A stretch of 64,000 nucleotides of DNA from Escherichia phage vB_EcoM_WFbE185. The position numbers and the translations under genes are program-made. Location: sequence record MK373778.1. One strand, 5' to 3'. Shown one piece after another: positions 1 to 64,000 of this stretch. The notes beneath the pieces are model-generated. The model saw nothing but the letters and a program-made list of their open reading frames with translations, was not told where the DNA came from and searched no databases. Positions within the stretch are counted from its first letter, which is position 1. Every line of letters begins with the position of its first letter.

Positions 1-690
1 GCCACCGTTAAGCAGGAAGCAGTCAAACTGGCTGAATCTCATATCAAAGCCATCGCCGAAAAAGCCGAAGAAGAAGTTGAAAAGGCTAAAGAAGATGCTG
101 AAGAGAAAGCTGATAAAAAATTGGCTGAACAAGCTTCTAAATTCCTAGACCATCTTGCAAAAGAATGGCTCGCAGAAAACCAAATCGCAGTTGATAAAGG
201 CATTAAAGCTGATTTGTTCGAATCCATGCTTGGTGGTCTGAAAGAACTGTTTGTTGAACATAACGTTGTTGTTCCAGAAGAATCTGTAGATGTTGTAGCA
301 GAAATGGAAGAAGAGCTGGCCGAACATAAAGAAGAAACCGCTCGTTTGTTCGAAGAAGTTACCAAACGTGATGCATATATCAATTACGTTCAGCGTGAAA
401 CCGCTATTAATGAAAGCGTAAAAGACCTGACTGAATCTCAGAAAGAAAAAGTTATTGGCCTGGTTGAAGGTATGGATTATTCTGACGCATTTGGTACTAA
501 GTTAACTGCTATTGTAGAAATGGTTAAAGGTTCTACTAAAGAAGAAGCCGCTATTACCGAAAGTATAAATACAGTTGACAATGACGCTGCCGGTCTTAAT
601 TTTGTTGCCGAAGCAGTTGACACTACCACAACTCAGGTAGAACAGAATTCTAATGTAAGTTTATATGCGAAAGTCGCATCTCGTTTCTAA
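1..690 (+). CDS. 22: prohead core scaffold protein gp22 (5' end cut by window start)
   Basis: Frame is open from nt 1 with no stop; acidic/Lys-rich scaffold-like sequence directly upstream of gp23; T4 gene order. Confidence 0.75.
   Translation, partial: ATVKQEAVKLAESHIKAIAEKAEEEVEKAKEDAEEKADKKLAEQASKFLDHLAKEWLAENQIAVDKGIKADLFESMLGGLKELFVEHNVVVPEESVDVVAEMEEELAEHKEETARLFEEVTKRDAYINYVQRETAINESVKDLTESQKEKVIGLVEGMDYSDAFGTKLTAIVEMVKGSTKEEAAITESINTVDNDAAGLNFVAEAVDTTTTQVEQNSNVSLYAKVASRF
564..571 (+). promoter_or_regulatory. late promoter (TATAAATA) inside gene 22, for gene 23
   Basis: Exact TATAAATA 136 nt upstream of the gp23 ATG; T4 gene 23 late promoter lies similarly within gene 22. Confidence 0.55.
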
Positions 691-707
691 TTTAAAGGTT
701 AACACAA

Positions 708-2276
708 ATGACTACTATCAAAACTAAAGCTCAGCTCGTAGACAAATGGAAAGAACTGCTGGAAGGTGAAGGCCTGCCGGAAATCGCTAATAGCAAGCAG
801 GCTATTATCGCTAAAATCTTCGAAAACCAGGAAAAAGATTTCGAAGTATCCCCTGAATATAAAGACGAGAAAATCGCTCAGGCATTTGGTTCTTTCTTGA
901 CCGAAGCTGAAATTGGTGGTGACCATGGTTATAATGCTCAGAACATCGCAGCAGGTCAAACCTCTGGTGCAGTAACCCAAATTGGGCCGGCAGTTATGGG
1001 TATGGTTCGTCGTGCTATTCCTAATCTGATCGCTTTTGATATTTGTGGTGTTCAGCCTATGAACAGCCCTACCGGTCAGGTATTTGCTCTCCGTGCAGTA
1101 TATGGTAAAGACCCTATCGCTGCTGGCGCTAAAGAAGCTTTCCATCCGATGTATGCCCCAGACGCGATGTTCTCTGGTCAGGGTGCTGCTAAGAAATTCC
1201 CAGCTCTGGCTGCTGACACTACTACTGTTGTAGGTGATATCTATACTCACTTCTTCCAAGAAACTGGTACTGTATATCTGCAAGCTTCTGCTGTCGTAAC
1301 ACTTGATTCTGGTGCAACTGATGCAGCTAAATTAGATGCAGAAGTTAAGAAACAAATGGAAGCTGGTGCACTGGTAGAAATCGCTGAAGGTATGGCTACT
1401 TCTATCGCTGAACTTCAGGAAGGTTTCAACGGTTCTACCGATAACCCATGGAATGAAATGGGCTTCCGTATCGATAAACAAGTTATCGAAGCTAAATCTC
1501 GCCAGCTGAAAGCTGCTTACTCTATCGAATTAGCACAAGACCTCCGTGCAGTACACGGTATGGATGCTGATGCTGAACTGAGCGGTATTCTGGCTACAGA
1601 AATTATGCTAGAAATCAACCGTGAAGTTGTTGATTGGATTAACTACTCAGCACAGGTTGGTAAATCTGGTATGACCCTGACTCCTGGTTCTAAAGCTGGT
1701 GTATTTGACTTCCAGGACCCGATTGATATCCGTGGTGCTCGTTGGGCCGGTGAAAGCTTTAAATCTCTGTTGTTCCAGATTGATAAAGAAGCAGTTGAAA
1801 TTGCTCGTCAAACCGGACGTGGTGAAGGTAACTTCATTATCGCTTCCCGTAACGTAGTTAACGTACTGGCTTCAGTTGATACTGGTATTTCTTACGCTGC
1901 ACAGGGTCTGGCTTCTGGTTTTAATACCGACACTACTAAGTCTGTATTTGCCGGTGTACTTGGTGGTAAATACCGCGTATACATCGACCAGTATGCTAAA
2001 CAGGATTACTTCACCGTTGGTTACAAAGGTGCTAACGAAATGGATGCAGGTATTTACTATGCTCCTTACGTTGCACTTACCCCACTGCGTGGTTCCGATC
2101 CTAAGAACTTCCAGCCGGTAATGGGCTTTAAAACTCGTTACGGTATCGGTGTTAACCCGTTTGCTGAAAGTTCCCTGCAGGCTCCAGGTGCTCGCATCCA
2201 GTCCGGTATGCCGTCTATCCTGAACAGCCTTGGTAAGAACGCTTACTTCCGCCGTGTATATGTAAAAGGCATCTAA
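708..2276 (+). CDS. 23: major capsid protein gp23
   Basis: 522 aa; N-terminus MTTIKTKAQL... and most of the length closely match remembered T4 gp23; ATG start. Confidence 0.95.
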   Translation: MTTIKTKAQLVDKWKELLEGEGLPEIANSKQAIIAKIFENQEKDFEVSPEYKDEKIAQAFGSFLTEAEIGGDHGYNAQNIAAGQTSGAVTQIGPAVMGMVRRAIPNLIAFDICGVQPMNSPTGQVFALRAVYGKDPIAAGAKEAFHPMYAPDAMFSGQGAAKKFPALAADTTTVVGDIYTHFFQETGTVYLQASAVVTLDSGATDAAKLDAEVKKQMEAGALVEIAEGMATSIAELQEGFNGSTDNPWNEMGFRIDKQVIEAKSRQLKAAYSIELAQDLRAVHGMDADAELSGILATEIMLEINREVVDWINYSAQVGKSGMTLTPGSKAGVFDFQDPIDIRGARWAGESFKSLLFQIDKEAVEIARQTGRGEGNFIIASRNVVNVLASVDTGISYAAQGLASGFNTDTTKSVFAGVLGGKYRVYIDQYAKQDYFTVGYKGANEMDAGIYYAPYVALTPLRGSDPKNFQPVMGFKTRYGIGVNPFAESSLQAPGARIQSGMPSILNSLGKNAYFRRVYVKGI

Positions 2277-2300
2277 TCTTAATTGATTAAATCTTATTTT

Positions 2301-2318
2301 GGGAGACTTCGGTCTCCC
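2301..2318 (+). terminator. intrinsic terminator after gene 23 (GGGAGAC-UUCG-GUCUCCC plus U tract)
   Basis: 7-bp GC-rich stem, UUCG tetraloop, followed by ATTTTTGG. Confidence 0.6.
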
Positions 2319-2328
2319 ATTTTTGGTT

Positions 2329-2598
2329 TTATTTCTGTGCAATTTTGATGTAAGTTTTCAAAATATTTTGCCAATTAGGCATACCTTCTTGGACATATGC
2401 CGGAGAACCATCTTTGTTTTTGAATGATGCAAGTTTATCAGTGGCCCAATAACCTTTAGCTCGAGCTTCAGAATCAACTTTCATCCATACTTTGTTGAAG
2501 GCATTACCATTAACTTTTGCACCATATTTTTCTACTAACTTAACTGCTTCAGCTTCCAGAACTTTTAAAGTATCTCGTAAGAAACGTGCTTTAGTCAT
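2329..2598 (-). CDS. hypothetical protein, 89 aa, at the 23/24 junction where T4 carries segD
   Basis: ORF with GGAG RBS and its own early promoter (2629-2658); no GIY-YIG motif. Confidence 0.5.
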   Translation of the reverse strand: MTKARFLRDTLKVLEAEAVKLVEKYGAKVNGNAFNKVWMKVDSEARAKGYWATDKLASFKNKDGSPAYVQEGMPNWQNILKTYIKIAQK

Positions 2599-2628
2599 TT
2601 TGTTTACTCCTCTGTAGTTGATAAGTCT

Positions 2629-2658
2629 ATAGTATCACATATCAAATACGTTGTAAAC
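2629..2658 (-). promoter_or_regulatory. early promoter (GTTTAC-N18-TACTAT) for ORF 2329-2598
   Basis: Minus strand GTTTAC then 18 nt then TACTAT, about 30 nt upstream of the ATG. Confidence 0.5.
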
Positions 2659-2664
2659 AATCTT

Positions 2665-2672
2665 TATAAATA
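2665..2672 (+). promoter_or_regulatory. late promoter (TATAAATA) for gene 24
   Basis: Exact TATAAATA 27 nt upstream of the gp24 ATG. Confidence 0.65.
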
Positions 2673-2699
2673 ATCTATATCACATAAGGAAAAAATGCA

Positions 2700-3983
2700 A
2701 TGAGTAAAATCCAAAAATTATTGCGTGAATCTACAACGTCTACTAGCAACTCAATTGGTCGCCCAAATCTCGTTGCTTTGACTCGCGCTACGACTAAATT
2801 AATATATTCTGACATTGTAGCAACACAAAGAACTAATCAACCTGTTGCTGCTTTTTATGGTATCAAATATCTTAACCCAGATAACGAATTCACATTTAAA
2901 ACCGGTGCTACTTATGCTGGCGAAGTTGGATATGTAGACCGAGAAAAAATTACCGAGCTCACAGAAGAATCAAAAGTCACACTAAATAAAGGCGATTTTT
3001 TCAAATATAATAATATCGTTTATAAAGTATTAGAAGATACACCGTTTGCAGATATTCAGGAAAGTGATCTAGAATTAGCTCTTCAGATTGCGGTCGTTCA
3101 TTTAAAGGTACGGTTGTTTTCAGATGCAGCGGTAACAAGCAAATTTGAAAGCTCTGGTAGCGAAATTTCTGATGCAAGATTCCAGATTAATAAATGGCAA
3201 ACCGCTGTTAAATCTCGTAAACTTAAAACTGGCCTAACGGTTGAATTAGCGCAAGATTTGGAAGCGAATGGATTTGATGCCCCTAACTTCTTAGAAGATT
3301 TACTTGCTACTGAAATGGCTGATGAAATTAATAAAGATATTCTTCAGTCTTTAATTACTGTATCGAAACGTTATAAAGTTACTGGAATTACTGACACCGG
3401 ATTTATTGACTTGAGCTATGCGTCTGCTCCAGAAGCAGGTCGTTCATTATATCGAATGGTGTGTGAAATGGTATCACACATTCAAAAAGAGTCAACTTAT
3501 ACCGCAACGTTTTGCGTAGCTTCAGCTCGTGCAGCCGCTATTCTTGCTGCTTCAGGTTGGTTAAAACATAAGCCGGAAGATGATAAGTATCTTTCACAAA
3601 ATGCTTATGGATTCTTGGCAAATGGATTACCTCTTTACTGCGATACTAACAGCCCGTTAGATTATGTTATTGTGGGTGTTGTAGAAAATATCGGCGAAAA
3701 AGAAATTGTAGGGTCCATCTTTTATGCTCCATACACTGAAGGAGTAGATTTAGATGACCCGGAACATGTTGGTGCATTTAAAGTTGTAGTTGATCCAGAA
3801 AGCTTGCAACCGTCTATCGGATTATTGGTTAGATATGCTTTATCAGCAAATCCTTACACAGTAGCAAAAGACGAAAAAGAAGCGAGAATAATTGATGGTG
3901 GGGACATGGATAAAATGGCAGGACGTTCAGACTTGTCTGTTTTACTCGGTGTTAAATTGCCTAAAATTATTATAGATGAATAA
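2700..3983 (+). CDS. 24: head vertex protein gp24
   Basis: 427 aa; position after gp23; late promoter TATAAATA 27 nt upstream; AAGGA RBS. Confidence 0.9.
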   Translation: MSKIQKLLRESTTSTSNSIGRPNLVALTRATTKLIYSDIVATQRTNQPVAAFYGIKYLNPDNEFTFKTGATYAGEVGYVDREKITELTEESKVTLNKGDFFKYNNIVYKVLEDTPFADIQESDLELALQIAVVHLKVRLFSDAAVTSKFESSGSEISDARFQINKWQTAVKSRKLKTGLTVELAQDLEANGFDAPNFLEDLLATEMADEINKDILQSLITVSKRYKVTGITDTGFIDLSYASAPEAGRSLYRMVCEMVSHIQKESTYTATFCVASARAAAILAASGWLKHKPEDDKYLSQNAYGFLANGLPLYCDTNSPLDYVIVGVVENIGEKEIVGSIFYAPYTEGVDLDDPEHVGAFKVVVDPESLQPSIGLLVRYALSANPYTVAKDEKEARIIDGGDMDKMAGRSDLSVLLGVKLPKIIIDE

Positions 3984-3991
3984 ACGAAAAA

Positions 3992-4007
3992 GGGACCGTA
4001 CGGTCCC
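3992..4007. terminator. bidirectional terminator between gene 24 (+) and rnlB (-)
   Basis: GGGACCG-UA-CGGUCCC flanked by A5 and T5 tracts. Confidence 0.6.
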
Positions 4008-4014
4008 TTTTTCG

Positions 4015-5013
4015 TTATGATACTAATTCAATCCATGCAGGACGCAGAACATCTTGCACCATTCGGACTAATTCTTTCTTAACAAGATTCGGATTATCGG
4101 ATGATGTTAATACAATACCTTCACGAGAAGTTTCTTCCAGAATATCTTGAACAGTCAATCCCATCACTTTGCCAAAATCTTTTGGCGTTACAGTCCCAAT
4201 CTTAGAAATCACATTATTAACACGGTTTAATGTAACATAACAAGCTAGGACATCAAGCAAGTTTTTGTCAATTTCGGTTAATGGAACCTGAGTTTTAATA
4301 GGCTTATCAGACTTTTTCTTTTCACTGAATTTAGAGTTCTTGCACTTAATAGCTACACGAGTACCGTTTGGCAGCCATTTAGGGAAACAAGGCTTCAGAA
4401 CATAACCTTCTGCTGTATTATCGCCAATAACATTAGCATCAAATACACAATTATTTGCTTCTACAAGGTCTTCTGACGCAGTAGCATTATAAGCGGCTAA
4501 GACGGAATCAAGGTCATTTGGAATCGCGATAAGAGCATCGAATGTTCCACGACCGAGCATTGGTGCCATTTTAAAACCGAATTCATTACAGAAATCTTGC
4601 ATTTCGTAATCGGTCAAATACGTATTATCACCACTTTCTGTATTGATAAGGATATCGAACACATAAAAATCTTTTTCACCGTAGTCAACACCTTTCTGGA
4701 TTCCACCACCAGCGAATTCACCAAAGACCTGATATGATACAGCTCGAGAACTACCCATTACTTCTTGAACGTTTTTAATAGCCTTATCATACTTCTTGAG
4801 TACAATTTCATAACCATAAAAATCTTCTGCTGGAAGAATAGGGCCTGTGCGCTTGGCGCATGTGACGTTGTCACGTTCAATTATTAACGAGAAGTTAGTC
4901 CCATGGATTTTCTCACGTGCTACCCAAACACCAGTAGTCAAACCATTAGTGTAGAGTTTTTCAATAAACTTAGAGTTGTAGTGGTTTTCAAGACTGCTGT
5001 ATTTCTTAAACAT
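4015..5013 (-). CDS. rnlB: RNA ligase 2 (RnlB)
   Basis: 332 aa; nucleotidyltransferase motif I KIHGTN (Lys-x-His-Gly-x-Asn); T4 position downstream of gene 24. Confidence 0.85.
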
Positions 5014-5104
5014 AAATCACCATTATAAATAATAATATCAAAATAATTAGCAGAGACTCTATCTCTGACCGGATGTTTAATTTGAATGGATAGAACCTAG
5101 ATTC

Positions 5105-5130
5105 ATTATACCATCAAAAATTGTAAAGCA
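5105..5130 (-). promoter_or_regulatory. middle promoter (MotA box TGCTTTA, 13-nt spacer, TATAAT) for rnlB
   Basis: Minus strand reads aTGCTTTAc-N13-TATAAT; matches T4 middle-promoter architecture; motA is present. Confidence 0.5.
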
Positions 5131-5132
5131 TA

Positions 5133-5384
5133 TTAGAACTTGATTTCTATCCAATGACCATCACGCTGGTCGTGATTAATTTTGTACTGAAAGCCGTTAT
5201 CACGAAGCCATTGACCGACTTGTTCAGTTATAGTTAAATCATTCTTTGACGGATAGTATGTAAATTGTGTCTGGCCTTTGTCAGCGGCTTTCTCTGCCAT
5301 CGCAGAGAAGTTAGTAATAAAATCACTCAACAAATTAGCTTTAGTGGCCAGAGCCCTTTCTCTTAATTCCTGTGCAAAACTCAT
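5133..5384 (-). CDS. hypothetical protein (T4 24.2-like by position)
   Basis: 83-aa ORF in the rnlB-hoc interval; stop immediately followed by the rnlB middle promoter. Confidence 0.5.
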   Translation of the reverse strand: MSFAQELRERALATKANLLSDFITNFSAMAEKAADKGQTQFTYYPSKNDLTITEQVGQWLRDNGFQYKINHDQRDGHWIEIKF

Positions 5385-5575
5385 TTCTTCACCTTTTTGT
5401 TAATCAAACGTTTACGGTATACAACTTTTTCTTTTGCTTTAAACTTTGACCGAGCTGTCTCGGCTTTAGTCCATAGTAATCCAACTTCTTTAGGTTGTAA
5501 ACCGATTTTTTGAGCAATTTCTACGAATGAAAATCCCGCCTCATGTAATGTATAAACTTCAACTTCAGCTCTCAT
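5381..5575 (-). CDS. hypothetical small basic protein (T4 24.3-like by position)
   Basis: ORF-track start at 5581 is a TTG; first ATG is two codons in (MRAEVEV...); overlaps next gene by 4 nt. Confidence 0.45.
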   Translation of the reverse strand: MRAEVEVYTLHEAGFSFVEIAQKIGLQPKEVGLLWTKAETARSKFKAKEKVVYRKRLINKKVKK

Positions 5576-5656
5576 AATCAATCCCGTATTATTTGGTTTG
5601 TGCCATTATATACATCAATCTCAAGTTGTGTTTTGTATGCTTTAAAAACGAAGAAA

Positions 5657-5670
5657 GGGGCCGAAGCCCC
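5657..5670 (-). terminator. terminator after hoc
   Basis: GGGGC-UUCG-GCCCC followed on the minus strand by UUUCUUCGUUUUU. Confidence 0.55.
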
Positions 5671-5676
5671 TTACGA

Positions 5677-7095
5677 TTATGGATATGTATAGATGATACC
5701 AGTTTCCAAAGCAGTTTTATGGATGACGTATCCATTACGTGATTCTTGAACATCAACTTCTGGATAGTCTTTCATCATCTTCTGAAGAGTGTAACGATGC
5801 AGGTAGTATTTACTATCTGCATCTTCAGTTTTCCAATCTTTACCTTCTTCAGTCATTTTTTGTATTTCATCCATAACCCACCAACCGCACCAGATGTAAG
5901 CTGAAGTACGATGTGGAAGAGGATGAACATAAGGTAATTCACCTTCTGGTTCTGGAGCAACTTTATCGGTTACCTGAACTTGTCCTTCTGCTGTAATAGT
6001 TTTGCTATCATAATCAGTAGCAGTAACGACGGCAGTCACTTCAATAGTTTGACTTCCAATAGATGAGGTATCAACGGTATATACATTAGTTGACCCTTCT
6101 ACAGGAGAAGAATCTTTCTTCCATGAATAAGCAATTTGTGCTTCTTCTGGTGCACCAGTAACATTAGCTGTAAATGTAGCCGAAGCATCTTGTTGAACAT
6201 TAATAGAAGGAGGAGTCAATGTAACCTGTGGATTCATTGTCTTCTTATTAACCGTTAATGATACTTCATTCGAAGTAACTTCCTTTGCATCATAATCTGT
6301 CGCAGTTACTTGGGCTACACATTTAATTCTTTTTACTCCACTTGTAGTTGGAGTATAGCTAAATGTAGAGTTAGTTTCTCCACCAATCTGTGAATCATCT
6401 ACATACCACTGATACGTAGCAGACGCTCCAACCGGTTGAGAAGCTAAGGCGGCAGTAAATTGAACTGGGGTTCCAATTACTCCGGCTGAAGGACTATTGG
6501 GAGTTACTGCCAACGTAGTTGTCTGCGTCTTTTTATTAACAGTCAGTGACACTTCATTAGAAGTAACGCTTAGTGCGTCATAATCTGTTGCGGTTACTTG
6601 AGCCACACACTTAATTCTTTTTACCCCGCTTTCGGCAGGAGTGTAATTGAATGTAGCGTTAGTTGCTTCGCCAACAGGAGAATCATCTACATACCATTGA
6701 TAAGTAGCGTTTGCGCCTGATGGCTGCGAAGCTAAAGCGGCAGTAAATTCAATAGCTGTTCCGATTACTCCAGCGTCAGGGCTATTAGGAGTTACAGCTA
6801 AGGTAGTCGTTTGTGTCTTATTTTGAACTGTGATAGTTGTAGAAGCTTCTGCTGTTTCAGCTTCAGCTTCTGGAACTGTATTTGTTGCAACTACTTTAAT
6901 AGACTTTTGACCTGCAGGTCCTTTTAACACATAATCAAAAGTTGCTTCAGCTCCATCTTGCGAAACATCATCTACAGTCCAAGCATATGTAATAGTTCCA
7001 CCTCCAGTTTCACCACTGGGAGTAGCAGTAAACTGCTGAGTCTGATCTATAACTCCAGTAGGTGTTTTAGGAGTTATATCAACTGTAAAAGCCAT
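5677..7095 (-). CDS. hoc: highly immunogenic outer capsid protein Hoc with four Ig-like domains
   Basis: 472 aa; N-terminus MAFTVDITPKTPTGVID and C-terminal capsid-binding region match T4 Hoc; an extra near-identical 96-aa Ig-like domain is present. Confidence 0.85.
   Translation of the reverse strand: MAFTVDITPKTPTGVIDQTQQFTATPSGETGGGTITYAWTVDDVSQDGAEATFDYVLKGPAGQKSIKVVATNTVPEAEAETAEASTTITVQNKTQTTTLAVTPNSPDAGVIGTAIEFTAALASQPSGANATYQWYVDDSPVGEATNATFNYTPAESGVKRIKCVAQVTATDYDALSVTSNEVSLTVNKKTQTTTLAVTPNSPSAGVIGTPVQFTAALASQPVGASATYQWYVDDSQIGGETNSTFSYTPTTSGVKRIKCVAQVTATDYDAKEVTSNEVSLTVNKKTMNPQVTLTPPSINVQQDASATFTANVTGAPEEAQIAYSWKKDSSPVEGSTNVYTVDTSSIGSQTIEVTAVVTATDYDSKTITAEGQVQVTDKVAPEPEGELPYVHPLPHRTSAYIWCGWWVMDEIQKMTEEGKDWKTEDADSKYYLHRYTLQKMMKDYPEVDVQESRNGYVIHKTALETGIIYTYP
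6241..6816 (-). repeat. hoc: in-frame tandem duplication (2 x 288 bp) encoding two near-identical Ig-like domains of Hoc
   Basis: Protein units aa 94-189 and 190-285 both run TQTTTLAVTPNSP...VKRIKCVAQVTATDYDA...SNEVSLTVNKK with about 85% identity. Confidence 0.8.
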
Positions 7096-7104
7096 AAGTT
7101 ATCC

Positions 7105-7773
7105 TTATTTTAATGTTACGAAAGAAGAATTACGAGTTTCACGAATTAGAACTGATCCATCGCGATTAATATAATAAATTAAGCTAAATAATGTTTGGTG
7201 AGCAGAAGCGTGCACAAAACTGGTTGGGCGAGATTTCCAATCTGGGGTTTCGTCTATCCATTGATAAATCCACCAAGGAACAGTAACATATCCTGGGCCT
7301 TTGCCTAATTTAATGAGTGTAGGACTAAAATTTTCAGGCAGAACAAATTTTACTTCTTTATTTACCTCTGGCTCAGGCTCTTTTTCAGATTCAACAACCT
7401 GAGTAATTGCTTCTTCGAATTTATCATGGTCGAATTCTTTTTCTTGTTCGACAACTTCTAATACTTCAACTTGTTCTGTTGGAGAATCAAACAACAGAAT
7501 AGCTTCTTCTTTAACTTCTTCGTTGGTGAAATTAACACCGTCCACATCATCTGCGGCAGTAATTAAATCGGTGATAGATAATCCATCAGTTTCAGGTAAT
7601 GGTTCATCAGCCAGTGCGTTAAGAGCTTCTTCGATATCAATAACAATATTATCGAATGATTTTGTTTTCTTAACACTAATGCCAAATTGTTCCGCATATT
7701 CAAACAGTTTAGCTTTGGCTTCCTTTTTATCAGAAAGAGCACGTAACTCTTCAATATAGTCTTTATCGATCAT
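7105..7773 (-). CDS. inh: Inh (hoc.1) prohead protease inhibitor-like protein
   Basis: 222-aa acidic protein at the T4 inh position between hoc and uvsW; assignment is by synteny. Confidence 0.6.
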   Translation of the reverse strand: MIDKDYIEELRALSDKKEAKAKLFEYAEQFGISVKKTKSFDNIVIDIEEALNALADEPLPETDGLSITDLITAADDVDGVNFTNEEVKEEAILLFDSPTEQVEVLEVVEQEKEFDHDKFEEAITQVVESEKEPEPEVNKEVKFVLPENFSPTLIKLGKGPGYVTVPWWIYQWIDETPDWKSRPTSFVHASAHQTLFSLIYYINRDGSVLIRETRNSSFVTLK

Positions 7774-7786
7774 GATATTTCCTCAT

Positions 7787-7794
7787 TATAAATA
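7787..7794 (+). promoter_or_regulatory. late promoter (TATAAATA) for uvsW
   Basis: Exact TATAAATA 29 nt upstream of the uvsW ATG in the divergent inh/uvsW intergenic region. Confidence 0.65.
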
Positions 7795-7823
7795 TAACTA
7801 TATTTATTACATGGTAATTTGAC

Positions 7824-9338
7824 ATGACTGACATTAAAGTACATTTTCATGATTTTAGTCACGTGCGCATTGAATGCGACGAAAGTACGTTTTACGAACT
7901 TCGTGACTTTTTTAGCTTTGAAGCTGACGGGTATAAATTTAACCCAAAATATCGCTATGGGCAATGGGATGGTAGAATTCGACTTTTAGATTACAATCGT
8001 TTGTTACCATATGGACTTGTAGGACAAATAAAAAAGTTCTGTAACAATATGAGTTATTCTGTATGGATTGACCATAAAATCTTTGAGACCGAAGACCTTA
8101 CCAGGGAAGATTTTGACGCATGGCTTTCTAAACAAGAAATTTATTCAGGCAACGCCAAAATCGAACCGCATTGGTATCAAAAAGATGCAGTATATGAAGG
8201 ACTAGTTAATCGTCGTCGAATTTTAAACCTTCCGACATCAGCAGGTAAATCACTAATCCAAGCACTTTTAGCTCGGTATTATCTAGAGAACTATGAAGGT
8301 AAAATTCTCATTATCGTCCCTACAACAGCATTGACAACCCAGATGGCTAATGATTTTGTTGATTATCGCTTGTTTAGTCATTCGATGATTAAGAAAATTG
8401 GCGGTGGCGCTGATAAAGCGGACAAATCTAAAAATGACGCTCCAATTATTGTTGGCACATGGCAAACTGTAGTTAAGCAGCCTAAAGAATGGTTCTCTCA
8501 GTTCGGTATGATGATGAATGATGAATGCCACTTAGCAACAGGCAAAAGTATTTCTTCAATCATCTCAGGATTAAATAATTGCATGTTTAAATTCGGTTTA
8601 TCTGGCTCATTAAGAGACGGAAAAGCCAATGTAATGCAGTACGTAGGTATGTTCGGTGAAATCTTCCGTCCTGTTAGCACGTCTAAATTAATGGAAGATG
8701 GACAGGTAACTGAGCTTAAGATTAATAGTATTTTCCTTCGTTATCCGGACGAATTCACCACCAAATTAAAAGGTAAAACATACCAAGAAGAAGTTAAAAT
8801 TATTACCGGACTAAAACGTCGTACAAAGTGGATTGCTCAACTTTCAGTAAAATTGGCTAAGAAAGACGAGAACGCCTTTGTAATGTTTAAACACGTTACA
8901 CACGGTAAAGAAATATTTGAAGCTATTAAAGAGCTTGGATACGAAAAAGTTTATTACGTATCAGGTGAAGTTGATACTGAAACACGTAACGCGCTTAAAG
9001 TCATGGCAGAAAATGGTAAAGGCATTATTATTGTTGCATCATATGGAGTATTCTCTACTGGTATTTCAGTCAAGAATCTTCATCATGTTATTTTTGCCCA
9101 TGGTGTTAAATCAAAAATTATCGTACTTCAAACCGTAGGTCGCGTGCTTCGTAAGCATGGTTCTAAAGCTGTTGCTACAGTTTGGGATCTCATCGACGAT
9201 GCAGGTGTAAAACCTAAATCATTAAATACTAAAAAGAAGTATACTCATCTTAATTACTTGTTAAAACACGGTATTGATCGTATCCAACGTTACGCTGATG
9301 AGAAATTTAACTATGTAATGAAAACAATTAATTTATAA
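7824..9338 (+). CDS. uvsW: UvsW DNA/RNA helicase
   Basis: 504 aa; Walker A-like GKS and SF2 helicase motifs; late promoter TATAAATA at 7787-7794. Confidence 0.9.
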   Translation: MTDIKVHFHDFSHVRIECDESTFYELRDFFSFEADGYKFNPKYRYGQWDGRIRLLDYNRLLPYGLVGQIKKFCNNMSYSVWIDHKIFETEDLTREDFDAWLSKQEIYSGNAKIEPHWYQKDAVYEGLVNRRRILNLPTSAGKSLIQALLARYYLENYEGKILIIVPTTALTTQMANDFVDYRLFSHSMIKKIGGGADKADKSKNDAPIIVGTWQTVVKQPKEWFSQFGMMMNDECHLATGKSISSIISGLNNCMFKFGLSGSLRDGKANVMQYVGMFGEIFRPVSTSKLMEDGQVTELKINSIFLRYPDEFTTKLKGKTYQEEVKIITGLKRRTKWIAQLSVKLAKKDENAFVMFKHVTHGKEIFEAIKELGYEKVYYVSGEVDTETRNALKVMAENGKGIIIVASYGVFSTGISVKNLHHVIFAHGVKSKIIVLQTVGRVLRKHGSKAVATVWDLIDDAGVKPKSLNTKKKYTHLNYLLKHGIDRIQRYADEKFNYVMKTINL

Positions 9339-9363
9339 GGGCTTCGGCCCTTAGGAGATAAAA

Positions 9364-9597
9364 ATGGTACTTGAATTTAAACAATTTTTATACGAAGCAT
9401 CTATTGACGAATTCATGGGTAAAATTGCTAGTTGTCATACCTTAGAAGGGCTTGAAGAATTGGAAGCTTATTATAAGAAACGTATAAAAGAAACGGAATT
9501 AAAAGATACAGATGATATTTCTGTCAGGGATGCCTTAGCAGGTAAGCGTGCCGAACTTGAAGGCGACGATGATGAGGATGTGGAAGAAGACTTCTAA
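9364..9597 (+). CDS. uvsW.1: UvsW.1 small acidic protein
   Basis: 77-aa ORF directly after uvsW with GGAG RBS; T4 synteny. Confidence 0.6.
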   Translation: MVLEFKQFLYEASIDEFMGKIASCHTLEGLEELEAYYKKRIKETELKDTDDISVRDALAGKRAELEGDDDEDVEEDF

Positions 9598-9606
9598 TTA
9601 AAAAAA

Positions 9607-9629
9607 GGCCCGACCTTTTTGGAAGGGCC
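9607..9629. terminator. bidirectional terminator between uvsW.1 (+) and the uvsY-side minus genes
   Basis: GGCCC...GGGCC stem flanked by A6 and U-rich tracts. Confidence 0.45.
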
Positions 9630-9655
9630 AAAAACCATAGGCAAAAAAGGTAACA

Positions 9656-9823
9656 CTATAGTAAAAGTTGGGTTTCATTCAATTGCTCTTCTGAACTTTC
9701 TGAAACCGGCAATTGTTGGACATAGTTATAACAAGGACCAGGGTGTGCTGGGCCTTTGTCTGTTTCAACAACCAATGCAGAATCGATTGGAGTTTTACAG
9801 ACAACACAAATCTTATCTGACAT
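9656..9823 (-). CDS. small Cys-rich (zinc-ribbon-like) protein, 55 aa, not in ORF track
   Basis: ATG with GGAGG RBS; MSDKICVVCKTPID...GPCYNY has CxxC plus PC; lies in the T4 uvsY.-2 position. Confidence 0.4.
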   Translation of the reverse strand: MSDKICVVCKTPIDSALVVETDKGPAHPGPCYNYVQQLPVSESSEEQLNETQLLL

Positions 9824-9855
9824 GATTGCCTCCTAAGTTGAAATTACATATCTAT

Positions 9856-10080
9856 TTATACAACTCTCATATGCATATCAATGCCCATATCTTTAGAATA
9901 AAAATATTCATCAAGATATCCGGCAAACTTCCCTTTAATATAAAGGACGTCTTCGCCACAAGGATGGTCTGCCAGGATACGAATATCCTGACGACGTAGA
10001 CGATACTTTTCCATTAAGAATTTAATTTCAGTTTCAAATTCTTCATCATTATTAAAGGCATCTTCAATTGAATAACGCAT
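9856..10080 (-). CDS. hypothetical protein (uvsY.-1-like)
   Basis: 74-aa ORF immediately downstream of uvsY on the minus strand. Confidence 0.5.
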   Translation of the reverse strand: MRYSIEDAFNNDEEFETEIKFLMEKYRLRRQDIRILADHPCGEDVLYIKGKFAGYLDEYFYSKDMGIDMHMRVV

Positions 10081-10493
10081 TATTGCCCCGCTTCAAATTC
10101 TCGCATATCCTGGATATGTTTAAGTGCAAAACTACGAGATTTAACTGCGTCAAGTGCACCACTACAGAACTCAAGTAAAATTCCCCAGTATTGTAAAGTA
10201 GTCTCTATTTTAAGCACATCTTTATCTGCAGCCAGGACAGTTTTCATTTCAGATTTCTCGTATCGGTCCATACTGAATTCATCACCGTCACCTCGTCCTG
10301 AGTAGTAGTCTAATCTTGCTTTTAGAGCAGTTTTCTTCTGAGTCTCTATACGCAACATTTCTTTACGAATAAATGAGTGCTTACGTAGCCATTTGCTGTA
10401 TAACTTAACATTATTCGCTGTCTCATATTGCAACTTTGTCGTATCAATAGCTAAGTCTGCGTCTAACTCTTCCTGTAAATCTTCCAGCTTCAT
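10080..10493 (-). CDS. uvsY: UvsY recombination mediator
   Basis: Matches T4 UvsY from MKLEDLQEEL; ORF-track N-terminal extension rejected because the MotA middle promoter and AAGAGAG RBS lie inside it. Confidence 0.9.
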   Translation of the reverse strand: MKLEDLQEELDADLAIDTTKLQYETANNVKLYSKWLRKHSFIRKEMLRIETQKKTALKARLDYYSGRGDGDEFSMDRYEKSEMKTVLAADKDVLKIETTLQYWGILLEFCSGALDAVKSRSFALKHIQDMREFEAGQ

Positions 10494-10548
10494 AATATTC
10501 TCTCTTTTAACTAATAATCTCCCGGCTGTATCGGAAGGACCTAAAACC

Positions 10549-10573
10549 ATTATACATAGGTTGTCTTGAAGCA
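10549..10573 (-). promoter_or_regulatory. middle promoter (MotA box TGCTTCA, 12-nt spacer, TATAAT) for uvsY
   Basis: Minus strand reads aaTGCTTcA-N12-TATAAT in the 80-nt gap between gene 25 stop and uvsY ATG; uvsY is a classic MotA-dependent gene in T4. Confidence 0.6.
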
Positions 10574-10972
10574 TTACACTCTATTGCTTGATGCTAACTG
10601 AAGTTTGATTTGTTCGATATCATCAGGGTTATCTACGACCGAAAATCTAATCTCTACTATAACTGTATAGTCATCATATACTGGCGTTACACTTACAGAA
10701 AGTTTGTCGATGCGCGGCTCATAGTTACGGACGGCTGCCTGGATATTACGCTCAATCGTATCGGCTGTAAGTGGTGTCATGTTCTCGAAAAGTTCATCAA
10801 CCAAATCGCATCCAAATTCAGGGTCGAAGGGGCGTGAGCCTTTTCTAGTTGTCACTATGCCAAGAAGACTATTTTTAATAGAACGAAGTCCTACAGAACG
10901 AGCAACGTCCTTGTTCCAATCCATACGCATTTCTGGATCGATATCTGAATAAAGTTTATTGATATTAGACAT
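10574..10972 (-). CDS. 25: baseplate wedge protein gp25
   Basis: 132 aa, same length as T4 gp25; T4 synteny (uvsY-25-26). Confidence 0.9.
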   Translation of the reverse strand: MSNINKLYSDIDPEMRMDWNKDVARSVGLRSIKNSLLGIVTTRKGSRPFDPEFGCDLVDELFENMTPLTADTIERNIQAAVRNYEPRIDKLSVSVTPVYDDYTVIVEIRFSVVDNPDDIEQIKLQLASSNRV

Positions 10973-11598
10973 TATAGTAACTCAAAGAATTCTTTGAGGC
11001 CTCGTATTGTGTGAACGTGTGATGCCCCACATTTGGGACATTTAATAGGGGTTGCCAGATAAATTGATGGCGATACCAAAAGATTTTTAATATTGATCAT
11101 GTCATCTTCTGTTATAAGGCCGTAAAGGTCGTTTATTTCTGCTTCAGTTAAATCTTCAACAGGGATGGACTCTCCATTGACAAAAACGGCCTCAATACAT
11201 GAAGCAATCATTAATGCGATATTTTTATCGTCAAATAATTTAGGTTGACGGAACTTAATTTTAATACCACTGAACGAATACCAGGGATCGGCCTGTTCAT
11301 CTAATTGAGTGTGCAATAAATTCATATAGACTTGAAATGAATGCCCACAGGAACAATTCCAGGTGTGTTCTTGATTCACTTCACCTAATGAATGTGCCCA
11401 CAGATTTACCAACAATAACTCGGCTTCTTGTTTAGTCAAGTTTTTAGCATTAGAGCAATTAGTGATAATATTGTTCACTGCGGATTCAATAGTATCGGTA
11501 GCCCGCGCACCTATGAGTCCTAAATATTCTTTTAAAGTAAAGGCTCTACAATTCACTTCTTTATCGCCTAAACGTACGGTAAACGTATATTTGTACAT
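10972..11598 (-). CDS. 26: baseplate hub subunit gp26
   Basis: 208 aa as in T4; minus-strand late promoter 19 nt upstream; start overlaps gp25. Confidence 0.85.
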   Translation of the reverse strand: MYKYTFTVRLGDKEVNCRAFTLKEYLGLIGARATDTIESAVNNIITNCSNAKNLTKQEAELLLVNLWAHSLGEVNQEHTWNCSCGHSFQVYMNLLHTQLDEQADPWYSFSGIKIKFRQPKLFDDKNIALMIASCIEAVFVNGESIPVEDLTEAEINDLYGLITEDDMINIKNLLVSPSIYLATPIKCPKCGASHVHTIRGLKEFFELL

Positions 11599-11616
11599 GT
11601 TAACTCCTTTATTGTG

Positions 11617-11628
11617 TATTTATAAATA
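11617..11628. promoter_or_regulatory. divergent overlapping late promoters (TATTTATAAATA) for gene 51 (+) and genes 26-25 (-)
   Basis: TATAAATA on plus at 11621-11628 and on minus at 11617-11624 within one quasi-palindrome between divergent genes 26 and 51. Confidence 0.65.
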
Positions 11629-11645
11629 ATAGAAAAGGAGTAATT

Positions 11646-12398
11646 ATGGCTAATATAATTCGTTGTAAATTACCGGATGGTGTTCATCGTTTTAAGCCGT
11701 TCACTGTGGCGGATTATAGAGACTTTTTACTAGTTAGAAATGATATCGAACATCGTTCGCCGCAAGAACAAAAAGAAATAATTGCCGATCTGATTGATGA
11801 TTATTTTGGCGAGTACCCTAAAACATGGCAACCATTTATATTCCTGCAAGTTTTTGCAGGCTCTATAGGCAAAACAAAAGTTCCCGTTATTTTCACTTGC
11901 CCTAAATGCTCTAAAGAAAAAACTGCACCATTTGAGATATATCAAAAAGAACTAGTCGAACCTGAACTTGATGTTGCTGGTATAAAAATACGTTTTTCTT
12001 TCCCTGAAAAGTTTTATGACAACAAGGCATTAATGATAAGTGAAAACATAAAAGAAATATATTATAATGACAAATGGTACCCATGGAATGATTTGACTGA
12101 AGAGAACCAAATCCAAGTAATAGAAGCAATAGACATTGACTCGCTCGAGAAGGTTATTGCTTCTATGAACCCTATTAATTTGACCCTTAGATTAGGCTGT
12201 TGTGAACGACATGTTAAAACATATACTGATATCTTAGAGGTTTTTAAATTGTTAGTTAACCCTGATGAGATTTTTACATTCTATCAGATAAACCATTCAC
12301 TGGTAAAGAGTCAATACACATTGGATTCTATTATGCAAATGATTCCTGTTGAACGTGGTATTGCTTTAACATTAGTAGAAAAGGACCATAAAAAATGA
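11646..12398 (+). CDS. 51: baseplate hub assembly catalyst gp51
   Basis: 250 aa; T4 synteny; late promoter at 11621-11628; AAGGAG RBS. Confidence 0.85.
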
Positions 12399-13567
12399 AA
12401 GTATTCCAACGTCCAGGATATCCTAACTTAAGCGTTAAATTATACCAAGATTATTCGGCTTGGCAAGAAAATAGATACGTTGAACTCGCGGCAACAATAA
12501 CAACTTTAACCATGCGAGATTCGCTATATGGAAGAAATGAAGGGATTCTTCAATTTTATGACACTAAAAACATCCACACTAAAATGGACGGTAGACAGAT
12601 AGTTCAAATCTCTGTTTCAAATTCAAACACACCTCTCCAAGTTAGAACTCGAATTTATGGATGCAAACATTATTCTGTGTCTGTGGACTCAAAAGGTGAC
12701 AATATTATTGCAATTGAGCTTGGAACAATACATTCTATAGAGAACCTTAAATTTGGGCGACCATTCTTCCCAGACGCAGGCGAATCTATACGTGAAATGT
12801 TAGGTGTCATATACAAAGACCGTGCGTTAATTACTCCGCCAATAAACACTATTAATGCTTATGTTCCTGATATCCCTTGGACAAGCACATTTGATGATTA
12901 TTTGGCATATGTCAGAGAATTAGGACTTGCTACAGCGAGTGATAAGTTCGTATTCGTATGGCAAGATATTTTAGGCGTAAACATGATTGACTACGATACT
13001 CTTATTGGTCAGGAAGGCATTAAGATGATTGTAGGCGAGCCAAATACTGTAGGTCAGTATATTCAAGAGCTTGAGTATCCATTAGTATGGGATTTTACCT
13101 GGATGACTAAAGCTAACCAGTTTACAAGAGACCCTATTAAAAACGCCACGATATTCGCCCATTCATTTTTAGATACATCTATTCCGGTTATTGTTACAGG
13201 CGATGGTGATAATGCTATTGTTGTGTCAAGATCCGGTGGATATTCCGAAATGACCTATCGTAATGGATTTGAAGAAGCAAGTCGTCTTCAGACAATGGCT
13301 CAATATGACGGATATGCTAAATGCACTACTACAGGCAATTTTAACATAACTCCTGCTACTAAAATTATATTTGTTGACCAAAAGAACCAATTCAAATCCG
13401 AATTTTACGTCGATGAAGTTATTCATGAGTTATCAAATAACAACTCACAAACTCATCTGTACATGTTTACCAACTCAATGGTGTTAGAACCTGTTAACCC
13501 AGTTAAGGTTAAAAATGAACTTAAATCTGATTCTACCTCTAAAGAAAATAATTCTACCACAGTCTAA
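12395..13567 (+). CDS. 27: baseplate hub protein gp27
   Basis: 390 aa (T4 gp27 is about 391); start overlaps the gp51 stop. Confidence 0.9.
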
Positions 13568-14048
13568 TAAAAAGGTAATGATTCCTAAATTAGGGCTCAA
13601 ACATTATAATCTTTTAAAGGACGTTAAAGGTCCTGATGAAAACATGAAAATCTTAGCTGATTCTATTTGTAAAAATATGAGCCCAGCAGATTTTGATTTT
13701 GCATGTCTACACATATTGGAATTTAATAACAAACTTAAGTCTGAAGTTGAAAAAGACGGATTCACATATAAACTAGATGACGTCTATGTATGCCAACGAA
13801 CAGAATTCCAATTCCAAGGCAATACCTTTTATTTTAGACCTCCAGGCAAATTTGAACAATTCGCTACAATCAGTGAAATGCTATCAAATTGCTTAATAAA
13901 AGTTAATGACGAAGAGAAAGAAATTTCTTTCCTTGAGATGCCTGCTTTTGTAATCAAATGGGCAGAAGACCTTTCGACAACTATTGCTATTCCAGGCCCT
14001 AATGGCCCTATTAAGGGTATAGCAGAAATTATTGGATTGCTTGAATGA
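13515..14048 (+). CDS. 28: baseplate hub distal subunit gp28
   Basis: 177 aa as in T4; overlaps the gp27 3' end. Confidence 0.8.
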
Positions 14049-15817
14049 AACCTGAAGAAATGAAATCCATGCGTAGAAATAAGGTCATTGCCGATAATAA
14101 ACCACAAAAAGTAGCTGCAACAGCAGCTACCGATTCATTAGAAGCATTGAATGACATTTCATCAAAACTAGACGATGTCCAAGCCGCGTCTGAACTCACA
14201 TCACAAAGTGTAGAAGATAAAGGCAATGGAATTATTGAATCAATTGGAGACTTAAAGAATTCGACAGATAATACTGCTGAAGGCACAGAGCTTATCGCAG
14301 AAGTTATTGAAAAACAAACTGAAGTCACTAAAAGTATAAACGAAGTTTCTAGTGCAATAAGCTCTAAGTTAGACCGATTAGCTACATTATTAGAGCAAAA
14401 ATTACAAACATCTACCGCTATTCAAAATACAGGAGGCACCTCTCTTGAAGTAATTGAGAACGCAATACCTGTTAAAGTGGTTGAGAATGAAACTTCTGAC
14501 GAGTTGTTTAAAGCATTACCTACACCTGAAAAGATTGATAATAAGCCAGACGAAGATTTCTTCCCGGCCCCGGTTCAAGAAAGTGCTAATTCTACTTCCG
14601 ATTCTAAAGGCGGAATTAGCTTTAAATTGAGTGATAAAATTGCAATGCTCACCAAAACAGTTCAAACCGGGTTTAATAAATCAATATCAATTTCAGACAG
14701 AATTGCTGGAATGCTTTTCAAATACACTATAACGGCTGCTATTGAAGCAGCAAAAATGGCCGCACTTATTCTTGGTATTGTTATCGGTATTGATTTATTG
14801 ATAGTCCATTTCAAATATTGGACAGACAAGTTCACTTCTGCCTGGGATTTATTTGATGAAAACTTTACTAAATTCTCCGATGAAGCTAAAGAGTGGGGTA
14901 AATTCTTAAGTGATATATTCACTTCTATTGACTCGATAAAACAAATGTGGGAAGCTGGAGACTGGGGTGGTTTAACCGTTGCTATTGTCAAAGGTGTAGG
15001 AACAGCATTAATGAACTTAGGTGAACTAATTCAATTAGGAATGGCTAAACTCTCCGCGTCTATATTGCGTGCTATAGGTTTTGGCGATACCGCGGACGAA
15101 ATAGAAGGACGTGCTTTAGAAGGATTCCAAGAAACTACTGGGAACAAATTAAAGAAAGAAGACCAAGAGAAAGTCGCTAAATATCAAATGAAACGTGACG
15201 ATGGGGAATTAGGAACCGTTTCTAAAGGTCTTGATATGTTACAACGCGGCAAAACATTCGTTACTAACTGGGTTCGTGGTAATGACAATAAAGAAGAGTT
15301 TAGTACAAGTGATGAGCGCGCTGCGGAATCAGCAAAATTAAAAGAGTTACCTGAAGAGGAACGTAAAGAGGCGTACATAAAAGCGAATGAAACTCGTGCC
15401 GCACTGGTTAGATTTGAGGATTATATCGATAAAATCGATATGACTAATCCAGAAAATGCTAAAAACGTCGAGAAGTCTTATGCTGATTTAAGTAAACTTA
15501 TTAAAGACCCTGAACTTAATAAAACTCCTGTTGTTAAAAAGGAAATAGATGCTAGATTTGAAAAGCTAAATAATAAAATGGCTGAAGCCAAAAAGGCTCA
15601 GACTACAGTTAAGCCTGAATCTTCGTCTAAATCTCCGGAAGCAAAACAAGTTCAGTCAATAGAGAAAGGACGTGCTTCTGAATCTAAACAACAGCAACCG
15701 GTAGCGGCGATTAGTAACACAAATAATGTCGTCAAAAAGAATACCGTAGTCCAGAATATGACCCCTGTAACAAGTACAACGGCTCCTGGAATTTTCCATG
15801 CCACCGGTGTTAATTAA
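14045..15817 (+). CDS. 29: baseplate hub / tail length determinant gp29
   Basis: 590 aa as in T4; ATGA overlap with gene 28. Confidence 0.9.
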   Translation: MKPEEMKSMRRNKVIADNKPQKVAATAATDSLEALNDISSKLDDVQAASELTSQSVEDKGNGIIESIGDLKNSTDNTAEGTELIAEVIEKQTEVTKSINEVSSAISSKLDRLATLLEQKLQTSTAIQNTGGTSLEVIENAIPVKVVENETSDELFKALPTPEKIDNKPDEDFFPAPVQESANSTSDSKGGISFKLSDKIAMLTKTVQTGFNKSISISDRIAGMLFKYTITAAIEAAKMAALILGIVIGIDLLIVHFKYWTDKFTSAWDLFDENFTKFSDEAKEWGKFLSDIFTSIDSIKQMWEAGDWGGLTVAIVKGVGTALMNLGELIQLGMAKLSASILRAIGFGDTADEIEGRALEGFQETTGNKLKKEDQEKVAKYQMKRDDGELGTVSKGLDMLQRGKTFVTNWVRGNDNKEEFSTSDERAAESAKLKELPEEERKEAYIKANETRAALVRFEDYIDKIDMTNPENAKNVEKSYADLSKLIKDPELNKTPVVKKEIDARFEKLNNKMAEAKKAQTTVKPESSSKSPEAKQVQSIEKGRASESKQQQPVAAISNTNNVVKKNTVVQNMTPVTSTTAPGIFHATGVN

Positions 15818-15825
15818 GGATTATT

Positions 15826-16935
15826 ATGATTAGTGTAAAAGAAATAGTAGTAGATGCAAAGGATTTAAATAAAGCAATCCCAGTCTCAGAAAGTGCTGGG
15901 CAAAGCACTAAAACCGAAACAACTACTAAAACTTATGTTGCTCAATTTCCTACAGGAAGAGCAGCCGGAAATGACTCCACAGGAGACTTCCAGGTAACAG
16001 ACCTTTATAAGAATGGATTATTATTTACCGCGTACAATATGTCTGCACGCGATTCAGGATCCCTCAGGAATTTACGTCCGGCATATGCCGGTACTTCATC
16101 TAATGGTATCATATCAGATTTAACCGATAATGTGAAAGATGCAGTGACTAAATTCTCTAATGGATTGCTTCCTGCCGGGGCTAATAAATCTACTATAAAT
16201 AAAACTCCTGTTGCTAATATACTTTTGCCACGTTCCAAATCTGATGTCGATACAACTTCGCATCGTTTTAATGATATCGGTGATAGCCTTATTACTAAAG
16301 GTGGAGGTACTGCTACGGGTGTTTTAAGTAACATTGCTTCTACTGCAGTCTTTGGTGCATTAGATTCTATTACTCAAGGGCTTATGGCTGATAATAACGA
16401 ACAGATTTATACGACTTCTCGTAGTATGTACGGTGGTGCTGAGAACCGTACCAAAGTCTTTACATGGGATTTAACTCCGCGTTCAACTGAAGACCTTATG
16501 GCTATTATAAACATTTACCAGTATTTTAACTATTTCTCATATGGTGAGACCGGTAAATCACAGTACGCCCAAGAGATTAAAAGTTATTTAGACGAATGGT
16601 ACCGTTCAACGTTTATTGAGCCTATGACGCCAGATGATGCAGTAAAAAATAAGACATTGTTTGAAAAGATTACTGCGTCATTAACAAATGTATTAGTTGT
16701 AAGCAACCCTACAATTTGGATGGTTAAAAACTTTGGTTATACGTCTAAATTTGATGGATTAACTGACGTATTTGGTCCATGCCAAATTCAAAGCGTACGT
16801 TTTGATAAAACTCCAAATGGACAATTTAATGGTCTTGCTGTTGCTCCTAACTTACCATCAACATTTACGTTAGAGATAACAATGCGAGAAATTATTACAT
16901 TAAACCGTTCTTCACTTTATGCGGGGACTTTCTAA
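15826..16935 (+). CDS. 48: baseplate tail-tube junction protein gp48
   Basis: 369 aa; T4 synteny. Confidence 0.9.
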   Translation: MISVKEIVVDAKDLNKAIPVSESAGQSTKTETTTKTYVAQFPTGRAAGNDSTGDFQVTDLYKNGLLFTAYNMSARDSGSLRNLRPAYAGTSSNGIISDLTDNVKDAVTKFSNGLLPAGANKSTINKTPVANILLPRSKSDVDTTSHRFNDIGDSLITKGGGTATGVLSNIASTAVFGALDSITQGLMADNNEQIYTTSRSMYGGAENRTKVFTWDLTPRSTEDLMAIINIYQYFNYFSYGETGKSQYAQEIKSYLDEWYRSTFIEPMTPDDAVKNKTLFEKITASLTNVLVVSNPTIWMVKNFGYTSKFDGLTDVFGPCQIQSVRFDKTPNGQFNGLAVAPNLPSTFTLEITMREIITLNRSSLYAGTF

Positions 16936-17897
16936 TGTACTCTTTAGAAGAATTTAATAACCAAGCTATAAATGCAGATTTCCAACGAAACAATATGTTT
17001 AGTTGTGTATTTGCTACTACACCATCAACCAAATCGTCTTCACTAATTTCGTCAATTGGTAGTTTTGCTTATAATAACTTAGGGTTGGATTCAGATTGGC
17101 TAGGATTGTCTCAAGGTGATATCAATCAGGGCGTAACAACCCTGATTACAGCAGGAACACAGAAATTAATTCGAAAATCAGGTATAAGTAAATATCTGAT
17201 TGGAGCAATGAGTCAACGTACGGTACAAAGCTTGTTAGGTGAGTTCACAGTAGGAACTTATCTGATAGACTTCTTCAATATGGCATATAATAATACAGGT
17301 TTAATGATTTATTCTGTAAAAATGCCTGAGAACCGATTATCTTATGAAACGGACTTCAACTATAACTCCCCGAACATCCGAATTACCGGTCGTGAAATGG
17401 ACCCGTTAGTAATAAGCTTTAGAATGGATTCCGAAGCATCTAACTTTAGAGCAATGCAAGACTGGGTAAACTCAGTCCAAGACCCTGTAACAGGTCTTCG
17501 TGCTTTACCACAAGACGTCGAAGCAGATATTCAGGTTAATTTACACGCACGAAATGGTTTACCACATACCGCTGTCATGTTCACAGGATGTATTCCTGTT
17601 AGTGTCTCTTCTCCTGAGTTAACGTATGATGGTGATAATCAGATAACAGTTTTTGATGTAACATTTGCTTATCGCGTTATGCAATCAGGTGCTGTAAATA
17701 GACAGGCTGCTTTAGAATGGCTGGAATCAGGACTTATTAGTAGTGTTTCAGGAATGTTTGGAAATAATCAGAATGATTCTGGGCTAGGAAGTGCAGTATC
17801 AAGACTTTCTAGATTAGGTGGGACTGCTGGTGGCGTGTCTAATATAAACACACTGACAGGTGTGGTGAATTCTGCGTCAAGAGTTTTAGGACTATAA
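16935..17897 (+). CDS. 54: baseplate tail-tube initiator gp54
   Basis: 320 aa as in T4; followed by a bidirectional terminator hairpin. Confidence 0.9.
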   Translation: MYSLEEFNNQAINADFQRNNMFSCVFATTPSTKSSSLISSIGSFAYNNLGLDSDWLGLSQGDINQGVTTLITAGTQKLIRKSGISKYLIGAMSQRTVQSLLGEFTVGTYLIDFFNMAYNNTGLMIYSVKMPENRLSYETDFNYNSPNIRITGREMDPLVISFRMDSEASNFRAMQDWVNSVQDPVTGLRALPQDVEADIQVNLHARNGLPHTAVMFTGCIPVSVSSPELTYDGDNQITVFDVTFAYRVMQSGAVNRQAALEWLESGLISSVSGMFGNNQNDSGLGSAVSRLSRLGGTAGGVSNINTLTGVVNSASRVLGL

Positions 17898-17903
17898 GAA
17901 AAA

Positions 17904-17920
17904 GGGAGACAACGTCTCCC
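17904..17920. terminator. bidirectional terminator after gene 54 (+) and ORF 17930-18223 (-)
   Basis: GGGAGAC-AAC-GUCUCCC with T/A tracts on either side. Confidence 0.55.
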
Positions 17921-17929
17921 TTTAGGGGT

Positions 17930-18223
17930 TTATTTACGGAATGAAAGGAATGCTGGTGCTCGGAATGGAGTATCATCTTTAGAGTATTTAACTAATACGA
18001 CCATTGGTACCTCTGTTTCTAAATGACCTGTCACTACACCGATAAAAATTTGATCAGTGTGCTCAGGGTCACGAAAGTTTTTAAGAGGTTCCATAGCAAT
18101 ATGGAATGCACCTGGGAATACTCGATTCAATTCGTCAATCACAGCTTCGTTAAAAACATCATCCGCTGGGATAGCATCTTCAACTACTAGTTCTTGACCA
18201 TTAAAGCGAAGCATAGATTTCAT
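17930..18223 (-). CDS. hypothetical protein (alt-upstream small ORF family)
   Basis: Start moved to ATG MKSML with GAGGAAA RBS; early promoter at 18253-18282 lies in the track extension. Confidence 0.5.
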   Translation of the reverse strand: MKSMLRFNGQELVVEDAIPADDVFNEAVIDELNRVFPGAFHIAMEPLKNFRDPEHTDQIFIGVVTGHLETEVPMVVLVKYSKDDTPFRAPAFLSFRK

Positions 18224-18252
18224 AACGTTTTCCTCATGTTGTTGATGGGATG

Positions 18253-18282
18253 ATAGTATCACACATCCATGTGTTTGTAAAC
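18253..18282 (-). promoter_or_regulatory. early promoter (GTTTAC-N18-TACTAT) with -10 inside inverted repeat GGATG/CATCC
   Basis: -35 overlaps the alt stop; -10 flanked by 5-bp inverted repeat; drives ORF 17930-18223. Confidence 0.5.
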
Positions 18283-20369
18283 TATCCTTGGATAAATTTA
18301 AACGGAACTGATTCTAAATCCATTAAAGATGCTAACAATTTCAAACCTTTAGGTGCACTAGTTTTTTCTACAAATGAGGCAAAAGATACCGGCTCATCTG
18401 ATTCGATTTCACCCGTCATAGCAACTACCTCGCCTGTTTCCATGAGAACATCACCATCGTAAATGACAGCTTCGTCCAACTGGTCCGAGGACATGACTTC
18501 AGCTTGAATAAATTTAAGGTTGGATTCTAAACCTGCACCAGTGTCAGATGACGCATCTGTAATTTTATTTATCTGCAAGAGAATGCCTCTAGGCAAAATA
18601 ATTTCTTGCTCATTAGGGTGATTACTCAACTGACCCGGATAAATCACGTTAACTTTATGGGCGCCATCAATAGCCCATCCAACGTTAACACGGATTTGTT
18701 CTGGTGCATGCATAGCTGTTCTTACTTGACTAGGAGAAATAGTAACACCTTCGTCGTTATTGTCAATGTTAAGCTCTTTGCGAACTTCTTCAGGAGCAAG
18801 TCCAAGGGCAACGTTCTCTTTAAACCCACCGAAAATAATAGGAGCTAGTGAAGTGGAAACATAGTTTCTGAAATAGAATACCTTATTTTTAACCATTGCT
18901 TCGTAAATAGGCATTCTGATAGACTGAGCTCTATATAACGTTAGTCCTTCAGGTAAACGGTCTCCATTTAAAAACGCCGAATCAAGACCATCAATAGCGC
19001 GTTTAACTTCATCTTCATCCGCAACATCGTAAAAATCTGGTTTATAACGACCTAACAACATATTATTGATATCTGTATATGCAGAAGAGGCATATTCACG
19101 AATAGCTCGTTTTTCAGAAACAGAGTATTGTTTAGGGTCCCGATTCATTGTTATATTAAAGGTGCCTCTAGCCGATTCTCGGGCATAAGTATACATCACA
19201 TTAGACAAGAACGCTGATTTACGTTGTTTCCAAGTTCTTTCAGATACTTCAGCTAAAACGTCGTCAGGCAGTTGGAAATTATCACGTCTAAAATCTTCAA
19301 ACCATTCGTCTTTAATAGAGTCTGCAATTTCATTTGCAGCTTCAACAAAAGCAGCTAATGCTTTAACAGATGTTGTTTTTTCGGTTTTAATTTTCTTAGC
19401 AAACTTTTCTAAAGTCGGCTTAATAACACCACCATAAGAAACTTCATCAGCAAATTTAAAGGATTCATCAATACGATTATAAATCTTATTTTCGATATCA
19501 GCAACTAAAGTGCCTTTTGCTGTGGACGACGCTTGGGCTAGTACTATTTCATATGCTTCAGGAAGTAATTCGGCTGTAGCTGGGCCACTAACTTCTTTAG
19601 CAGAATTTTCATATTTCTGGAATAACTCACCTTCTTGTCGGTCCGCTTCTAAAGATTGACTTGCTGCAATAGCACGACGAGAAATTTTAGTACGAGCAAT
19701 AACAGGCTTATCTTTACGTTTTTCTTCTACAGCAGCAATAGAACCAGCGATAGCCGTTTCTTTGGTGACCTTTTCGCCGGTCTTTTTACTAACATAAACT
19801 TCGCCAACATCAGAATCTACTTTCGTGTACAACTCTGTGTTAATGTTAGGGATGCCTTTAATATCTTCAATGTTGGCATTTTTACGAACCATCATCACAT
19901 AGGTGTGTTTACCTGTGAATTGATACATTGCCGACAATACTTTAAAACGACCACCGGTTTTAGTAGAAACTAAACGAGCAAGAAGAGTTTGAAGCTGTTG
20001 TCCACGTCCTTTCAATTTCTTGGTAGGGAATCGGAACAGAACTGCATCCATACGAAGAGCTTTAACTTGTTCATATACTGTATTGAAAATGGTGTTGATT
20101 GCATCAATAGGAGCAGGACCAAGGCCATTTTTCAATTCAGCGAGATTACCCTTTTCAGACAGACTCATAATAACAACATGAGCGTATTTATCGCCGAGTT
20201 TAACTTGTTTTACAGCATCGCCTTCGGAAAGGTAAGAGAATAAACGAACTACAATATTTGTATCGATATCACCAATTTTCCAGACTTGTGGAACTTTAGC
20301 TTTAGGGTTCAAATTGACGACAGGAAGACTGCCTTCAGATTCAAACACTTCATTTAATTGTTCAGACAT
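18282..20369 (-). CDS. alt: Alt ADP-ribosyltransferase (packaged into virions in T4)
   Basis: 695 aa; C-terminal block GWAIDGAHKVNVIYPG...ILPRG...LQINKITDAS matches T4 Alt; T4 synteny. Confidence 0.85.
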   Translation of the reverse strand: MSEQLNEVFESEGSLPVVNLNPKAKVPQVWKIGDIDTNIVVRLFSYLSEGDAVKQVKLGDKYAHVVIMSLSEKGNLAELKNGLGPAPIDAINTIFNTVYEQVKALRMDAVLFRFPTKKLKGRGQQLQTLLARLVSTKTGGRFKVLSAMYQFTGKHTYVMMVRKNANIEDIKGIPNINTELYTKVDSDVGEVYVSKKTGEKVTKETAIAGSIAAVEEKRKDKPVIARTKISRRAIAASQSLEADRQEGELFQKYENSAKEVSGPATAELLPEAYEIVLAQASSTAKGTLVADIENKIYNRIDESFKFADEVSYGGVIKPTLEKFAKKIKTEKTTSVKALAAFVEAANEIADSIKDEWFEDFRRDNFQLPDDVLAEVSERTWKQRKSAFLSNVMYTYARESARGTFNITMNRDPKQYSVSEKRAIREYASSAYTDINNMLLGRYKPDFYDVADEDEVKRAIDGLDSAFLNGDRLPEGLTLYRAQSIRMPIYEAMVKNKVFYFRNYVSTSLAPIIFGGFKENVALGLAPEEVRKELNIDNNDEGVTISPSQVRTAMHAPEQIRVNVGWAIDGAHKVNVIYPGQLSNHPNEQEIILPRGILLQINKITDASSDTGAGLESNLKFIQAEVMSSDQLDEAVIYDGDVLMETGEVVAMTGEIESDEPVSFASFVEKTSAPKGLKLLASLMDLESVPFKFIQG

Positions 20370-20410
20370 AGTGTTTTCCTTTTAGTAATAATTTATATTT
20401 ATGCCAAAAA

Positions 20411-20424
20411 GAGCCCGAAGGCTC
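20411..20424 (-). terminator. terminator after ORF 20425-20613
   Basis: GAGCC-UUCG-GGCUC followed by UUUUUGG on the minus strand. Confidence 0.5.
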
Positions 20425-20613
20425 TTAATCCACAATCGGAAGCAAAGTACGATAAACTTCAAAATTAGAGCCTTTTTCGTACTTATCGAAATTGTCCATA
20501 AAAATATGATAGGAATCGTTATTAGGAAAATCTAATATAATCTGAGAGCAAGAGGTGGAAACATCTCCACCATCCTTCTTAGCTACAATAACTGTTTCTA
20601 AATAAGCTTTCAT
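20425..20613 (-). CDS. hypothetical small protein (alt.1-like)
   Basis: Start ATG overlaps the gene 30 stop (TAATG); a terminator hairpin follows its stop. Confidence 0.45.
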   Translation of the reverse strand: MKAYLETVIVAKKDGGDVSTSCSQIILDFPNNDSYHIFMDNFDKYEKGSNFEVYRTLLPIVD

Positions 20614-22106
20614 TATAAACCTGTCTGGGACCACGGTCCAAATACGTCTTCAAACGAATCCGCTTCTGTTTTATCAAAACGGAACCCTTTAATAATTGGA
20701 AGGAAAATACCTACAGTACCTTCACGGCCTTTAGAATGAACCCAACCATTACATTCACAATCAGCGATACGTCCAATTAATTTACCTTCACGAGCTTCGG
20801 TCATTAATCGTTCACGGTCTAAATCATGACGCTCGTCTAAAGGAATAAGAACCTTTACACCGTCAACTGTTTTATGAGTTGTATCTTTAAAACCTGAACC
20901 ACAATCGGTTGTAATACGACGACAACGTGATACGAGTTCGACACCACCTAATTTGTTAGGGTCTTTAGAGTGTTCATAGTATCCTACAACTTCTAAAGCG
21001 ATATCAATAACTTCTTTAAATTTAATTAGGTTCTTAGAGCGTTTGTTTTCCCAATATGAATCACGGTTTTTAAGAATAATACCTTCAAGACCTTGGTCAA
21101 CATATTTTTTATAAACCACTTTAGCTTCGTCAAGATTACGAACTAACTGATTTTCAATTGGCTCAATTCGCTTAAAGCCTTCAGCCATATTTTCAAGAGC
21201 AGCAAAACGAACATCGTATTTCTGACCTTTAATTTTGCCATCAGAATAGACTTCATCTAAAGGAACATAGTCCCAGGCTTGAAGAACAATACCTTCAGCT
21301 TCTTTAGGAGAAATAGTCCCTTGAAGAGATTTATTTGCTAAACCGTTTGAAGTGCTACGGTCCGCAACTTGTACTTCTTCGGATTCTTCATTATCACCAA
21401 ATAAGAACGACAGGTCATTTCCTGAGCTCACAGCCTTTTTAATATCAAATGAATGGTAAACTAATTCACCGTCGATTAAAACCCCATTAGGGTGTCTTTC
21501 ACGAGCTTCTTTAGTCATTTCCATTAGTTCATCCGCTAATAGAGTAAGACCATGATATTCGTTGCCGGCACGAGAAAAGAATTGAACACCATCATCGCGA
21601 ACTTCAGCGAAACAACGAGCACCATCGGCTTTTAATTGAGCAAATGCAGGCCATTTAATATTTTTAGTAATCAATTTCTCATCATATGCAGATGCTAACA
21701 TCTGTGGTTGCAATTGAATAAGTCCAGGCCACACCTTATTCGCGATAGACACTGAAGCACCTACTTCAAGGTCGCGCATCATTACACGACGAAGGACTTC
21801 TACATCATCAGGTTTACCGTCAGCGATATAACCCATGAGCTCTTTAATTGCAGCATTACCAGTGAGTTTACGAGTGGCTAATGTGAACTCAATAAAATCC
21901 AACATGTCATCTAATTCAAGAAGACCATACGCTTGAGACCTTTCACCTGGTCCTGGCCATTTCTTAATATAATACTGGATACCACGTGCATATGTTAAAC
22001 GATACACACGTTCAAGTAATTTGTTGTCCTTATTTTTCTTAAGGATTTCCTGTTTTGTTTTAGTAGAACCGATCGCAGCTATTTGGTTTAAAATATCTAA
22101 AATCAT
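20613..22106 (-). CDS. 30: ATP-dependent DNA ligase gp30
   Basis: 497 aa; active-site motif KADGARC and N-terminus MILDILNQIAAIGSTK match T4 DNA ligase. Confidence 0.92.
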   Translation of the reverse strand: MILDILNQIAAIGSTKTKQEILKKNKDNKLLERVYRLTYARGIQYYIKKWPGPGERSQAYGLLELDDMLDFIEFTLATRKLTGNAAIKELMGYIADGKPDDVEVLRRVMMRDLEVGASVSIANKVWPGLIQLQPQMLASAYDEKLITKNIKWPAFAQLKADGARCFAEVRDDGVQFFSRAGNEYHGLTLLADELMEMTKEARERHPNGVLIDGELVYHSFDIKKAVSSGNDLSFLFGDNEESEEVQVADRSTSNGLANKSLQGTISPKEAEGIVLQAWDYVPLDEVYSDGKIKGQKYDVRFAALENMAEGFKRIEPIENQLVRNLDEAKVVYKKYVDQGLEGIILKNRDSYWENKRSKNLIKFKEVIDIALEVVGYYEHSKDPNKLGGVELVSRCRRITTDCGSGFKDTTHKTVDGVKVLIPLDERHDLDRERLMTEAREGKLIGRIADCECNGWVHSKGREGTVGIFLPIIKGFRFDKTEADSFEDVFGPWSQTGL

Positions 22107-22372
22107 TTGATGTCCTCGATTTTGGTTACGGTTCTATTATAAGCCACTTCATCTAGAAGCGATTTCAGCGTTTTCTGATAAGTTGTAATCCATTTACCGA
22201 GTCCTTCAACATAGTATTCTGAAATGTAGATGAACCCTTGTTCAACACACTCTTTAAATATTTCTGTGTCTTTTACTGAACGAAACAATGGCCAGTCTCG
22301 AAAGAACATGTTAACGTGACCGTAGTCACGTGTGGTATTTTTGCCATCTGTAATATCATGAACTACAAACAT
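22103..22372 (-). CDS. hypothetical protein (30.1-like)
   Basis: 89-aa ORF, 4-nt overlap with gene 30 start. Confidence 0.5.
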   Translation of the reverse strand: MFVVHDITDGKNTTRDYGHVNMFFRDWPLFRSVKDTEIFKECVEQGFIYISEYYVEGLGKWITTYQKTLKSLLDEVAYNRTVTKIEDIK

Positions 22373-22381
22373 AATTAACCC

Positions 22382-23206
22382 TTAACAATTTATAGACCAA
22401 GTCCATTTAGACGAATCTAAAGGAAAGTTTTGAATCGTCCACCACGGCTGCATATCAGTTGGTCCTGGGGTTCGCCAGGTATATGGAGTACGTGTTGTCG
22501 AGGGGCCACCAATTTGATTAGGCCATGCACCTGGACTTGTTGCACCAGATTCTTTAAGCAAATCCGCCAATCGTTTTAAAAGGTCTTCACGATCTGAATC
22601 TGAATTATTCTTAGGCAGAACCAAACGAGATTCAATATCATCCCACGTGTGTACACGTTGTGCAGTACGAGGAATGGCATCACGTTCACCACGAGCCAAC
22701 CAATAAATCGGTACATTAAGAATTTCTGCCGCATGGTCACAGTGATGAGCTAAATCGTCAACGTAACAAATCACGTTATATTTTGTTTTAGCTAGTTCGA
22801 ATAATTGTTCCTTTGAAGAATCATGACCACACATCATTACTTCAGAGAAAGCGCCTGGGAACAAAGCATTCAAATTAAATTGTCTATTCAATCGAGCATC
22901 AATTGAATCACCTAGCGCCGTCACGGCTACAAAATTATAGTCTTCTTTTAGTTTATTGATAACTCGAAGAGCATCAGAATAAGGCGCTAAGTAACGAATA
23001 AAATCAGAGCTATTATATTTTTCTATTAATTGTTTACCAAGGTTATCGTCGGTATTGAACAGTTTACCAGGAGAAATAAATTTTTCGTCCTGAATCATTT
23101 TTAAAATATGTTCTAATGGAAGGTTATATTTTTGGGCAAAATAAGGAAGTCCAGATTGCCAGCTTAAACATACACCATCAATATCAGTCAAAATAGTAGG
23201 CTTCAT
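22382..23206 (-). CDS. HAD-superfamily phosphatase-like protein (30.2-like) with Trp/Pro/Thr-rich C-terminal tail
   Basis: HAD motif I DIDGV near N-terminus, motif IV-like YVDD; unusual last 80 aa. Confidence 0.55.
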   Translation of the reverse strand: MKPTILTDIDGVCLSWQSGLPYFAQKYNLPLEHILKMIQDEKFISPGKLFNTDDNLGKQLIEKYNSSDFIRYLAPYSDALRVINKLKEDYNFVAVTALGDSIDARLNRQFNLNALFPGAFSEVMMCGHDSSKEQLFELAKTKYNVICYVDDLAHHCDHAAEILNVPIYWLARGERDAIPRTAQRVHTWDDIESRLVLPKNNSDSDREDLLKRLADLLKESGATSPGAWPNQIGGPSTTRTPYTWRTPGPTDMQPWWTIQNFPLDSSKWTWSINC

Positions 23207-23670
23207 AAAGAGTCTCTTAGTAGGTTTAACACGTCAATAAATTCATCTTCAGTTAGTATTGTATCATCTTTTGTTAGGTGGCTGGCCATGCTGTGCTTCA
23301 AAATTTTTCCTTTAGAGGCTTGTAAGGCATCACGAAACCCCTTGTTTTGGATCGCGGCTTCAAAATATGCATTTGTGTATAATTCTTTCCACGCTTCGGA
23401 GTATCTTGAAAATGGAACTCCTAACCAGAAGAGAGTCCCACGGTCCTGAGCTCTTGCGTAAGACCTTCCAGCTTGCTGTGCAGCCAATCCAGACAACCCA
23501 AATATACGTCTTTGTTGTTCAACATTTTTCACCTTACATCCTTGGAGAAATCCTTCAAGACCTCCGAATTGAATACCATCCATAACAAAAGGCCATTGAG
23601 CAAAGTTACTTAATGCACATGACGGCCATTTGAAATTACTTCTTATTTCTAATTCAGACATCTTTAACAC
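23203..23670 (-). CDS. YbiA-like (DUF1768) family protein (30.3-like)
   Basis: N-terminal LSNFAQWPFVMDG resembles YbiA FSNFAAWPIKVDG; 155 aa. Confidence 0.5.
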   Translation of the reverse strand: MLKMSELEIRSNFKWPSCALSNFAQWPFVMDGIQFGGLEGFLQGCKVKNVEQQRRIFGLSGLAAQQAGRSYARAQDRGTLFWLGVPFSRYSEAWKELYTNAYFEAAIQNKGFRDALQASKGKILKHSMASHLTKDDTILTEDEFIDVLNLLRDSL

Positions 23671-23872
23671 TTATAATTTCAACATCGGCCCAATGTCCGT
23701 ATCCAGGTATACGGTCTTCGATAGATAAATTTCTGTCATTTTTAGGCATTTTAATTGACGTAACGTATGGTTCTAAACGGTTTTCCGCGTAATATGGAAA
23801 AACGTCGGTTACACGATAAGTAACTTCAATCATTTCCATACCAAACAATTTCTGGATTAATTTATTCAACAT
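23654..23872 (-). CDS. hypothetical small protein (30.x cluster)
   Basis: 72-aa ORF in the compact minus-strand early cluster; start not verified. Confidence 0.4.
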   Translation of the reverse strand: MLNKLIQKLFGMEMIEVTYRVTDVFPYYAENRLEPYVTSIKMPKNDRNLSIEDRIPGYGHWADVEIISVKDV

Positions 23873-24059
23873 GTTTCAACCCTTTAATAGGAGATAACTC
23901 TTTACCCATACGTATGTCAGAAGTCCCATCAACCCATTGAACAGCATACGCTTCATTGATAATTCCAGCGGCAGTTTTAAATTCGTTGAGAACTTTAAAA
24001 ATCATCCCAGGGATTCCAACACCTTTTAATTGGACTGTTTGTGCTATTAAAAATTTCAT
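23862..24059 (-). CDS. hypothetical small protein (30.x cluster)
   Basis: 65-aa ORF overlapping its downstream neighbour by 11 nt. Confidence 0.4.
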   Translation of the reverse strand: MKFLIAQTVQLKGVGIPGMIFKVLNEFKTAAGIINEAYAVQWVDGTSDIRMGKELSPIKGLKHVE

Positions 24060-24113
24060 ATTTTTCCACTTACTAAAGAAATCATTATACTCTAATCCGT
24101 CCTTGGATGTACA

Positions 24114-24728
24114 CTACTTAATGAAATTAATTTCTACCGGATGAACAACAGGTTGAGCAGTGATATATTGAGTAATTGCTTTCATGACTAGAGCTTCAGA
24201 ACCAGGATTTTTCTCAACGAATTCACGTGCTAGGTTATGAGCTTCGAGTTCACTCAATAAACCGGAACGCTGGCATCCACGGTCTTGAGTACCCTGTTCA
24301 GATAAAAGGACTACTACATATTTTTCATCGTCGTAGGGCTTAGCCAGTTGAGCAAATGTTCCTTTACTTCCAAAAGGAGAGTTATGTCGCCACATCACGC
24401 CGTGTGGAGTTTCAACCTTCGTATATTCGTGCGGTCCATTTTTCTTAGTTTCTTGATGTGGAACTTCATAGACCTTAGGGTTAGGACATTCAATAAAATG
24501 CTCATCTAAATCGGTCGAGAATATTAAAGTAAAACAATTACTGAATTTACCAACACCGGCCTGATAAATTTTACCTTCAGAAGTTCTAATTTCACAAACT
24601 GAGCCGGCATCAGTAACTTCTAAAACTTCAAAAGGCTCAATAAGGTCATATGAGAACATGTTTTTAAGGCGTGGAGTAATATCCCCATTTTTAAAATTCA
24701 TTTTATAAAAAGTATTAACTTTAAACAT
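24114..24728 (-). CDS. hypothetical protein, 204 aa (30.x cluster)
   Basis: Start moved to ATG MFKVNTFYK with GAGGAAA RBS; a UUCG-type hairpin sits just upstream of the RBS. Confidence 0.55.
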   Translation of the reverse strand: MFKVNTFYKMNFKNGDITPRLKNMFSYDLIEPFEVLEVTDAGSVCEIRTSEGKIYQAGVGKFSNCFTLIFSTDLDEHFIECPNPKVYEVPHQETKKNGPHEYTKVETPHGVMWRHNSPFGSKGTFAQLAKPYDDEKYVVVLLSEQGTQDRGCQRSGLLSELEAHNLAREFVEKNPGSEALVMKAITQYITAQPVVHPVEINFIK

Positions 24729-24763
24729 AATTTCCTCAGTGGGAGCCGAAGCTCCCAATTAAT

Positions 24764-25129
24764 TTAGATATCAAATTCGTTAAGAACTACATCAAAGATT
24801 GCTTCGAGATGTTCAGGTTTAGCTCGGTTACTCAGGATATGACGAATCCAAGTTTTAACCAGAAGTTTACGATTAACACCATTCCAGCAAGGATGAGTAC
24901 CTAAATCACGTTGACGGAAGTCATCATCTAAAGCGATTTTGAAATTAGAACCTTCCATCGTGATTGAAACCGTGATGCCATTTTCAAATCGCATATAAAC
25001 GTAATTAGGAGTCATGCACTGTTCGATTTCACAAACTGTACCGTTTTCGTGTTTCCATAAGCAAATAACTTCAGAAGAACCAGCAATACCGTTAGAAACA
25101 TATTTACGTTCGAAGTTGATGTAGTTCAT
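24764..25129 (-). CDS. hypothetical protein (30.x cluster)
   Basis: 121-aa ORF with its own early promoter at 25171-25199. Confidence 0.5.
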   Translation of the reverse strand: MNYINFERKYVSNGIAGSSEVICLWKHENGTVCEIEQCMTPNYVYMRFENGITVSITMEGSNFKIALDDDFRQRDLGTHPCWNGVNRKLLVKTWIRHILSNRAKPEHLEAIFDVVLNEFDI

Positions 25130-25170
25130 TTTATTCTCCAGATGTTTAAGTTGTTTGTTGGTACAGGTCT

Positions 25171-25199
25171 ATAATAACATAACCTGTACCAAAGTAAAC
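25171..25199 (-). promoter_or_regulatory. early promoter (GTTTAC-N17-TATTAT) with -10 inside 8-bp inverted repeat GGTACAGG/CCTGTACC
   Basis: Drives ORF 24764-25129; inverted repeat arms at 25160-25167 and 25183-25190. Confidence 0.5.
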
Positions 25200-25203
25200 T
25201 GTT

Positions 25204-25572
25204 TTATGCAACTTTAATCCAATTGTCTAAATTTAAAACACCTTTGGCTTTCATTTTTTCGATCAGGTTATCTGCTGTAATGCGTCCATTTTGATACCAT
25301 GTAACATCTTCAGAGTAACCAGTTTCTTCGTCAACATATGTTTCTGAACGAATTTTACCGGTAATAATAGTTTTTAATTCGTATGTGTCACCTGTGAAAA
25401 AGTTTGCTAACACAATTTTCCAAGAGAAATCATCAGAAGGACCTTCAGGGGTCATACAACCTACGAACTCAAATTGCTCTTTGTATAACATCCACTGGAA
25501 TTCTTTAATTTCGATAGCTTTATAACCGTCGTGGTCTTTACATTTGATGTATGAGTTCAGATTGATTTTCAT
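25204..25572 (-). CDS. hypothetical protein (30.x cluster)
   Basis: 122-aa ORF with early promoter at 25615-25643. Confidence 0.5.
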   Translation of the reverse strand: MKINLNSYIKCKDHDGYKAIEIKEFQWMLYKEQFEFVGCMTPEGPSDDFSWKIVLANFFTGDTYELKTIITGKIRSETYVDEETGYSEDVTWYQNGRITADNLIEKMKAKGVLNLDNWIKVA

Positions 25573-25614
25573 TTTGTTCTCCGGTTTGTTTTATTGATTA
25601 GGTGGTACAAGTCT

Positions 25615-25643
25615 ATAGTAACACATCCTACAGGAGAGTAAAC
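25615..25643 (-). promoter_or_regulatory. early promoter (GTTTAC-N17-TACTAT) for ORF 25204-25572
   Basis: Located just downstream of terminator hairpin 25680-25697. Confidence 0.5.
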
Positions 25644-25679
25644 ATCTTTTTAAACTTTTTCTGCCCTAAACGCACAAAA

Positions 25680-25697
25680 GGGAGACCGAAGTCTCCC
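25680..25697 (-). terminator. terminator after the 59-aa ORF
   Basis: GGGAGAC-UUCG-GUCUCCC followed by UUUUGUGCGUUU on the minus strand. Confidence 0.55.
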
Positions 25698-25702
25698 TAA
25701 AA

Positions 25703-25882
25703 TTATGCAACAACCTTTCCAAAACGAGAAGCATCATCTCGAAGAACTGCACGTGCTCTGCGCATGATCTTCTCAACTGTTTGATTAATACGAGAGTTCG
25801 ACCCACGCTTGTATCCAGCGCGTTTAGAGGTACCATCAACTTTCTTTTCAACTGCTTTCTTTGCTTTAGCTTGTTTTGCCAT
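25703..25882 (-). CDS. small Lys/Arg-rich protein, 59 aa, not in ORF track
   Basis: ATG with AAGAGA RBS; MAKQAKAKKAVEKKVDG...; own terminator hairpin downstream; competing track ORFs start at TTG and cross the hairpin. Confidence 0.4.
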   Translation of the reverse strand: MAKQAKAKKAVEKKVDGTSKRAGYKRGSNSRINQTVEKIMRRARAVLRDDASRFGKVVA

Positions 25883-26094
25883 TATAAATTCTCTTTAAAT
25901 GAAAATGCAGGACTTATTGACATTGCCTGCGCAAGCCCTCAAGGGGAACATAGGTTTTGGATATTTAACGACAGGATAACCATAAACCCGTCATCATACC
26001 AACCACGACTTAGACAGATAACCTTTTTCTGACGCGTGATAGTACAAAATACATTCAAGAGGTACACCGTAAAACTGCCGTGGTCTTAAAACTA

Positions 26095-26114
26095 TAATGA
26101 TTCGCAAATCATTA
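26095..26114 (-). terminator. AU-rich hairpin downstream of rIII (possible weak terminator)
   Basis: UAAUGAUU-UGCG-AAUCAUUA followed by UAGUUUUAAG; 8-bp stem but AU-rich. Confidence 0.3.
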
Positions 26115-26177
26115 ATCAGACAGTTCGACGGCTCCTCGATTTTCTAGCCGCACTTAAGGTAGCGAATCACCTAAAAC

Positions 26178-26426
26178 TTATTTAAGGGTAATAACAAAAT
26201 GACGTACTGCTTTACGAGCTGCAGAAGCCAAAGGCTTAGCATATTTCAGTTCATCTTTTGCTTCCAGTTCAGAGGCCAAAGCCGCCTGTACCGGGTTCAG
26301 ACGTTTGAAATAATGCAGGATTTCCAGTGCTTCGGCTTCAACATCAATCGACGCGCCGTAGTTTTCGTGACCGTTATTCCATGCGTTTCGTTGCAGTTCA
26401 AGAGCGTGTTGTAATTGTTTAATCAT
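26178..26426 (-). CDS. rIII: rIII lysis-inhibition accessory protein
   Basis: 82 aa; MIKQLQHALELQRNAWNNGHENYG... matches T4 RIII. Confidence 0.85.
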   Translation of the reverse strand: MIKQLQHALELQRNAWNNGHENYGASIDVEAEALEILHYFKRLNPVQAALASELEAKDELKYAKPLASAARKAVRHFVITLK

Positions 26427-26542
26427 TTTAAATTCTCAATTCGAGATAATATTTAGTAGCCACGTTCGTCTGAATTTCACCTTCTTTCGACAAGTCTCTC
26501 AGTTGTAGGCTACCGCTTAGAAGAGTGTTCTCTTCATATAGT

Positions 26543-26550
26543 TATTTATA
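26543..26550 (-). promoter_or_regulatory. late promoter motif (TATAAATA, minus strand) upstream of rIII
   Basis: Exact minus-strand TATAAATA immediately after the gene 31 stop, 117 nt upstream of rIII. Confidence 0.4.
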
Positions 26551-26883
26551 TCACTTATAAAGACACGGAATAGCTTTATAGTGGCATGTTACGAATTTCT
26601 GTTTAATTTCTTTAGGTTGTTTAAGTCCCAAAGCCACAAATGGATGTGGAACATTTCGAATTTGTCCAACTGGTAGTGGAGTCAAATCACCGACTTCAAC
26701 AAAACCTTCAGGAACATCAGGACCTACAGAATGAACTACACATAGTTCAGGAACTTCACCTTGAACACGTTTACCAATCACAAGTCCTGATTCGGTAACT
26801 TCTTCATCACCTGCTTGAGCGGGTTCAGAAACCAGAATGACATATTCACCAACAGCACGAATTGGGAGTTGTACTTCAGACAT
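26551..26883 (-). CDS. 31: gp31 co-chaperonin (GroES analogue for capsid folding)
   Basis: 110 aa; [28 protein letters not shown]... matches T4 gp31; MotA middle promoter upstream. Confidence 0.92.
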
Positions 26884-26913
26884 CTTATTTCCTTGTTGTT
26901 TGACGATAGATTA

Positions 26914-26938
26914 ATAATACCATACTATTCGTAAAGCA
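26914..26938 (-). promoter_or_regulatory. middle promoter (MotA box TGCTTTA, 12-nt spacer, TATTAT) for gene 31
   Basis: Minus strand reads aTGCTTTAc-N12-TATTAT upstream of the gene 31 ATG. Confidence 0.5.
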
Positions 26939-26940
26939 TA

Positions 26941-27249
26941 TTACATAAGAAGCAAACGTTCTACCGGAGTACCATCAACCGAAATTACTTTATCAAGGCG
27001 GAAAGAACGCCACTGACCTAACTTGGTATCGAATGCTCGAACTGATTCACGAGGTTCAGAACGAACTTCTGTTGCCGGATTGTTATTTTCATATTTGACT
27101 TCAAGTTCATCGCGCGAAGCAAACATAGTGCGTACCTCACCGTTAGCCTTTTCAAATACAACACAATGAACGCCTACAGACAGAATAGTTTTAATACGTT
27201 CACGAAGAACCATAGTCTCTTGTTCAGTTAAAATCATATTATTCACCAC
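26941..27249 (-). CDS. hypothetical protein (31.1-like)
   Basis: 102-aa ORF between cd and gene 31. Confidence 0.5.
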   Translation of the reverse strand: MVNNMILTEQETMVLRERIKTILSVGVHCVVFEKANGEVRTMFASRDELEVKYENNNPATEVRSEPRESVRAFDTKLGQWRSFRLDKVISVDGTPVERLLLM

Positions 27250-27820
27250 AAAAGTTTCGGATTTGTTCCCAATTCAGAGAACGAAGATTATTACGAGAGT
27301 ACTGAATTACTTCAATACCGGCTTGTTTTAGAATGTCTGCCCAATTTTCAGGAGATCTGTCATATAATTCTGCGTATACAACCTTTTTAATACCTGACTG
27401 TGTAATAGCTTTAGTGCAATCAGGACACGGAGAAAGCGTCGTATATAACGTAGCACCTTCAATAGAATTACCTTTACGAGCTGCAAACAAAATTGCATTC
27501 AATTCAGCATGGATTTCATTATTAGCAGACCATGCACTATGAGCCGCTCGATGTTCTTTAGCCAAAACAAAATTATCCACCCGTCCAAATGCTGTAGTGC
27601 CTTCTTTATGCCCAGCAACGATGACCGGGCTTGGTTTATTCTTCAACCAACCGTTTTCGGATGCATGTTCGCAACAGTTTGTACCACCTGAAGGAGAGCC
27701 ATTATAACCTGTAGAAATAATGCGTCCATCTTTTTCAATGACGGCACCAACTTTCCATGAACAACATTTTGATTCTTGAGAAATCAAATAAGCAATTTGA
27801 AGATATGTGCTAGCTTTCAT
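27239..27820 (-). CDS. cd: dCMP deaminase
   Basis: 193 aa; zinc motifs HAE...PCxxC (HAELNAILFAARKG, SPCPDC); matches T4 Cd. Confidence 0.92.
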   Translation of the reverse strand: MKASTYLQIAYLISQESKCCSWKVGAVIEKDGRIISTGYNGSPSGGTNCCEHASENGWLKNKPSPVIVAGHKEGTTAFGRVDNFVLAKEHRAAHSAWSANNEIHAELNAILFAARKGNSIEGATLYTTLSPCPDCTKAITQSGIKKVVYAELYDRSPENWADILKQAGIEVIQYSRNNLRSLNWEQIRNFCGE

Positions 27821-28812
27821 TATTGAACCTTATTAATATAAGTTAACAGCTCTTTAGTTTGTTCCCAACTGATGCACGCATCGGTAACGGAAACGCCATA
27901 GGACATATTATCAGAAATTTTTTGATTTCCTTCATGTAGGAATGATTCTATCATAATTCCTTTGACCAAATCATTAGCTGCTAAATTTTTACCAATACCA
28001 ATTTGATTGCTATAATGCCCAGCAGCGTTTGCATGGCTACAGTCAACCATTACATAATGATTCAGACCTACTGCACTTGCTTTGTTAGAAGCTTCTTGAA
28101 TATCAGAAGAATGATAGTTCGGGCCGTTGGTCCCGCCACGCAATACGATATGCGTATTCTGATTACCTTCAGCTTCAACAATGCCTACAGTACCATCGAC
28201 GTCCATACCCATATACCGATGAGGCCAGGCGGCACTATACATCGCGTCTGTAGCTACTTTAATAGAACCATTGGTTGCGTTCTTGAAGCCTACGCACATC
28301 GGTAGACCTGAAGCAATTTCACGATGTGTCTGACTTTCAGTCGTACGGGCGCCAATAGCAACCCATGAGAAAATACCAGAAAGATACTTAATCGTGAATG
28401 GGTCTAATACTTCAGTTGCTAATGGAAGTCCCATACGTAGAAGTTTACGACACAATGTTCGTGCAACTATAAGACCGTGGTTCATATCAAAACTTCCGTC
28501 AAGATATGGATCATTTACAAGACCTTTCCAACCTACGGTAGTTCGAGGCTTTTCAAAATAAACGCGCATCACTAACAGAACATTAGGAAGACGAGTTTGA
28601 AGTTCAGCCAGACGTTTGCCGTATTCAACAGCAGCAATAGGGTCATGAATTGAACAAGGACCTACAACAATAAGTTTGCGTGGGTCTTCACCGTTCATAA
28701 TCGAATTAACTTGTTCGCGATGAGAAGCCACTTGTGATGCGTAAGCTTCCGACAAAGGAATAATCTCAGCCAGTTCTTTTGGAGAAATAAGTTTTCCGAC
28801 GACAGGTAACAT
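27820..28812 (-). CDS. 3-deoxy-D-arabino-heptulosonate-7-phosphate (DAHP) synthase, class I-alpha (AroF/AroG/AroH-like)
   Basis: 330 aa; signature blocks LIVVGPCSIHD, RVYFEKPRTTVGWKGL, IGARTTESQTHRE, VGFKN, VMVDCSH, ESFLHEGNQ, YGVSVTDACISWE; AAGGA RBS, ATG start. Confidence 0.9.
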   Translation of the reverse strand: MLPVVGKLISPKELAEIIPLSEAYASQVASHREQVNSIMNGEDPRKLIVVGPCSIHDPIAAVEYGKRLAELQTRLPNVLLVMRVYFEKPRTTVGWKGLVNDPYLDGSFDMNHGLIVARTLCRKLLRMGLPLATEVLDPFTIKYLSGIFSWVAIGARTTESQTHREIASGLPMCVGFKNATNGSIKVATDAMYSAAWPHRYMGMDVDGTVGIVEAEGNQNTHIVLRGGTNGPNYHSSDIQEASNKASAVGLNHYVMVDCSHANAAGHYSNQIGIGKNLAANDLVKGIMIESFLHEGNQKISDNMSYGVSVTDACISWEQTKELLTYINKVQ

Positions 28813-28932
28813 AACAATCCTTAGGAGATATAAACAGATTCTGATTCAACAATACCTTTAACCGGATTAGACAGGCTAAGTTGGTAGTGCTCAGATTTAT
28901 GACCATTCTCGATAGTAATGAGATAGCTCTCA

Positions 28933-29169
28933 TTATAGTGTTCCATATACTCGAGTTGCTTCAACAAGACCATCACTGCCTAATTTAAGATTAGTAATTT
29001 GGTCACCATCTTTAGGATTAACGATTATGAGAAAAGAACGTGGAGATTCTTGAATAACTCGTAATGTTGCATCTTGGAAACGTTCAGACACTTTATTGAT
29101 GAGTGCTTGAGCAAATTCTTTTACTTTAATCTGAAATTCGTGTACTGTAATTGGGTTTTCACTTAGCAT
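28933..29169 (-). CDS. hypothetical protein, first gene after an early promoter
   Basis: 78-aa ORF; hairpin-embedded early promoter at 29198-29227. Confidence 0.45.
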   Translation of the reverse strand: MLSENPITVHEFQIKVKEFAQALINKVSERFQDATLRVIQESPRSFLIIVNPKDGDQITNLKLGSDGLVEATRVYGTL

Positions 29170-29197
29170 TTCTATTTCCTCATTTGTTGGTAGAGTT

Positions 29198-29227
29198 ATA
29201 GTATCACAACTCTACCATGTTGTAAAC
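29198..29227 (-). promoter_or_regulatory. early promoter (GTTTAC-N18-TACTAT) with -10 inside 9-bp inverted repeat; heads the transcription unit containing DAHP synthase and cd
   Basis: Inverted repeat GGTAGAGTT / AACTCTACC (29189-29197 and 29208-29216) brackets the -10. Confidence 0.5.
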
Positions 29228-29229
29228 CA

Positions 29230-29505
29230 TTAAATTGCTTTGCATTCAATTTTTTGTGTACCGAAATTGATATCACATTGGATAACTAAATCGCCGTCAA
29301 GATCAAATACCACGATGACGTGTGCAGACCCAGGGAGAAGAGTAATAGCAATAGAATCTACTTGGTCTGGGAGCAAAGCATTGAGTACATGAGTTACTTG
29401 AGCATGAACTCTGAGTTCGGCTGCATTATTAAGCACTTCAAACATATTATTAGCAATAATCTGACTGAAGACTACCTTTACAATTTCAGAATAAGTTGGG
29501 AACAT
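29230..29505 (-). CDS. hypothetical protein (cd-pseT interval)
   Basis: 91-aa ORF, compact minus-strand array. Confidence 0.45.
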   Translation of the reverse strand: MFPTYSEIVKVVFSQIIANNMFEVLNNAAELRVHAQVTHVLNALLPDQVDSIAITLLPGSAHVIVVFDLDGDLVIQCDINFGTQKIECKAI

Positions 29506-29512
29506 AATTACC

Positions 29513-29737
29513 TCAGTGCACAGTATTTACTTTAACTCGAACAACAAATCGCTCGGTTGGTTCACCTACAGGAACAAACTCTACATGATATTCACCTTTG
29601 TAACGAGTATTCAGATCATTACGAATTCCTGCGAGTTTGTTGATTAATGTAGGACTCATATTAAGTCCCACTAGTTTACGAAGCATTTTGTATGCTTCAT
29701 CTTCGATTTCATGATGTTTATCGTACATAGTTTTCAT
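29513..29737 (-). CDS. hypothetical protein (cd-pseT interval)
   Basis: 74-aa ORF. Confidence 0.45.
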   Translation of the reverse strand: MKTMYDKHHEIEDEAYKMLRKLVGLNMSPTLINKLAGIRNDLNTRYKGEYHVEFVPVGEPTERFVVRVKVNTVH

Positions 29738-29909
29738 TTAACCATTCAATTGCCTGGTCGACGTTATCAAATATACCACCGTCCAAACGTTCTTCATGCT
29801 CATAGTCCAGCACATCAATACCGAACTGTCCATTTACTAAAGGCCAGGCTACAAACAAATATTCTTTATGCTGTTCGATTGTACGAAAAATCTTTTCGAT
29901 GTTATTCAT
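29718..29909 (-). CDS. hypothetical small acidic protein (cd-pseT interval)
   Basis: 63-aa ORF overlapping both neighbours. Confidence 0.4.
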   Translation of the reverse strand: MNNIEKIFRTIEQHKEYLFVAWPLVNGQFGIDVLDYEHEERLDGGIFDNVDQAIEWLNENYVR

Positions 29910-30624
29910 AAGTTTTCCATTTTCTACCTAGTTGCCAGTCCGGGCTGTTTAATCTAGGATCGTTTATATCGGTGGTAGAAGACTTTTTACCTGAAATATG
30001 GATTAACCATTTTCTAGATTTAGCTGCTTTAGAATAATTTTCTTTAGCCTTATCACTTCTAACCTTGCCTTTATTGGATTTGGATATTTTATTACCCCAT
30101 TCAATAATAGACTCTTCACTCATAAAATCTTTAACATTCTTACCATACATAGGATTATTTTCGCCTTTAAACGTATTACCATTTTTAAGACGGGTTTCTT
30201 TAGATTTAATCCCATGACCTGGCAATTTCTTACCTTTAATCCAAGGAACCACACCATTATTAAATCGTTCTTTTTGCGATTTAGAAATTTTTGCAGATGT
30301 TTCTGGGCTTGAATTAACATTAATACGATTTTCATTAATATAATCCCAGCCTCCTTCTCCGCCAGGTTTCAAATTGTAATTAGTATCCAGTTTTATAAAT
30401 TCTTTAGTTACTAATTTGGCTTCTAAATCATATGCTTCTTGTTTAGTTTCAAATATTTTTATGATTTCTTTATTAAAAGAATCTTTACCATATTTTGATT
30501 CAGCATTTTTAAAAGCTGTACCGGAACCTAAATAAGAATCATTTTCTTTTAAGGTCTTATGAACCCCTATATAAATTTTGTTGTTAACCAAACATGTGGT
30601 TTTATACACAGTGTATTTTTCCAT
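29902..30624 (-). CDS. free-standing GIY-YIG homing endonuclease (Seg-like)
   Basis: GIY-YIG variant motif VYKTTCLVNNKIYIGVH at N-terminus; Lys-rich C-terminal DNA-binding region; ATG MEKYTVYK with GAGGTGA RBS (track start is GTG). Confidence 0.8.
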   Translation of the reverse strand: MEKYTVYKTTCLVNNKIYIGVHKTLKENDSYLGSGTAFKNAESKYGKDSFNKEIIKIFETKQEAYDLEAKLVTKEFIKLDTNYNLKPGGEGGWDYINENRINVNSSPETSAKISKSQKERFNNGVVPWIKGKKLPGHGIKSKETRLKNGNTFKGENNPMYGKNVKDFMSEESIIEWGNKISKSNKGKVRSDKAKENYSKAAKSRKWLIHISGKKSSTTDINDPRLNSPDWQLGRKWKTYE

Positions 30625-30671
30625 TAGAATCACCTCTATAGATATTTATATTCATCTATGGAGATTTCTAA

Positions 30672-31758
<1,087 letters not shown>

Positions 31759-31759
<1 letters not shown>

Positions 31760-32058
31760 TATTTTATTCCTAAGAAAGTTTCAAGAATACGAATGTTATG
31801 CTCGCGCCGGTCTTTATTAATTTCAGCAACGTTTTTATTAATTGACGTACTTCTAACGTTTGAAGAAATAAATTTAATCATATGACTTTTGAGTTGTTGC
31901 AAATCCAACCCTTTTTCTTTAGCAGCTTTACGAAGAGCTTTACCTGCTTCATCTAGTGCCTTTGCTGCATCTTTGTCATAATTGACAAGTGACATTCCAC
32001 GGCAGATATCAATATACTCGTCAGACCGTTTGATGTAATTCTCTAGTAATGTTTTCAT
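31759..32058 (-). CDS. hypothetical protein
   Basis: 99-aa ORF preceded by a hairpin-embedded early promoter (32087-32116). Confidence 0.5.
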
Positions 32059-32086
32059 TTAGATTTCCTCAATTATCCATAGGAGC

Positions 32087-32116
32087 ATTATACTCTGCTC
32101 CCGAGAGTTTGTAAAC
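32087..32116 (-). promoter_or_regulatory. early promoter (GTTTAC-N18-TATAAT) with -10 inside inverted repeat GGAGCA/TGCTCC
   Basis: Core 18-mer GAGCATTATACTCTGCTC (plus-strand text) recurs at 61403-61420; drives ORF 31759-32058. Confidence 0.5.
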
Positions 32117-32340
32117 TATTTTACTAAAGATTCAATATACTCATGAAGAGCTTTAGTCGCTACTGCCCACTTATTCTGATATTCATTTTTCAGATTAGCA
32201 CGAGACTGAACTAACAAGCGGTCATTAGTCGGAGGCAAAGATTCTAATCGTTGAATCTGGCGTCCATAAATCATAGCCGCCATTTCAGATTCATAGATAA
32301 GCCCTTTAATGTATTCATGCTGTTCTTTAGTCATTGGCAT
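32116..32340 (-). CDS. hypothetical protein
   Basis: 74-aa ORF downstream of the spanin pair. Confidence 0.45.
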   Translation of the reverse strand: MPMTKEQHEYIKGLIYESEMAAMIYGRQIQRLESLPPTNDRLLVQSRANLKNEYQNKWAVATKALHEYIESLVK

Positions 32341-32621
32341 TTTTCCTCTTTTAAACCACTACGATAATAACATAACATAGTCTTCTGGTCATGTATATAT
32401 CTTTTTACGTCGTTTAACCAGATACGAAATTCTTGAGAGTCTTCAAATGGCATTCCAACCCACGGATTACCATCAATAACCTTTACTTGCCATTTCTGGT
32501 TGTATTCGGAAATAGGCGTAGGCCATGAAGGATGTAAAGTTTCTTTAGGGCTTACTGGCACATCCTGAGTACATCCAACTAGGAGACCAATAGATAATAC
32601 AGCCACAGTTAATTTAATCAT
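32331..32621 (-). CDS. outer-membrane spanin (o-spanin lipoprotein; T4 pseT.2 equivalent)
   Basis: Signal peptide with lipobox LLVGC (MIKLTVAVLSIGLLVGCTQ); Cys-containing mature part; ATGA overlap with the i-spanin stop. Confidence 0.65.
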   Translation of the reverse strand: MIKLTVAVLSIGLLVGCTQDVPVSPKETLHPSWPTPISEYNQKWQVKVIDGNPWVGMPFEDSQEFRIWLNDVKRYIHDQKTMLCYYRSGLKEEKCQ

Positions 32622-32974
32622 TCTGAGAGCTTCCTGAGGTCTTCTGCAAAGGAATCGAAGGACCTGTTGATTTGTTTTTCGACCAATCCTGGTTTACTTG
32701 CCACCACGTTCTTCTTCTTCGAATCCTTACGGAGCTTTTCATTTTCGGCCTTAAGTTGGTCAACTAAAACACGGTTCTTATAAGTCATTTCTTCGATTGA
32801 CTGATATTGAACCTTGAAGTCGTCTAATACTTTAGCATTGTTTTTAGCAGTCTCTTTAACAGAAGCCAATTCAGTATTCAGCGAATCGACTTTATGGTTC
32901 AGAAATGCTATTGTTACAGTAGCAACAACTGCAAAAGCTGCCACTACAATATATGATGCATTTACTTTAAGCAT
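32618..32974 (-). CDS. inner-membrane spanin (i-spanin; T4 pseT.3 equivalent)
   Basis: N-terminal transmembrane helix (YIVVAAFAVVATVTIAFL) followed by charged coiled-coil-like domain; adjacent to o-spanin. Confidence 0.65.
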   Translation of the reverse strand: MLKVNASYIVVAAFAVVATVTIAFLNHKVDSLNTELASVKETAKNNAKVLDDFKVQYQSIEEMTYKNRVLVDQLKAENEKLRKDSKKKNVVASKPGLVEKQINRSFDSFAEDLRKLSE

Positions 32975-33462
32975 GTTTGAATAATCTCAATGATTTCGTC
33001 TCGGGATAATCCATTGATAAGAACTGTTTTAGGCCCGTCAGTTTGGATTTTGTATGATTCAAACAATACACACAACTCTTCTGCTGTATGATATGGGCTT
33101 GAGATTCCGAGACGGTTGAATTTGTCGGTAAGAGGGTCGCAAATAATATAGAATTTGATACCTGCGATATGTACGTTTGGTTGACTAATATTAATGAACA
33201 CATTAGCGTCATATTTAGTCAAATTGTTTTGAAGAAATTCTACCATAGCATTAACTGCTTCTGGCATCGCTTCGCGTTTCTCTTCAGCGTATCGGGTTGA
33301 ATACTCTTTTTGTTTTACTTTCTTTTTAAGATTTTTGGCCAGTGTAACACGTAGGTCAGTAAGATAACCAACTGGACGTCCTTTCTTAAAGACCCGGATT
33401 CCGTCAGTTGTGTCTCCAAAAGCGTTTACGACCATATCGTTAGTAATCAATTGCATATTCAT
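32962..33462 (-). CDS. alc: Alc, inhibitor of host (C-containing DNA) transcription
   Basis: From MNMQLITNDMVVNAFGDTTDGIRVFKKGRPVGYLTDLRV matches T4 Alc; GAGGAG RBS; track extension contains the promoter. Confidence 0.8.
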   Translation of the reverse strand: MNMQLITNDMVVNAFGDTTDGIRVFKKGRPVGYLTDLRVTLAKNLKKKVKQKEYSTRYAEEKREAMPEAVNAMVEFLQNNLTKYDANVFINISQPNVHIAGIKFYIICDPLTDKFNRLGISSPYHTAEELCVLFESYKIQTDGPKTVLINGLSRDEIIEIIQTCLK

Positions 33463-33491
33463 AATTTTCTCCTCGTGTTGTTGATAAACCC

Positions 33492-33521
33492 ATAGTATCA
33501 CCATCCTTGGTGTTTGTAAAC
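33492..33521 (-). promoter_or_regulatory. early promoter (GTTTAC-N18-TACTAT) for alc
   Basis: -10 lies 30 nt upstream of the alc ATG; spacer contains CACC...GGTG inverted repeat. Confidence 0.5.
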
Positions 33522-33523
33522 CG

Positions 33524-34657
<1,134 letters not shown>

Positions 34658-34674
34658 TCAGTTAGTTTTTTTAA

Positions 34675-34704
34675 ATTGTACCACAATCCTTGTGGTATGT
34701 AAAC
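34675..34704 (-). promoter_or_regulatory. early promoter (GTTTAC-N18-TACAAT) for rnlA
   Basis: -35 overlaps the denA stop; spacer contains CCACAA/TTGTGG inverted repeat. Confidence 0.45.
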
Positions 34705-35114
34705 TACTTTTTCTTATGTTGGATATTCCAAGGCGGGTTGAACTTTTTGATAAAAAGTGGTTCTTCAAGGTCCATTGTTGCGATGGTCATTGAACCAAGT
34801 TCGTTGGTGACTGAAAGGTCAAAACATTGGCGGGCCCAGAATTCAACCTTTTTGCCTTGCATTAAGGCATCCAAAATCATAAGTGATTTTCTTGAATCTG
34901 AAGTCTGGTCTTTTCGATTTATGGCTGTTCGATAATAGTTAATGCGTTTCTTTAAATTCTTGGTTTTACCAATATACACAAGTTCGTCATCTATAGCAAT
35001 AGCATATATGACATTTTTCTTATTAGGGACATCAACTGTTTTAATTGTTGCATCTTCTAATAGCTCCAATTCTGTATATTTAATAAAGGAATATTCGGCG
35101 GCGATATCTTTCAT
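34704..35114 (-). CDS. denA: endonuclease II
   Basis: 136 aa; MKDIAAEYSFIKYTELEL...VIYAIAIDDELVYIGKTKNL matches T4 DenA. Confidence 0.92.
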   Translation of the reverse strand: MKDIAAEYSFIKYTELELLEDATIKTVDVPNKKNVIYAIAIDDELVYIGKTKNLKKRINYYRTAINRKDQTSDSRKSLMILDALMQGKKVEFWARQCFDLSVTNELGSMTIATMDLEEPLFIKKFNPPWNIQHKKK

Positions 35115-35143
35115 AATAAAGTGGGACCGAAGTCCCGTCCTTA
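35115..35143 (-). promoter_or_regulatory. split Shine-Dalgarno-like hairpin upstream of denA
   Basis: Minus RNA: UAAGGAC-GGGAC-UUCG-GUCCC-ACUUUAUU-AUG; AAGGA overlaps the nrdB stop; no SD between hairpin and AUG. Confidence 0.45.
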
Positions 35144-36319
35144 GAAATATTTTTTGTATGAATTGATTACATTTTGGTCTACATCATTATCAATTTGTGC
35201 GACAAGATAAGAACTGATTTCAACTTCCTGAGGAGCTGCTTGAACTAAATCAGAGTTCAGATATTCACGAATCCAAGGATACGGATGCTTGGTCGGAGCA
35301 TCAGTAATTGGACATGGCAAACCACACTGTTTCATACGAGACACAGTCAAGTAATCAACAAAAGCACACATACCCTGCGTATTGATACCTGGACATGTAC
35401 CATCTTTAAAGAGGTGTGCAGCCCATTCCTTCTCTTGACTATTTACTTCCATAAAAATGTCAACTGCTTCTTGTTCACATTCTTTAGCAGTTTGAACCCA
35501 CTCATCACCGTCAGTACCAGATTGAAGTTGACGGATAATGTACTGAGTACCCTTGAGATGGAGTTGTTCGTCACGAGCAATGAACTTCATAATCTTTGCA
35601 TTGCCTTCCATAATTTCCATATTTTTATGGAAGTTAAAGGTACATGCAAATGATACGTAAAAACGAATAGCTTCCAAGGCGTTAATTACATGAAGGCAAA
35701 GATAAAGAGATTTCATTAGCTCACGCTTCCAATATGTCTCATGCTCAATAGCATCTTCAATAACGTCTTCGTCTGCATTAATTTCTTTTTGGTATTCGAT
35801 ATCGGCTTTAGCGTTTTCCCAATAACGAGTTTTAACCAGAACATCATCGTAATATTTACCTATTGATTCAGCTCGTTTCATGATTGCTTCGTCTAATACA
35901 ATCTCATCAAATACTTTGGATGGATCGGTATAAAGATTTCGCATAATATGAGTGTACGAACGAGAGTGAATAGTTTCACTGAATGTCCATGTTGCAACCC
36001 ACGTATCTAATGAAGGGTCGGAAATCAGTGCCATAAGTACCGCAGATGGGGCCCTGCCTTGGATAGAATCTAATAATGATTGATACTTAAGATTGTTTGT
36101 AAAGATGTCCTGTTGGAACTGAGGAAGCTTATTGAACTGCGCAGAGTCCAACATCAAGTTTACCTCTTCTGGGCGCCAGAAAAACGACAATTGCTTTTCA
36201 ATAAGTTCTTCAAAAACTTTATGTCGCTGAATATCATAACGTGCTAGGCCAAGACCAGAACCAAAGAACATTGGTTCATTCAAAACATCGACTTGTTGTG
36301 TGTTAAAAACTGTACTCAT
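35141..36319 (-). CDS. nrdB: ribonucleotide reductase small subunit (intron-less)
   Basis: 392 aa contiguous; di-iron ligand region (EAIRFY... HLKGTQY); T4 synteny; no intron or intron-encoded endonuclease. Confidence 0.9.
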   Translation of the reverse strand: MSTVFNTQQVDVLNEPMFFGSGLGLARYDIQRHKVFEELIEKQLSFFWRPEEVNLMLDSAQFNKLPQFQQDIFTNNLKYQSLLDSIQGRAPSAVLMALISDPSLDTWVATWTFSETIHSRSYTHIMRNLYTDPSKVFDEIVLDEAIMKRAESIGKYYDDVLVKTRYWENAKADIEYQKEINADEDVIEDAIEHETYWKRELMKSLYLCLHVINALEAIRFYVSFACTFNFHKNMEIMEGNAKIMKFIARDEQLHLKGTQYIIRQLQSGTDGDEWVQTAKECEQEAVDIFMEVNSQEKEWAAHLFKDGTCPGINTQGMCAFVDYLTVSRMKQCGLPCPITDAPTKHPYPWIREYLNSDLVQAAPQEVEISSYLVAQIDNDVDQNVINSYKKYF

Positions 36320-36374
36320 TATATTTTCTCACTTAGTTATTAACTCATCCATGAGTAAATTATAATCAAAAGTC

Positions 36375-38630
36375 TTAAAGCTTACAAGCAGAACAATCTT
36401 CAGCTTTAGGTGTTTCTAATTCATAGTCATCTGTGCCTGACCCATCACGAGTGTTATGATAGTAGAGGTTTTTTCCGCCAAAGTACCAGAAGTAAAGCAG
36501 ATCGTCAAGCATTACTGACATTGGCACTTTACCTTTCTCAAATACTGCAGGGTCATAGTAAGTATTAGCAGAAGCAGATTGGCACACCCATTTCAACATG
36601 ATAGCAACTTGGGTCAAATAAGGTTTATTACCTTTCTTAGCAAGTTTCCACGCGTAGTCGTAAAGACCCATGTTATGTTCTATATTAGGAACAACCTGAC
36701 GGAAGTTGCCTTCTTTAGATTCTTTAATACTCACTGGACCACGCGGCGGTTCAATCCCGTTTGTAGAGTTTGATACTTGACTGCTTGACTCACAAGGCAT
36801 GAGTGCAGACAACGTTGAGTTACGAATTCCATGTTCTTTGAGTTCAGCTCGAAGTTCTTCCCAATCACATACGTAGTTCGGGGCTGCGATTTGGTCAATC
36901 TTTTTATTGTACCAGTCGATAGGTAATTCGCCTCTAGACCATTTAGTGTCTGAATAATACTCGCAACATCCTTTTTCTTTGGCGAGTTTGATTGAAGCTT
37001 TGATAAGGCCATATTGCAATCTCTCAAACAATTCATGAGTCAAATCGTTAGCGTCTTCATATGAAGCGAAGTTAGAAGCTAACCATGCAGCATAGTTCGT
37101 AACACCAACACCAAGATTACGACGCTTTTTGGCTTTTAAAGCTTCTGGAACCGGATAATCTTGATAGTCTAACAGGTTATCAAGTGCACGTACTTGTACT
37201 TCAGCAAGTTCATTAATTTTATCTTGGTCTTGCCAATCAAATTTATCTAACACGAATGCAGATAATGTGCATAAACCAATTTCAGCATCAGGACCATTCA
37301 CATCATTAGTTGGAATAGCGATTTCACAACATAAGTTACTCTGACGAATTGGAGCTTTTTCACGAATAAATGGAGTGTAGTTGTTCGTGTTATCAACGAA
37401 TTGCGGATAAATTCGAGCGGTGCCAGAACGTTCAGTCATGAACAATTCAAAGAGTTCTAGTGCTTTGATTCTTTTCTTTCTGATTGTTGGGTCTTTTTCA
37501 GCTTTCTCATAAAGCTCACGGAATTTATCTTGATCTTCAAAGAACGAGTAGTATAGTTCGCCTGACATTTCGTGAGGGCTAAATAAAGTAATATAATCAT
37601 TTTTACCAAGGCGTTCCATCATAAGGTCATTAATCTGAATTCCGTAGTCCATATGTCGAATACGGTTTTCATCCACGCCTTTGTTATTTTTCAGAACTAA
37701 TAGGTTCTCTACTTCTAAGTGCCACATCGGATAATACGCTGTAGCAGCACCACCACGAATACCACCTTGAGAACAAGATTTTACTGCAGTTTGGAAATGT
37801 TTCCAGAATGGAATAACACCCGTATGTCGAACTTCACCCATACCGATCTTAGAACCTTCTGCACGAAGCATACCAACGTTGATACCAATACCAGCTCGTT
37901 TAGAAATATATTCAATAATTGATGCTGAAGTTTTGTTAATAGATTTTAACGAATCACCGGCTTCAATAACTACACAACTAGAGAACTGGCGAGTTGGAGT
38001 ACGAGCACCTGCCATAATTGGGGTTGGCAATGAAACTTGATGAGTAGAAACGGCATCATAAAAACGAATAATATGTTTCAAACGGTCATGAGTTTCGTCT
38101 TGGTGTAAGGCCATGCCAATAGCCATGATAGCAAACTGTGGAGTTTCATAAATCTTCCCAGTTGTTTTATCTTTAACTAGATATTTTTCTTTAAGCTGCA
38201 TAGCACCAGCATAAGTCAGGTCAAAATCTCGCTCATGTTTAATCTGAGAATCAAGATAAATGATTTCTTCTGCTGAATATTGAGACAACAGCTCAGGATC
38301 ATATTTGCCTTCATTAACACAATAAGAAATATGGTCGATAAAAGCAGGAGGTTCAAACTGGCCATACACATCTTTACGAAGTGCAAACATTAATCCTTTA
38401 GCGGCAACATACTGATAATCAGGTTCTTCGACAGAAATCGAGTTAGCTGCAACTTTAATACAAATCTTCTGAATATCTTTGGTGCTCATCCCGTCAACAA
38501 GATGGGTCTTAATTTCTTCGTACAATTCATATGGGTCAATTTGTGTTCCTTCACACTGCCAAGTTAAGACTTGAATAATTTTCTGTGCATCAAAATTTTG
38601 GGATACCCCACTGCTCTTAGTTACTTGCAT
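36375..38630 (-). CDS. nrdA: ribonucleotide reductase large subunit
   Basis: 751 aa; matches T4 NrdA over essentially the whole length (active-site NLCCEI, C-terminal CSACKL). Confidence 0.95.
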   Translation of the reverse strand: MQVTKSSGVSQNFDAQKIIQVLTWQCEGTQIDPYELYEEIKTHLVDGMSTKDIQKICIKVAANSISVEEPDYQYVAAKGLMFALRKDVYGQFEPPAFIDHISYCVNEGKYDPELLSQYSAEEIIYLDSQIKHERDFDLTYAGAMQLKEKYLVKDKTTGKIYETPQFAIMAIGMALHQDETHDRLKHIIRFYDAVSTHQVSLPTPIMAGARTPTRQFSSCVVIEAGDSLKSINKTSASIIEYISKRAGIGINVGMLRAEGSKIGMGEVRHTGVIPFWKHFQTAVKSCSQGGIRGGAATAYYPMWHLEVENLLVLKNNKGVDENRIRHMDYGIQINDLMMERLGKNDYITLFSPHEMSGELYYSFFEDQDKFRELYEKAEKDPTIRKKRIKALELFELFMTERSGTARIYPQFVDNTNNYTPFIREKAPIRQSNLCCEIAIPTNDVNGPDAEIGLCTLSAFVLDKFDWQDQDKINELAEVQVRALDNLLDYQDYPVPEALKAKKRRNLGVGVTNYAAWLASNFASYEDANDLTHELFERLQYGLIKASIKLAKEKGCCEYYSDTKWSRGELPIDWYNKKIDQIAAPNYVCDWEELRAELKEHGIRNSTLSALMPCESSSQVSNSTNGIEPPRGPVSIKESKEGNFRQVVPNIEHNMGLYDYAWKLAKKGNKPYLTQVAIMLKWVCQSASANTYYDPAVFEKGKVPMSVMLDDLLYFWYFGGKNLYYHNTRDGSGTDDYELETPKAEDCSACKL

Positions 38631-38926
38631 ATGTCCTCTATATTAAATTCATCTTTAAAAAGTTTATTAACCACTAGAGCTATTATATCACCATGACAGG
38701 CTTTTGGTTTACATGTGCATCCTAATCGCATCCCACGTAAAGGTTCAAGATGAGCTTTTGTGATTTCTCCACTTCTAATTCTTTTAATAAAATCCTTTTT
38801 GAAAAGCTCAATAGCTTCTTCTCGAGAAGAGGCATCCTTGCCTACATAATTTCCCCAGAATGTGCCACGGTGAATATTAACATCAAAATCTGATTTGTAT
38901 TTATTCACTACGCGGCATATTTTCAT
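38621..38926 (-). CDS. hypothetical Cys/His-motif protein (nrdA.1-like)
   Basis: 101 aa; LGCTCKPKACHGD motif; 10-nt overlap with nrdA start. Confidence 0.5.
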   Translation of the reverse strand: MKICRVVNKYKSDFDVNIHRGTFWGNYVGKDASSREEAIELFKKDFIKRIRSGEITKAHLEPLRGMRLGCTCKPKACHGDIIALVVNKLFKDEFNIEDICK

Positions 38927-39144
38927 GTTACGTCAACCTCAAACCAACAGTCATAAACATTATCCAAAGGATTATGCTTATTATATTCATACACCTTTGT
39001 AACAGAGAGAACTCTCTCTTCAAAGCCGTCAACATTAATTGTCTCAGTTTTAATAGGGAGCTCAAGAGGATTAGCATTATAAAGTTCAGCTAACATCTTT
39101 TTACTACCATGTCCTTTACGAACAATACGAATATTGATACCCAT
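38923..39144 (-). CDS. hypothetical protein (nrdA.2-like)
   Basis: 73-aa ORF, 4-nt overlap. Confidence 0.45.
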   Translation of the reverse strand: MGINIRIVRKGHGSKKMLAELYNANPLELPIKTETINVDGFEERVLSVTKVYEYNKHNPLDNVYDCWFEVDVT

Positions 39145-39392
39145 TAGTTACGTTCCAATTCTTCATATTCTTTAGGTGTCAAGACTGTGATATTGAAATA
39201 AACCAACGGTTCTTTTTCTATACCGAATCCACCACAGAATTCACGATATTCATAAATTCGTTCATGTGAATAACAAATGAATCGTTCACCTTTAACTGTG
39301 ATTTCACTATTCGGTGAAGGGATATCCAGTTCACTTGGATTTTTCATTTCAAAAATTGTGGTGCCATATGAATTAATAAAACGTAAAATCAT
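39144..39392 (-). CDS. hypothetical protein
   Basis: 82-aa ORF between td and the nrdA.x genes. Confidence 0.45.
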   Translation of the reverse strand: MILRFINSYGTTIFEMKNPSELDIPSPNSEITVKGERFICYSHERIYEYREFCGGFGIEKEPLVYFNITVLTPKEYEELERN

Positions 39393-39393
39393 T

Positions 39394-40254
39394 TTATACC
39401 GCCATTTTAGCTTTGATAACTGGATGTGATTCGTAATTTTTAAGAACGAAATCAGAATGTGTCATCGTTCCGGTAACCCAGTCCATTTGGATTTTTGTAG
39501 GCCAATTCTCAAAATTACTAGGCCAATCAATTTTAAGTTCACACAGTTCTTTAGGCTCACGACGTAAAACTTCTTTGCATTGCTCTATGTGGTTGCTGTA
39601 GATATGCGTATTGCCGCCTGAGAACACTAAATCACCAGGGATAAGATTACACATCTTAGCCACAATATGCGTCAAGGCAGCGTACGAGGCAATGTTGAAC
39701 GGCAAACCCAAGAAAACATCTACACTGCGTTGATACCATTGCAAATCAAGATGACCATTACGCACATTGAACTGATAGAACATGTGGCAAGGAGGAAGAG
39801 CCATTTGATTTATTTCGGCCGGATTCCAGGCAGAAACAATTTGACGGCGATCAGTTGGTAATTTTTTAATACGGTCGATTGTTTCAACTAATTGGTCCAC
39901 ACCACCGAAATCACGCCATTGTTTACCATATATAGGACCAAGTTCACCGCTATGATAACCAAGGTCTTTTGCCTGATTTTCGTAATTATCGTCCCAAATA
40001 GTTTTACCTTGAATAAGACTACCATGAGTACGAATACGTAAATCATTAACATTGGTAGAACCAGACATGAACCACAGTAACTCGGCAATACAAGCTTTCC
40101 ATGCTAATTTCTTAGTTGTTACCGCAGGGAATCCTTTAGTTAGATCCCAACGTAATTTAGTTCCGAACAGGGCAATAGTGCCGGTACCTGTACGGTCGTC
40201 TGTTTCGTAGCCATTTTCTAGGATATCATTAATCAGGTATTGGTATTGTTTCAT
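39394..40254 (-). CDS. td: thymidylate synthase (intron-less)
   Basis: 286 aa contiguous; active-site PPCH and TGTGT motifs; matches T4 Td exon product without the group I intron. Confidence 0.95.
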   Translation of the reverse strand: MKQYQYLINDILENGYETDDRTGTGTIALFGTKLRWDLTKGFPAVTTKKLAWKACIAELLWFMSGSTNVNDLRIRTHGSLIQGKTIWDDNYENQAKDLGYHSGELGPIYGKQWRDFGGVDQLVETIDRIKKLPTDRRQIVSAWNPAEINQMALPPCHMFYQFNVRNGHLDLQWYQRSVDVFLGLPFNIASYAALTHIVAKMCNLIPGDLVFSGGNTHIYSNHIEQCKEVLRREPKELCELKIDWPSNFENWPTKIQMDWVTGTMTHSDFVLKNYESHPVIKAKMAV

Positions 40255-40838
40255 TTATATACACTCTCAGTAATTTCGGTGAGTTCATCGATTCTGTAGT
40301 AATGAGATTCTACCATAGAACGTTGAAGCATAATATCCTGGACGAAATCTTTATCAAGTTGAACATCTGAATTAACACGACATTTCTTAATGATTTTAGT
40401 CATCACGATTTCATCGGCATAAGGCAATGCTTGTTTAAGTAGAGCAGGACCGCCGATAACAGATACATCAACATGTTCAGTAGAAAGTTTAAACGGTACA
40501 TCAGTTGCAGGGCTAAACAGGTTAATTTCACCACCTGTTACCAAGGTAATAAATTCAGATTGGGTGATATAGAACCGTGCAAGTTCATCAGTTTTAGTCC
40601 TAGGCAGTGTTCTGGCCATATCAGTGACAACCACATGAGTACGATCTGGGAGTAGACGAGGTAATGATGCAAAAGTCTTAGCACCCATAACCATTACAGT
40701 GTTTTTAGTGCGAGCAACAAAGTTACTCATATCTTGTTTGATATGCTTCCATGGAAGTCCGTCACCTAATCCAAAAGCATATTCCAGTTTATCATCAACT
40801 GTTTTAGACGAGGCACATGCGAATACTAATTTAAGCAT
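40251..40838 (-). CDS. frd: dihydrofolate reductase
   Basis: Start ATG MLKLVF with AAGGA RBS; matches T4 Frd (VIGGPALL..., C-terminal LTESVYK); ATGA overlap with td. Confidence 0.85.
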   Translation of the reverse strand: MLKLVFACASSKTVDDKLEYAFGLGDGLPWKHIKQDMSNFVARTKNTVMVMGAKTFASLPRLLPDRTHVVVTDMARTLPRTKTDELARFYITQSEFITLVTGGEINLFSPATDVPFKLSTEHVDVSVIGGPALLKQALPYADEIVMTKIIKKCRVNSDVQLDKDFVQDIMLQRSMVESHYYRIDELTEITESVYK

Positions 40839-41079
40839 TTTTAAGTCCTTTAATAACTTTTTGGATTTGTGATTTAGAAGAAACCAAATCAGTCTGGATT
40901 TGACAGCCATCGGTCGGGTCAAATGTTATAACACAAACGCGAGGTTTTGTTGTGTATCGCCCAGACAAATCAAATGCGTCGCCAATGAATTCGGCCAAAT
41001 CCGGATGGTCTAAATTAACTGAAGTATAAACTTCATATCCGACATCAGCGCCTTGAGAGTATTCAACAACAACATTCAT
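40831..41079 (-). CDS. hypothetical protein (frd.1-like)
   Basis: 82-aa ORF overlapping the frd start. Confidence 0.5.
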   Translation of the reverse strand: MNVVVEYSQGADVGYEVYTSVNLDHPDLAEFIGDAFDLSGRYTTKPRVCVITFDPTDGCQIQTDLVSSKSQIQKVIKGLKNA

Positions 41080-41081
41080 AA

Positions 41082-41330
41082 TTATTTCCTCAGATTTTTC
41101 TTAACAACTTTCCAATCAACTTTAAACGATTCAACATCAGAGTGGTGAATCCAGAATCCTGCACTTTCACCATCTTCGTAGAGTGGACATCCATCGCATT
41201 CTTCGTTCCAACCCATTTCACGTAAAGCTTCTTCAGCTTGTTCAAGGAGTTCAGCGTCTTTACCGACGATGTTGAAGTACCATTTACCTCTAACTTCCGA
41301 ATCTTTGATGCTCTGGCGTTGCAATCTCAT
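41082..41330 (-). CDS. hypothetical protein (frd.2-like)
   Basis: 82-aa ORF with early promoter at 41365-41394. Confidence 0.5.
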   Translation of the reverse strand: MRLQRQSIKDSEVRGKWYFNIVGKDAELLEQAEEALREMGWNEECDGCPLYEDGESAGFWIHHSDVESFKVDWKVVKKNLRK

Positions 41331-41364
41331 TTTATTCTCCTCTTCACTTTTATTTTATAGGGCT

Positions 41365-41394
41365 ACTATAACATAGCCCTATCTTGTTATAAAC
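41365..41394 (-). promoter_or_regulatory. early promoter (GTTTAT-N18-TATAGT) with -10 inside inverted repeat GGGCTA/TAGCCC
   Basis: Drives ORF 41082-41330. Confidence 0.45.
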
Positions 41395-41786
41395 TACTTT
41401 TTAAAAGTTTTTTGCAAAAGTTTGATGATTTCGTCGACGTTAGTTTCATCCACGATACAATGGATTTTTGTTACACCTAAAGTTATACCTTCGTTAGTAG
41501 GTTGAGGCTTTACTAAATCTACCTCAGTAAAGTATTTGAACTCGTCAGGATAAATCTCAAAATAAGTTTCAATTTCACCACCGGCAGAACATACAGTACC
41601 ATCTTCCATAGTTACACTTACTACGTTTGACGTATCGCTATCATAATCAGGTTCCATTCCGTTTACAACAAAACTAGGCCCGTGGAGTTCAATCAATTTT
41701 AACATCTTAGCGTTATTATGTGGTGCTTCTTGAACAAAGTCGTCTTTAAATAAAGGGTTAATGATATAAGATTTTCCGATTTCCAT
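41394..41786 (-). CDS. hypothetical protein (frd.3-like)
   Basis: 130-aa ORF with early promoter at 41816-41844. Confidence 0.5.
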   Translation of the reverse strand: MEIGKSYIINPLFKDDFVQEAPHNNAKMLKLIELHGPSFVVNGMEPDYDSDTSNVVSVTMEDGTVCSAGGEIETYFEIYPDEFKYFTEVDLVKPQPTNEGITLGVTKIHCIVDETNVDEIIKLLQKTFKK

Positions 41787-41815
41787 TTTGATTTCCTCAT
41801 GTTGTTGATAGGTCT

Positions 41816-41844
41816 ATACTAACACATCCAGGGAAGAAGTAAAC
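41816..41844 (-). promoter_or_regulatory. early promoter (GTTTAC-N17-TAGTAT) for ORF 41394-41786
   Basis: Immediately downstream of the gene 32 terminator. Confidence 0.45.
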
Positions 41845-41875
41845 AACTTTTTCGGCAATTTACAGATACTCAAAA

Positions 41876-41893
41876 GGGAGACCGAAGTCTCCC
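41876..41893 (-). terminator. terminator after gene 32
   Basis: GGGAGAC-UUCG-GUCUCCC followed by UUUUGAGUAU. Confidence 0.6.
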
Positions 41894-41899
41894 AATTTA

Positions 41900-42799
41900 T
41901 TATAGACCAGCTAACAGGTCATCGAGGTCGCCATCGTCAGAAGACGAGGAACTCATGAAGTCATCTTCAGTTTTTGCAGAACTAAAGGCTTCCATGTCTT
42001 TATCAAAATCGTCGAGGTCAGAAGCAACTTTATCTGCAACAGAAGCTGCGGCAGCTGCTGCACCACCAAGAGCGGCAGTACCAAGAACTTGATTAAATTT
42101 AGTATTCAATTCTTCAAACGATTTGAACTTATCTTTAGAAGTCATTTCAGAAAGGTCAACCATTTGTTCGAACAATTCTTTCTGGAAAGATTCATCATCA
42201 ATGTTTGGAATCGCAGATTGATTCAGGAATTTAGATTCGTCGTAGTTACTGAAACCAGAAACCTGTTTAACTTTCAGCACAAAGTTAGCACCTTCCCACG
42301 GGCAAGTTACATCAACAGGAGTTTCACCCATTTCAGTATCGACTGCAATCATTGCATTGATTTTGTCCCAAATCTTTTTACCGAAACGATATTTGAATAC
42401 TTTACCTTCATTATCTGGAGCTTGTGGGTCTTTAACAACCAGAATATTAGCCCAATAAGAAGTTTTACGTTTCAGTTGAGAATATTCAGTTTTGTTGGTA
42501 TTGTACAGGTCATTTTTACTAATGTACTGACATACAGGACAAGAGTCATAATCGCCGTGTGTAGATGAACAGGTTTCAATATACCATTTACCATTTTTCT
42601 TGAACCCATGGTTAACAAGAATTGTAAACGGAAGTGCGTCATCTGTTTTTGCCGGCAGGAAACGAATTACCGCTTGACCATTACCGGATGCATCGAGTTT
42701 CAGCTTCCATTCACCTTTATCTTCTGAAGAGAAACCTTTGTTACCATTCAGTTTAGCCATCTGAGCTGCGAGGTCTGCGGTACTTTTACGTTTAAACAT
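41900..42799 (-). CDS. 32: single-stranded DNA-binding protein gp32
   Basis: 299 aa; [36 protein letters not shown] and acidic C-terminus DLDDLL match T4 gp32. Confidence 0.95.
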
Positions 42800-42869
42800 T
42801 TTATTTGCCTTTATTTAGATTATTAATTAAATTTTACAGTTGGTTGCTACGACACTTATACCTCGTAGC
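42800..42869 (-). promoter_or_regulatory. gene 32 translational operator: 5'-leader pseudoknot plus A/U-rich unstructured tract
   Basis: Leader GCUACGAGGUAUAAGUGUCGUAGCAACCAACUGUAAAAUUUAAUUAAUAAUCUAAAUAAAGGCAAAUAAA-AUG closely resembles the T4 gene 32 autoregulatory leader (stem GCUACGA/UCGUAGC). Confidence 0.6.
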
Positions 42870-42879
42870 TGGTATGATT

Positions 42880-42887
42880 TATTTATA
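42880..42887 (-). promoter_or_regulatory. late promoter (TATAAATA) for gene 32
   Basis: Exact minus-strand TATAAATA 81 nt upstream of the gene 32 ATG, upstream of the operator pseudoknot. Confidence 0.55.
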
Positions 42888-42916
42888 AAGTAATTTTAAC
42901 ACACAAGAAATAAAGC

Positions 42917-43570
42917 TTAATACTTACATGATTTGATTGTTTCTATGAACAATTTCTTAGCAGCATTTCTATCGATTTGAAGTATTTTTCGATATGCCTT
43001 TAATTTGGTAGAATAATTTTGCCAGACTAAATTGTCAGTGAGTTCGTCGTGCTTATCTATAATATTCAAAAACGAGTCTAACAATAAGAAAGTCTCAAAT
43101 GAAATTATATTGCTTTGTAGCAATTTGAATATGTAGCTCGACTGAACGTTGTTATTATAATCAAATATCTCTTGAAGCGCACTAACTTCAACTTTCTTAC
43201 TGAAATAGTAGATGTTACGTACGTCTTCAGCAAACGTCTCTTTAGCTTGTTTGAGACGTCCAATATATTCCCTATAGAAAACTAATGCATCAGCGTCTGA
43301 TATCTCACCAATCCATGCGTCTTGGTTAGCAACTAAGTTGCTTATGAATATCAAGGTGAGTTCCTTCAATTTATATTTCTCTGCTAGTTTTTCAAAGAAA
43401 TATTTATCTCGGCGTTTTTGATACGCATTATCCGAAACACGCATGCACCAGTTATATTTGATTACGTCATACCGACCACCAAAGTGGTTTTTGCACATCA
43501 AGTATAGTTTATATACTGATTTACCGTTAATATAACGTTCTCCGTCAGGAGGCATGCGTATTTTAATCAT
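42917..43570 (-). CDS. 59: helicase loader gp59
   Basis: 217 aa as in T4; MIKIRMPPDGERYINGKSVYKLYLM... matches T4 gp59. Confidence 0.92.
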   Translation of the reverse strand: MIKIRMPPDGERYINGKSVYKLYLMCKNHFGGRYDVIKYNWCMRVSDNAYQKRRDKYFFEKLAEKYKLKELTLIFISNLVANQDAWIGEISDADALVFYREYIGRLKQAKETFAEDVRNIYYFSKKVEVSALQEIFDYNNNVQSSYIFKLLQSNIISFETFLLLDSFLNIIDKHDELTDNLVWQNYSTKLKAYRKILQIDRNAAKKLFIETIKSCKY

Positions 43571-44246
43571 AGTTCCATCCAGGCCATTTTGAAGATTTAA
43601 GTCTATACGTAACTAGAGATGCAGAAATATTAAAAACATCTGAAACTTCTGTGCATGATGAGTATTTTATACCATCAATAATTATAGGTTTTTGTTTTTT
43701 AATAGTTCTTTCTTTAGAATGCGGCTTTGAATTTGCTATTCTAAGAGCTTCTTTGGTTGAATCAGGCATCGGCTTATTCGTTTTTCGCCCTTTTCGGACT
43801 TTACTCAAAGCTAATTTATGAGCTTCAGATAGTTTCCTACCCTTATTAGGGGATGGTATTTTTCTTTCTAATCTGGTTTTAGATACTTTAGCCTTAGTCT
43901 CTTCAGATCTAGGTTTCCCTATTTTAGAAAGTGAAATAGCCCTTTTAGCTTCATCACTTTGTTTTTTACCAGGGCCACCTTTACCACCTGGAACCAGGTT
44001 ATAAGTATCAGTTCGCAAAACAAAATCTTCATTAACCAATTCTGCTTCTTTTTTATAGGCGTCCTTGGCATTATCATATTCATAAAGAACTTCAGTATAA
44101 AAATTTTTTAGCCCGTATTTAGCTTTGGCCGCTAATATAGCGCGACCAGACCCAATATACCAATCTTTCTCTTTATGTTTTTTGTGTACACCTATATAAA
44201 TTTTACCATTTATTTTATTGGTAGTTTTATACACAACGTATTTCAT
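43563..44246 (-). CDS. free-standing GIY-YIG homing endonuclease (Seg-like), inserted between genes 33 and 59
   Basis: 227 aa; GIY-YIG variant motif VVYKTTNKINGKIYIGVH; Lys/Arg-rich C-terminal region; overlaps the gp59 start by 8 nt. Confidence 0.8.
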   Translation of the reverse strand: MKYVVYKTTNKINGKIYIGVHKKHKEKDWYIGSGRAILAAKAKYGLKNFYTEVLYEYDNAKDAYKKEAELVNEDFVLRTDTYNLVPGGKGGPGKKQSDEAKRAISLSKIGKPRSEETKAKVSKTRLERKIPSPNKGRKLSEAHKLALSKVRKGRKTNKPMPDSTKEALRIANSKPHSKERTIKKQKPIIIDGIKYSSCTEVSDVFNISASLVTYRLKSSKWPGWNYD

Positions 44247-44581
44247 AATAAGAAATCTAACGTATTAGTTTTTTCACCACGAGCAACTGACGGGCGAAGC
44301 ATGTTTTCGTCAATTGCTTCGCTTGTAATTTTTTCAACAATTCCTGTAGGAATAAATTTAGCAAATTGTGTTTCTGGAATAGAATTTTCTTCCAAGAAAG
44401 CAGTTGTTGCTTCTAAATAAGACATACCAAATTGTTCAACCATGGATTCGATAATGAATCCGTTTTCTTGTCGGTCAAGCAATTTAGCGATATCATCTTT
44501 ATCGTGTTTTACTGCTAATTCTTGTTCAGATAAACCGGCCTCATCAACCGGTTTAATATCACTTAGTGAAAACTGTGTCAT
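44243..44581 (-). CDS. 33: late-transcription co-activator gp33
   Basis: 112 aa; MTQFSLSDIKPVDEAGLSEQEL...TNTLDFLL matches T4 gp33. Confidence 0.92.
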   Translation of the reverse strand: MTQFSLSDIKPVDEAGLSEQELAVKHDKDDIAKLLDRQENGFIIESMVEQFGMSYLEATTAFLEENSIPETQFAKFIPTGIVEKITSEAIDENMLRPSVARGEKTNTLDFLL

Positions 44582-44828
44582 AAAGCTCGACTACCTCTTC
44601 GTTTTCAGCTTCAAATTGATCACGAGCGTCTTTATGATAAAGAGCTAACAAACGATTAAACATTTTTCCATCGACACCAAGCTCTTCTTTAGCACGAGTA
44701 CGAATGTCTTTAATCAGTTCATTATATCCAGAAATTTTAAGTTTGTTATCGGAAGCTTCCTTGACTAGTTTAGCCAGTTCTTCACCGTGCACATCTTGAT
44801 TAAATTCAACCGCTTCTTTCTTAGCCAT
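44559..44828 (-). CDS. dsbA: double-stranded DNA-binding protein DsbA
   Basis: Start ATG MAKKEAVEF with GAGGT RBS; matches T4 DsbA (89 aa). Confidence 0.85.
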   Translation of the reverse strand: MAKKEAVEFNQDVHGEELAKLVKEASDNKLKISGYNELIKDIRTRAKEELGVDGKMFNRLLALYHKDARDQFEAENEEVVELYDTVFTK

Positions 44829-44835
44829 GTTTACC

Positions 44836-45753
44836 TCAGAATTCATTAATTACACTTGTTAATTTAGAAAGACCAGATTTTACAAAATATGAATAAATCT
44901 TGCCTTTAGGTTGTTGTTTATATGAGTTATAATACTCTATAATGGTTGAAGCAATATTATCAGGGATATAATCAAAATCAATGAGAACCAAATTTTCTTG
45001 ATACCGTTTATATTCTTCTGCACTTAATAATACTTCAGCTTGAGAACGGTCATTGGCAATTGCTTCAATAATCGATGTTTTCATGCTCGGAGTTCGTTCA
45101 CCATCAACTCTGGTAAACCAGAAGTCGCCACGAACTCGAACAGATGCAACACCATCCTTACGGTCACCTTTAAGAATTTTAGTCATGCAATCAATTTCAG
45201 CAGAACCATTCTTAATTTTAACCCATTTTTTCTGTGGTGGCGACCACTGTTTAACGTTAGGATATTTGTGTAATTGTGTAAAGTCACCATCTGATGCAAC
45301 AATACATACTTTATGTCCAGCTAATGACAAATATTTAGTTAATACACCGATATGGTCATCCGCTTCATACTTGTCAATATCCATTACAACGTATGGCATG
45401 TATTTCTTAATCTCATCAACAACTTGATGGAGTGCAGTAAAATATCCTTCCCAATCCCACTTTGAAGCTTCACGATCGGTTTTACGATTTTTCTTGTAAT
45501 AGTAAGCAAAGTCACGACGCCAATAACCCGAAGTAGCATTATCCATACACAATACAAATTTTGTATAGCCTTGCTTACGGAACATCACTACGTTTTTACG
45601 AATTGAATTCAAGATTACATGGCGAACCATCGGAACGGTAATTTTATCGCCGTCTTCAAAGTTGTTTAATGCGGCTGCCAATGCAATGTTACTAAAGTCA
45701 GCAAGTGCAATACCTTCTTTGTAATCTTCATCCAACATCATTTCTAGATCCAT
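44836..45753 (-). CDS. rnh: RNase H (5'-3' exonuclease, FEN family)
   Basis: 305 aa; MDLEMMLDEDYKEG... matches T4 RNase H. Confidence 0.92.
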   Translation of the reverse strand: MDLEMMLDEDYKEGIALADFSNIALAAALNNFEDGDKITVPMVRHVILNSIRKNVVMFRKQGYTKFVLCMDNATSGYWRRDFAYYYKKNRKTDREASKWDWEGYFTALHQVVDEIKKYMPYVVMDIDKYEADDHIGVLTKYLSLAGHKVCIVASDGDFTQLHKYPNVKQWSPPQKKWVKIKNGSAEIDCMTKILKGDRKDGVASVRVRGDFWFTRVDGERTPSMKTSIIEAIANDRSQAEVLLSAEEYKRYQENLVLIDFDYIPDNIASTIIEYYNSYKQQPKGKIYSYFVKSGLSKLTSVINEF

Positions 45754-45785
45754 ATGAACCTCTTGTTCAGTTAGTCAACTTGTCT

Positions 45786-45815
45786 ATAGTAACACACTCA
45801 TTTGAAAGCGTAAAC
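45786..45815 (-). promoter_or_regulatory. early promoter (GTTTAC-N18-TACTAT) for rnh, back-to-back with the gene 34 late promoter
   Basis: -35 ends 3 nt before the plus-strand TATAAATA. Confidence 0.5.
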
Positions 45816-45818
45816 TGG

Positions 45819-45826
45819 TATAAATA
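45819..45826 (+). promoter_or_regulatory. late promoter (TATAAATA) for genes 34-35
   Basis: Exact TATAAATA 30 nt upstream of the gp34 ATG. Confidence 0.7.
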
Positions 45827-45856
45827 AGTATTATTGAAACAATAAAGGAAAAACGA

Positions 45857-48800
45857 ATGGCCGACATCAAACGTAAGTTCAGAGCCGAAGACGGTCTGGA
45901 CGCCGGTGGCGACAAGATTGTTAACGTAGCATTAGCCGACCGTACAGTAGGTACTGATGGCGTAAACGTTGACTTCCTGGTACAAGAAAACACCGTTCAA
46001 GTATATGATTCTACGCGTGGATATAACAAAGGATTTGTTGTTCTTTATGACAACCGTTTATATCAAGCAATAAATGATATCGTGTCTCCTTCCGGGGCAT
46101 TTAACCTTTTACAATGGCGTGCAGTTCGTACTGATGCACAATGGATAACTGTCGCTTCTGGGACTTATCAACTTTCTTCAGGTGAATCTATTTCGGTTAA
46201 CACTGGTGCCGGTAATGATATGGTTTTCACGTTGCCAAATACGCCGGTTGATGGTGATACTGTTGTTTTGGCTGATATTGGTGGAAGAACCGGGACAGTT
46301 AAAGTACAGATTAACGCGTCTGTTCAGAGTATTTTAAACTTTAGAGGTGAACAAGTTCGTACAGTTTTAATGACGCGCCCACGTTCACAACTATTGTTTG
46401 TGTTTAGTAATCGTTTGTGGCAGATGTATATTACCGATTATGGTAAAGAATCAATCACTGTTACACCTGCGTCACCATATCAAGCACAAGCAAATGATTT
46501 TATCGTTAGTCGTTTTACTAGTGCAGCACCAATCAACATTACACTTCCACGTAATGCTAACAATGGTGATATAATCAGCCTAGTCGATTTAGATAGATTA
46601 AACCCACTGTATCATACAATTGTTAAAACATTTGATGATACAACGTCTATTGGTGAAGTCGGGACTCATATTGCCGAAGGCAGAAATGACTCTGACGCGT
46701 TTTTTGTTTTTGATGCTGCAAATAGTTTATGGCGTATATGGGAAGGCGACCAGAAATCGCGTCTTCGTATTATCCGTGCGGATTCAAATATTCGTCCAAA
46801 TGAAGAAGTTCTTATTTTTGGCACAAATAACGCTACAGCCGGAACTATTAATCTTACGCTGCCTTCCGGAATTTTGAGTGGTGACACTGTTAAAATTTCA
46901 ATGAACTACATGCGTAAAGGCCAAACAGTAAAAATTAAAGCTGCCGAAGGTGATACAATTGCTTCTTCTGTTGCATTGCTTCAGTTCCCTAAACGTTCTG
47001 AATATCCACCTGATGCTCAATGGGTCTCTGTTACTGAACTAGAATTCAATGGCACTACTTCATATGTTCCTGTATTAGAATTAGCGTATATCGAAGACAC
47101 CGTTGCTGGTACACGTTATTGGGTCGTTCAACAAAACGTCCCTACGGTAGAACGTGTTGATGCTGGAACTGATGCTACACGAGCTCGTTTAGGTGTTATT
47201 GCTCTTGCTACTCAAGCGCAAGCAAATGTTGATTTAGAGAATACTCCGGCTAAAGAAGTGGCTATTACTCCTGAAACGTTGGCAAATCGTACAGCAACTG
47301 AAGCTCGACGTGGTATCGCTAAAATTGCTACAACAGCACAAGTTAACCAGAATTCCACAGCAACATTTGTGGACGATACTATTGTTACGCCTAAAAAACT
47401 AAATGAGCGTACAGCAACTGAAACTCGTCGCGGTCTTGCTGAAATTGCTACTCAGGCTGAAACCGATGCTGGTCTTGATGACACAACGATTATTACGCCT
47501 AAGAAATTACAGGCCCGTCAGGGTTCTGAAACACTATCTGGTATAGTTAAATATGTATCAACTACTTCTGCTACTCCTGCTGAAACTCGTGGTACCGCAG
47601 GCACTAACGTTTATAATAAAACTGTAAATAATTTAACTATTTCTCCTAAAGCCCTTGACCAATATAAAGCAACTTATGCTCAACAAGGTGCAGTAATTTT
47701 AGCTGTCGATAGTGAAGTAATTGCTGGTCAATCCCAAGCAGGTTATTCTCATGCTGTAGTAACTCCTGAAACACTACATAAGAAAACTTCTACTGATGGA
47801 CGTATTGGTTTAATTGAAATTGCTACGCAAGCAGAAACTAATGCTGGGACTGATTATACACGTGCAGTAACACCTAAGACGTTAAATGATAGGAAAGCTA
47901 CGGAAGGATTATCCGGCATAGCCGAACTTGCTACGCAAGTCGAATTTGATACTGGAACTGATGATACTCGTATCTCGACTCCACTGAAAATTAAAACTCA
48001 TTTTGATTCTTCTGACCGTACCAGTGTTAATTCTGATTCCGGACTTATTGAAGAAGGAACCTTGTGGAACCATTATACTCTTGATATTTCTAAAGCAAAT
48101 GAAACACAACGTGGTACACTTCGCGTAGCGACTCAGGCAGAATCTAATGCAGGAACTTTAGATGATGTTCTTATTACTCCTAAAAAGCTTTTAGGGACTA
48201 AGTCCACTGAAACGTCTGAAGGCGTAATTAAGGTTGCTACTCAGGCTGAAACTGTAACAGGAACTTCTGCTAATACCGCTGTATCGCCTAAGAATTTAAA
48301 ATGGATTGTCCAGTCTGAACCAACATGGGCTGCTACTACAGCAATTCGTGGATTCGTTAAAACTTCATCCGGTTCTATTACATTCGTTGGTAATGATACA
48401 GTTGGTTCAACACAACCTTTAGAATCATATGAAAAAAATAGCTATGCTATATCTCCATATGAATTAAACCGTGTACTTGCTAACTATTTGCCATTAAAAG
48501 CAAAAGCTGCTGACGCAAATTTATTAGATGGTCTAGATTCATCTCAGTTCATTCGTAGGGACATTGCACAGACGGTTAATGGTTCACTAACCTTAACCCA
48601 ACAAACGAATCTGAGTGCCCCTCTTGTATCAACTAGTACTGCTACGTTTGGTGGTTCAGTTTCGGCAAATAGTACATTAACTATTTCTAACTCTGGAACA
48701 GCTACTCGTCTGATTTTTGAAAAAGGACCTCAAACTGGAACTAACCCAGCACAGACGATGACTATCAGAGTTTGGGGAAATGAATTTGGTGGTGGTTCAG

Positions 48801-49732
48801 ATACAACACGTTCTACTGTATTTGAAGTTGGTGATGAAACATCTAATCACTTTTATTCTCAACGTAATAAAGCCGGGAATATAACGTTTAGTATCAATGG
48901 TACTGTGATGCCAATAAATGTTAACGCTTCAGGCACGTTAAATGCGAATGGCATTGCAACATTTGGACGTTCAGTTACAGCCAATGGCGAATTCATTAGC
49001 AAGTCTGCAAATGCTTTCAGAGCAATTGGTGGTGATTACGGATTCTTTATTCGCAATGATGGCGGCAGCACATATTTTATGCTTACTGCATCTGGTGATC
49101 AGACAGGTGGATTTAATGGATTACGTCCATTATCAATTAATAATCAATCCGGACAAGTTACGATTGGTGAAAGCTTAATCATTGCCAAAGGTGCTACTAT
49201 AAATTCTGGCGGTTTGACTGTTAACTCAAGAATTCGTTCTCAGGGTACTAAAACATCCGATTTATATACCCGTGCGCCAACATCTGATAATGTAGGATTC
49301 TGGTCAATTGATATTAACGATTCAGCCACTTATAACCAGTTCCCAGGTTATTTTAAAATGGTTGAAAAAACTAATGAAGTGACTGGGCTTCCATACTTAG
49401 AACGTGGCGAAGAAGTTAAATCTCCTGGTACACTGACTCAGTTTGGTAACACACTTGATTCACTTTACCAAGATTGGATTACTTATCCAACAACCCCAGA
49501 AGCACGTACAACCCGTTGGACTCGTACATGGCAGAAAACTAAAAATTCTTGGTCAAGTTTTGTTCAAGTATTTGATGGGGGTAACCCTCCTCAGCCATCT
49601 GATATTGGTGCTTTACCTTCTGATAATGCAACAATCGGAAACTTGACAATAAGGGATTTCTTAAGGATTGGTAATGTCCGCATTATTCCAGACCCTGTGA
49701 ATAAATCTGTTAAATTCGAGTGGATTGAATAA
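45857..49732 (+). CDS. 34: long tail fibre proximal subunit gp34
   Basis: 1291 aa (T4 about 1289); late promoter at 45819-45826; T4 synteny. Confidence 0.95.
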   Translation: MADIKRKFRAEDGLDAGGDKIVNVALADRTVGTDGVNVDFLVQENTVQVYDSTRGYNKGFVVLYDNRLYQAINDIVSPSGAFNLLQWRAVRTDAQWITVASGTYQLSSGESISVNTGAGNDMVFTLPNTPVDGDTVVLADIGGRTGTVKVQINASVQSILNFRGEQVRTVLMTRPRSQLLFVFSNRLWQMYITDYGKESITVTPASPYQAQANDFIVSRFTSAAPINITLPRNANNGDIISLVDLDRLNPLYHTIVKTFDDTTSIGEVGTHIAEGRNDSDAFFVFDAANSLWRIWEGDQKSRLRIIRADSNIRPNEEVLIFGTNNATAGTINLTLPSGILSGDTVKISMNYMRKGQTVKIKAAEGDTIASSVALLQFPKRSEYPPDAQWVSVTELEFNGTTSYVPVLELAYIEDTVAGTRYWVVQQNVPTVERVDAGTDATRARLGVIALATQAQANVDLENTPAKEVAITPETLANRTATEARRGIAKIATTAQVNQNSTATFVDDTIVTPKKLNERTATETRRGLAEIATQAETDAGLDDTTIITPKKLQARQGSETLSGIVKYVSTTSATPAETRGTAGTNVYNKTVNNLTISPKALDQYKATYAQQGAVILAVDSEVIAGQSQAGYSHAVVTPETLHKKTSTDGRIGLIEIATQAETNAGTDYTRAVTPKTLNDRKATEGLSGIAELATQVEFDTGTDDTRISTPLKIKTHFDSSDRTSVNSDSGLIEEGTLWNHYTLDISKANETQRGTLRVATQAESNAGTLDDVLITPKKLLGTKSTETSEGVIKVATQAETVTGTSANTAVSPKNLKWIVQSEPTWAATTAIRGFVKTSSGSITFVGNDTVGSTQPLESYEKNSYAISPYELNRVLANYLPLKAKAADANLLDGLDSSQFIRRDIAQTVNGSLTLTQQTNLSAPLVSTSTATFGGSVSANSTLTISNSGTATRLIFEKGPQTGTNPAQTMTIRVWGNEFGGGSDTTRSTVFEVGDETSNHFYSQRNKAGNITFSINGTVMPINVNASGTLNANGIATFGRSVTANGEFISKSANAFRAIGGDYGFFIRNDGGSTYFMLTASGDQTGGFNGLRPLSINNQSGQVTIGESLIIAKGATINSGGLTVNSRIRSQGTKTSDLYTRAPTSDNVGFWSIDINDSATYNQFPGYFKMVEKTNEVTGLPYLERGEEVKSPGTLTQFGNTLDSLYQDWITYPTTPEARTTRWTRTWQKTKNSWSSFVQVFDGGNPPQPSDIGALPSDNATIGNLTIRDFLRIGNVRIIPDPVNKSVKFEWIE

Positions 49733-49740
49733 GAGGTATT

Positions 49741-50868
49741 ATGGAAAAATTTATGGCTAAGTTTGGACAAGGATACGTCCAAACGCCATTTTTATCGGAA
49801 AGCAATTCAGTACGATTTAAATTAAGCATAGCGGGCTCTTGCCCGCTATCAACATCTCCTGCTTATATTAAGTTCCAGGATAATCCACTTGGGTCCCAGG
49901 TTTTTTCCGTTGGATTAAACGTTCGTGTAATAAATCCTACAACGGGTGCAGTAGTTGAATCTAAGACATATAATTTCTCTACTGAAAACGACGCCACGTC
50001 AAGTGCATTTGTTACTTTCATGGACACATATGCTTCAAATTTTATATTTGCTCTTGTTACTAACGCTAAAACAAACTTTCCGCCAGAAGTTCTTGCATGG
50101 TTTAATAAAGCCGGAAGTTCTGCTATTCCATTAGCTCAACAAGTTTTAAATATAGTGGACATTTCTTATTCGGCATTTTATATTTCTGGTAAGAATGCTA
50201 TAGCACTAGAACATATTAAGTATAGTAATAAGAAAACTTCAACCGACTATAGTACACCACTTGATGTTGTGTACGACACGATCGATGATATTGGTGCTAC
50301 CGGCTTCCCTAGTCGTACGTACGAATCGACAGACACATTTTTATCTGCTGTTGGAGGTACTAATAATGAAATTAAAAGGATGCCTACAACGTCCATTATT
50401 ACACCTCTCGCTGGGTATAAATTGAAGCCTGGAGATTTCCTTTATATGAAATTCCAACTAATGGCCGATGCTGATTTGTTAGCACAAGGGACGACACGAC
50501 TTTCTATTCGTTTCTTTAAATCTCCTTCTACTTCACCTATTTCATTTAAGGATATAAACTTTGATGGGGCTGCAGGTGAATGGAAGATATATGAAGACTA
50601 CATAGAAATTCCTGCTGGTGCTGACGGGTTCACGATTTATTGTTATCGTACAGCTCCAGTCGGGCAAGGTGGATTAAGAAACGTTATATTCACTGAAGTA
50701 TCATGTAATGGAAGCGTTTCAAAACCTGCTGAGTTTGGTATAAATGGTATTCGTGTAAATTATGTTTCAGAATCTTTAAGTGCTCCAGACATAATGACAT
50801 TACCTACTCAATCTTCAACTGATACTGGTAAGGTATTTGGACAAGAATTTAAAGAAGCATCAGAATAA
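49741..50868 (+). CDS. 35: long tail fibre hinge connector gp35
   Basis: 375 aa; T4 synteny; followed by a UUCG terminator hairpin. Confidence 0.9.
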   Translation: MEKFMAKFGQGYVQTPFLSESNSVRFKLSIAGSCPLSTSPAYIKFQDNPLGSQVFSVGLNVRVINPTTGAVVESKTYNFSTENDATSSAFVTFMDTYASNFIFALVTNAKTNFPPEVLAWFNKAGSSAIPLAQQVLNIVDISYSAFYISGKNAIALEHIKYSNKKTSTDYSTPLDVVYDTIDDIGATGFPSRTYESTDTFLSAVGGTNNEIKRMPTTSIITPLAGYKLKPGDFLYMKFQLMADADLLAQGTTRLSIRFFKSPSTSPISFKDINFDGAAGEWKIYEDYIEIPAGADGFTIYCYRTAPVGQGGLRNVIFTEVSCNGSVSKPAEFGINGIRVNYVSESLSAPDIMTLPTQSSTDTGKVFGQEFKEASE

Positions 50869-50873
50869 ATTTA

Positions 50874-50891
50874 GGGAGACTTCGGTCTCCC
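50874..50891 (+). terminator. terminator after gene 35
   Basis: GGGAGAC-UUCG-GUCUCCC followed by AUUUUUG; the gene 36 late promoter follows. Confidence 0.6.
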
Positions 50892-50898
50892 ATTTTTG

Positions 50899-50906
50899 TA
50901 TAAATA
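50899..50906 (+). promoter_or_regulatory. late promoter (TATAAATA) for genes 36-37-38-t
   Basis: Exact TATAAATA 25 nt upstream of the gp36 ATG, just after the gene 35 terminator. Confidence 0.7.
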
Positions 50907-50931
50907 TGGGTATACATATAAGGAGACAACT

Positions 50932-51597
50932 ATGGCCGATTTAAAAGCTGGTAGTACAACTGGCGGTGCCGTTATATGGCATCAAGGTAATTTCCCTTTA
51001 ATGCCAGCAGGTGATGACGTCCTGTATAAAACGTTTAAACTCTATTCGGAATATAATAAGCCACAAGCTGCTGATAACGATTTCGTTTCTAAAGCAAACG
51101 GTGGTACTTACGCTTCAAAGGTAACATTTAACAGTGGTGTGCAAATACCATATGCTATAAACAATACAAACCCATGTGGTGTTTATCCAGGTAACGGTGA
51201 TGCAGCTACTTTTGTTACAGCAAATATTGATATTGTTTCATGGTACGGTATTGGTTTTAAATCATCACAAGGAACAGTTGGTAGAACTGTAGTAATCAAT
51301 ACACGTAATGGTGATATTAATACAAAAGGCGTTGTGTCGGCAGCTGGTCAAGTAAGAAGCGATATGACTGCTCCGGTTGCAGCAAATGATCTCACAAGAA
51401 AAGATTATGTTGATGGAAGAATAAATATTGTTACGGATAACGCAAATTCCCGTGTATTGCGTAAAGGCGATACCATGACTGGTACTTTAACAGCACCAAA
51501 CTTTTTCTCACAGAATCCGGCGTCTGAGGCTAATCATGTTCCTCGTTTCGACCAGATTGTAATTAAAGATTCTGTTCAAGATTTCGGCTATTATTAA
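50932..51597 (+). CDS. 36: long tail fibre distal connector gp36
   Basis: Start ATG MADLKAG with AAGGAGA RBS downstream of a late promoter; track start at 50896 is a TTG inside the promoter. Confidence 0.9.
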
Positions 51598-51605
51598 GAG
51601 GACTT

Positions 51606-54600
51606 ATGGCTACATTAAAACAGATACAATTTAAAAGAAGCAAAGTAGCAGGAGTTAATCCTACTGCAGCACAATTAGCCGAAGGCGAATTAGCGATAAA
51701 CTTAAAAGATCGAACTCTTTTTACCAAAGATGACCTCGGTAATATTATTAGCCTAGGCTTTGCTAAGGGCGGGGATATTAACGGTAATGTAACTCAAACT
51801 GGTGATTATTTACAAAACGGCACGTATAATCTCAATGGAAATCAGTTTGTTTATGCAGGAAAATACATTGAATTTTTACCTAAAACCACTGGAAATGGCG
51901 CTTGGGCTAACCAACATTCGAATAAAGCCCCTATCTTTACAGATTTAAGTTCAACTACTTCTGTTTCAGAATACCATCCACTGATTAAACAACGCTATAA
52001 AGATGGAACTTTTTCTGCTGGTACATTAGTAAACGAAGGTAGTTTTAAATTCCATTATATTGATGAAACCGGGACTTCAAAATACTGGACTTTTAATCGA
52101 AACGGTAATTTTCAAGTTGATTCCGGAAGTTTATTAGTATCTAATGGATATTTAGTTACTCAAAGTAATATTGAAACTAAAGCTGGTTCTTTAATTGGTC
52201 CTAAAGTTATTACCAAAAATATCAATGTGAGCACTAAATCTTGGGACACTAATATTGATACTGCATATGATTTAGTTTCATTACCGACTTGGCAGTATAC
52301 TCCAACCGAAACGGATTTGGATACTAATGGTATAAACTACCTTCGTAAATTCCGCGGACATGTTTCTTCTGCTATTTTCCATGAAGTTGCTGATGCTCGT
52401 TCAGGTAAACCACAGAATATTTCGTATTGGACGGGACGTAATGCCGAAGTTTATCAATGGTCTTATACCACAGATGGGCGTATGTCTGTTGCTAATTCGA
52501 TAGGTATAGGTCTTGCTGATGTTGGTGACCAAGGACGTTATCCATTGGTTTCGTTTGGTAAAGGTATTGCCATTGGTGATAACGATACAGGTATTAAATG
52601 GGTTCGCGACGGCGTTATCGATTTAATGGCCAACGGTATTTCTTCGGCTACCATTTTGAACAATGGTATTAACAGCACCAAGAAATTGATGGTTGGTTAT
52701 AGCCGAGATTCAGGTTCTACTTGGGATTTCCCAAATAATAACCAAGCAATGTTTACTGCGCGTACCGATGTTGATGGTAATAATAACGGCGATGGACAGA
52801 CTCATATCGGATATAGCAGCAATGCTAAGATGTATCACTATTTCCGTGGTACAGGTCGTATGTCCGTTAGTATGGGCGATGGACTTCTTGTTGAGCCCGG
52901 CATTTTAGATATTAAAACCGGTTCAAATTCGCTAAATTTGCGTGCTGATGGTACCATCGCTTCTGTTCAAACGTTAAAACTTAATAACGGATTATATTTT
53001 AATGGTGATGGAACTAATGCTTCTCTAGTTTTTAAAGCAGCTTCAGGTATTGATGGCACTAAGCAAATAATGTGGGAAGGCGGTACTCGTGCAGGTCAGA
53101 ACAAAAGTTATGTGACCGTGAAAGCATGGGGTAACTCATTTAATGCTACTGGTGATAAAGCTCGAGAAACCGTATTTGAGGTTTCTGATGGCCAAGGTTA
53201 TTATTTCTATTCTCAACGCGTAGCTCCGACCGGTTCTGAAACTACAGGCCCTGTTGTAACTCAGTTCAATGGACAGGTTAATGCTAGAGGAAGCTTAATA
53301 ACCGACGGAAGTCTTAGAGTTAACGGATTAAGCACTCTAGTTGGCAACGTTACAATGAATAATGGATTGTTTGTTCAAGGTGGTGCCTCAATTACCGGAC
53401 AGGTTAAAATTGGCGGGACTGCTGATGCTTTCCGTATTTACGATGCTGAATATGGTGCTATTTTCCGTCGTTCTGAAGATAAGTTTTATATTATTCCAAC
53501 TCCGCAGAATGCTGGTGAATCAGGTGGTATTTCTAATTTACGTCCATTCTATATTACATTAAGTAATGGTAAAGTTTCCATGGATCATGATGTAGATATC
53601 GGCGGCGGTAGATTTAAAGTAGAAGCGGCTGGAACTACGGCTGGTCAACGAATAACAGTAAATATGGCATCAGATGCTATTAGAATAAATGCTCCAACAC
53701 AAGAGTCTTCTAACTTCATTCAAGGACGTAAAGCAGATGTTCCGAAATGGTATTTAGGTATTGGCGATGGCGGTAACATCGTTCGTATGCACAGTTACAC
53801 CTACTCCCATGGTATTGCATTAAACTCTGATACGGTTGATATAGCTAAACCTCTTAAAGTCGGTAATGCTCAATTCGGTACTGATGGTAACATCACTGGC
53901 GGCACTGGTAATTTTGCTAACTTGAATACCACAATAAATAACCTTAAGACGGATATTGTCTCAAGTTATCCTATTGGTGCTCCGATTCCTTGGCCTACTG
54001 ATACACCTCCTGAAGGTTATGCCATAATGGAAGGTCAAACATTTGATGCTGACTTGTATCCTAAGTTAGCTGCGGTGTATCCTTCCGGCGCTCTGCCTGA
54101 TATGCGTGGTCAAACTATCAAGGGTAAACCATCTGGGCGTGCTGTATTGAGTACAGAAGCAGACGGTGTTAAGTCACATAGCCATAGTGCAAGTGCATCA
54201 AGCACAGATTTGGGTACTAAGACCACTTCTAGTTTTGATTACGGTAGCAAAACGACTTCAAGCTTTGATTATGGTACTAAGACCAGTAATACCACAGGTA
54301 ACCATAACCATACGGTGAGTGGAACTACAAGTGCTGCAGGTAACCACCAACATGCGCGCTCAGGTCCTCAGATACAAGCCGGCATACCCAATAACATATT
54401 CTATGACGGATATAATAGTGTAGGTGCAAACGCCAACGCTAAATTCACTGGAACCGTGAACGGTGCTACTGCAGGGTCGAATATAGCCAAAACTTCTTCA
54501 GAAGGTAACCATACACACTCTTGGTCAGGAACCACAAGTACCACAGGTAACCATGCTCATACTGTGGGTATCGGTGCCCATACACATACTGTAGGTATTG

Positions 54601-54722
54601 GTGCCCACTCTCATTCGGTAGCGATTGGTTCCCATGGACATACAATAACTGTAAATGCCACAGGAAATACAGAAAACACTGTTAAAAACGTTGCTTTTAA
54701 CTATATCGTTCGTTTAGCATAA
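51606..54722 (+). CDS. 37: long tail fibre distal subunit gp37 (receptor-binding needle with His-x-His repeats)
   Basis: 1038 aa; C-terminal GNHxH / GAHxH repeats (for example [32 protein letters not shown]) typical of the T4-type gp37 tip. Confidence 0.95.
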
Positions 54723-54752
54723 GGAGAAGGGACTTCGGTCCCTTTTTATAAT
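54723..54752 (+). promoter_or_regulatory. split Shine-Dalgarno: GGAG, UUCG-tetraloop hairpin, then gene 38 AUG
   Basis: GGAG (54723-54726), hairpin GGGAC-UUCG-GUCCC (54729-54742), 10 nt to ATG; hairpin folding brings SD and AUG to productive spacing, as described for T4 gene 38. Confidence 0.55.
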
Positions 54753-55304
54753 ATGAAACTCTATCATTATTATTTTGACACTAAAGAATTTTACAAAGAA
54801 GAAAATTATAAACCATTAAAAGGCGTAGGATTTCCGGCTCATTCAACACCAAAAAAACCTTTAGACCCTAAAGAAGGTTACGCTGTTGTATTTGATGAAC
54901 GCGAACAAGAATGGGTATATGTTGAAGACCATCGTGGAAAAACAGTATGGACTTATGATAAGCAAAAAATTGTTATTGACACTCCAGGTGCTCTTCAAAA
55001 TGTTACTACAGAAGAACCCGGTGAATTTGACATTTGGACCGGTGACGGGTGGAAGGAAGATGAAGCATATAAACGCGTAGTTCAACGTGATAAGAAAATT
55101 CATGAACTCTATAAATTATTCAGTGTTTTAAGTTCTCTTATTGACGCAGAGGTTGCTAATAGAGAAGAAAAACGAAAATTTAAAGAGCTCAAAAAATTCT
55201 TTGCCCTTTTAGAAAAACATGAACATCTTGGCGGCGAATTCCCTAAATTCCCTGACCTTGAAAGCAAATCACTTGTTAAACGAATTATAAATATCTTTAA
55301 GTAA
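54753..55304 (+). CDS. 38: gp38 tail-fibre assembly chaperone (T4-type)
   Basis: 183 aa; MKLYHYYFDTKEFYKEENYKP... matches T4 gp38; split RBS hairpin upstream. Confidence 0.9.
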   Translation: MKLYHYYFDTKEFYKEENYKPLKGVGFPAHSTPKKPLDPKEGYAVVFDEREQEWVYVEDHRGKTVWTYDKQKIVIDTPGALQNVTTEEPGEFDIWTGDGWKEDEAYKRVVQRDKKIHELYKLFSVLSSLIDAEVANREEKRKFKELKKFFALLEKHEHLGGEFPKFPDLESKSLVKRIINIFK

Positions 55305-55313
55305 GGAGGTATT

Positions 55314-55973
55314 ATGGCAACACCAAAAGTGTCATTTTCGCCTAGTGATATTCTATTTGGGTTGCTAGATCGTATTTTCAAAGATAACGCTACTGGAAAG
55401 GTTTTAATGTCCCGAGTAGCGGTAATTATTCTTTTGTTCCTAATGGCACTAATATGGTACAAAGGAAGTATTTTGCTGGATTATTATGTAAGATCTAAGT
55501 ATGATACTTATACTGAAATAATCCAAAAAGAACGAGCTTTACGTTTTGAATCTGCGGCTCTAGAACAACTGCAAATAGTTCATATCTCATCTGGTGCAGA
55601 TTTTAGTGCTGTGTATTCTTTCAGACCTAAAAACTTAAATTATTTCGTCGACCTTATAGCTTATGAAGGCAAACTGCCTAGCACAATTTCTGAAAAGTCC
55701 CTTGGGGGATTCCCGGTGGATAAAACGGCCAATGAATATATAATTCATTTAAGTGGCCGTCATTTCTCGTCTAAATCAGAATTTGCATTTTTGCCTACAA
55801 AATCTAAAACTGCCGAACTTTCTTATATGTATAGTTGTCCATACTTTAATTTGGATAACATCTATGCTGGAACTGTGACGATGTATTGGTATAAGGGGAA
55901 TAATATACTTGAGGAAGATCGCTTAGCGGCTATATGCAACCAAGCGGTCCGAATACTAGGAAGGGCTAAATAA
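55314..55973 (+). CDS. t: holin T
   Basis: 219 aa; MATPKVSFSPSDILFGLLDRIFKDNATGKVL... with one N-terminal transmembrane segment, matches T4 holin. Confidence 0.92.
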   Translation: MATPKVSFSPSDILFGLLDRIFKDNATGKVLMSRVAVIILLFLMALIWYKGSILLDYYVRSKYDTYTEIIQKERALRFESAALEQLQIVHISSGADFSAVYSFRPKNLNYFVDLIAYEGKLPSTISEKSLGGFPVDKTANEYIIHLSGRHFSSKSEFAFLPTKSKTAELSYMYSCPYFNLDNIYAGTVTMYWYKGNNILEEDRLAAICNQAVRILGRAK

Positions 55974-56246
55974 TTAGTTGTTAGAATACATCGCTAAATG
56001 ACGATAAATATTTTCAAAACCTTCATTGAATTCACTAATCAGTGTTTTCTTTTCTTCGGCAGTTAAATTTGTAATTAGTTTTCTAAAAGAATTCTGATTT
56101 AGCTGCCGACCATCTTTTTTAATTCCAATCTCATTCAAGAATCCGATGAAACTTGCTCGGTCTTCAACAATATCTTCCCTAGAGAATTTAATCAAAATAG
56201 AAGCAATAGTAATAATTTCACGTACGATTTCAATGTCTTTATTCAT
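55974..56246 (-). CDS. asiA: anti-sigma-70 factor AsiA
   Basis: 90 aa; MNKDIEIVREIITIASILIKFSREDIVE... matches T4 AsiA. Confidence 0.9.
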   Translation of the reverse strand: MNKDIEIVREIITIASILIKFSREDIVEDRASFIGFLNEIGIKKDGRQLNQNSFRKLITNLTAEEKKTLISEFNEGFENIYRHLAMYSNN

Positions 56247-56280
56247 AACGTTTTATTCATTCCACTTAGTTGATATGGAT

Positions 56281-56310
56281 ATAGTACCATTATCAGTGTT
56301 GATTGTAAAC
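56281..56310 (-). promoter_or_regulatory. early promoter (GTTTAC-N18-TACTAT) for asiA
   Basis: -10 lies 35 nt upstream of the asiA ATG. Confidence 0.5.
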
Positions 56311-56454
56311 GGCTTTTTCTACGCTTTTAACGTAATTGGTATAGTCTTCCTGTTCATACGAGTGTAAGACCAAGAATTGAACTAATAGTTCATTATAGAC
56401 TAAAGCCTCACGCTCACGTTCGGCCTCTACTACGTTCTGAAGATTATGACTCAT
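56293..56454 (-). CDS. hypothetical small protein (arn region)
   Basis: Start moved to ATG MSHNLQNV with AAGGA RBS overlapping the upstream stop. Confidence 0.4.
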   Translation of the reverse strand: MSHNLQNVVEAEREREALVYNELLVQFLVLHSYEQEDYTNYVKSVEKAVYNQH

Positions 56455-56743
56455 ATCGTTCCTTATAACTATCAATATAGTCCTGTATGTCGAAAAACGA
56501 CATTTCATATTCTAGGACGTTAAGAGCCCGTTCTTCAGTATAGTCAGAACCAAAGACGATAGTGATTTCACCGGGCTTCATGTGATTGAAATCGACACTA
56601 AAAGGAATACGAGAACAGACTTCATCTTCCATATCTACGATAACACTACGACACACTTCTCGGTTAACCTGATAAAGCTCTGCAAGTTCTTCACATCGAA
56701 TAACAAGTTCAGTGGCAGGATTTTCTTTGATTTTAGTAAGCAT
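56444..56743 (-). CDS. hypothetical acidic protein (arn-region; possible Arn-like anti-restriction protein, by position only)
   Basis: 99-aa acidic ORF next to asiA as T4 arn is; no sequence confirmation possible here. Confidence 0.45.
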   Translation of the reverse strand: MLTKIKENPATELVIRCEELAELYQVNREVCRSVIVDMEDEVCSRIPFSVDFNHMKPGEITIVFGSDYTEERALNVLEYEMSFFDIQDYIDSYKERYES

Positions 56744-56817
56744 AGTCTTTACCCTTATGTTTTTGTTTACGTTTAGATTGAAGTTCTGATTTCTTTTTGT
56801 CCTTATGGACAGAAGCC

Positions 56818-57045
56818 TTATTGAAATCGTGTTTTGCTACAAGATTGTTCATAATGATTTATAACCTCATTTAAACATTTGTCTGTGAAAGAAAACTTTT
56901 TAGCCACAGAACATTCGATAATGTGCTCTTTCAAATCTTTAGAGTCAGTATAACCCATCTCAGTAATAAAGTGGCGAATTAAAGCTTTATTCTTATCATT
57001 AACAGAATTAAAATAATCTGCTTTAGAATCAATTATTCTCATCAT
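56818..57045 (-). CDS. hypothetical protein (arn.x-like)
   Basis: 75-aa ORF. Confidence 0.45.
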   Translation of the reverse strand: MMRIIDSKADYFNSVNDKNKALIRHFITEMGYTDSKDLKEHIIECSVAKKFSFTDKCLNEVINHYEQSCSKTRFQ

Positions 57046-57310
57046 CTAATTTCCTTAATTGATATTGCAACGAGCTAATAATTTCTTCGTTCATTTTAAT
57101 ATACATGTCGCGCAAGAAAGGTTTTAACCCATCACGAATAATTGCTAACGTATCACCTTTACATAAATTAACCAAATAAGGATGGTCTAAAGCATCCCAA
57201 CCAGGCTGATTAGCATACATACCATAATTTTCTTCCATCATAGCATTCAGGCGTTTGATATGATTAATGTGGGCTTCAATAGCATCAATCTGGAGTTGTT
57301 TAAGATTCAT
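57029..57310 (-). CDS. hypothetical protein (arn.x-like)
   Basis: 93-aa ORF. Confidence 0.45.
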   Translation of the reverse strand: MNLKQLQIDAIEAHINHIKRLNAMMEENYGMYANQPGWDALDHPYLVNLCKGDTLAIIRDGLKPFLRDMYIKMNEEIISSLQYQLRKLDDENN

Positions 57311-57771
57311 TAGTAAAGGTCCTCAGAGTAAAGTTCTTTTTCATTACCACCACGTTCAATACGTACTTGTCCAGCGTAAGTTGCAATAATCATTGCTTCT
57401 TCACGTGTCCAATAATTACTATACTGGTCAATAAACCCTTGGTCATCATCACAAACTTGTTGAGTAACTAATTGAGGTTTAACTACATCTAAAACTTCTG
57501 CCATACCTTTAGAATAATGACGAGCACCTGGAATAATAAGAGTTCGTCCATCTTTTAATTTAAAACGGTTGGCTGCGCAGACAATTCGTCGTTGATACTT
57601 TTGGTTTTCATCCCAATACAGAGTCTGCCAACAGATTTCAGGAACTTCATCTAAAACATTTTGTTCTGTATATTCACCACCGTAAGAAGCTAATTTAGCA
57701 GCCAGACTTTCCGGAGTCTCACGCGTCAAAGCTTTATCTAACAGAGCTAAACGTTCTTTAAAAGTTTTCAT
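57310..57771 (-). CDS. hypothetical protein, 153 aa
   Basis: ORF with overlapping stop/start to its neighbours. Confidence 0.5.
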
Positions 57772-58097
57772 TTAAACCATCCTTTAATACGTTGCCACAA
57801 AGTTTTCTGCTGAGCTTTGTTAACACCAATTGAACGAATAACCGGTTGTGACTGCTGATATTCTTTATAATCTTCTTTATAGATTTCGTAAGCTGCATCA
57901 ACAAATGAACTGATCGCTGCCATGTAGTTTTTACGAAGGCCAAATGGTGCGTCATTATTTTCACGAATAACCGTATATTGGCCTGCTTTAATCTTTACAA
58001 TTGTCCCTAAATAAGCCCCGTGGTACCAAATATCCCATCCTTCCTGAGTAGGTTCTGCACATTTACGAAGTTCGTTAATAATATTCAGCTTATTCAT
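57768..58097 (-). CDS. hypothetical protein, 109 aa
   Basis: ORF immediately downstream of motA. Confidence 0.5.
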
Positions 58098-58107
58098 TAT
58101 GTATTCC

Positions 58108-58740
58108 TCACAGTACGTTAGTTACAAGGGTAATGATTTCTTTGGACACATTAGGGAAGTCAATGTAAGTATATTTACCACCGATCTTAATCTTAACATC
58201 ATTTTCAAGAGAAGTAAACAGTTTTGATTCAGTTTCTGACATGTTGTATGCAAAGATTCTAAGAGCGCCATCTCGACGAATTTCGATCTGACGAATACCT
58301 AGAACTCGTTTTGCAAATCGAACTTCTAAGTTACTACGGTTTTCACCAATTTCTTTAACTTCAACTTTATCTTTAATATTTTCAAAAACAAAGTTTGCTA
58401 GTTCATGCATTTCAGGAGTAACTCCACGTGCTTTTCTGGTGTTACGTTTCTGAAGAAGTTCTGGAGCATTTTCTTGAGCAAATAGGTCTGCAGCTTTTTG
58501 GATAATATCCATTGCTTCGCCTGTTGCTATAAGTCCATCACCGGATTTTTCGACTAAACCTTTCTTAATCAATACACCAATGTTAGAGTTAACAACCGAC
58601 GCATTGTATTCTGCTTCCAGAGCTTCACGGACATTGGCAGCAGTGGTGAAGTTATTCTTAATGATATAAACCATTATTGCAGCAGTTTTTTCATTCAGAG
58701 CGTTTTCAGAAGCTTTGATGATGTAAGTAACTTTAGACAT
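58108..58740 (-). CDS. motA: MotA middle-transcription activator
   Basis: 210 aa; MSKVTYIIKAS...NSNIGVLIKKGLVEKSGDGLI matches T4 MotA. Confidence 0.9.
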   Translation of the reverse strand: MSKVTYIIKASENALNEKTAAIMVYIIKNNFTTAANVREALEAEYNASVVNSNIGVLIKKGLVEKSGDGLIATGEAMDIIQKAADLFAQENAPELLQKRNTRKARGVTPEMHELANFVFENIKDKVEVKEIGENRSNLEVRFAKRVLGIRQIEIRRDGALRIFAYNMSETESKLFTSLENDVKIKIGGKYTYIDFPNVSKEIITLVTNVL

Positions 58741-58806
58741 TTTATTTCTCCAAATTAGTATTTGTTTTGATAGGTCTATAATATCATGTTTGAAGCAAAA
58801 GTAAAC
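58732..58806 (-). repeat. promoter/RBS/start cassette, copy 1 (motA)
   Basis: 36-nt stretch 58761-58796 identical to 59083-59118; 19-nt RBS-plus-start stretch 58732-58750 identical to 59052-59070. Confidence 0.7.
58778..58806 (-). promoter_or_regulatory. early promoter (GTTTAC-N17-TATTAT) for motA
   Basis: Part of a duplicated promoter/RBS cassette (second copy 59100-59128). Confidence 0.5.
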
Positions 58807-58844
58807 TTTATTTTGGGCTCTTTTTCCAAAAGCCCTGGTAAAAT

Positions 58845-59060
58845 TTACAAACTCATTTCTTTAATAAGGCCAATAAGTTTTGCCTTTTTAGAACGAAGCT
58901 TTTCTAAATGATGTCCATTTGAACCGCGAACCACTAAAGAATTGATTTCAACTTCTAAGAAATTTAATTCTTCAACAAGTGCTTTACGGGGAGCATTCAT
59001 ACCAGGTTTAACTTTACCGAAACGAGTAGTTGTGTTTTGGGTTAATTTCATTTTAGACAT
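58845..59060 (-). CDS. hypothetical protein (motA.1-like)
   Basis: 71-aa basic ORF; promoter and RBS near-identical to motA. Confidence 0.5.
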   Translation of the reverse strand: MSKMKLTQNTTTRFGKVKPGMNAPRKALVEELNFLEVEINSLVVRGSNGHHLEKLRSKKAKLIGLIKEMSL

Positions 59061-59128
59061 TTTATTTCTCCAATTTGGTTGTTTTGTTTTGATAGGTCTA
59101 TAATATCATGTTTGAAGCACGTGTAAAC
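59052..59128 (-). repeat. promoter/RBS/start cassette, copy 2 (motA.1-like)
   Basis: See copy 1; both ORFs begin ATG TCT AAA. Confidence 0.7.
59100..59128 (-). promoter_or_regulatory. early promoter (GTTTAC-N17-TATTAT) for motA.1-like ORF
   Basis: 36-nt identity with the motA promoter copy. Confidence 0.5.
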
Positions 59129-59154
59129 TGTTTTGTGAGGAAAAAATGCACAAA

Positions 59155-59170
59155 GGGAGCTTCGGCTCCC
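59155..59170 (-). terminator. terminator after gene 52
   Basis: GGGAGC-CGAA-GCUCCC followed by UUUGUGCAUUUUUUCC on the minus strand. Confidence 0.55.
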
Positions 59171-59246
59171 TAATCATGTTTGTCCAACCAATATAGCCAA
59201 ATCACTAGTGCAGCTATTGCACTGAGAAATCCTAAGGCTAAGGCAC

Positions 59247-60572
59247 TCAAAGTGCCTCCAAGTCTTTAGTGTACTCTGTCACAACATCAGTAGACTTCCA
59301 ATACTCATTTTCTTCTTTCTTAGCTTTAGCTTCTTCTGCTAGTTTACGTGCTTCATCGGAAGTGATATGGAAGATGTTAAGACCTACCAGTTTATCGACA
59401 TGTTCTTTATACATTTCGATTTGTGCTAGCTCTTCAGTCAAAGCTTTACGAGTCTTGCCCTGAATCACAATTTCACCGTTGATAACTTTTTTGATGAAGT
59501 GTGCCTTAGCAAAAGCAAGTTTAAATGCTTTTTCAGATTCAAGGATTTTGTTGTCAATACGTTTCTGAACGTAAGTCTTACGGACTTCAACAAAATCTTT
59601 GATTAAGTCCACTACGTTATCATAGACAGCTAATTTACCCTTTTCATTAATCACTGTGATGTTTTGTGAACGACGTTCGATGAGACTAAAATCTTTCATG
59701 ATTTTTTCATGACGTAGCTCTTCATCATCAGGAAGCGAGTACTCTTTACGGAACTTCACCTTAAACCCAAAGCCGTGTTCACCACAATCATCTTCCCATG
59801 AGATTAGACCTTTGTCTTCCAACGGGTCAAGAACCTTACTCACATACGTTTCACGGTCGAATTTATATGGGATTTCAGTTATCTGCATTTGAGTGCGAGA
59901 TGTGAACTTATACGTTCCGTGAATCTCATAACGCCCATCAACTTCATGTACTTCACCACGGAATTCCGGGAATTCAACTTTTGGCTTAGTGACATTTTTA
60001 CCTTGAAGAGCTTGTAATACAGCCTTTTTGACTGATTTAAAACTATGAGGCAGAATATTTGTTGCGTAACCGGTTGCAATACCAGAGACGCCATTCAAAA
60101 GAACTGTCGGAATAATAGGAAGATAGAATTTTGGTGGAATGTGTTCTTTATCTTCATGAGCTGGAGCATATTCAGTATCTTTATATACGTTATAGAAATT
60201 TTTACTTACACGAGCAAAAATATAACGAGATGCTGCAGCTTTTTGGACTGTTCGAGAACCAAAGTTGCCTTGGCCATCTAACAGTGGATAGTTGTTGTTC
60301 CATGTGTTAGCCATCAATGCACCTGCATCTTGTGCAGAAGATTCACCATGGTGATAACCTAAATCTGCAACACCGCCTGCAATTGACGCAAGTTTATGAA
60401 ATTTTTCTTTATTACCACGAGCCAAATCTAACGCACGATGGACCACAAAACGTTGAACCGGCTTAAATCCATCAATCATGTTTGGGATTGCACGGTTTTC
60501 AACGGTGTACATCGCATATGCTAAGGCTTCGTTATCAATAATACTTTTTAGATTACGAGAATTCAATTGCAT
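59247..60572 (-). CDS. 52: DNA topoisomerase II medium subunit gp52
   Basis: 441 aa; MQLNSRNLKSIIDNEALAYAMYTVENRAIPNMIDGFKPVQR matches T4 gp52. Confidence 0.95.
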   Translation of the reverse strand: MQLNSRNLKSIIDNEALAYAMYTVENRAIPNMIDGFKPVQRFVVHRALDLARGNKEKFHKLASIAGGVADLGYHHGESSAQDAGALMANTWNNNYPLLDGQGNFGSRTVQKAAASRYIFARVSKNFYNVYKDTEYAPAHEDKEHIPPKFYLPIIPTVLLNGVSGIATGYATNILPHSFKSVKKAVLQALQGKNVTKPKVEFPEFRGEVHEVDGRYEIHGTYKFTSRTQMQITEIPYKFDRETYVSKVLDPLEDKGLISWEDDCGEHGFGFKVKFRKEYSLPDDEELRHEKIMKDFSLIERRSQNITVINEKGKLAVYDNVVDLIKDFVEVRKTYVQKRIDNKILESEKAFKLAFAKAHFIKKVINGEIVIQGKTRKALTEELAQIEMYKEHVDKLVGLNIFHITSDEARKLAEEAKAKKEENEYWKSTDVVTEYTKDLEAL

Positions 60573-60576
60573 ATTT

Positions 60577-60717
60577 TCACCATATTAATGAACGAATAAC
60601 CATTATAACATCTGAAATGAAAAGCACTACTTGGATTAGTCCAAACATCACACCGTAGTACAGAACCGTAAGCAACAACAAGAGCCCGAAGGCTCCTGCT
60701 AAGATTTTCTTAATCAT
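60577..60717 (-). CDS. small hydrophobic membrane peptide, 46 aa (T4 ac/stp/52.1 region)
   Basis: Manual translation MIKKILAGAFGLLLLLTVLYYGVMFGLIQVVLFISDVIMVIRSLIW; TAATG overlap with upstream peptide ORF; below track size cut-off. Confidence 0.35.
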   Translation of the reverse strand: MIKKILAGAFGLLLLLTVLYYGVMFGLIQVVLFISDVIMVIRSLIW

Positions 60718-60863
60718 TACTCGCCTTTTAACACGTTAAGAAGAGCTAAGACCGCTAAGGTACCTTGTGATACGGCCTGTTGAAATACTGTTGTTTCGCC
60801 TGTAACTAAAGTGTTAACGAATAAAAACGACCAACACAGCAATGCAATAATCCATGCTATCAT
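60717..60863 (-). CDS. small hydrophobic membrane peptide, 48 aa
   Basis: Manual translation MIAWIIALLCWSFLFVNTLVTGETTVFQQAVSQGTLAVLALLNVLKGE; GAGGT RBS 8 nt upstream. Confidence 0.35.
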   Translation of the reverse strand: MIAWIIALLCWSFLFVNTLVTGETTVFQQAVSQGTLAVLALLNVLKGE

Positions 60864-60887
60864 TTTAATTACCTCAAAAATAAATTA

Positions 60888-60907
60888 AAGGCCCAACTTA
60901 ATAGGCC
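60888..60907 (-). terminator. terminator after ndd
   Basis: AGGCC-N10-GGCCU hairpin followed by UUAAUUUAUUUUUG on the minus strand. Confidence 0.45.
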
Positions 60908-60915
60908 TATATAAA

Positions 60916-61362
60916 TTAGTAACTCTGCAGAATGAATTTGAAATTATCAGCCAGAAGACGGTTCATTTCAGTGAGTGTTTGATATTCTGATGTATGGTTG
61001 CGAGTGAATGCCAGAGCCAATTGACCTTTACCATAACCAGTGGTCAGTGGTTTCATGTTCTTAGCTGCAACAAAGATTACGTCATATTCAATATTGTTAG
61101 TGCCCATGGTACGGGCTAGTTGCGAACGGCCTTGACGAATGTGAGAAAGAATTGCATCCAACCCTTGTTTAGAACGTTGACGTCCTACAAAGAATCGAGC
61201 TGCTACTTGTCGCCAATCAGATGAACCTTTAACGAAGAAGTAAAAACCTTCACGAGAACGAAACTCTTTAGAAACTTCAGAACCGTATTCGCCATTACAA
61301 ACTACTGCAACAACTTCACCGCCAACTGCCAGAAGGTCTTTACGAGTTAAATATTTGGACAT
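60916..61362 (-). CDS. ndd: nucleoid disruption protein Ndd
   Basis: 148 aa; [13 protein letters not shown]...[14 protein letters not shown]...[21 protein letters not shown]...[10 protein letters not shown] matches T4 Ndd. Confidence 0.85.
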
Positions 61363-61406
61363 GCTAATTTCCTCAATTGATTAATGTTTTTGTAATCCAT
61401 GAGAGC

Positions 61407-61436
61407 ATTATACTCTGCTCTCAAGAGTTTGTACAA
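61407..61436 (-). promoter_or_regulatory. early promoter (TTGTAC-N18-TATAAT) for ndd, -10 inside inverted repeat GAGAGCA/TGCTCTC
   Basis: Near-duplicate of the 32087-32116 cassette. Confidence 0.45.
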
Positions 61437-61438
61437 TT

Positions 61439-61639
61439 TTATTCGGCCATATCAGAACGTTCAAAAAGCTCTTCAACAGTTAAACATTCAGTGTCATCTT
61501 CAATAAAGAATCGAGTCCAACACGTTGGGGCGATACAGTTATGAGTTTGTCCGGCGATAGAAGCTACACGAATAAGCTGCTGACCGTTATTCAGAACAAA
61601 TTTTTCACCAATTTCAACATCTTTAAAAAGCTTAGCCAT
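61439..61639 (-). CDS. hypothetical protein (ndd.x-like)
   Basis: 66-aa ORF with GAGGAA RBS and early promoter at 61668-61697. Confidence 0.45.
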   Translation of the reverse strand: MAKLFKDVEIGEKFVLNNGQQLIRVASIAGQTHNCIAPTCWTRFFIEDDTECLTVEELFERSDMAE

Positions 61640-61667
61640 TTTGTGTTCCTCATGTTTCAGTAGGACT

Positions 61668-61697
61668 ACTATACCATAATCCTACCTTGTTGTAAAC
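61668..61697 (-). promoter_or_regulatory. early promoter (GTTTAC-N18-TATAGT) with -10 inside inverted repeat TAGGA/TCCTA
   Basis: Drives ORF 61439-61639; similar to the 62180-62209 cassette. Confidence 0.45.
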
Positions 61698-61889
61698 AAT
61701 TAAATTACATTAAAATATGTTAAAGCCAACCATGTTCCAGTGAACGAACATGCGATGTAAAACCACGCATCACAAATTGTTCTTAGTACAATAAGAAGTG
61801 CATTTTTCATAAGTACCTCAACACAATTGAAAATATTATACAAATCATTGGGATACTAAGCAACCATATTCCTATCCACATTTTAGAGC

Positions 61890-62153
61890 TCATATCTCAA
61901 CTTCCGCGAGTTCCATATATCCTTTGTTGATAACCTCTTTAAGGTCTTTAGAAAGAATAACACCAAAATGGTCGTTCATATGTCCATTAACTAAACGAGT
62001 TATTTCGGCTTCAGATGACATATAAGGCACGTCTGAGTCCCAATGAGATAGTCCCAAATGGGTATAAATCATCCCTTCGTCATCTGCAGTGTTGTACATT
62101 GAAACAAATTCGCCTGTTACTTTATGTTTTGCGTAGAAAAATTTAAATTTCAT
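61890..62153 (-). CDS. hypothetical protein (ndd.x-like)
   Basis: 87-aa ORF with early promoter at 62180-62209. Confidence 0.45.
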   Translation of the reverse strand: MKFKFFYAKHKVTGEFVSMYNTADDEGMIYTHLGLSHWDSDVPYMSSEAEITRLVNGHMNDHFGVILSKDLKEVINKGYMELAEVEI

Positions 62154-62179
62154 GATGTTATCCTCTTTTAGATAGGACT

Positions 62180-62209
62180 ACTATATCATAGTCCTACTTA
62201 GTTGTAAAC
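62180..62209 (-). promoter_or_regulatory. early promoter (GTTTAC-N18-TATAGT) with -10 inside inverted repeat TAGGACT/AGTCCTA
   Basis: Drives ORF 61890-62153; lies just downstream of the denB stop. Confidence 0.45.
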
Positions 62210-62221
62210 ACTTTTGTGAAA

Positions 62222-62779
62222 TTAAAGATGAAGATACCACCCGTTGTAGTTGCTCTTGCGGACGATTTTCTTTAGGTCTTCATGGTCTCCCACGAACTTT
62301 ATAGAATAAGAGAAGACGTCAGGTGAGGTTTCTTTGACATCTAATATAATAATGCAATCTGCGACTCGATGGTTCAAGAAGGGCCCTATATTGATTCCAT
62401 TACCACCCGGATAATCACCACTGTATCCTGTGGTAACCGAAATCCATTTCGAATCCATCTGATGGGTCTTTACTTCTACGCGTAGACCACAGTACTTAGG
62501 ATGAGCTAAAACGTCCCATGCATACGTGTACGGGTCTTCTACGTCTTCATTACCTTTATTAACATATCCGTCTAGCCAATTTGCTACTACATACTCTGCA
62601 AAGACTGCAACCTTACAACGTCGAACAACGTCTTCTTTTATTTGACCTGGATCTTGTTTCAACGAGTACCGAGCAGTATCAGCGATCTTAACCTTCATTT
62701 CGCTAGTCAAAAACTCATTCGTCAGGATAAATGTCGGAAGACTCTTCAGCCTCAACAGCCCCAAGTTCGTCTTTACCAT
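62222..62779 (-). CDS. denB: endonuclease IV (DenB)-like protein
   Basis: Start ATG MVKTNLG with GAGGT RBS gives 185 aa, the T4 DenB length; position between ndd and rIIB; no sequence confirmation possible here. Confidence 0.65.
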   Translation of the reverse strand: MVKTNLGLLRLKSLPTFILTNEFLTSEMKVKIADTARYSLKQDPGQIKEDVVRRCKVAVFAEYVVANWLDGYVNKGNEDVEDPYTYAWDVLAHPKYCGLRVEVKTHQMDSKWISVTTGYSGDYPGGNGINIGPFLNHRVADCIIILDVKETSPDVFSYSIKFVGDHEDLKKIVRKSNYNGWYLHL

Positions 62780-63002
62780 AGATACCTCTGATGTGTAGTT
62801 CGCCAAAATAAATGCGGTCACCTTCTTCAAGATATTCTGCATCTACAGGCGGAATTTCAATAACAACTTCGTCGCATTCTAACCAGCCGTAGTGTGCATC
62901 GCCAGGATGTTTTACCAATTTAGCACAATAAACTGATTTACACTTATGATGACCACGAAGATTAGCAATTTTGGATTCTGATACGTCAAATGGATGAATC
63001 AT
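62715..63002 (-). CDS. hypothetical Cys/His-containing protein, 95 aa, overlapping denB by 65 nt
   Basis: ATG start after the rIIB terminator; acidic C-terminus; no equivalent recalled between T4 rIIB and denB. Confidence 0.45.
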   Translation of the reverse strand: MIHPFDVSESKIANLRGHHKCKSVYCAKLVKHPGDAHYGWLECDEVVIEIPPVDAEYLEEGDRIYFGELHIRGIYGKDELGAVEAEESSDIYPDE

Positions 63003-63022
63003 AATTACCCCTAAAGAAAAAA

Positions 63023-63038
63023 GGGGACCGAAGTCCCC
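63023..63038 (-). terminator. terminator after rIIB
   Basis: GGGGAC-UUCG-GUCCCC followed by U6 on the minus strand. Confidence 0.6.
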
Positions 63039-63043
63039 AATTA

Positions 63044-63991
63044 TTATTCTGCAAACAATTCAGTAACGTCTGAAATTACTTCATAACGACATGTACGCAT
63101 CTTAGCATCACCATAGTCAACCGGGATGGATACAACATCACGTGGATGAACTTTAACTTTCACAACTTTATCTGAGCTTGAACCAAAGTGGCGAATATAA
63201 GATTTAGCACAAACATGGAGACCGCGAGAACAGGTTTGAGTATCATCGTCGTTAACTCGAGTACGAGGCATTGAAACAACTTTACCTGGGGAGTTATCAA
63301 ATGTACCACTATAGCAGTCTAAATAGTCCTTACGAACTACTTTCCACGCATAGAAATGTCCATCTTCAGTGATTTCAATATCGTTTGCAACCAAGAAGTC
63401 GAATAAACGTTGTACAGCTTTTTCGCTTGGGTTTTCTAACAGGTTTTCAAGGAATGGCAGATAGAATTTAAAGTCTTCACCTTTTTCCATGGAATCAATA
63501 ATACGGTTAACCAGCCCTGAACGAATCTCTATACCTTGATAAAATAAACTACCACCTTCAATAGTAACATTACCATCAACAAACTTAGTAATAGCTTTCT
63601 TGATGTTAATAAGTTCGACAGCTTTACTAAGGTTTCCTGCGACCAGATTAGCTTTAATTTCTTCAAAATTTGCATGGCTTGATGGAGTCGCATTGTATGC
63701 TACGCGTCCTTCAATAATTGAAATAAATTTAGATGACGCGTTCCATACGATTTCAGGACGATGGCCGCCGATAATAGGTTCATCATTTTCTGGAACTTCT
63801 TCGATTACATAAGAGGCATCGTTTGCTTCAGGGACAACGCCTTCTGCTTTAAAATTCTTAACAATCTTACGAAGAGTATCTGTTGAAATGTCGAAGTAAT
63901 CGGCAATTTCTTTACGAGTCCATTTGCCTGATTCAACCAGGCCGTAAGCTTCTAACTGTTCTTCTTGGGACAAGCATTTGATATTGTACAT
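63044..63991 (-). CDS. rIIB: rIIB membrane-associated lysis-inhibition / rex-exclusion protein
   Basis: 315 aa; MYNIKCL...GGSLFYQGIEIRSGLV...DFLVANDIEITEDGHFYAWKVVRKDYLD matches T4 rIIB. Confidence 0.9.
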   Translation of the reverse strand: MYNIKCLSQEEQLEAYGLVESGKWTRKEIADYFDISTDTLRKIVKNFKAEGVVPEANDASYVIEEVPENDEPIIGGHRPEIVWNASSKFISIIEGRVAYNATPSSHANFEEIKANLVAGNLSKAVELINIKKAITKFVDGNVTIEGGSLFYQGIEIRSGLVNRIIDSMEKGEDFKFYLPFLENLLENPSEKAVQRLFDFLVANDIEITEDGHFYAWKVVRKDYLDCYSGTFDNSPGKVVSMPRTRVNDDDTQTCSRGLHVCAKSYIRHFGSSSDKVVKVKVHPRDVVSIPVDYGDAKMRTCRYEVISDVTELFAE

Positions 63992-64000
63992 AATGTTTCC

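Follow-up and report, generated by a model that had tools for sequence, protein, structure and literature searches.

Repeated early-promoter cassettes, most with a stem-loop, bound indels and ORF swaps in Mosigvirus and related phages

Near-identical stretches of DNA lie upstream of ndd and of several other genes in Escherichia phage vB_EcoM_WFbE185 (MK373778.1), and they raise the question of what these repeats are and what their likeness does to the genome. An earlier note, made from 64,000 nucleotides of this phage (herein the window), had read them as duplicated promoter cassettes that would co-regulate the attached genes and act as substrates for homologous recombination. The window comes from a Mosigvirus, an RB69-like T4-type phage: Mosigvirus phages (the RB69 group) are ∼98% identical to it, and over positions 58000-64000 many Escherichia and Shigella phages of this genus show 97-98.5% identity. 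The G+C content of the genome is 37.7%. In annotated relatives rIIB, denB, ndd, ac, gene 52, and motA all lie on the minus strand, and the region around 32,077 falls within the rnlA-alc-Rz-pseT block. The earlier note quoted plus-strand text; every feature described here is on the minus strand.

All three of the repeat pairs previously reported exist, and each copy immediately precedes an ORF. There are exactly two occurrences of the 18-mer GAGCATTATACTCTGCTC (32083-32100 and 61403-61420), even when three mismatches are allowed, against an expectation of 0.00 in shuffled sequences. Its flanks are alike as well; 32077-32116 and 61397-61436 are identical at 34 of 40 positions, and a 46-nt alignment of the pair gives 85% identity (repeat family D8). 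The motA pair shares longer exact runs than the 36-mer and 19-mer first described, namely a 37-mer at 58761 and 59083 and a 22-mer (TTTAGACATTTTATTTCTCCAA) at 58732 and 59052, the latter spanning the first three codons, the spacer, and the Shine-Dalgarno (SD) sequence. The third pair, 61661-61697 and 62173-62209, is identical at 33 of 37 positions, with a longest exact run of 13. Identity is not confined to the promoter hexamers; it reaches the spacer, the hairpin arms, the leader, and the first codons. When all 16 cassettes of the window are compared with one another (73 aligned positions), the three named pairs stand at 66 to 71% identity and other pairs mostly at 36 to 60%; a few unnamed pairs also reach 64 to 68%.

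The 16 cassettes are all on the minus strand, each 5′ of an ORF (Table 1), and share one order of elements: an A-rich tract, GTTTAC, 16 to 17 nt, TGn, TAnnnT, a short leader, the SD sequence, and ATG. The −35 element is GTTTAC(A/T) at −36 to −31, with G at −36 in 15 of the 16 and TTTAC nearly invariant; the exception is the ndd copy, which is degenerate (TTGTACA). The spacer measures 17 nt in 11 cassettes and 16 nt in 5, and TGn precedes the −10 box in 14, the pair formed by 32092 and ndd having GAG instead. Around −40 to −44 there is an UP-like tract; from 9 to 4 nt upstream of TTTAC, each of the six positions is A in 9 to 13 of the 16 cassettes (AAA occurs within the tract in 11/16). Downstream, a motif AGnCCTA is shared after the −10 box, the distance from −10 to ATG is 26 to 44 nt, and a GAGG or GGAG SD sequence lies on the coding strand. 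Across the set the near-invariant positions are −36 to −31, TGn, −12, −11, and −7. The −35 sequence, the −10 box at a spacing of 16 to 18 nt, the A-rich UP-like tract, and the position 5′ of an ORF in the right orientation are the traits of a T4-type early promoter (Pe), for which a consensus is available (Hinton 2010, PMC2988021).

A generic σ70 scan returned the cassettes as the top-scoring matches in their regions (9 to 11 of 12 positions); the total number of matches was not above that in shuffled sequences (20 vs. 19.9), so that only the ranking singles the cassettes out. Orthology is more specific. All 15 cassettes that fall inside the RB69 stretch compared correspond to early promoters predicted in that phage (Nolan et al. 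2006, PMC1524935, Additional file 3), and most of those mapped, including all those named in the earlier note, are identical to their RB69 counterparts at 46 to 55 of 54 to 55 positions. The RB69 promoters have the same UP/−35/TGn/−10 architecture at orthologous sites, and in the annotation of phage NBG1 the site orthologous to cassette 32092 is labeled “promoter.” On the grounds of anatomy, σ70 ranking, and RB69 orthology, the repeats are T4-type σ70 early promoters, as the earlier note had supposed in calling them promoters, with activity and start sites predicted from consensus and orthology. The genes downstream of the cassettes include ndd, motA, and their neighbors. The ORFs behind the cassettes matched no Pfam family, in keeping with what is expected of ORFans from hyperplastic regions.

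Table 1. Early-promoter cassettes of the window and associated features (positions are those of the window; Pe, RB69 early promoter)
Feature	Span	Strand	−35	−10	SD; ATG	Hairpin or repeat	Fold, kcal/mol; z	Counterpart or remark
ndd early-promoter cassette (61412)	61360..61455	−	TGTACA 61430-61435 (degenerate; T for G at −36)	TATAAT 61407-61412	GAGG 61371-61374; ATG 61360-61362	TGAGAGCA 61416-61423 and TGCTCTCA 61400-61407, enclosing −10	−13.9; −3.99	Orthologue of Pe:165022
Sister cassette (32092), 5′ of 99-aa ORFan 31759-32058	32056..32135	−	TTTACA 32110-32115	TATAAT 32087-32092	SD 32067-32070; ATG 32056-32058	GGAGCA 32096-32101 and TGCTCC 32082-32087, plus outer G·U pair	−12.2; −2.22	Pe:136687, 55/55 identical
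ndd.1 cassette (61673)	61637..61716	−	61691-61696	TATAGT 61668-61673		GUAGGAUUA / UAGUCCUAC, one sense-strand G·U pair	−13.6; −3.04	Pe:165283
Cassette (62185) of RB69ORF270c-like ORF (61890-62153)	62151..62228	−	62203-62208	TATAGT 62180-62185		TAGGACTA 62189-62196 and TAGTCCTA 62173-62180	−13.2; −3.30	Pe:165795
512-bp repeat period between cassettes 61673 and 62185	61661..62172	.				Repeat family D6 spacing		Holds 87-aa ORF and small ORF
motA cassette	58738..58825	−	TTTACT 58800-58805 (spacer 16)	TATTAT 58778-58783	GGAG 58748-58751; ATG 58738-58740	None over −10; GC-rich hairpin 9 nt upstream of −35	z −0.19 over −10	Matches Pe:162713
Cassette of 71-aa ORF	59058..59171	−	59122-59127	TATTAT 59100-59105	ATG 59058-59060	Canonical terminator hairpin AGGGAGCCGAAGCUCCCU 59154-59171, 26 nt upstream of −35		Best match of Pe:162713, 52/54
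71-aa ORFan	58845..59060	−						With one cassette, a ∼320-bp module
Cassette 41370, same −10-hairpin class (family D6)	41328..41413	−		TATAGT 41365-41370		ATAGGGCTA and TAGCCCTAT around −10	−15.4; −4.77	Pe:145300
cd.2-type cassette (29203)	29167..29246	−		TACTAT 29198-29203		10-bp arms TGGTAGAGTT and AACTCTACCA around −10	−17.2; −5.48	Pe:134561
30.7-type cassette (25176)	25127..25218	−		TATTAT 25171-25176		11-bp arms TTGGTACAGGT and ACCTGTACCAA around −10	−17.9; −4.40	Pe:131670
Composite unit, terminator then early promoter	25570..25697	−		25615-25620		Terminator hairpin GGGAGACTTCGGTCTCCC, then T run		Family D13
Second copy of composite unit	41784..41893	−		41816-41821		Terminator, 23 nt, 41871-41893, identical to that of 25570-25697		Family D13
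Cassette with spacer hairpin	34646..34723	−		TACAAT 34675-34680		CCACAAggaTTGTGG	z −2.01	Pe:139277
Cassette with weak spacer hairpin	33460..33540	−		33492-33497		CACCAaggaTGGTG		Pe:138093
Cassette with imperfect inverted repeat	18221..18301	−		18253-18258		ATGGATG / CATCCCAT		Pe:125323
Cassette with 6-bp arms	2596..2677	−		2629-2634		TTGATA and TATCAA		Family D2
Cassette without significant hairpin	45751..45834	−		45786-45791				Pe:149309

The 18-mer is also an inverted repeat (GAGCA..TGCTC) around the −10 hexamer, which sits in the loop, a property that the earlier note had overlooked. A hairpin encloses the −10 box in 7 of the 16 cassettes (62185, 61673, 61412, 41370, 32092, 29203, and 25176), with fold energies of −12 to −18 kcal/mol and z scores of −3.0 to −5.5 in six of them and −2.2 in 32092. 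Elsewhere the hairpin lies in the spacer (two cassettes, one of them weak) or upstream of −35 (four), and three cassettes have a weak hairpin or none. The four upstream hairpins, all in cassettes lacking one over the −10 box, are GC-rich and lie 9 to 36 nt from −35; three are of the canonical tetraloop type and one is weaker. The −10 hairpins and the upstream hairpins appear complementary (0/7 vs. 4/9), a distribution that is suggestive in numbers too small for significance.

The arms of the hairpins are promoter-specific (TAGGACTA, GAGAGCA, GGTAGAGTT, TTGGTACAGGT, GCTGATTGAGTGT, and others), and orthologous promoters in different genera retain a hairpin whose arms are unrelated in sequence. 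At ndd the arms are CGAGAATCA / TGGTTCTCG in JS98 vs. TGAGAGCA / TGCTCTCA in the window; at the MNYxNFERKYV gene the promoter arms are TTGGTACAGGT, GCTGATTGAGTGT, or GGTGAGGGTCT depending on the phage, with the hairpin retained; and the orthologues of the 30.7-type cassette in other genera likewise have unrelated arms. The T4 orthologue of the cd.2-type cassette, Pe133307, has the same arms with one G·U pair. A pool of 44 nonredundant promoters was drawn from the window, from T4, and from about 20 T4-like loci of IMG/VR, the T4-like set coming from an IMG/VR search with PseT together with GenBank phage records; a search of IMG/VR with the Ndd protein gave three loci, and a PseT alignment in one metagenome gave four, two of them relevant. 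Perfect stems of at least 8 bp flank the −10 box in 9 of the 44 promoters, compared with 0.5% for noncognate pairings of arms. When 12 distinct cassettes that share one geometry are compared, pairing accounts for 92.6% of cells (slid controls, 33 to 51%), a figure inflated because the 12 sequences were chosen for having hairpins, and both partners have changed at six of the nine stem pairs. Of eight stem-internal mismatches on the sense strand, five are G·T and none is A·C, which points to a structure in sense RNA or in sense-strand DNA.

Several roles known for promoter-associated hairpins do not fit those over the −10 box. Because the 3′ arm ends at about +1, transcripts that start at the cassette lack the hairpin, which could form in read-through RNA alone. 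In T4 e, soc, 49, and I-TevI, a late or middle internal promoter sits within a hairpin whose 3′ arm masks the ribosome-binding site, and this hairpin is found solely in the longer transcripts that start upstream. The likeness lies in the promoter within a stem-loop, in upstream transcripts that hold the whole hairpin, and in transcripts of the embedded promoter that lack the 5′ arm. In the window, however, the SD sequence is well downstream of the 3′ arm and outside the hairpin, and we rejected the sequestering scheme for that reason. The promoters of the phage N4 virion RNA polymerase present a promoter element in a hairpin with a 3-nt loop to a dedicated virion polymerase on single-stranded DNA; the loops in the window instead hold a canonical σ70 −10 box at the correct distance from −35, in duplex geometry. 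Like intrinsic terminators, the window's hairpins are stable, intergenic, and present in sense RNA, but no U run follows any of the −10 stems (tails UCUAAAAG, UGAAACAU, AUGGAUUA, UAAAAUAA, AACAAAUG, and ACAAACAA), and they were rejected as intrinsic terminators. A GC-rich stem with a U tract directly after it is found only in the separate upstream elements at 59154-59171, 41871-41893, and 25675-25697, where GGGAGNC-tetraloop hairpins precede T runs.

Comparison with related genomes, which the earlier note had suggested as a check on recombination, revealed deletions and indels bounded by these cassettes. Among ∼153 Mosigvirus records that cover query positions 61300-62300, JM10 spans this region in 489 bp rather than 1,001. 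The 512 bp absent from JM10, a deletion that rests on one assembly, equal the exact period between cassettes 61673 and 62185, and JM10 carries a single chimeric cassette in which the 62185-type −35 element and hairpin are joined to the 61673-type leader and ORF. The junction is at the edge of the hairpin; the crossover is placed no finer than within the cassette.

A second polymorphism lies at motA. For query positions 58450-59450, 75 records give full cover, and a group of similar size matches 76% of the query, split into two pieces over ∼680 bp. Between gene 52 and motA, the 71-aa ORF and one cassette are missing from about half of ∼152 Mosigvirus records. RB69 is among them, with a single motA cassette against two in the window, and so is mar008P4, whose one cassette is a mosaic of both window copies. 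Records with the 71-aa ORF number 76 in Mosigvirus and 17 in Dhakavirus; JS98 has it at the same locus, and its presence there in Dhakavirus suggests that the two-cassette state is probably ancestral and the single-cassette state a loss. The name motA.1, which the earlier note gave to this ORF (58845-59060), has to be dropped: no similarity to T4 MotA.1 was detected, and the ORF is a homologue of JS98 orf253. Within a genome the paralogous cores of the two motA cassettes agree at 42 of 45 positions (window) or 43 of 45 (JS98), vs. 40 of 45 for orthologous cores between the genera, while the flanks follow orthology. This signal, which comes from two sites, hints at homogenization of the cores by gene conversion. 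The motA pair is recombinant although it has no hairpin over the −10 box.

Cassettes have also been joined to different genes. A cassette of the form GGGAGCA..TATAAT..GCTCC, common to the 32092 and ndd sites of the window, is fused at the SD/ATG to three different ORFs in Dhakavirus-like loci, with the break in homology at the start codon. Conversely, orthologous genes (e.g., the cd.3-like gene) have different cassette types in different phages. The sites of the window's cassettes are kept in position and sequence across >150 genomes. Indels and ORF swaps in relatives are bounded by the cassettes; the direction of each indel, deletion or insertion, we infer from an outgroup. With natural indels bounded by two of the three repeat pairs, and the third type of cassette fused to three different ORFs, the proposal that the repeats serve as substrates for recombination gains support.

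We consider it highly probable that the repeats are σ70 early-promoter expression cassettes, mostly with one stem-loop, that serve as crossover points in recombination. Host RNA polymerase would fire the cassettes right after infection, so that ndd, ndd.1, motA, and several ORFans behind them would be expressed together early; the sequence is consistent with co-regulation, which the earlier note had predicted, as early genes. In read-through RNA the −10 hairpin would most likely act as an attenuator or a 3′-end stabilizer, by analogy with related phages (Arbiol et al. 2010, PMC2839356); termination there would be hypothetical, as no U run follows the stem. The exact runs of 13 to 37 nt shared by the copies, in direct orientation, suggest that the efficient homologous recombination of the phage uses the cassettes as crossover points, and we infer ordinary homologous recombination rather than a dedicated enzyme. 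Such crossovers would delete, insert, or swap the ORF between or behind the cassettes and would also homogenize neighboring copies.

The hairpins might instead act in DNA, as an extruded hairpin or cruciform or a structure at the replication fork (for example, the target of a structure-specific nuclease or a site of template switching) that initiates recombination or modulates promoter melting. The position of the JM10 junction at the hairpin edge would suit this reading, and G·T is the least destabilizing mismatch in DNA too. But stems of 6 to 11 bp with loops of 6 to 13 nt are short for cruciform extrusion, and the motA pair recombines without such a hairpin; the asymmetry of G·T over A·C (5 vs. 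0) fits RNA, although single-stranded DNA of the sense strand gives the same pattern. We regard an action at the DNA level as unlikely. We are similarly doubtful that the −10 hairpins, in DNA or in nascent RNA, control the early promoters (e.g., contribute to their abrupt early shut-off) or initiate recombination between cassettes through a structure-specific activity; either role would account for pairing that is kept from genus to genus in arms whose sequence is free to vary.

The likeness of the cassettes could also have arisen by convergence, each promoter having been optimized independently for Escherichia coli RNA polymerase with neither common descent nor recombination. T4 early promoters are known for an extended consensus, and both the near-invariance of the polymerase-contacted positions across the 16 cassettes and the AGnCCTA motif after the −10 box could be explained in this way. 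The identity within pairs, however, covers nonconsensus spacer, pair-specific arms, leader, and first codons, with exact 18-, 37-, and 22-mers; the same cassette stands before ORFs that are not related to one another, and orthologous genes differ in the type of cassette they carry. There are hybrid and single-cassette genomes, and the junctions in JM10 and at the motA module largely refute convergence, which we regard as very improbable.

An inverted repeat around the −10 box could alternatively be an operator, bound for instance by a dimeric phage repressor that shuts off the early promoters; a dyad over the −10 box is in the classic operator position, and how T4 shuts off its early promoters is still said not to be understood. 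Yet the arms are wholly different between promoters, with pairing kept by compensatory changes and G·U wobbles, and 9 of the 16 early promoters have no dyad over the −10 box. Arms that are free to change while pairing is kept are the signature of a nucleic-acid structure rather than of one protein's site, and we rejected the operator of a dimeric protein as scarcely credible. Chance matches in an AT-rich genome (37.7% G+C), in which generic promoter-like sequences are as frequent as in shuffles, are refuted by the zero expectation for the 18-mer, the exact 37-mer, and the conservation of the sites in >150 genomes.

Cassettes of promoters and hairpins that are proposed to act as crossover points have been described before. 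Promoter-early stem-loop (PeSL) cassettes are known from RB49 and phi1 (Arbiol et al. 2010, PMC2839356) and from T4/PST and KVP40/nt-1 (Comeau et al. 2014, PMC4122927), and both studies propose that they drive the shuffling of modules by recombination; the ndd-denB region is the worked example of PeSL-mediated exchange in the latter. The commonest positions of the stem-loop are between −35 and −10 or over −10, with G-T pairs, in five positional subclasses (PMC2839356), while Comeau et al. (2014, PMC4122927) place it “just upstream” of the promoter. For RB49/phi1, the formation of mini-circles and termination by one stem-loop (reporter assay) have been shown experimentally (PMC2839356). The cassettes of the window and PeSLs have in common a strong σ70-type promoter with an AT-rich upstream tract and the SD/ATG at its 3′ end; a stem-loop with G-T pairs that may overlap the −10 box, occupy the spacer, or lie upstream; clustering by small ORFans in hyperplastic regions such as ndd-denB; and insertions, deletions, and replacements between close relatives. 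They differ in that the stems of the window are promoter-specific and not of RB49's G-run/C-run type, and in that the −35 element is GTTTAC (T4/RB69 type), not TTGACA. With a stem-loop in or near the promoter, a covarying stem with G-T pairs, and adjoining indels of small ORFs, the cassettes are PeSLs at the level of sequence; promoter strength and roles in termination and mini-circle formation would be taken over from other T4-type phages. Only deletion products reciprocal to mini-circles were seen, in JM10 and in the motA-module genomes.

We first took the −10 hairpin for a new feature because Comeau et al. (2014) place the stem-loop “just upstream” and because it did not come up in term searches of Nolan, Hinton, and Uzan. 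These searches found no mention of inverted repeats around −10 in Nolan et al. (2006, PMC1524935), Hinton (PMC2988021), or the Uzan review, nor of pairwise near-identity of early promoters in Nolan et al. (2006, PMC1524935) or Hinton (2010, PMC2988021), and a full-text literature search for a hairpin, cruciform, or inverted repeat at T4 early promoters gave nothing relevant. Arbiol et al. (2010, PMC2839356) nevertheless describe stem-loops that overlap −10, and the idea of novelty was abandoned. The phenomenon, and even the orthologous sites, are already in the literature; in the PeSL and early-promoter literature examined we found no PeSL catalogue for RB69-like phages.

The results leave current understanding unchanged and extend it to a further T4 lineage, Mosigvirus, in which promoter-plus-hairpin cassettes would be units of early expression and seams for the gain, loss, and exchange of small accessory genes. 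New here are two clean natural examples, the 512-bp deletion and the ∼320-bp module polymorphic in about half of the genus. They may help in annotating such phages and in engineering therapeutic ones, since the cassettes are predictable points of deletion and insertion. A fourth repeated pair, which the earlier note had missed, consists of the terminator-plus-promoter units at 25570-25697 and 41784-41893.

Comparison of all 16 early-promoter cassettes in the window reveals that in most of them the six positions following the -10 hexamer (+1 to +6) carry a conserved A-G-n-C-C-T motif. In several of the hairpin cassettes (seven have an inverted repeat enclosing the -10 box) this motif is itself the 3' arm of the hairpin; therefore the 5' arm, located in the spacer, has apparently evolved as the complement of a conserved promoter-proximal motif. 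Read on the plus (antisense) strand, the hairpin of cassette 62185, upstream of an RB69ORF270c-like ORF, precedes a T-rich tail and was flagged as terminator-like; it might also serve as a stop for antisense transcription.

In the ndd cassette the -35 is weakened (TTGTACA in place of GTTTACA) and TGn is absent. Its RB69 orthologue (Pe:165022, predicted by Nolan et al. 2006) has a low HMM score of 18.2, the neighbouring sites scoring 37.9 and 40.3. The ndd cassette may be a degenerating copy of a cassette of the type at 32092, which precedes a 99-aa ORFan. A promoter scan of T4 found no early promoter immediately upstream of ndd.

T4 has a near-identical cassette family of its own (gtggTACTATacaactatcaactactgatac; T4 record positions 167062, 163649 and 146851), whose members precede different genes, motA among them; the orthologous motA genes of T4 and Mosigvirus thus carry cassettes of different types. 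For the neighbouring ORF, named motA.1 in the earlier note, similarity to T4 MotA.1 was not detectable. It is a 71-aa ORFan common to the window and Dhakavirus (JS98 orf253); RB69 lacks it, as do about half of Mosigvirus genomes.

To the three cassette pairs listed in that note a fourth can be added, comprising two composite terminator-promoter units with 16 kb between them. Both contain an identical 23-nt terminator hairpin (CAAAAGGGAGACCGAAGTCTCCC, plus-strand text) located 32-36 nt upstream of the -35, and their two early promoters are alike.

Window coordinates of the cassette elements, hairpins and repeats
Feature	Position	Strand
Composite unit, first	25570-25697	
Composite unit, second	41784-41893	
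-35 of ndd cassette	61430-61436	
Hairpin of cassette 62185	62173-62196	
71-aa ORFan	58845-59060	
GC-rich tetraloop hairpin	2296-2325	
GC-rich tetraloop hairpin	20405-20424	
GC-rich tetraloop hairpin	50869-50898	
GC-rich tetraloop hairpin	60676-60695	
GC-rich tetraloop hairpin	63017-63039	
472-aa ORF	5677-7095	minus
Tandem duplication	6239-6814	minus
Interleaved repeat families	47135-48132	plus

Dispersed through the window, the GC-rich tetraloop hairpins form a family (GAGCCCGAAGGCTC, GGGGACCGAAGTCCCC, GGGAGACTTCGGTCTCCC) that probably represents intrinsic terminators, some of which could act bidirectionally.

A 288-nt tandem duplication (76% identity) lies within an ORF whose 472-aa product has repeated units of ~96 aa; judged by sequence, these appear similar to the Ig-like domain repeats of the outer capsid protein Hoc. 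The 44-48 nt repeats of two interleaved families, spaced 66-375 nt apart, map by offset to RB69 coordinates within gene 34 (proximal long tail fibre).

Follow-up and report, generated by a model that had tools for sequence, protein, structure and literature searches.

A probable early accessory gene of T-even-type phages, of family DUF7418, whose end overlaps the start of denB out of frame

Long out-of-frame overlaps between genes (overprinting) occur in compact phage genomes, the D/E pair of phiX174 and the coat and lysis genes of MS2 being examples. The locus examined here, between rIIB and denB (the gene of endonuclease IV, DenB) of a T-even-like phage, resembles these in that two frames are read, one of them dominates the constraint, and the overprinted product is of low complexity or disordered. 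It is unlike phiX174 D/E and MS2 in that only 65 nt are shared, these being the tail of one gene and the N-terminus of the other; and, unlike nested overprinted genes, neither of the two appears to have been born de novo inside its partner. Phage T4 offers a second comparison in its ATGA and TAATG coupling junctions, which have in common with the present locus that both genes lie on the same strand, that packing is tight, and that the downstream ribosome-binding site falls within the upstream gene. The difference is one of length: overlaps of 1-8 nt are annotated among neighbouring T4 genes, against 65 nt here, which makes termination-reinitiation coupling unlikely and bears out the original prediction's remark that the overlap is unusually long.

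The closest relatives of the upstream gene are its homologues in PhAPEC2, RB69 and RB32, which have the same size and the same position ahead of denB, in PhAPEC2 with the same 65-nt overlap as well. T4 denB.1 (NP_049888.1, 64 aa) likewise lies between rIIB and denB and comes after a UUCG hairpin; its sequence is unrelated, its product helical, and it is absent from the DNA analysed here. Phages that possess both genes (fFiEco06, EcWhh-1, kv_tblp8) have denB.1 upstream of the other.

The window, a stretch of 64,000 nucleotides from Escherichia phage vB_EcoM_WFbE185 (MK373778.1), carries on the minus strand of its last 4 kb, in order, rIIB, a 95-aa ORF, denB, small ORFs, ndd, ac and gene 52 (Table 1). 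In the ORF listing of the window the 95-aa frame runs from an ATG to a TGA; the denB open frame extends over 62222-62842 on the same strand, with its ATG at 62779-62777, in the +1 frame relative to the ORF. The terminator-like hairpin behind rIIB is directly followed by a U-run (63022-63017) and stands directly upstream of the ORF; equivalent UUCG-loop hairpins precede homologues of the ORF in other genera, and these homologues have GAGG where the window has its AGGGG Shine-Dalgarno sequence. The stretch between rIIB and the ORF, like the 3' portion of rIIB, yielded no promoter of the sigma-70 type or with a MotA box, which suggests that transcription reads through from upstream. A 1-kb query around the locus matches 156 phage genomes at 80-99.7% identity, among them PhAPEC2, O157 typing phages 3 and 6, ST0 and SHSML-52-1: these are T-even phages of the RB69-like (Mosigvirus) type.

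Table 1. Features of the rIIB-denB region (positions in the 64,000-nt window)
Feature	Position	Strand	Remarks
rIIB	63044-63991	-	315 aa; stop at 63044; upstream of the 95-aa ORF
Terminator-like hairpin of rIIB, GGGGAC-UUCG-GUCCCC	63023-63038	-	From terminator scan and centroid fold
Shine-Dalgarno sequence of the DUF7418 gene, AGGGG	63008-63012	-	5 nt before the ATG; read from the sequence
DUF7418 (RB69ORF272c-family) gene	62715-63002	-	95 aa; acidic, pI 4.7, net charge -12
Predicted folded beta-rich core of the DUF7418 protein	62781-63002	-	Residues 1-74, ending ...GELHIRGI; not shared with denB
denB Shine-Dalgarno sequence, GAGGT	62784-62788	-	Embedded in I-R-G codons of the DUF7418 gene
Dual-coding segment	62715-62779	-	65 nt; DenB residues 1-21 and the first two bases of codon 22
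denB (endonuclease IV)	62222-62779	-	185 aa; full-length identity to T4 DenB 72%
Internal ATG (DenB Met28)	62696-62698	-	denB start (158 aa) in several public annotations

Is the 95-aa ORF a gene? Its product matches Pfam family DUF7418 (PF24193) with a score of 125.5 bits where the cut-off is 27 (E 1.3e-36), residues 1-94 corresponding to positions 1-99 of the 101 in the profile, and phrog_2237 (PHROG 2237) with E 1.4e-34, the same residues corresponding to positions 1-104 of 106; an NCBIfam search with it gave no match. Family members go by the names RB69ORF272c in RB69, RB32ORF268c in RB32 and RB14, and YP_009056845.1 in PhAPEC2, and more than 150 near-identical phages annotate the ORF as a hypothetical protein (RB69ORF272c-like). 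A sequencing frameshift in the window is excluded by the 146 phage records in which the protein is 95-99% identical across all 95 aa. By tblastn the gene is present in 679 phage records, the hosts of which include Escherichia, Klebsiella, Shigella, Enterobacter, Serratia and Yersinia. When 1.84 billion representative proteins were searched exhaustively by HMM, only 11 clusters matched, so that the family appears to be confined to T-even-like phages. (One of the 11, P0013, of 5,745 aa, was rejected as a member: its match is a spurious one of the repetitive YD/RHS-like kind.) Across genera the core of the gene, the part that does not overlap denB, gives NG86 dN/dS ratios of 0.05-0.43 with dS saturated, and by this measure is under purifying selection. 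The ORF that was originally pointed out as starting with ATG right after the rIIB terminator is indeed there, and its Pfam match marks it as real; it is probably a genuine protein-coding gene, an early accessory gene of T-even-type phages in family DUF7418 / PHROG 2237, with conservation arguing for its translation. The gene is already catalogued, and the copy in the window is an ordinary member of its family, with nothing material to set it apart. No paper came up in the literature under the names DUF7418, RB32ORF268c or RB69ORF272c.

Why should a gene so widely distributed have escaped attention? The history of the T4 lineage may provide the answer. In reference T4 the rIIB-denB interval contains, besides denB.1, an unannotated 37-codon ORF, MIYMNIGDSDIKESLNAENESWVTETISDSDIYPIEQ, that comes after a second UUCG hairpin. 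Comparison with fFiEco06, which carries an intact 109-aa DUF7418 homologue, identifies this ORF as an in-frame remnant of the DUF7418 gene that has suffered an internal deletion of about 213 nt; the deletion of the T4 lineage lies between the short A-rich repeats TAAAAGA and TAAAAAGGA. Among 487 Tequatrovirus records that match the intact gene region, 232 span 80% or more of that region (RB14, RB32 and T6 are in this group and, like fFiEco06, have the intact gene), and the remainder, T4, T2, RB18 and RB6 among them, match it only in part. The gene is accordingly dispensable, since T4 and T2 carry the internal deletion, as do about half of the sampled Tequatrovirus records. The original prediction named no T4 gene at this position, which is explained by the absence of the gene from the classic model phages T4 and T2. 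This is right to the extent that the intact copy is deleted in T4, and wrong to the extent that T4 has the unrelated denB.1 and the 37-codon remnant in its place. Deletion from T4 and T2 may also explain why the DUF7418 gene was never studied.

The remnants differ in how they end. They are in frame in T4, RB18, G50 and T2 and shifted to the third frame in FL08; the remnant of fPS-65 has been reduced to four codons, with its stop at the denB Shine-Dalgarno sequence, and that of EC.W14-2 ends in TAATG on the denB start, so that these two have collapsed to short junctions of the kind seen elsewhere in T4. The frame of the remnants was considered as evidence for coupling and is not decisive: T4, RB18, G50 and T2 have stayed in frame, but FL08, fPS-65 and EC.W14-2 differ. 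Production of a DUF7418-DenB fusion by frameshifting was also considered, and is unlikely: in the T4 lineage a TAA sits directly upstream of the denB ATG, in the denB frame.

The position of the gene is conserved: rIIB, an optional denB.1, the DUF7418 gene, denB. Of the 25 loci with an intact copy that were examined, across genera, 24 have it directly ahead of denB, the sole exception being Serratia phage 4S, in which one ORF is inserted between the two. Judging by this synteny, the gene may be functionally linked to DenB, with the qualification that T4 DenB works without an intact copy of it. One can go further and suppose that the DUF7418 protein is a dedicated partner or modulator of DenB, for instance a stoichiometric inhibitor or a chaperone of this toxic ssDNA endonuclease, or a factor that hides its activity from DenB-sensing defences of the retron Eco2 kind, and that the overlap serves to enforce co-expression. 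The constancy of the neighbourhood would fit this supposition, as would the placement of the denB Shine-Dalgarno sequence and AUG inside the most conserved motif of the DUF7418 gene, the small size and acidity of the DUF7418 protein, and the properties of DenB itself, which kills E. coli cells (PMC1635256) and sets off retron Eco2 (PMC12916289). A dedicated partnership is nevertheless unlikely: an active DenB is retained in T4, in T2 and in about half of the Tequatrovirus records despite loss of the gene, the Acinetobacter phages have DenB without DUF7418 (in phage Apostate denB follows rIIB directly), and in Serratia phage 4S the two genes have come apart.

All discussion of an overlap presupposes that denB starts where we place it, and the databases do not speak with one voice on this matter, their DenB gene calls ranging over 158, 172, 177, 180 and 185 aa. 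DenB is annotated with 185 aa in PhAPEC2, T4, RB18, T2 and phiR1-RT, and with 158 aa, and hence without an overlap, in JK45 (NC_054940.1), Mizar (PV714129.1) and fFiEco06; other upstream starts that still overlap the DUF7418 gene have been chosen for kv_tblp8 (200 aa) and Pet-CM3-4 (177 aa). If the start were the internal Met, at 62698, then the two genes would merely be adjacent, with a 16-nt spacer between them, and there would be no dual coding. The three 158-aa annotations and the variability of the calls speak for such a start, and the comparison of 22 loci, drawn from five or more named genera of T-even-like phages, speaks against it. The Met of the 185-aa form is an invariant column of the alignment, kept in all 22 (DenB having 185 aa in most), and is mostly preceded by a recognisable Shine-Dalgarno sequence (AGAGG, AAGGA, GAAGG or GGTGG); in 10 of the 22 loci the Met28 column has another residue (D, A, N, S or L), and no Shine-Dalgarno sequence stands ahead of it.

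The 27 residues that a start at Met28 would discard bear on the question too. They are conserved: F17 never varies in an alignment of 20 DenB sequences, and L11 and L24 hardly do. They are also confidently structured in the AF2 model of DenB, with a helix at residues 6-12 and a strand at 17-20, and the pLDDT of 92-94 over residues 11-30 is the highest in the protein. Matches to DenB in tblastn begin at residue 1-2, and this is so even in Acinetobacter phages, which do not have the small gene. The biochemically characterised enzyme is likewise the 185-aa form: recombinant T4 Endo IV beginning MQKTNPG is active (PMC1635256), and the mutations that allow escape from retron Eco2, G71R, G180E and W181*, are numbered on 185-aa DenB (PMC12916289). 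With so much against it, the internal start is quite improbable. The 185-aa start, with its GAGGT site, is the best-supported one, as the original prediction had it, and conservation points to its product as having the native N-terminus. Taken together, the alignment column, the conserved N-terminus, the model and the characterised enzyme argue that the 65-nt out-of-frame overlap is genuine and a case of real dual coding. Since the Acinetobacter T4-like phages possess the DenB N-terminus in the absence of the small gene, the comparison indicates that this N-terminus is older than the overlap.

The overlap itself, 65 nt long in the group to which the window belongs and 68 nt in most other lineages, appears to be ancient, at least five named genera having it; PhAPEC2 (NC_024794.1) is already annotated with a 185-aa DenB that overlaps an "RB69ORF272c-like" CDS by 65 nt. 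In the frame of the DUF7418 gene the shared segment takes in all but the first base of codon Y75, then codons 76-95 and the stop, so that the tail of the DUF7418 protein is read from 62 coding nucleotides that also encode DenB residues 1-21. Across the start of the segment, the codons AUC AGA GGU AUC UAU GGU, with which the motif GELHIRGIYG ends, hold the denB Shine-Dalgarno sequence (GAGG) and, one frame over, the AUG. (A hairpin pairing the denB Shine-Dalgarno sequence with the AUG can be drawn; it is weak, with z = -1.4, follows from the presence of the His-Ile codons and does not occur in the T4 lineage.)

Which of the two frames has the upper hand? In denB alone, variability at DenB codon positions 1, 2 and 3 is 0.29, 0.25 and 0.56; in the overlap it is 0.38, 0.355 and 0.43. 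In the stretch that codes for DUF7418 only, position 3 of the DUF7418 codons is the most variable (0.53); in the overlap the same base serves as DUF7418 position 3 and DenB position 2, and there it is the least variable (0.355). Translated in the DenB frame, the overlap has an amino-acid identity of 0.54; the corresponding figures are 0.44 for the DUF7418 frame and 0.39 for the unused control frame. Seven close relatives show five substitutions in the overlap, three of them synonymous for DenB and non-synonymous for DUF7418, one the reverse, and one non-synonymous in both. Codon-position variability, frame identities and the split of substitutions together indicate that the DenB frame dominates the overlap and carries most of its selective constraint; purifying selection on this frame is also seen in the invariance of the start and of F17 and the near-invariance of L11, along with the identity of 0.54. 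The DUF7418 tail, with an identity slightly above that of the control frame, is variable (and truncated in one lineage), is acidic in every lineage and is predicted to be disordered. It bears the marks of the other frame: a recurring "DIYP" in the tail mirrors the conserved P-T-F of DenB, and the TGA that stops the DUF7418 gene is created by the conserved N-x-(D/E)-(L/F) codons of DenB.

What kind of protein is it that ends in this way? The AF2 model, computed from a 10-sequence alignment, has a beta-rich core, with a mean pLDDT of 77 and a pTM of 0.63; pLDDT is 77-90 over residues 11-80, 70 over residues 1-10 and below 50 in the last 15. According to the model, the first 75 residues or so fold into the core and the remaining 20 or so form a disordered acidic tail. 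Acidity is a property of the DUF7418 proteins of all lineages (pI 4.4-5.0, net charge -9 to -13, of which the tail alone has -3 to -8), and the motifs LRGxH, VYCxKLVKHPGD and GELHIRGIYG are invariant in close relatives. A Foldseek search of BFVD retrieved four DUF7418-type proteins with E <= 4e-5 and TM of 0.59-0.80, three of them named DUF7418 and the top one unnamed, and nothing significant beyond proteins of this type; a search of the PDB with the DUF7418 model gave nothing at E < 2 and matched no solved structure.

The product was originally described by its cysteine and histidine content. The residues are there (3 Cys and 6 His), and C26, H32, H37 and C43 are invariant among close relatives, all of which might suggest a small nucleic-acid-binding protein with a zinc-ribbon-like site. 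The emphasis proves to have been an over-reading: distant members have A in place of C26, vary at H32 and H37, in one case have A in place of C43, and keep only the G-x-H19 motif and, mostly, C43 and H70. Conservation of this kind does not indicate a metal-binding site for the family; the product has no match to a zinc-finger family in the Pfam search, and the model no fold match to zinc ribbons of the PDB. A zinc-binding protein is therefore a very improbable identification.

As for the suggestion that the ORF is either a paralogue that has diverged from denB or the 5' portion of a longer, frameshifted denB, it drew on the out-of-frame overlap and on a motif supposedly shared by the two products, which turns out to be CAKLVKH in one and CGLRVEVKTH in the other, loosely alike and different in pattern, and it may be set aside as having next to no probability: BLASTP between the products finds nothing better than E = 19, T4 DenB 1-185 aligns gaplessly at 72% identity to the denB ORF alone rather than across both, phrog_1360 likewise matches the denB ORF only, the 95-aa ORF has Pfam and PHROG families of its own with a predicted fold common only to that family, and hundreds of genomes, sequenced independently, show both genes intact in this arrangement.

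How, then, might two genes interlocked in this manner be expressed? Both would be read from the same transcript, either one reading through from upstream or an upstream early one. Every ribosome translating the DUF7418 gene would then have to cross the denB initiation site, and would stop 62 nt beyond it. This distance makes termination-reinitiation unlikely, and the strong Shine-Dalgarno sequence of denB argues for independent initiation: DenB would still initiate on a site of its own. Passage of ribosomes over that site could nevertheless modulate initiation of the toxic DenB in cis, whether because the site is kept from folding or because it is briefly occluded. That translation of the DUF7418 gene modulates DenB initiation, in one direction or the other, is a proposition to which we would give an even chance. 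The protein itself could be a non-essential accessory factor of host takeover or of counter-defence, by analogy with its neighbours rIIB, DenB and Ndd; this is our best guess as to its role. A bolder proposal is that the overlap is a control device and not simply a product of compaction: how much DenB is made, or when, would depend on translation of the DUF7418 gene, and the acidic protein would in addition bind or buffer DenB or blunt DenB-sensing defences such as retron Eco2. We regard this combination as unlikely; if true, it would account for the constant attachment of the gene to denB in different genera and for its loss by in-place deletion only.

For the annotation of these phages the consequence is practical: the 185-aa DenB start and the 65-nt overlap are to be preferred, many deposited T-even genomes having DenB truncated to 158 aa so that the two genes do not overlap. 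The corrected denB start and the recognition of the deletion remnant of T4 and T2 come as by-products. What the locus presents is an accessory gene that is widespread, with its 679 phage records, yet dispensable, and that is interlocked with the gene of a nuclease, DenB, which triggers retron Eco2.

The 185-aa start of DenB, which lies within the end of the DUF7418 gene (the 95-aa reading frame between rIIB and denB), is conserved and is used in the annotations of PhAPEC2, T4 and others. The deposited genomes of JK45, Mizar and fFiEco06 carry a 158-aa DenB instead, begun at an internal Met (window 62696-62698) that is not conserved; these shorter calls were apparently made to avoid overlap with the DUF7418 gene.

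The T4 lineage retains deletion remnants of the DUF7418 gene (loci L003 and L022-L027): in T4, T2, RB18 and G50 an in-frame deletion has left an unannotated remnant of 37-39 codons, and the overlap with the denB start is kept. The remnant has collapsed further in other Tequatrovirus variants: in fPS-65 a 4-codon ORF is left, its stop at the denB Shine-Dalgarno sequence; in EC.W14-2 it terminates at a TAATG junction; and in FL08 it has moved into the third frame. In Serratia phage 4S (locus L030, 1501-2903), an 86-aa DUF7418 homologue is followed by an overlapping, inserted 94-aa hydrophobic ORF, the Shine-Dalgarno sequence and ATG of which once more lie inside the DUF7418 gene's end, and only then by a 233-aa distant DenB-like ORF (HMM E 4e-9). 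One candidate homologue was rejected: P0013, a repetitive, YD/RHS-like metagenomic protein of 5,745 aa, matches the DUF7418 profile (E 7e-20) through 7 short repeated stretches, a match judged to be a repeat or compositional artefact.

T4, Dhakavirus and certain Klebsiella phages carry denB.1 between rIIB and the DUF7418 gene; in the window it is absent from the corresponding interval (63003-63043). The stp gene also appears to be missing from the window, since the ac-ndd interval (60863-60916) is just 52 nt. A 54-nt module occurs in two copies that are 81% identical; on the minus strand it reads as a putative T4-early-promoter-like site (TTTACA-17 nt-TATAGT), inside which is the inverted repeat TAGGACTA...TAGTCCTA.

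Locations of the 54-nt module copies and of the T4 remnant
Feature	Location	Strand	Remarks
54-nt module copy	window 62173-62226	read on -	adjoins denB stop; upstream of 87-aa ORF 61890-62153 (-)
54-nt module copy	window 61661-61714	read on -	upstream of 66-aa ORF 61439-61639 (-)
T4 remnant of DUF7418 gene	L003 (T4 locus) 3094-3207	-	unannotated

Immediately 5' of the DUF7418 gene's Shine-Dalgarno sequence, in several genera, stands a UUCG-tetraloop stem-loop with a U-run (noted upstream of the start in the window, in fFiEco06 and in the homologous loci L008, L009, L015 and L018). Its stems differ in sequence (GGGGAC, GCCC, GGGCC, GGAGCC), so it is the structure of the hairpin that is conserved.
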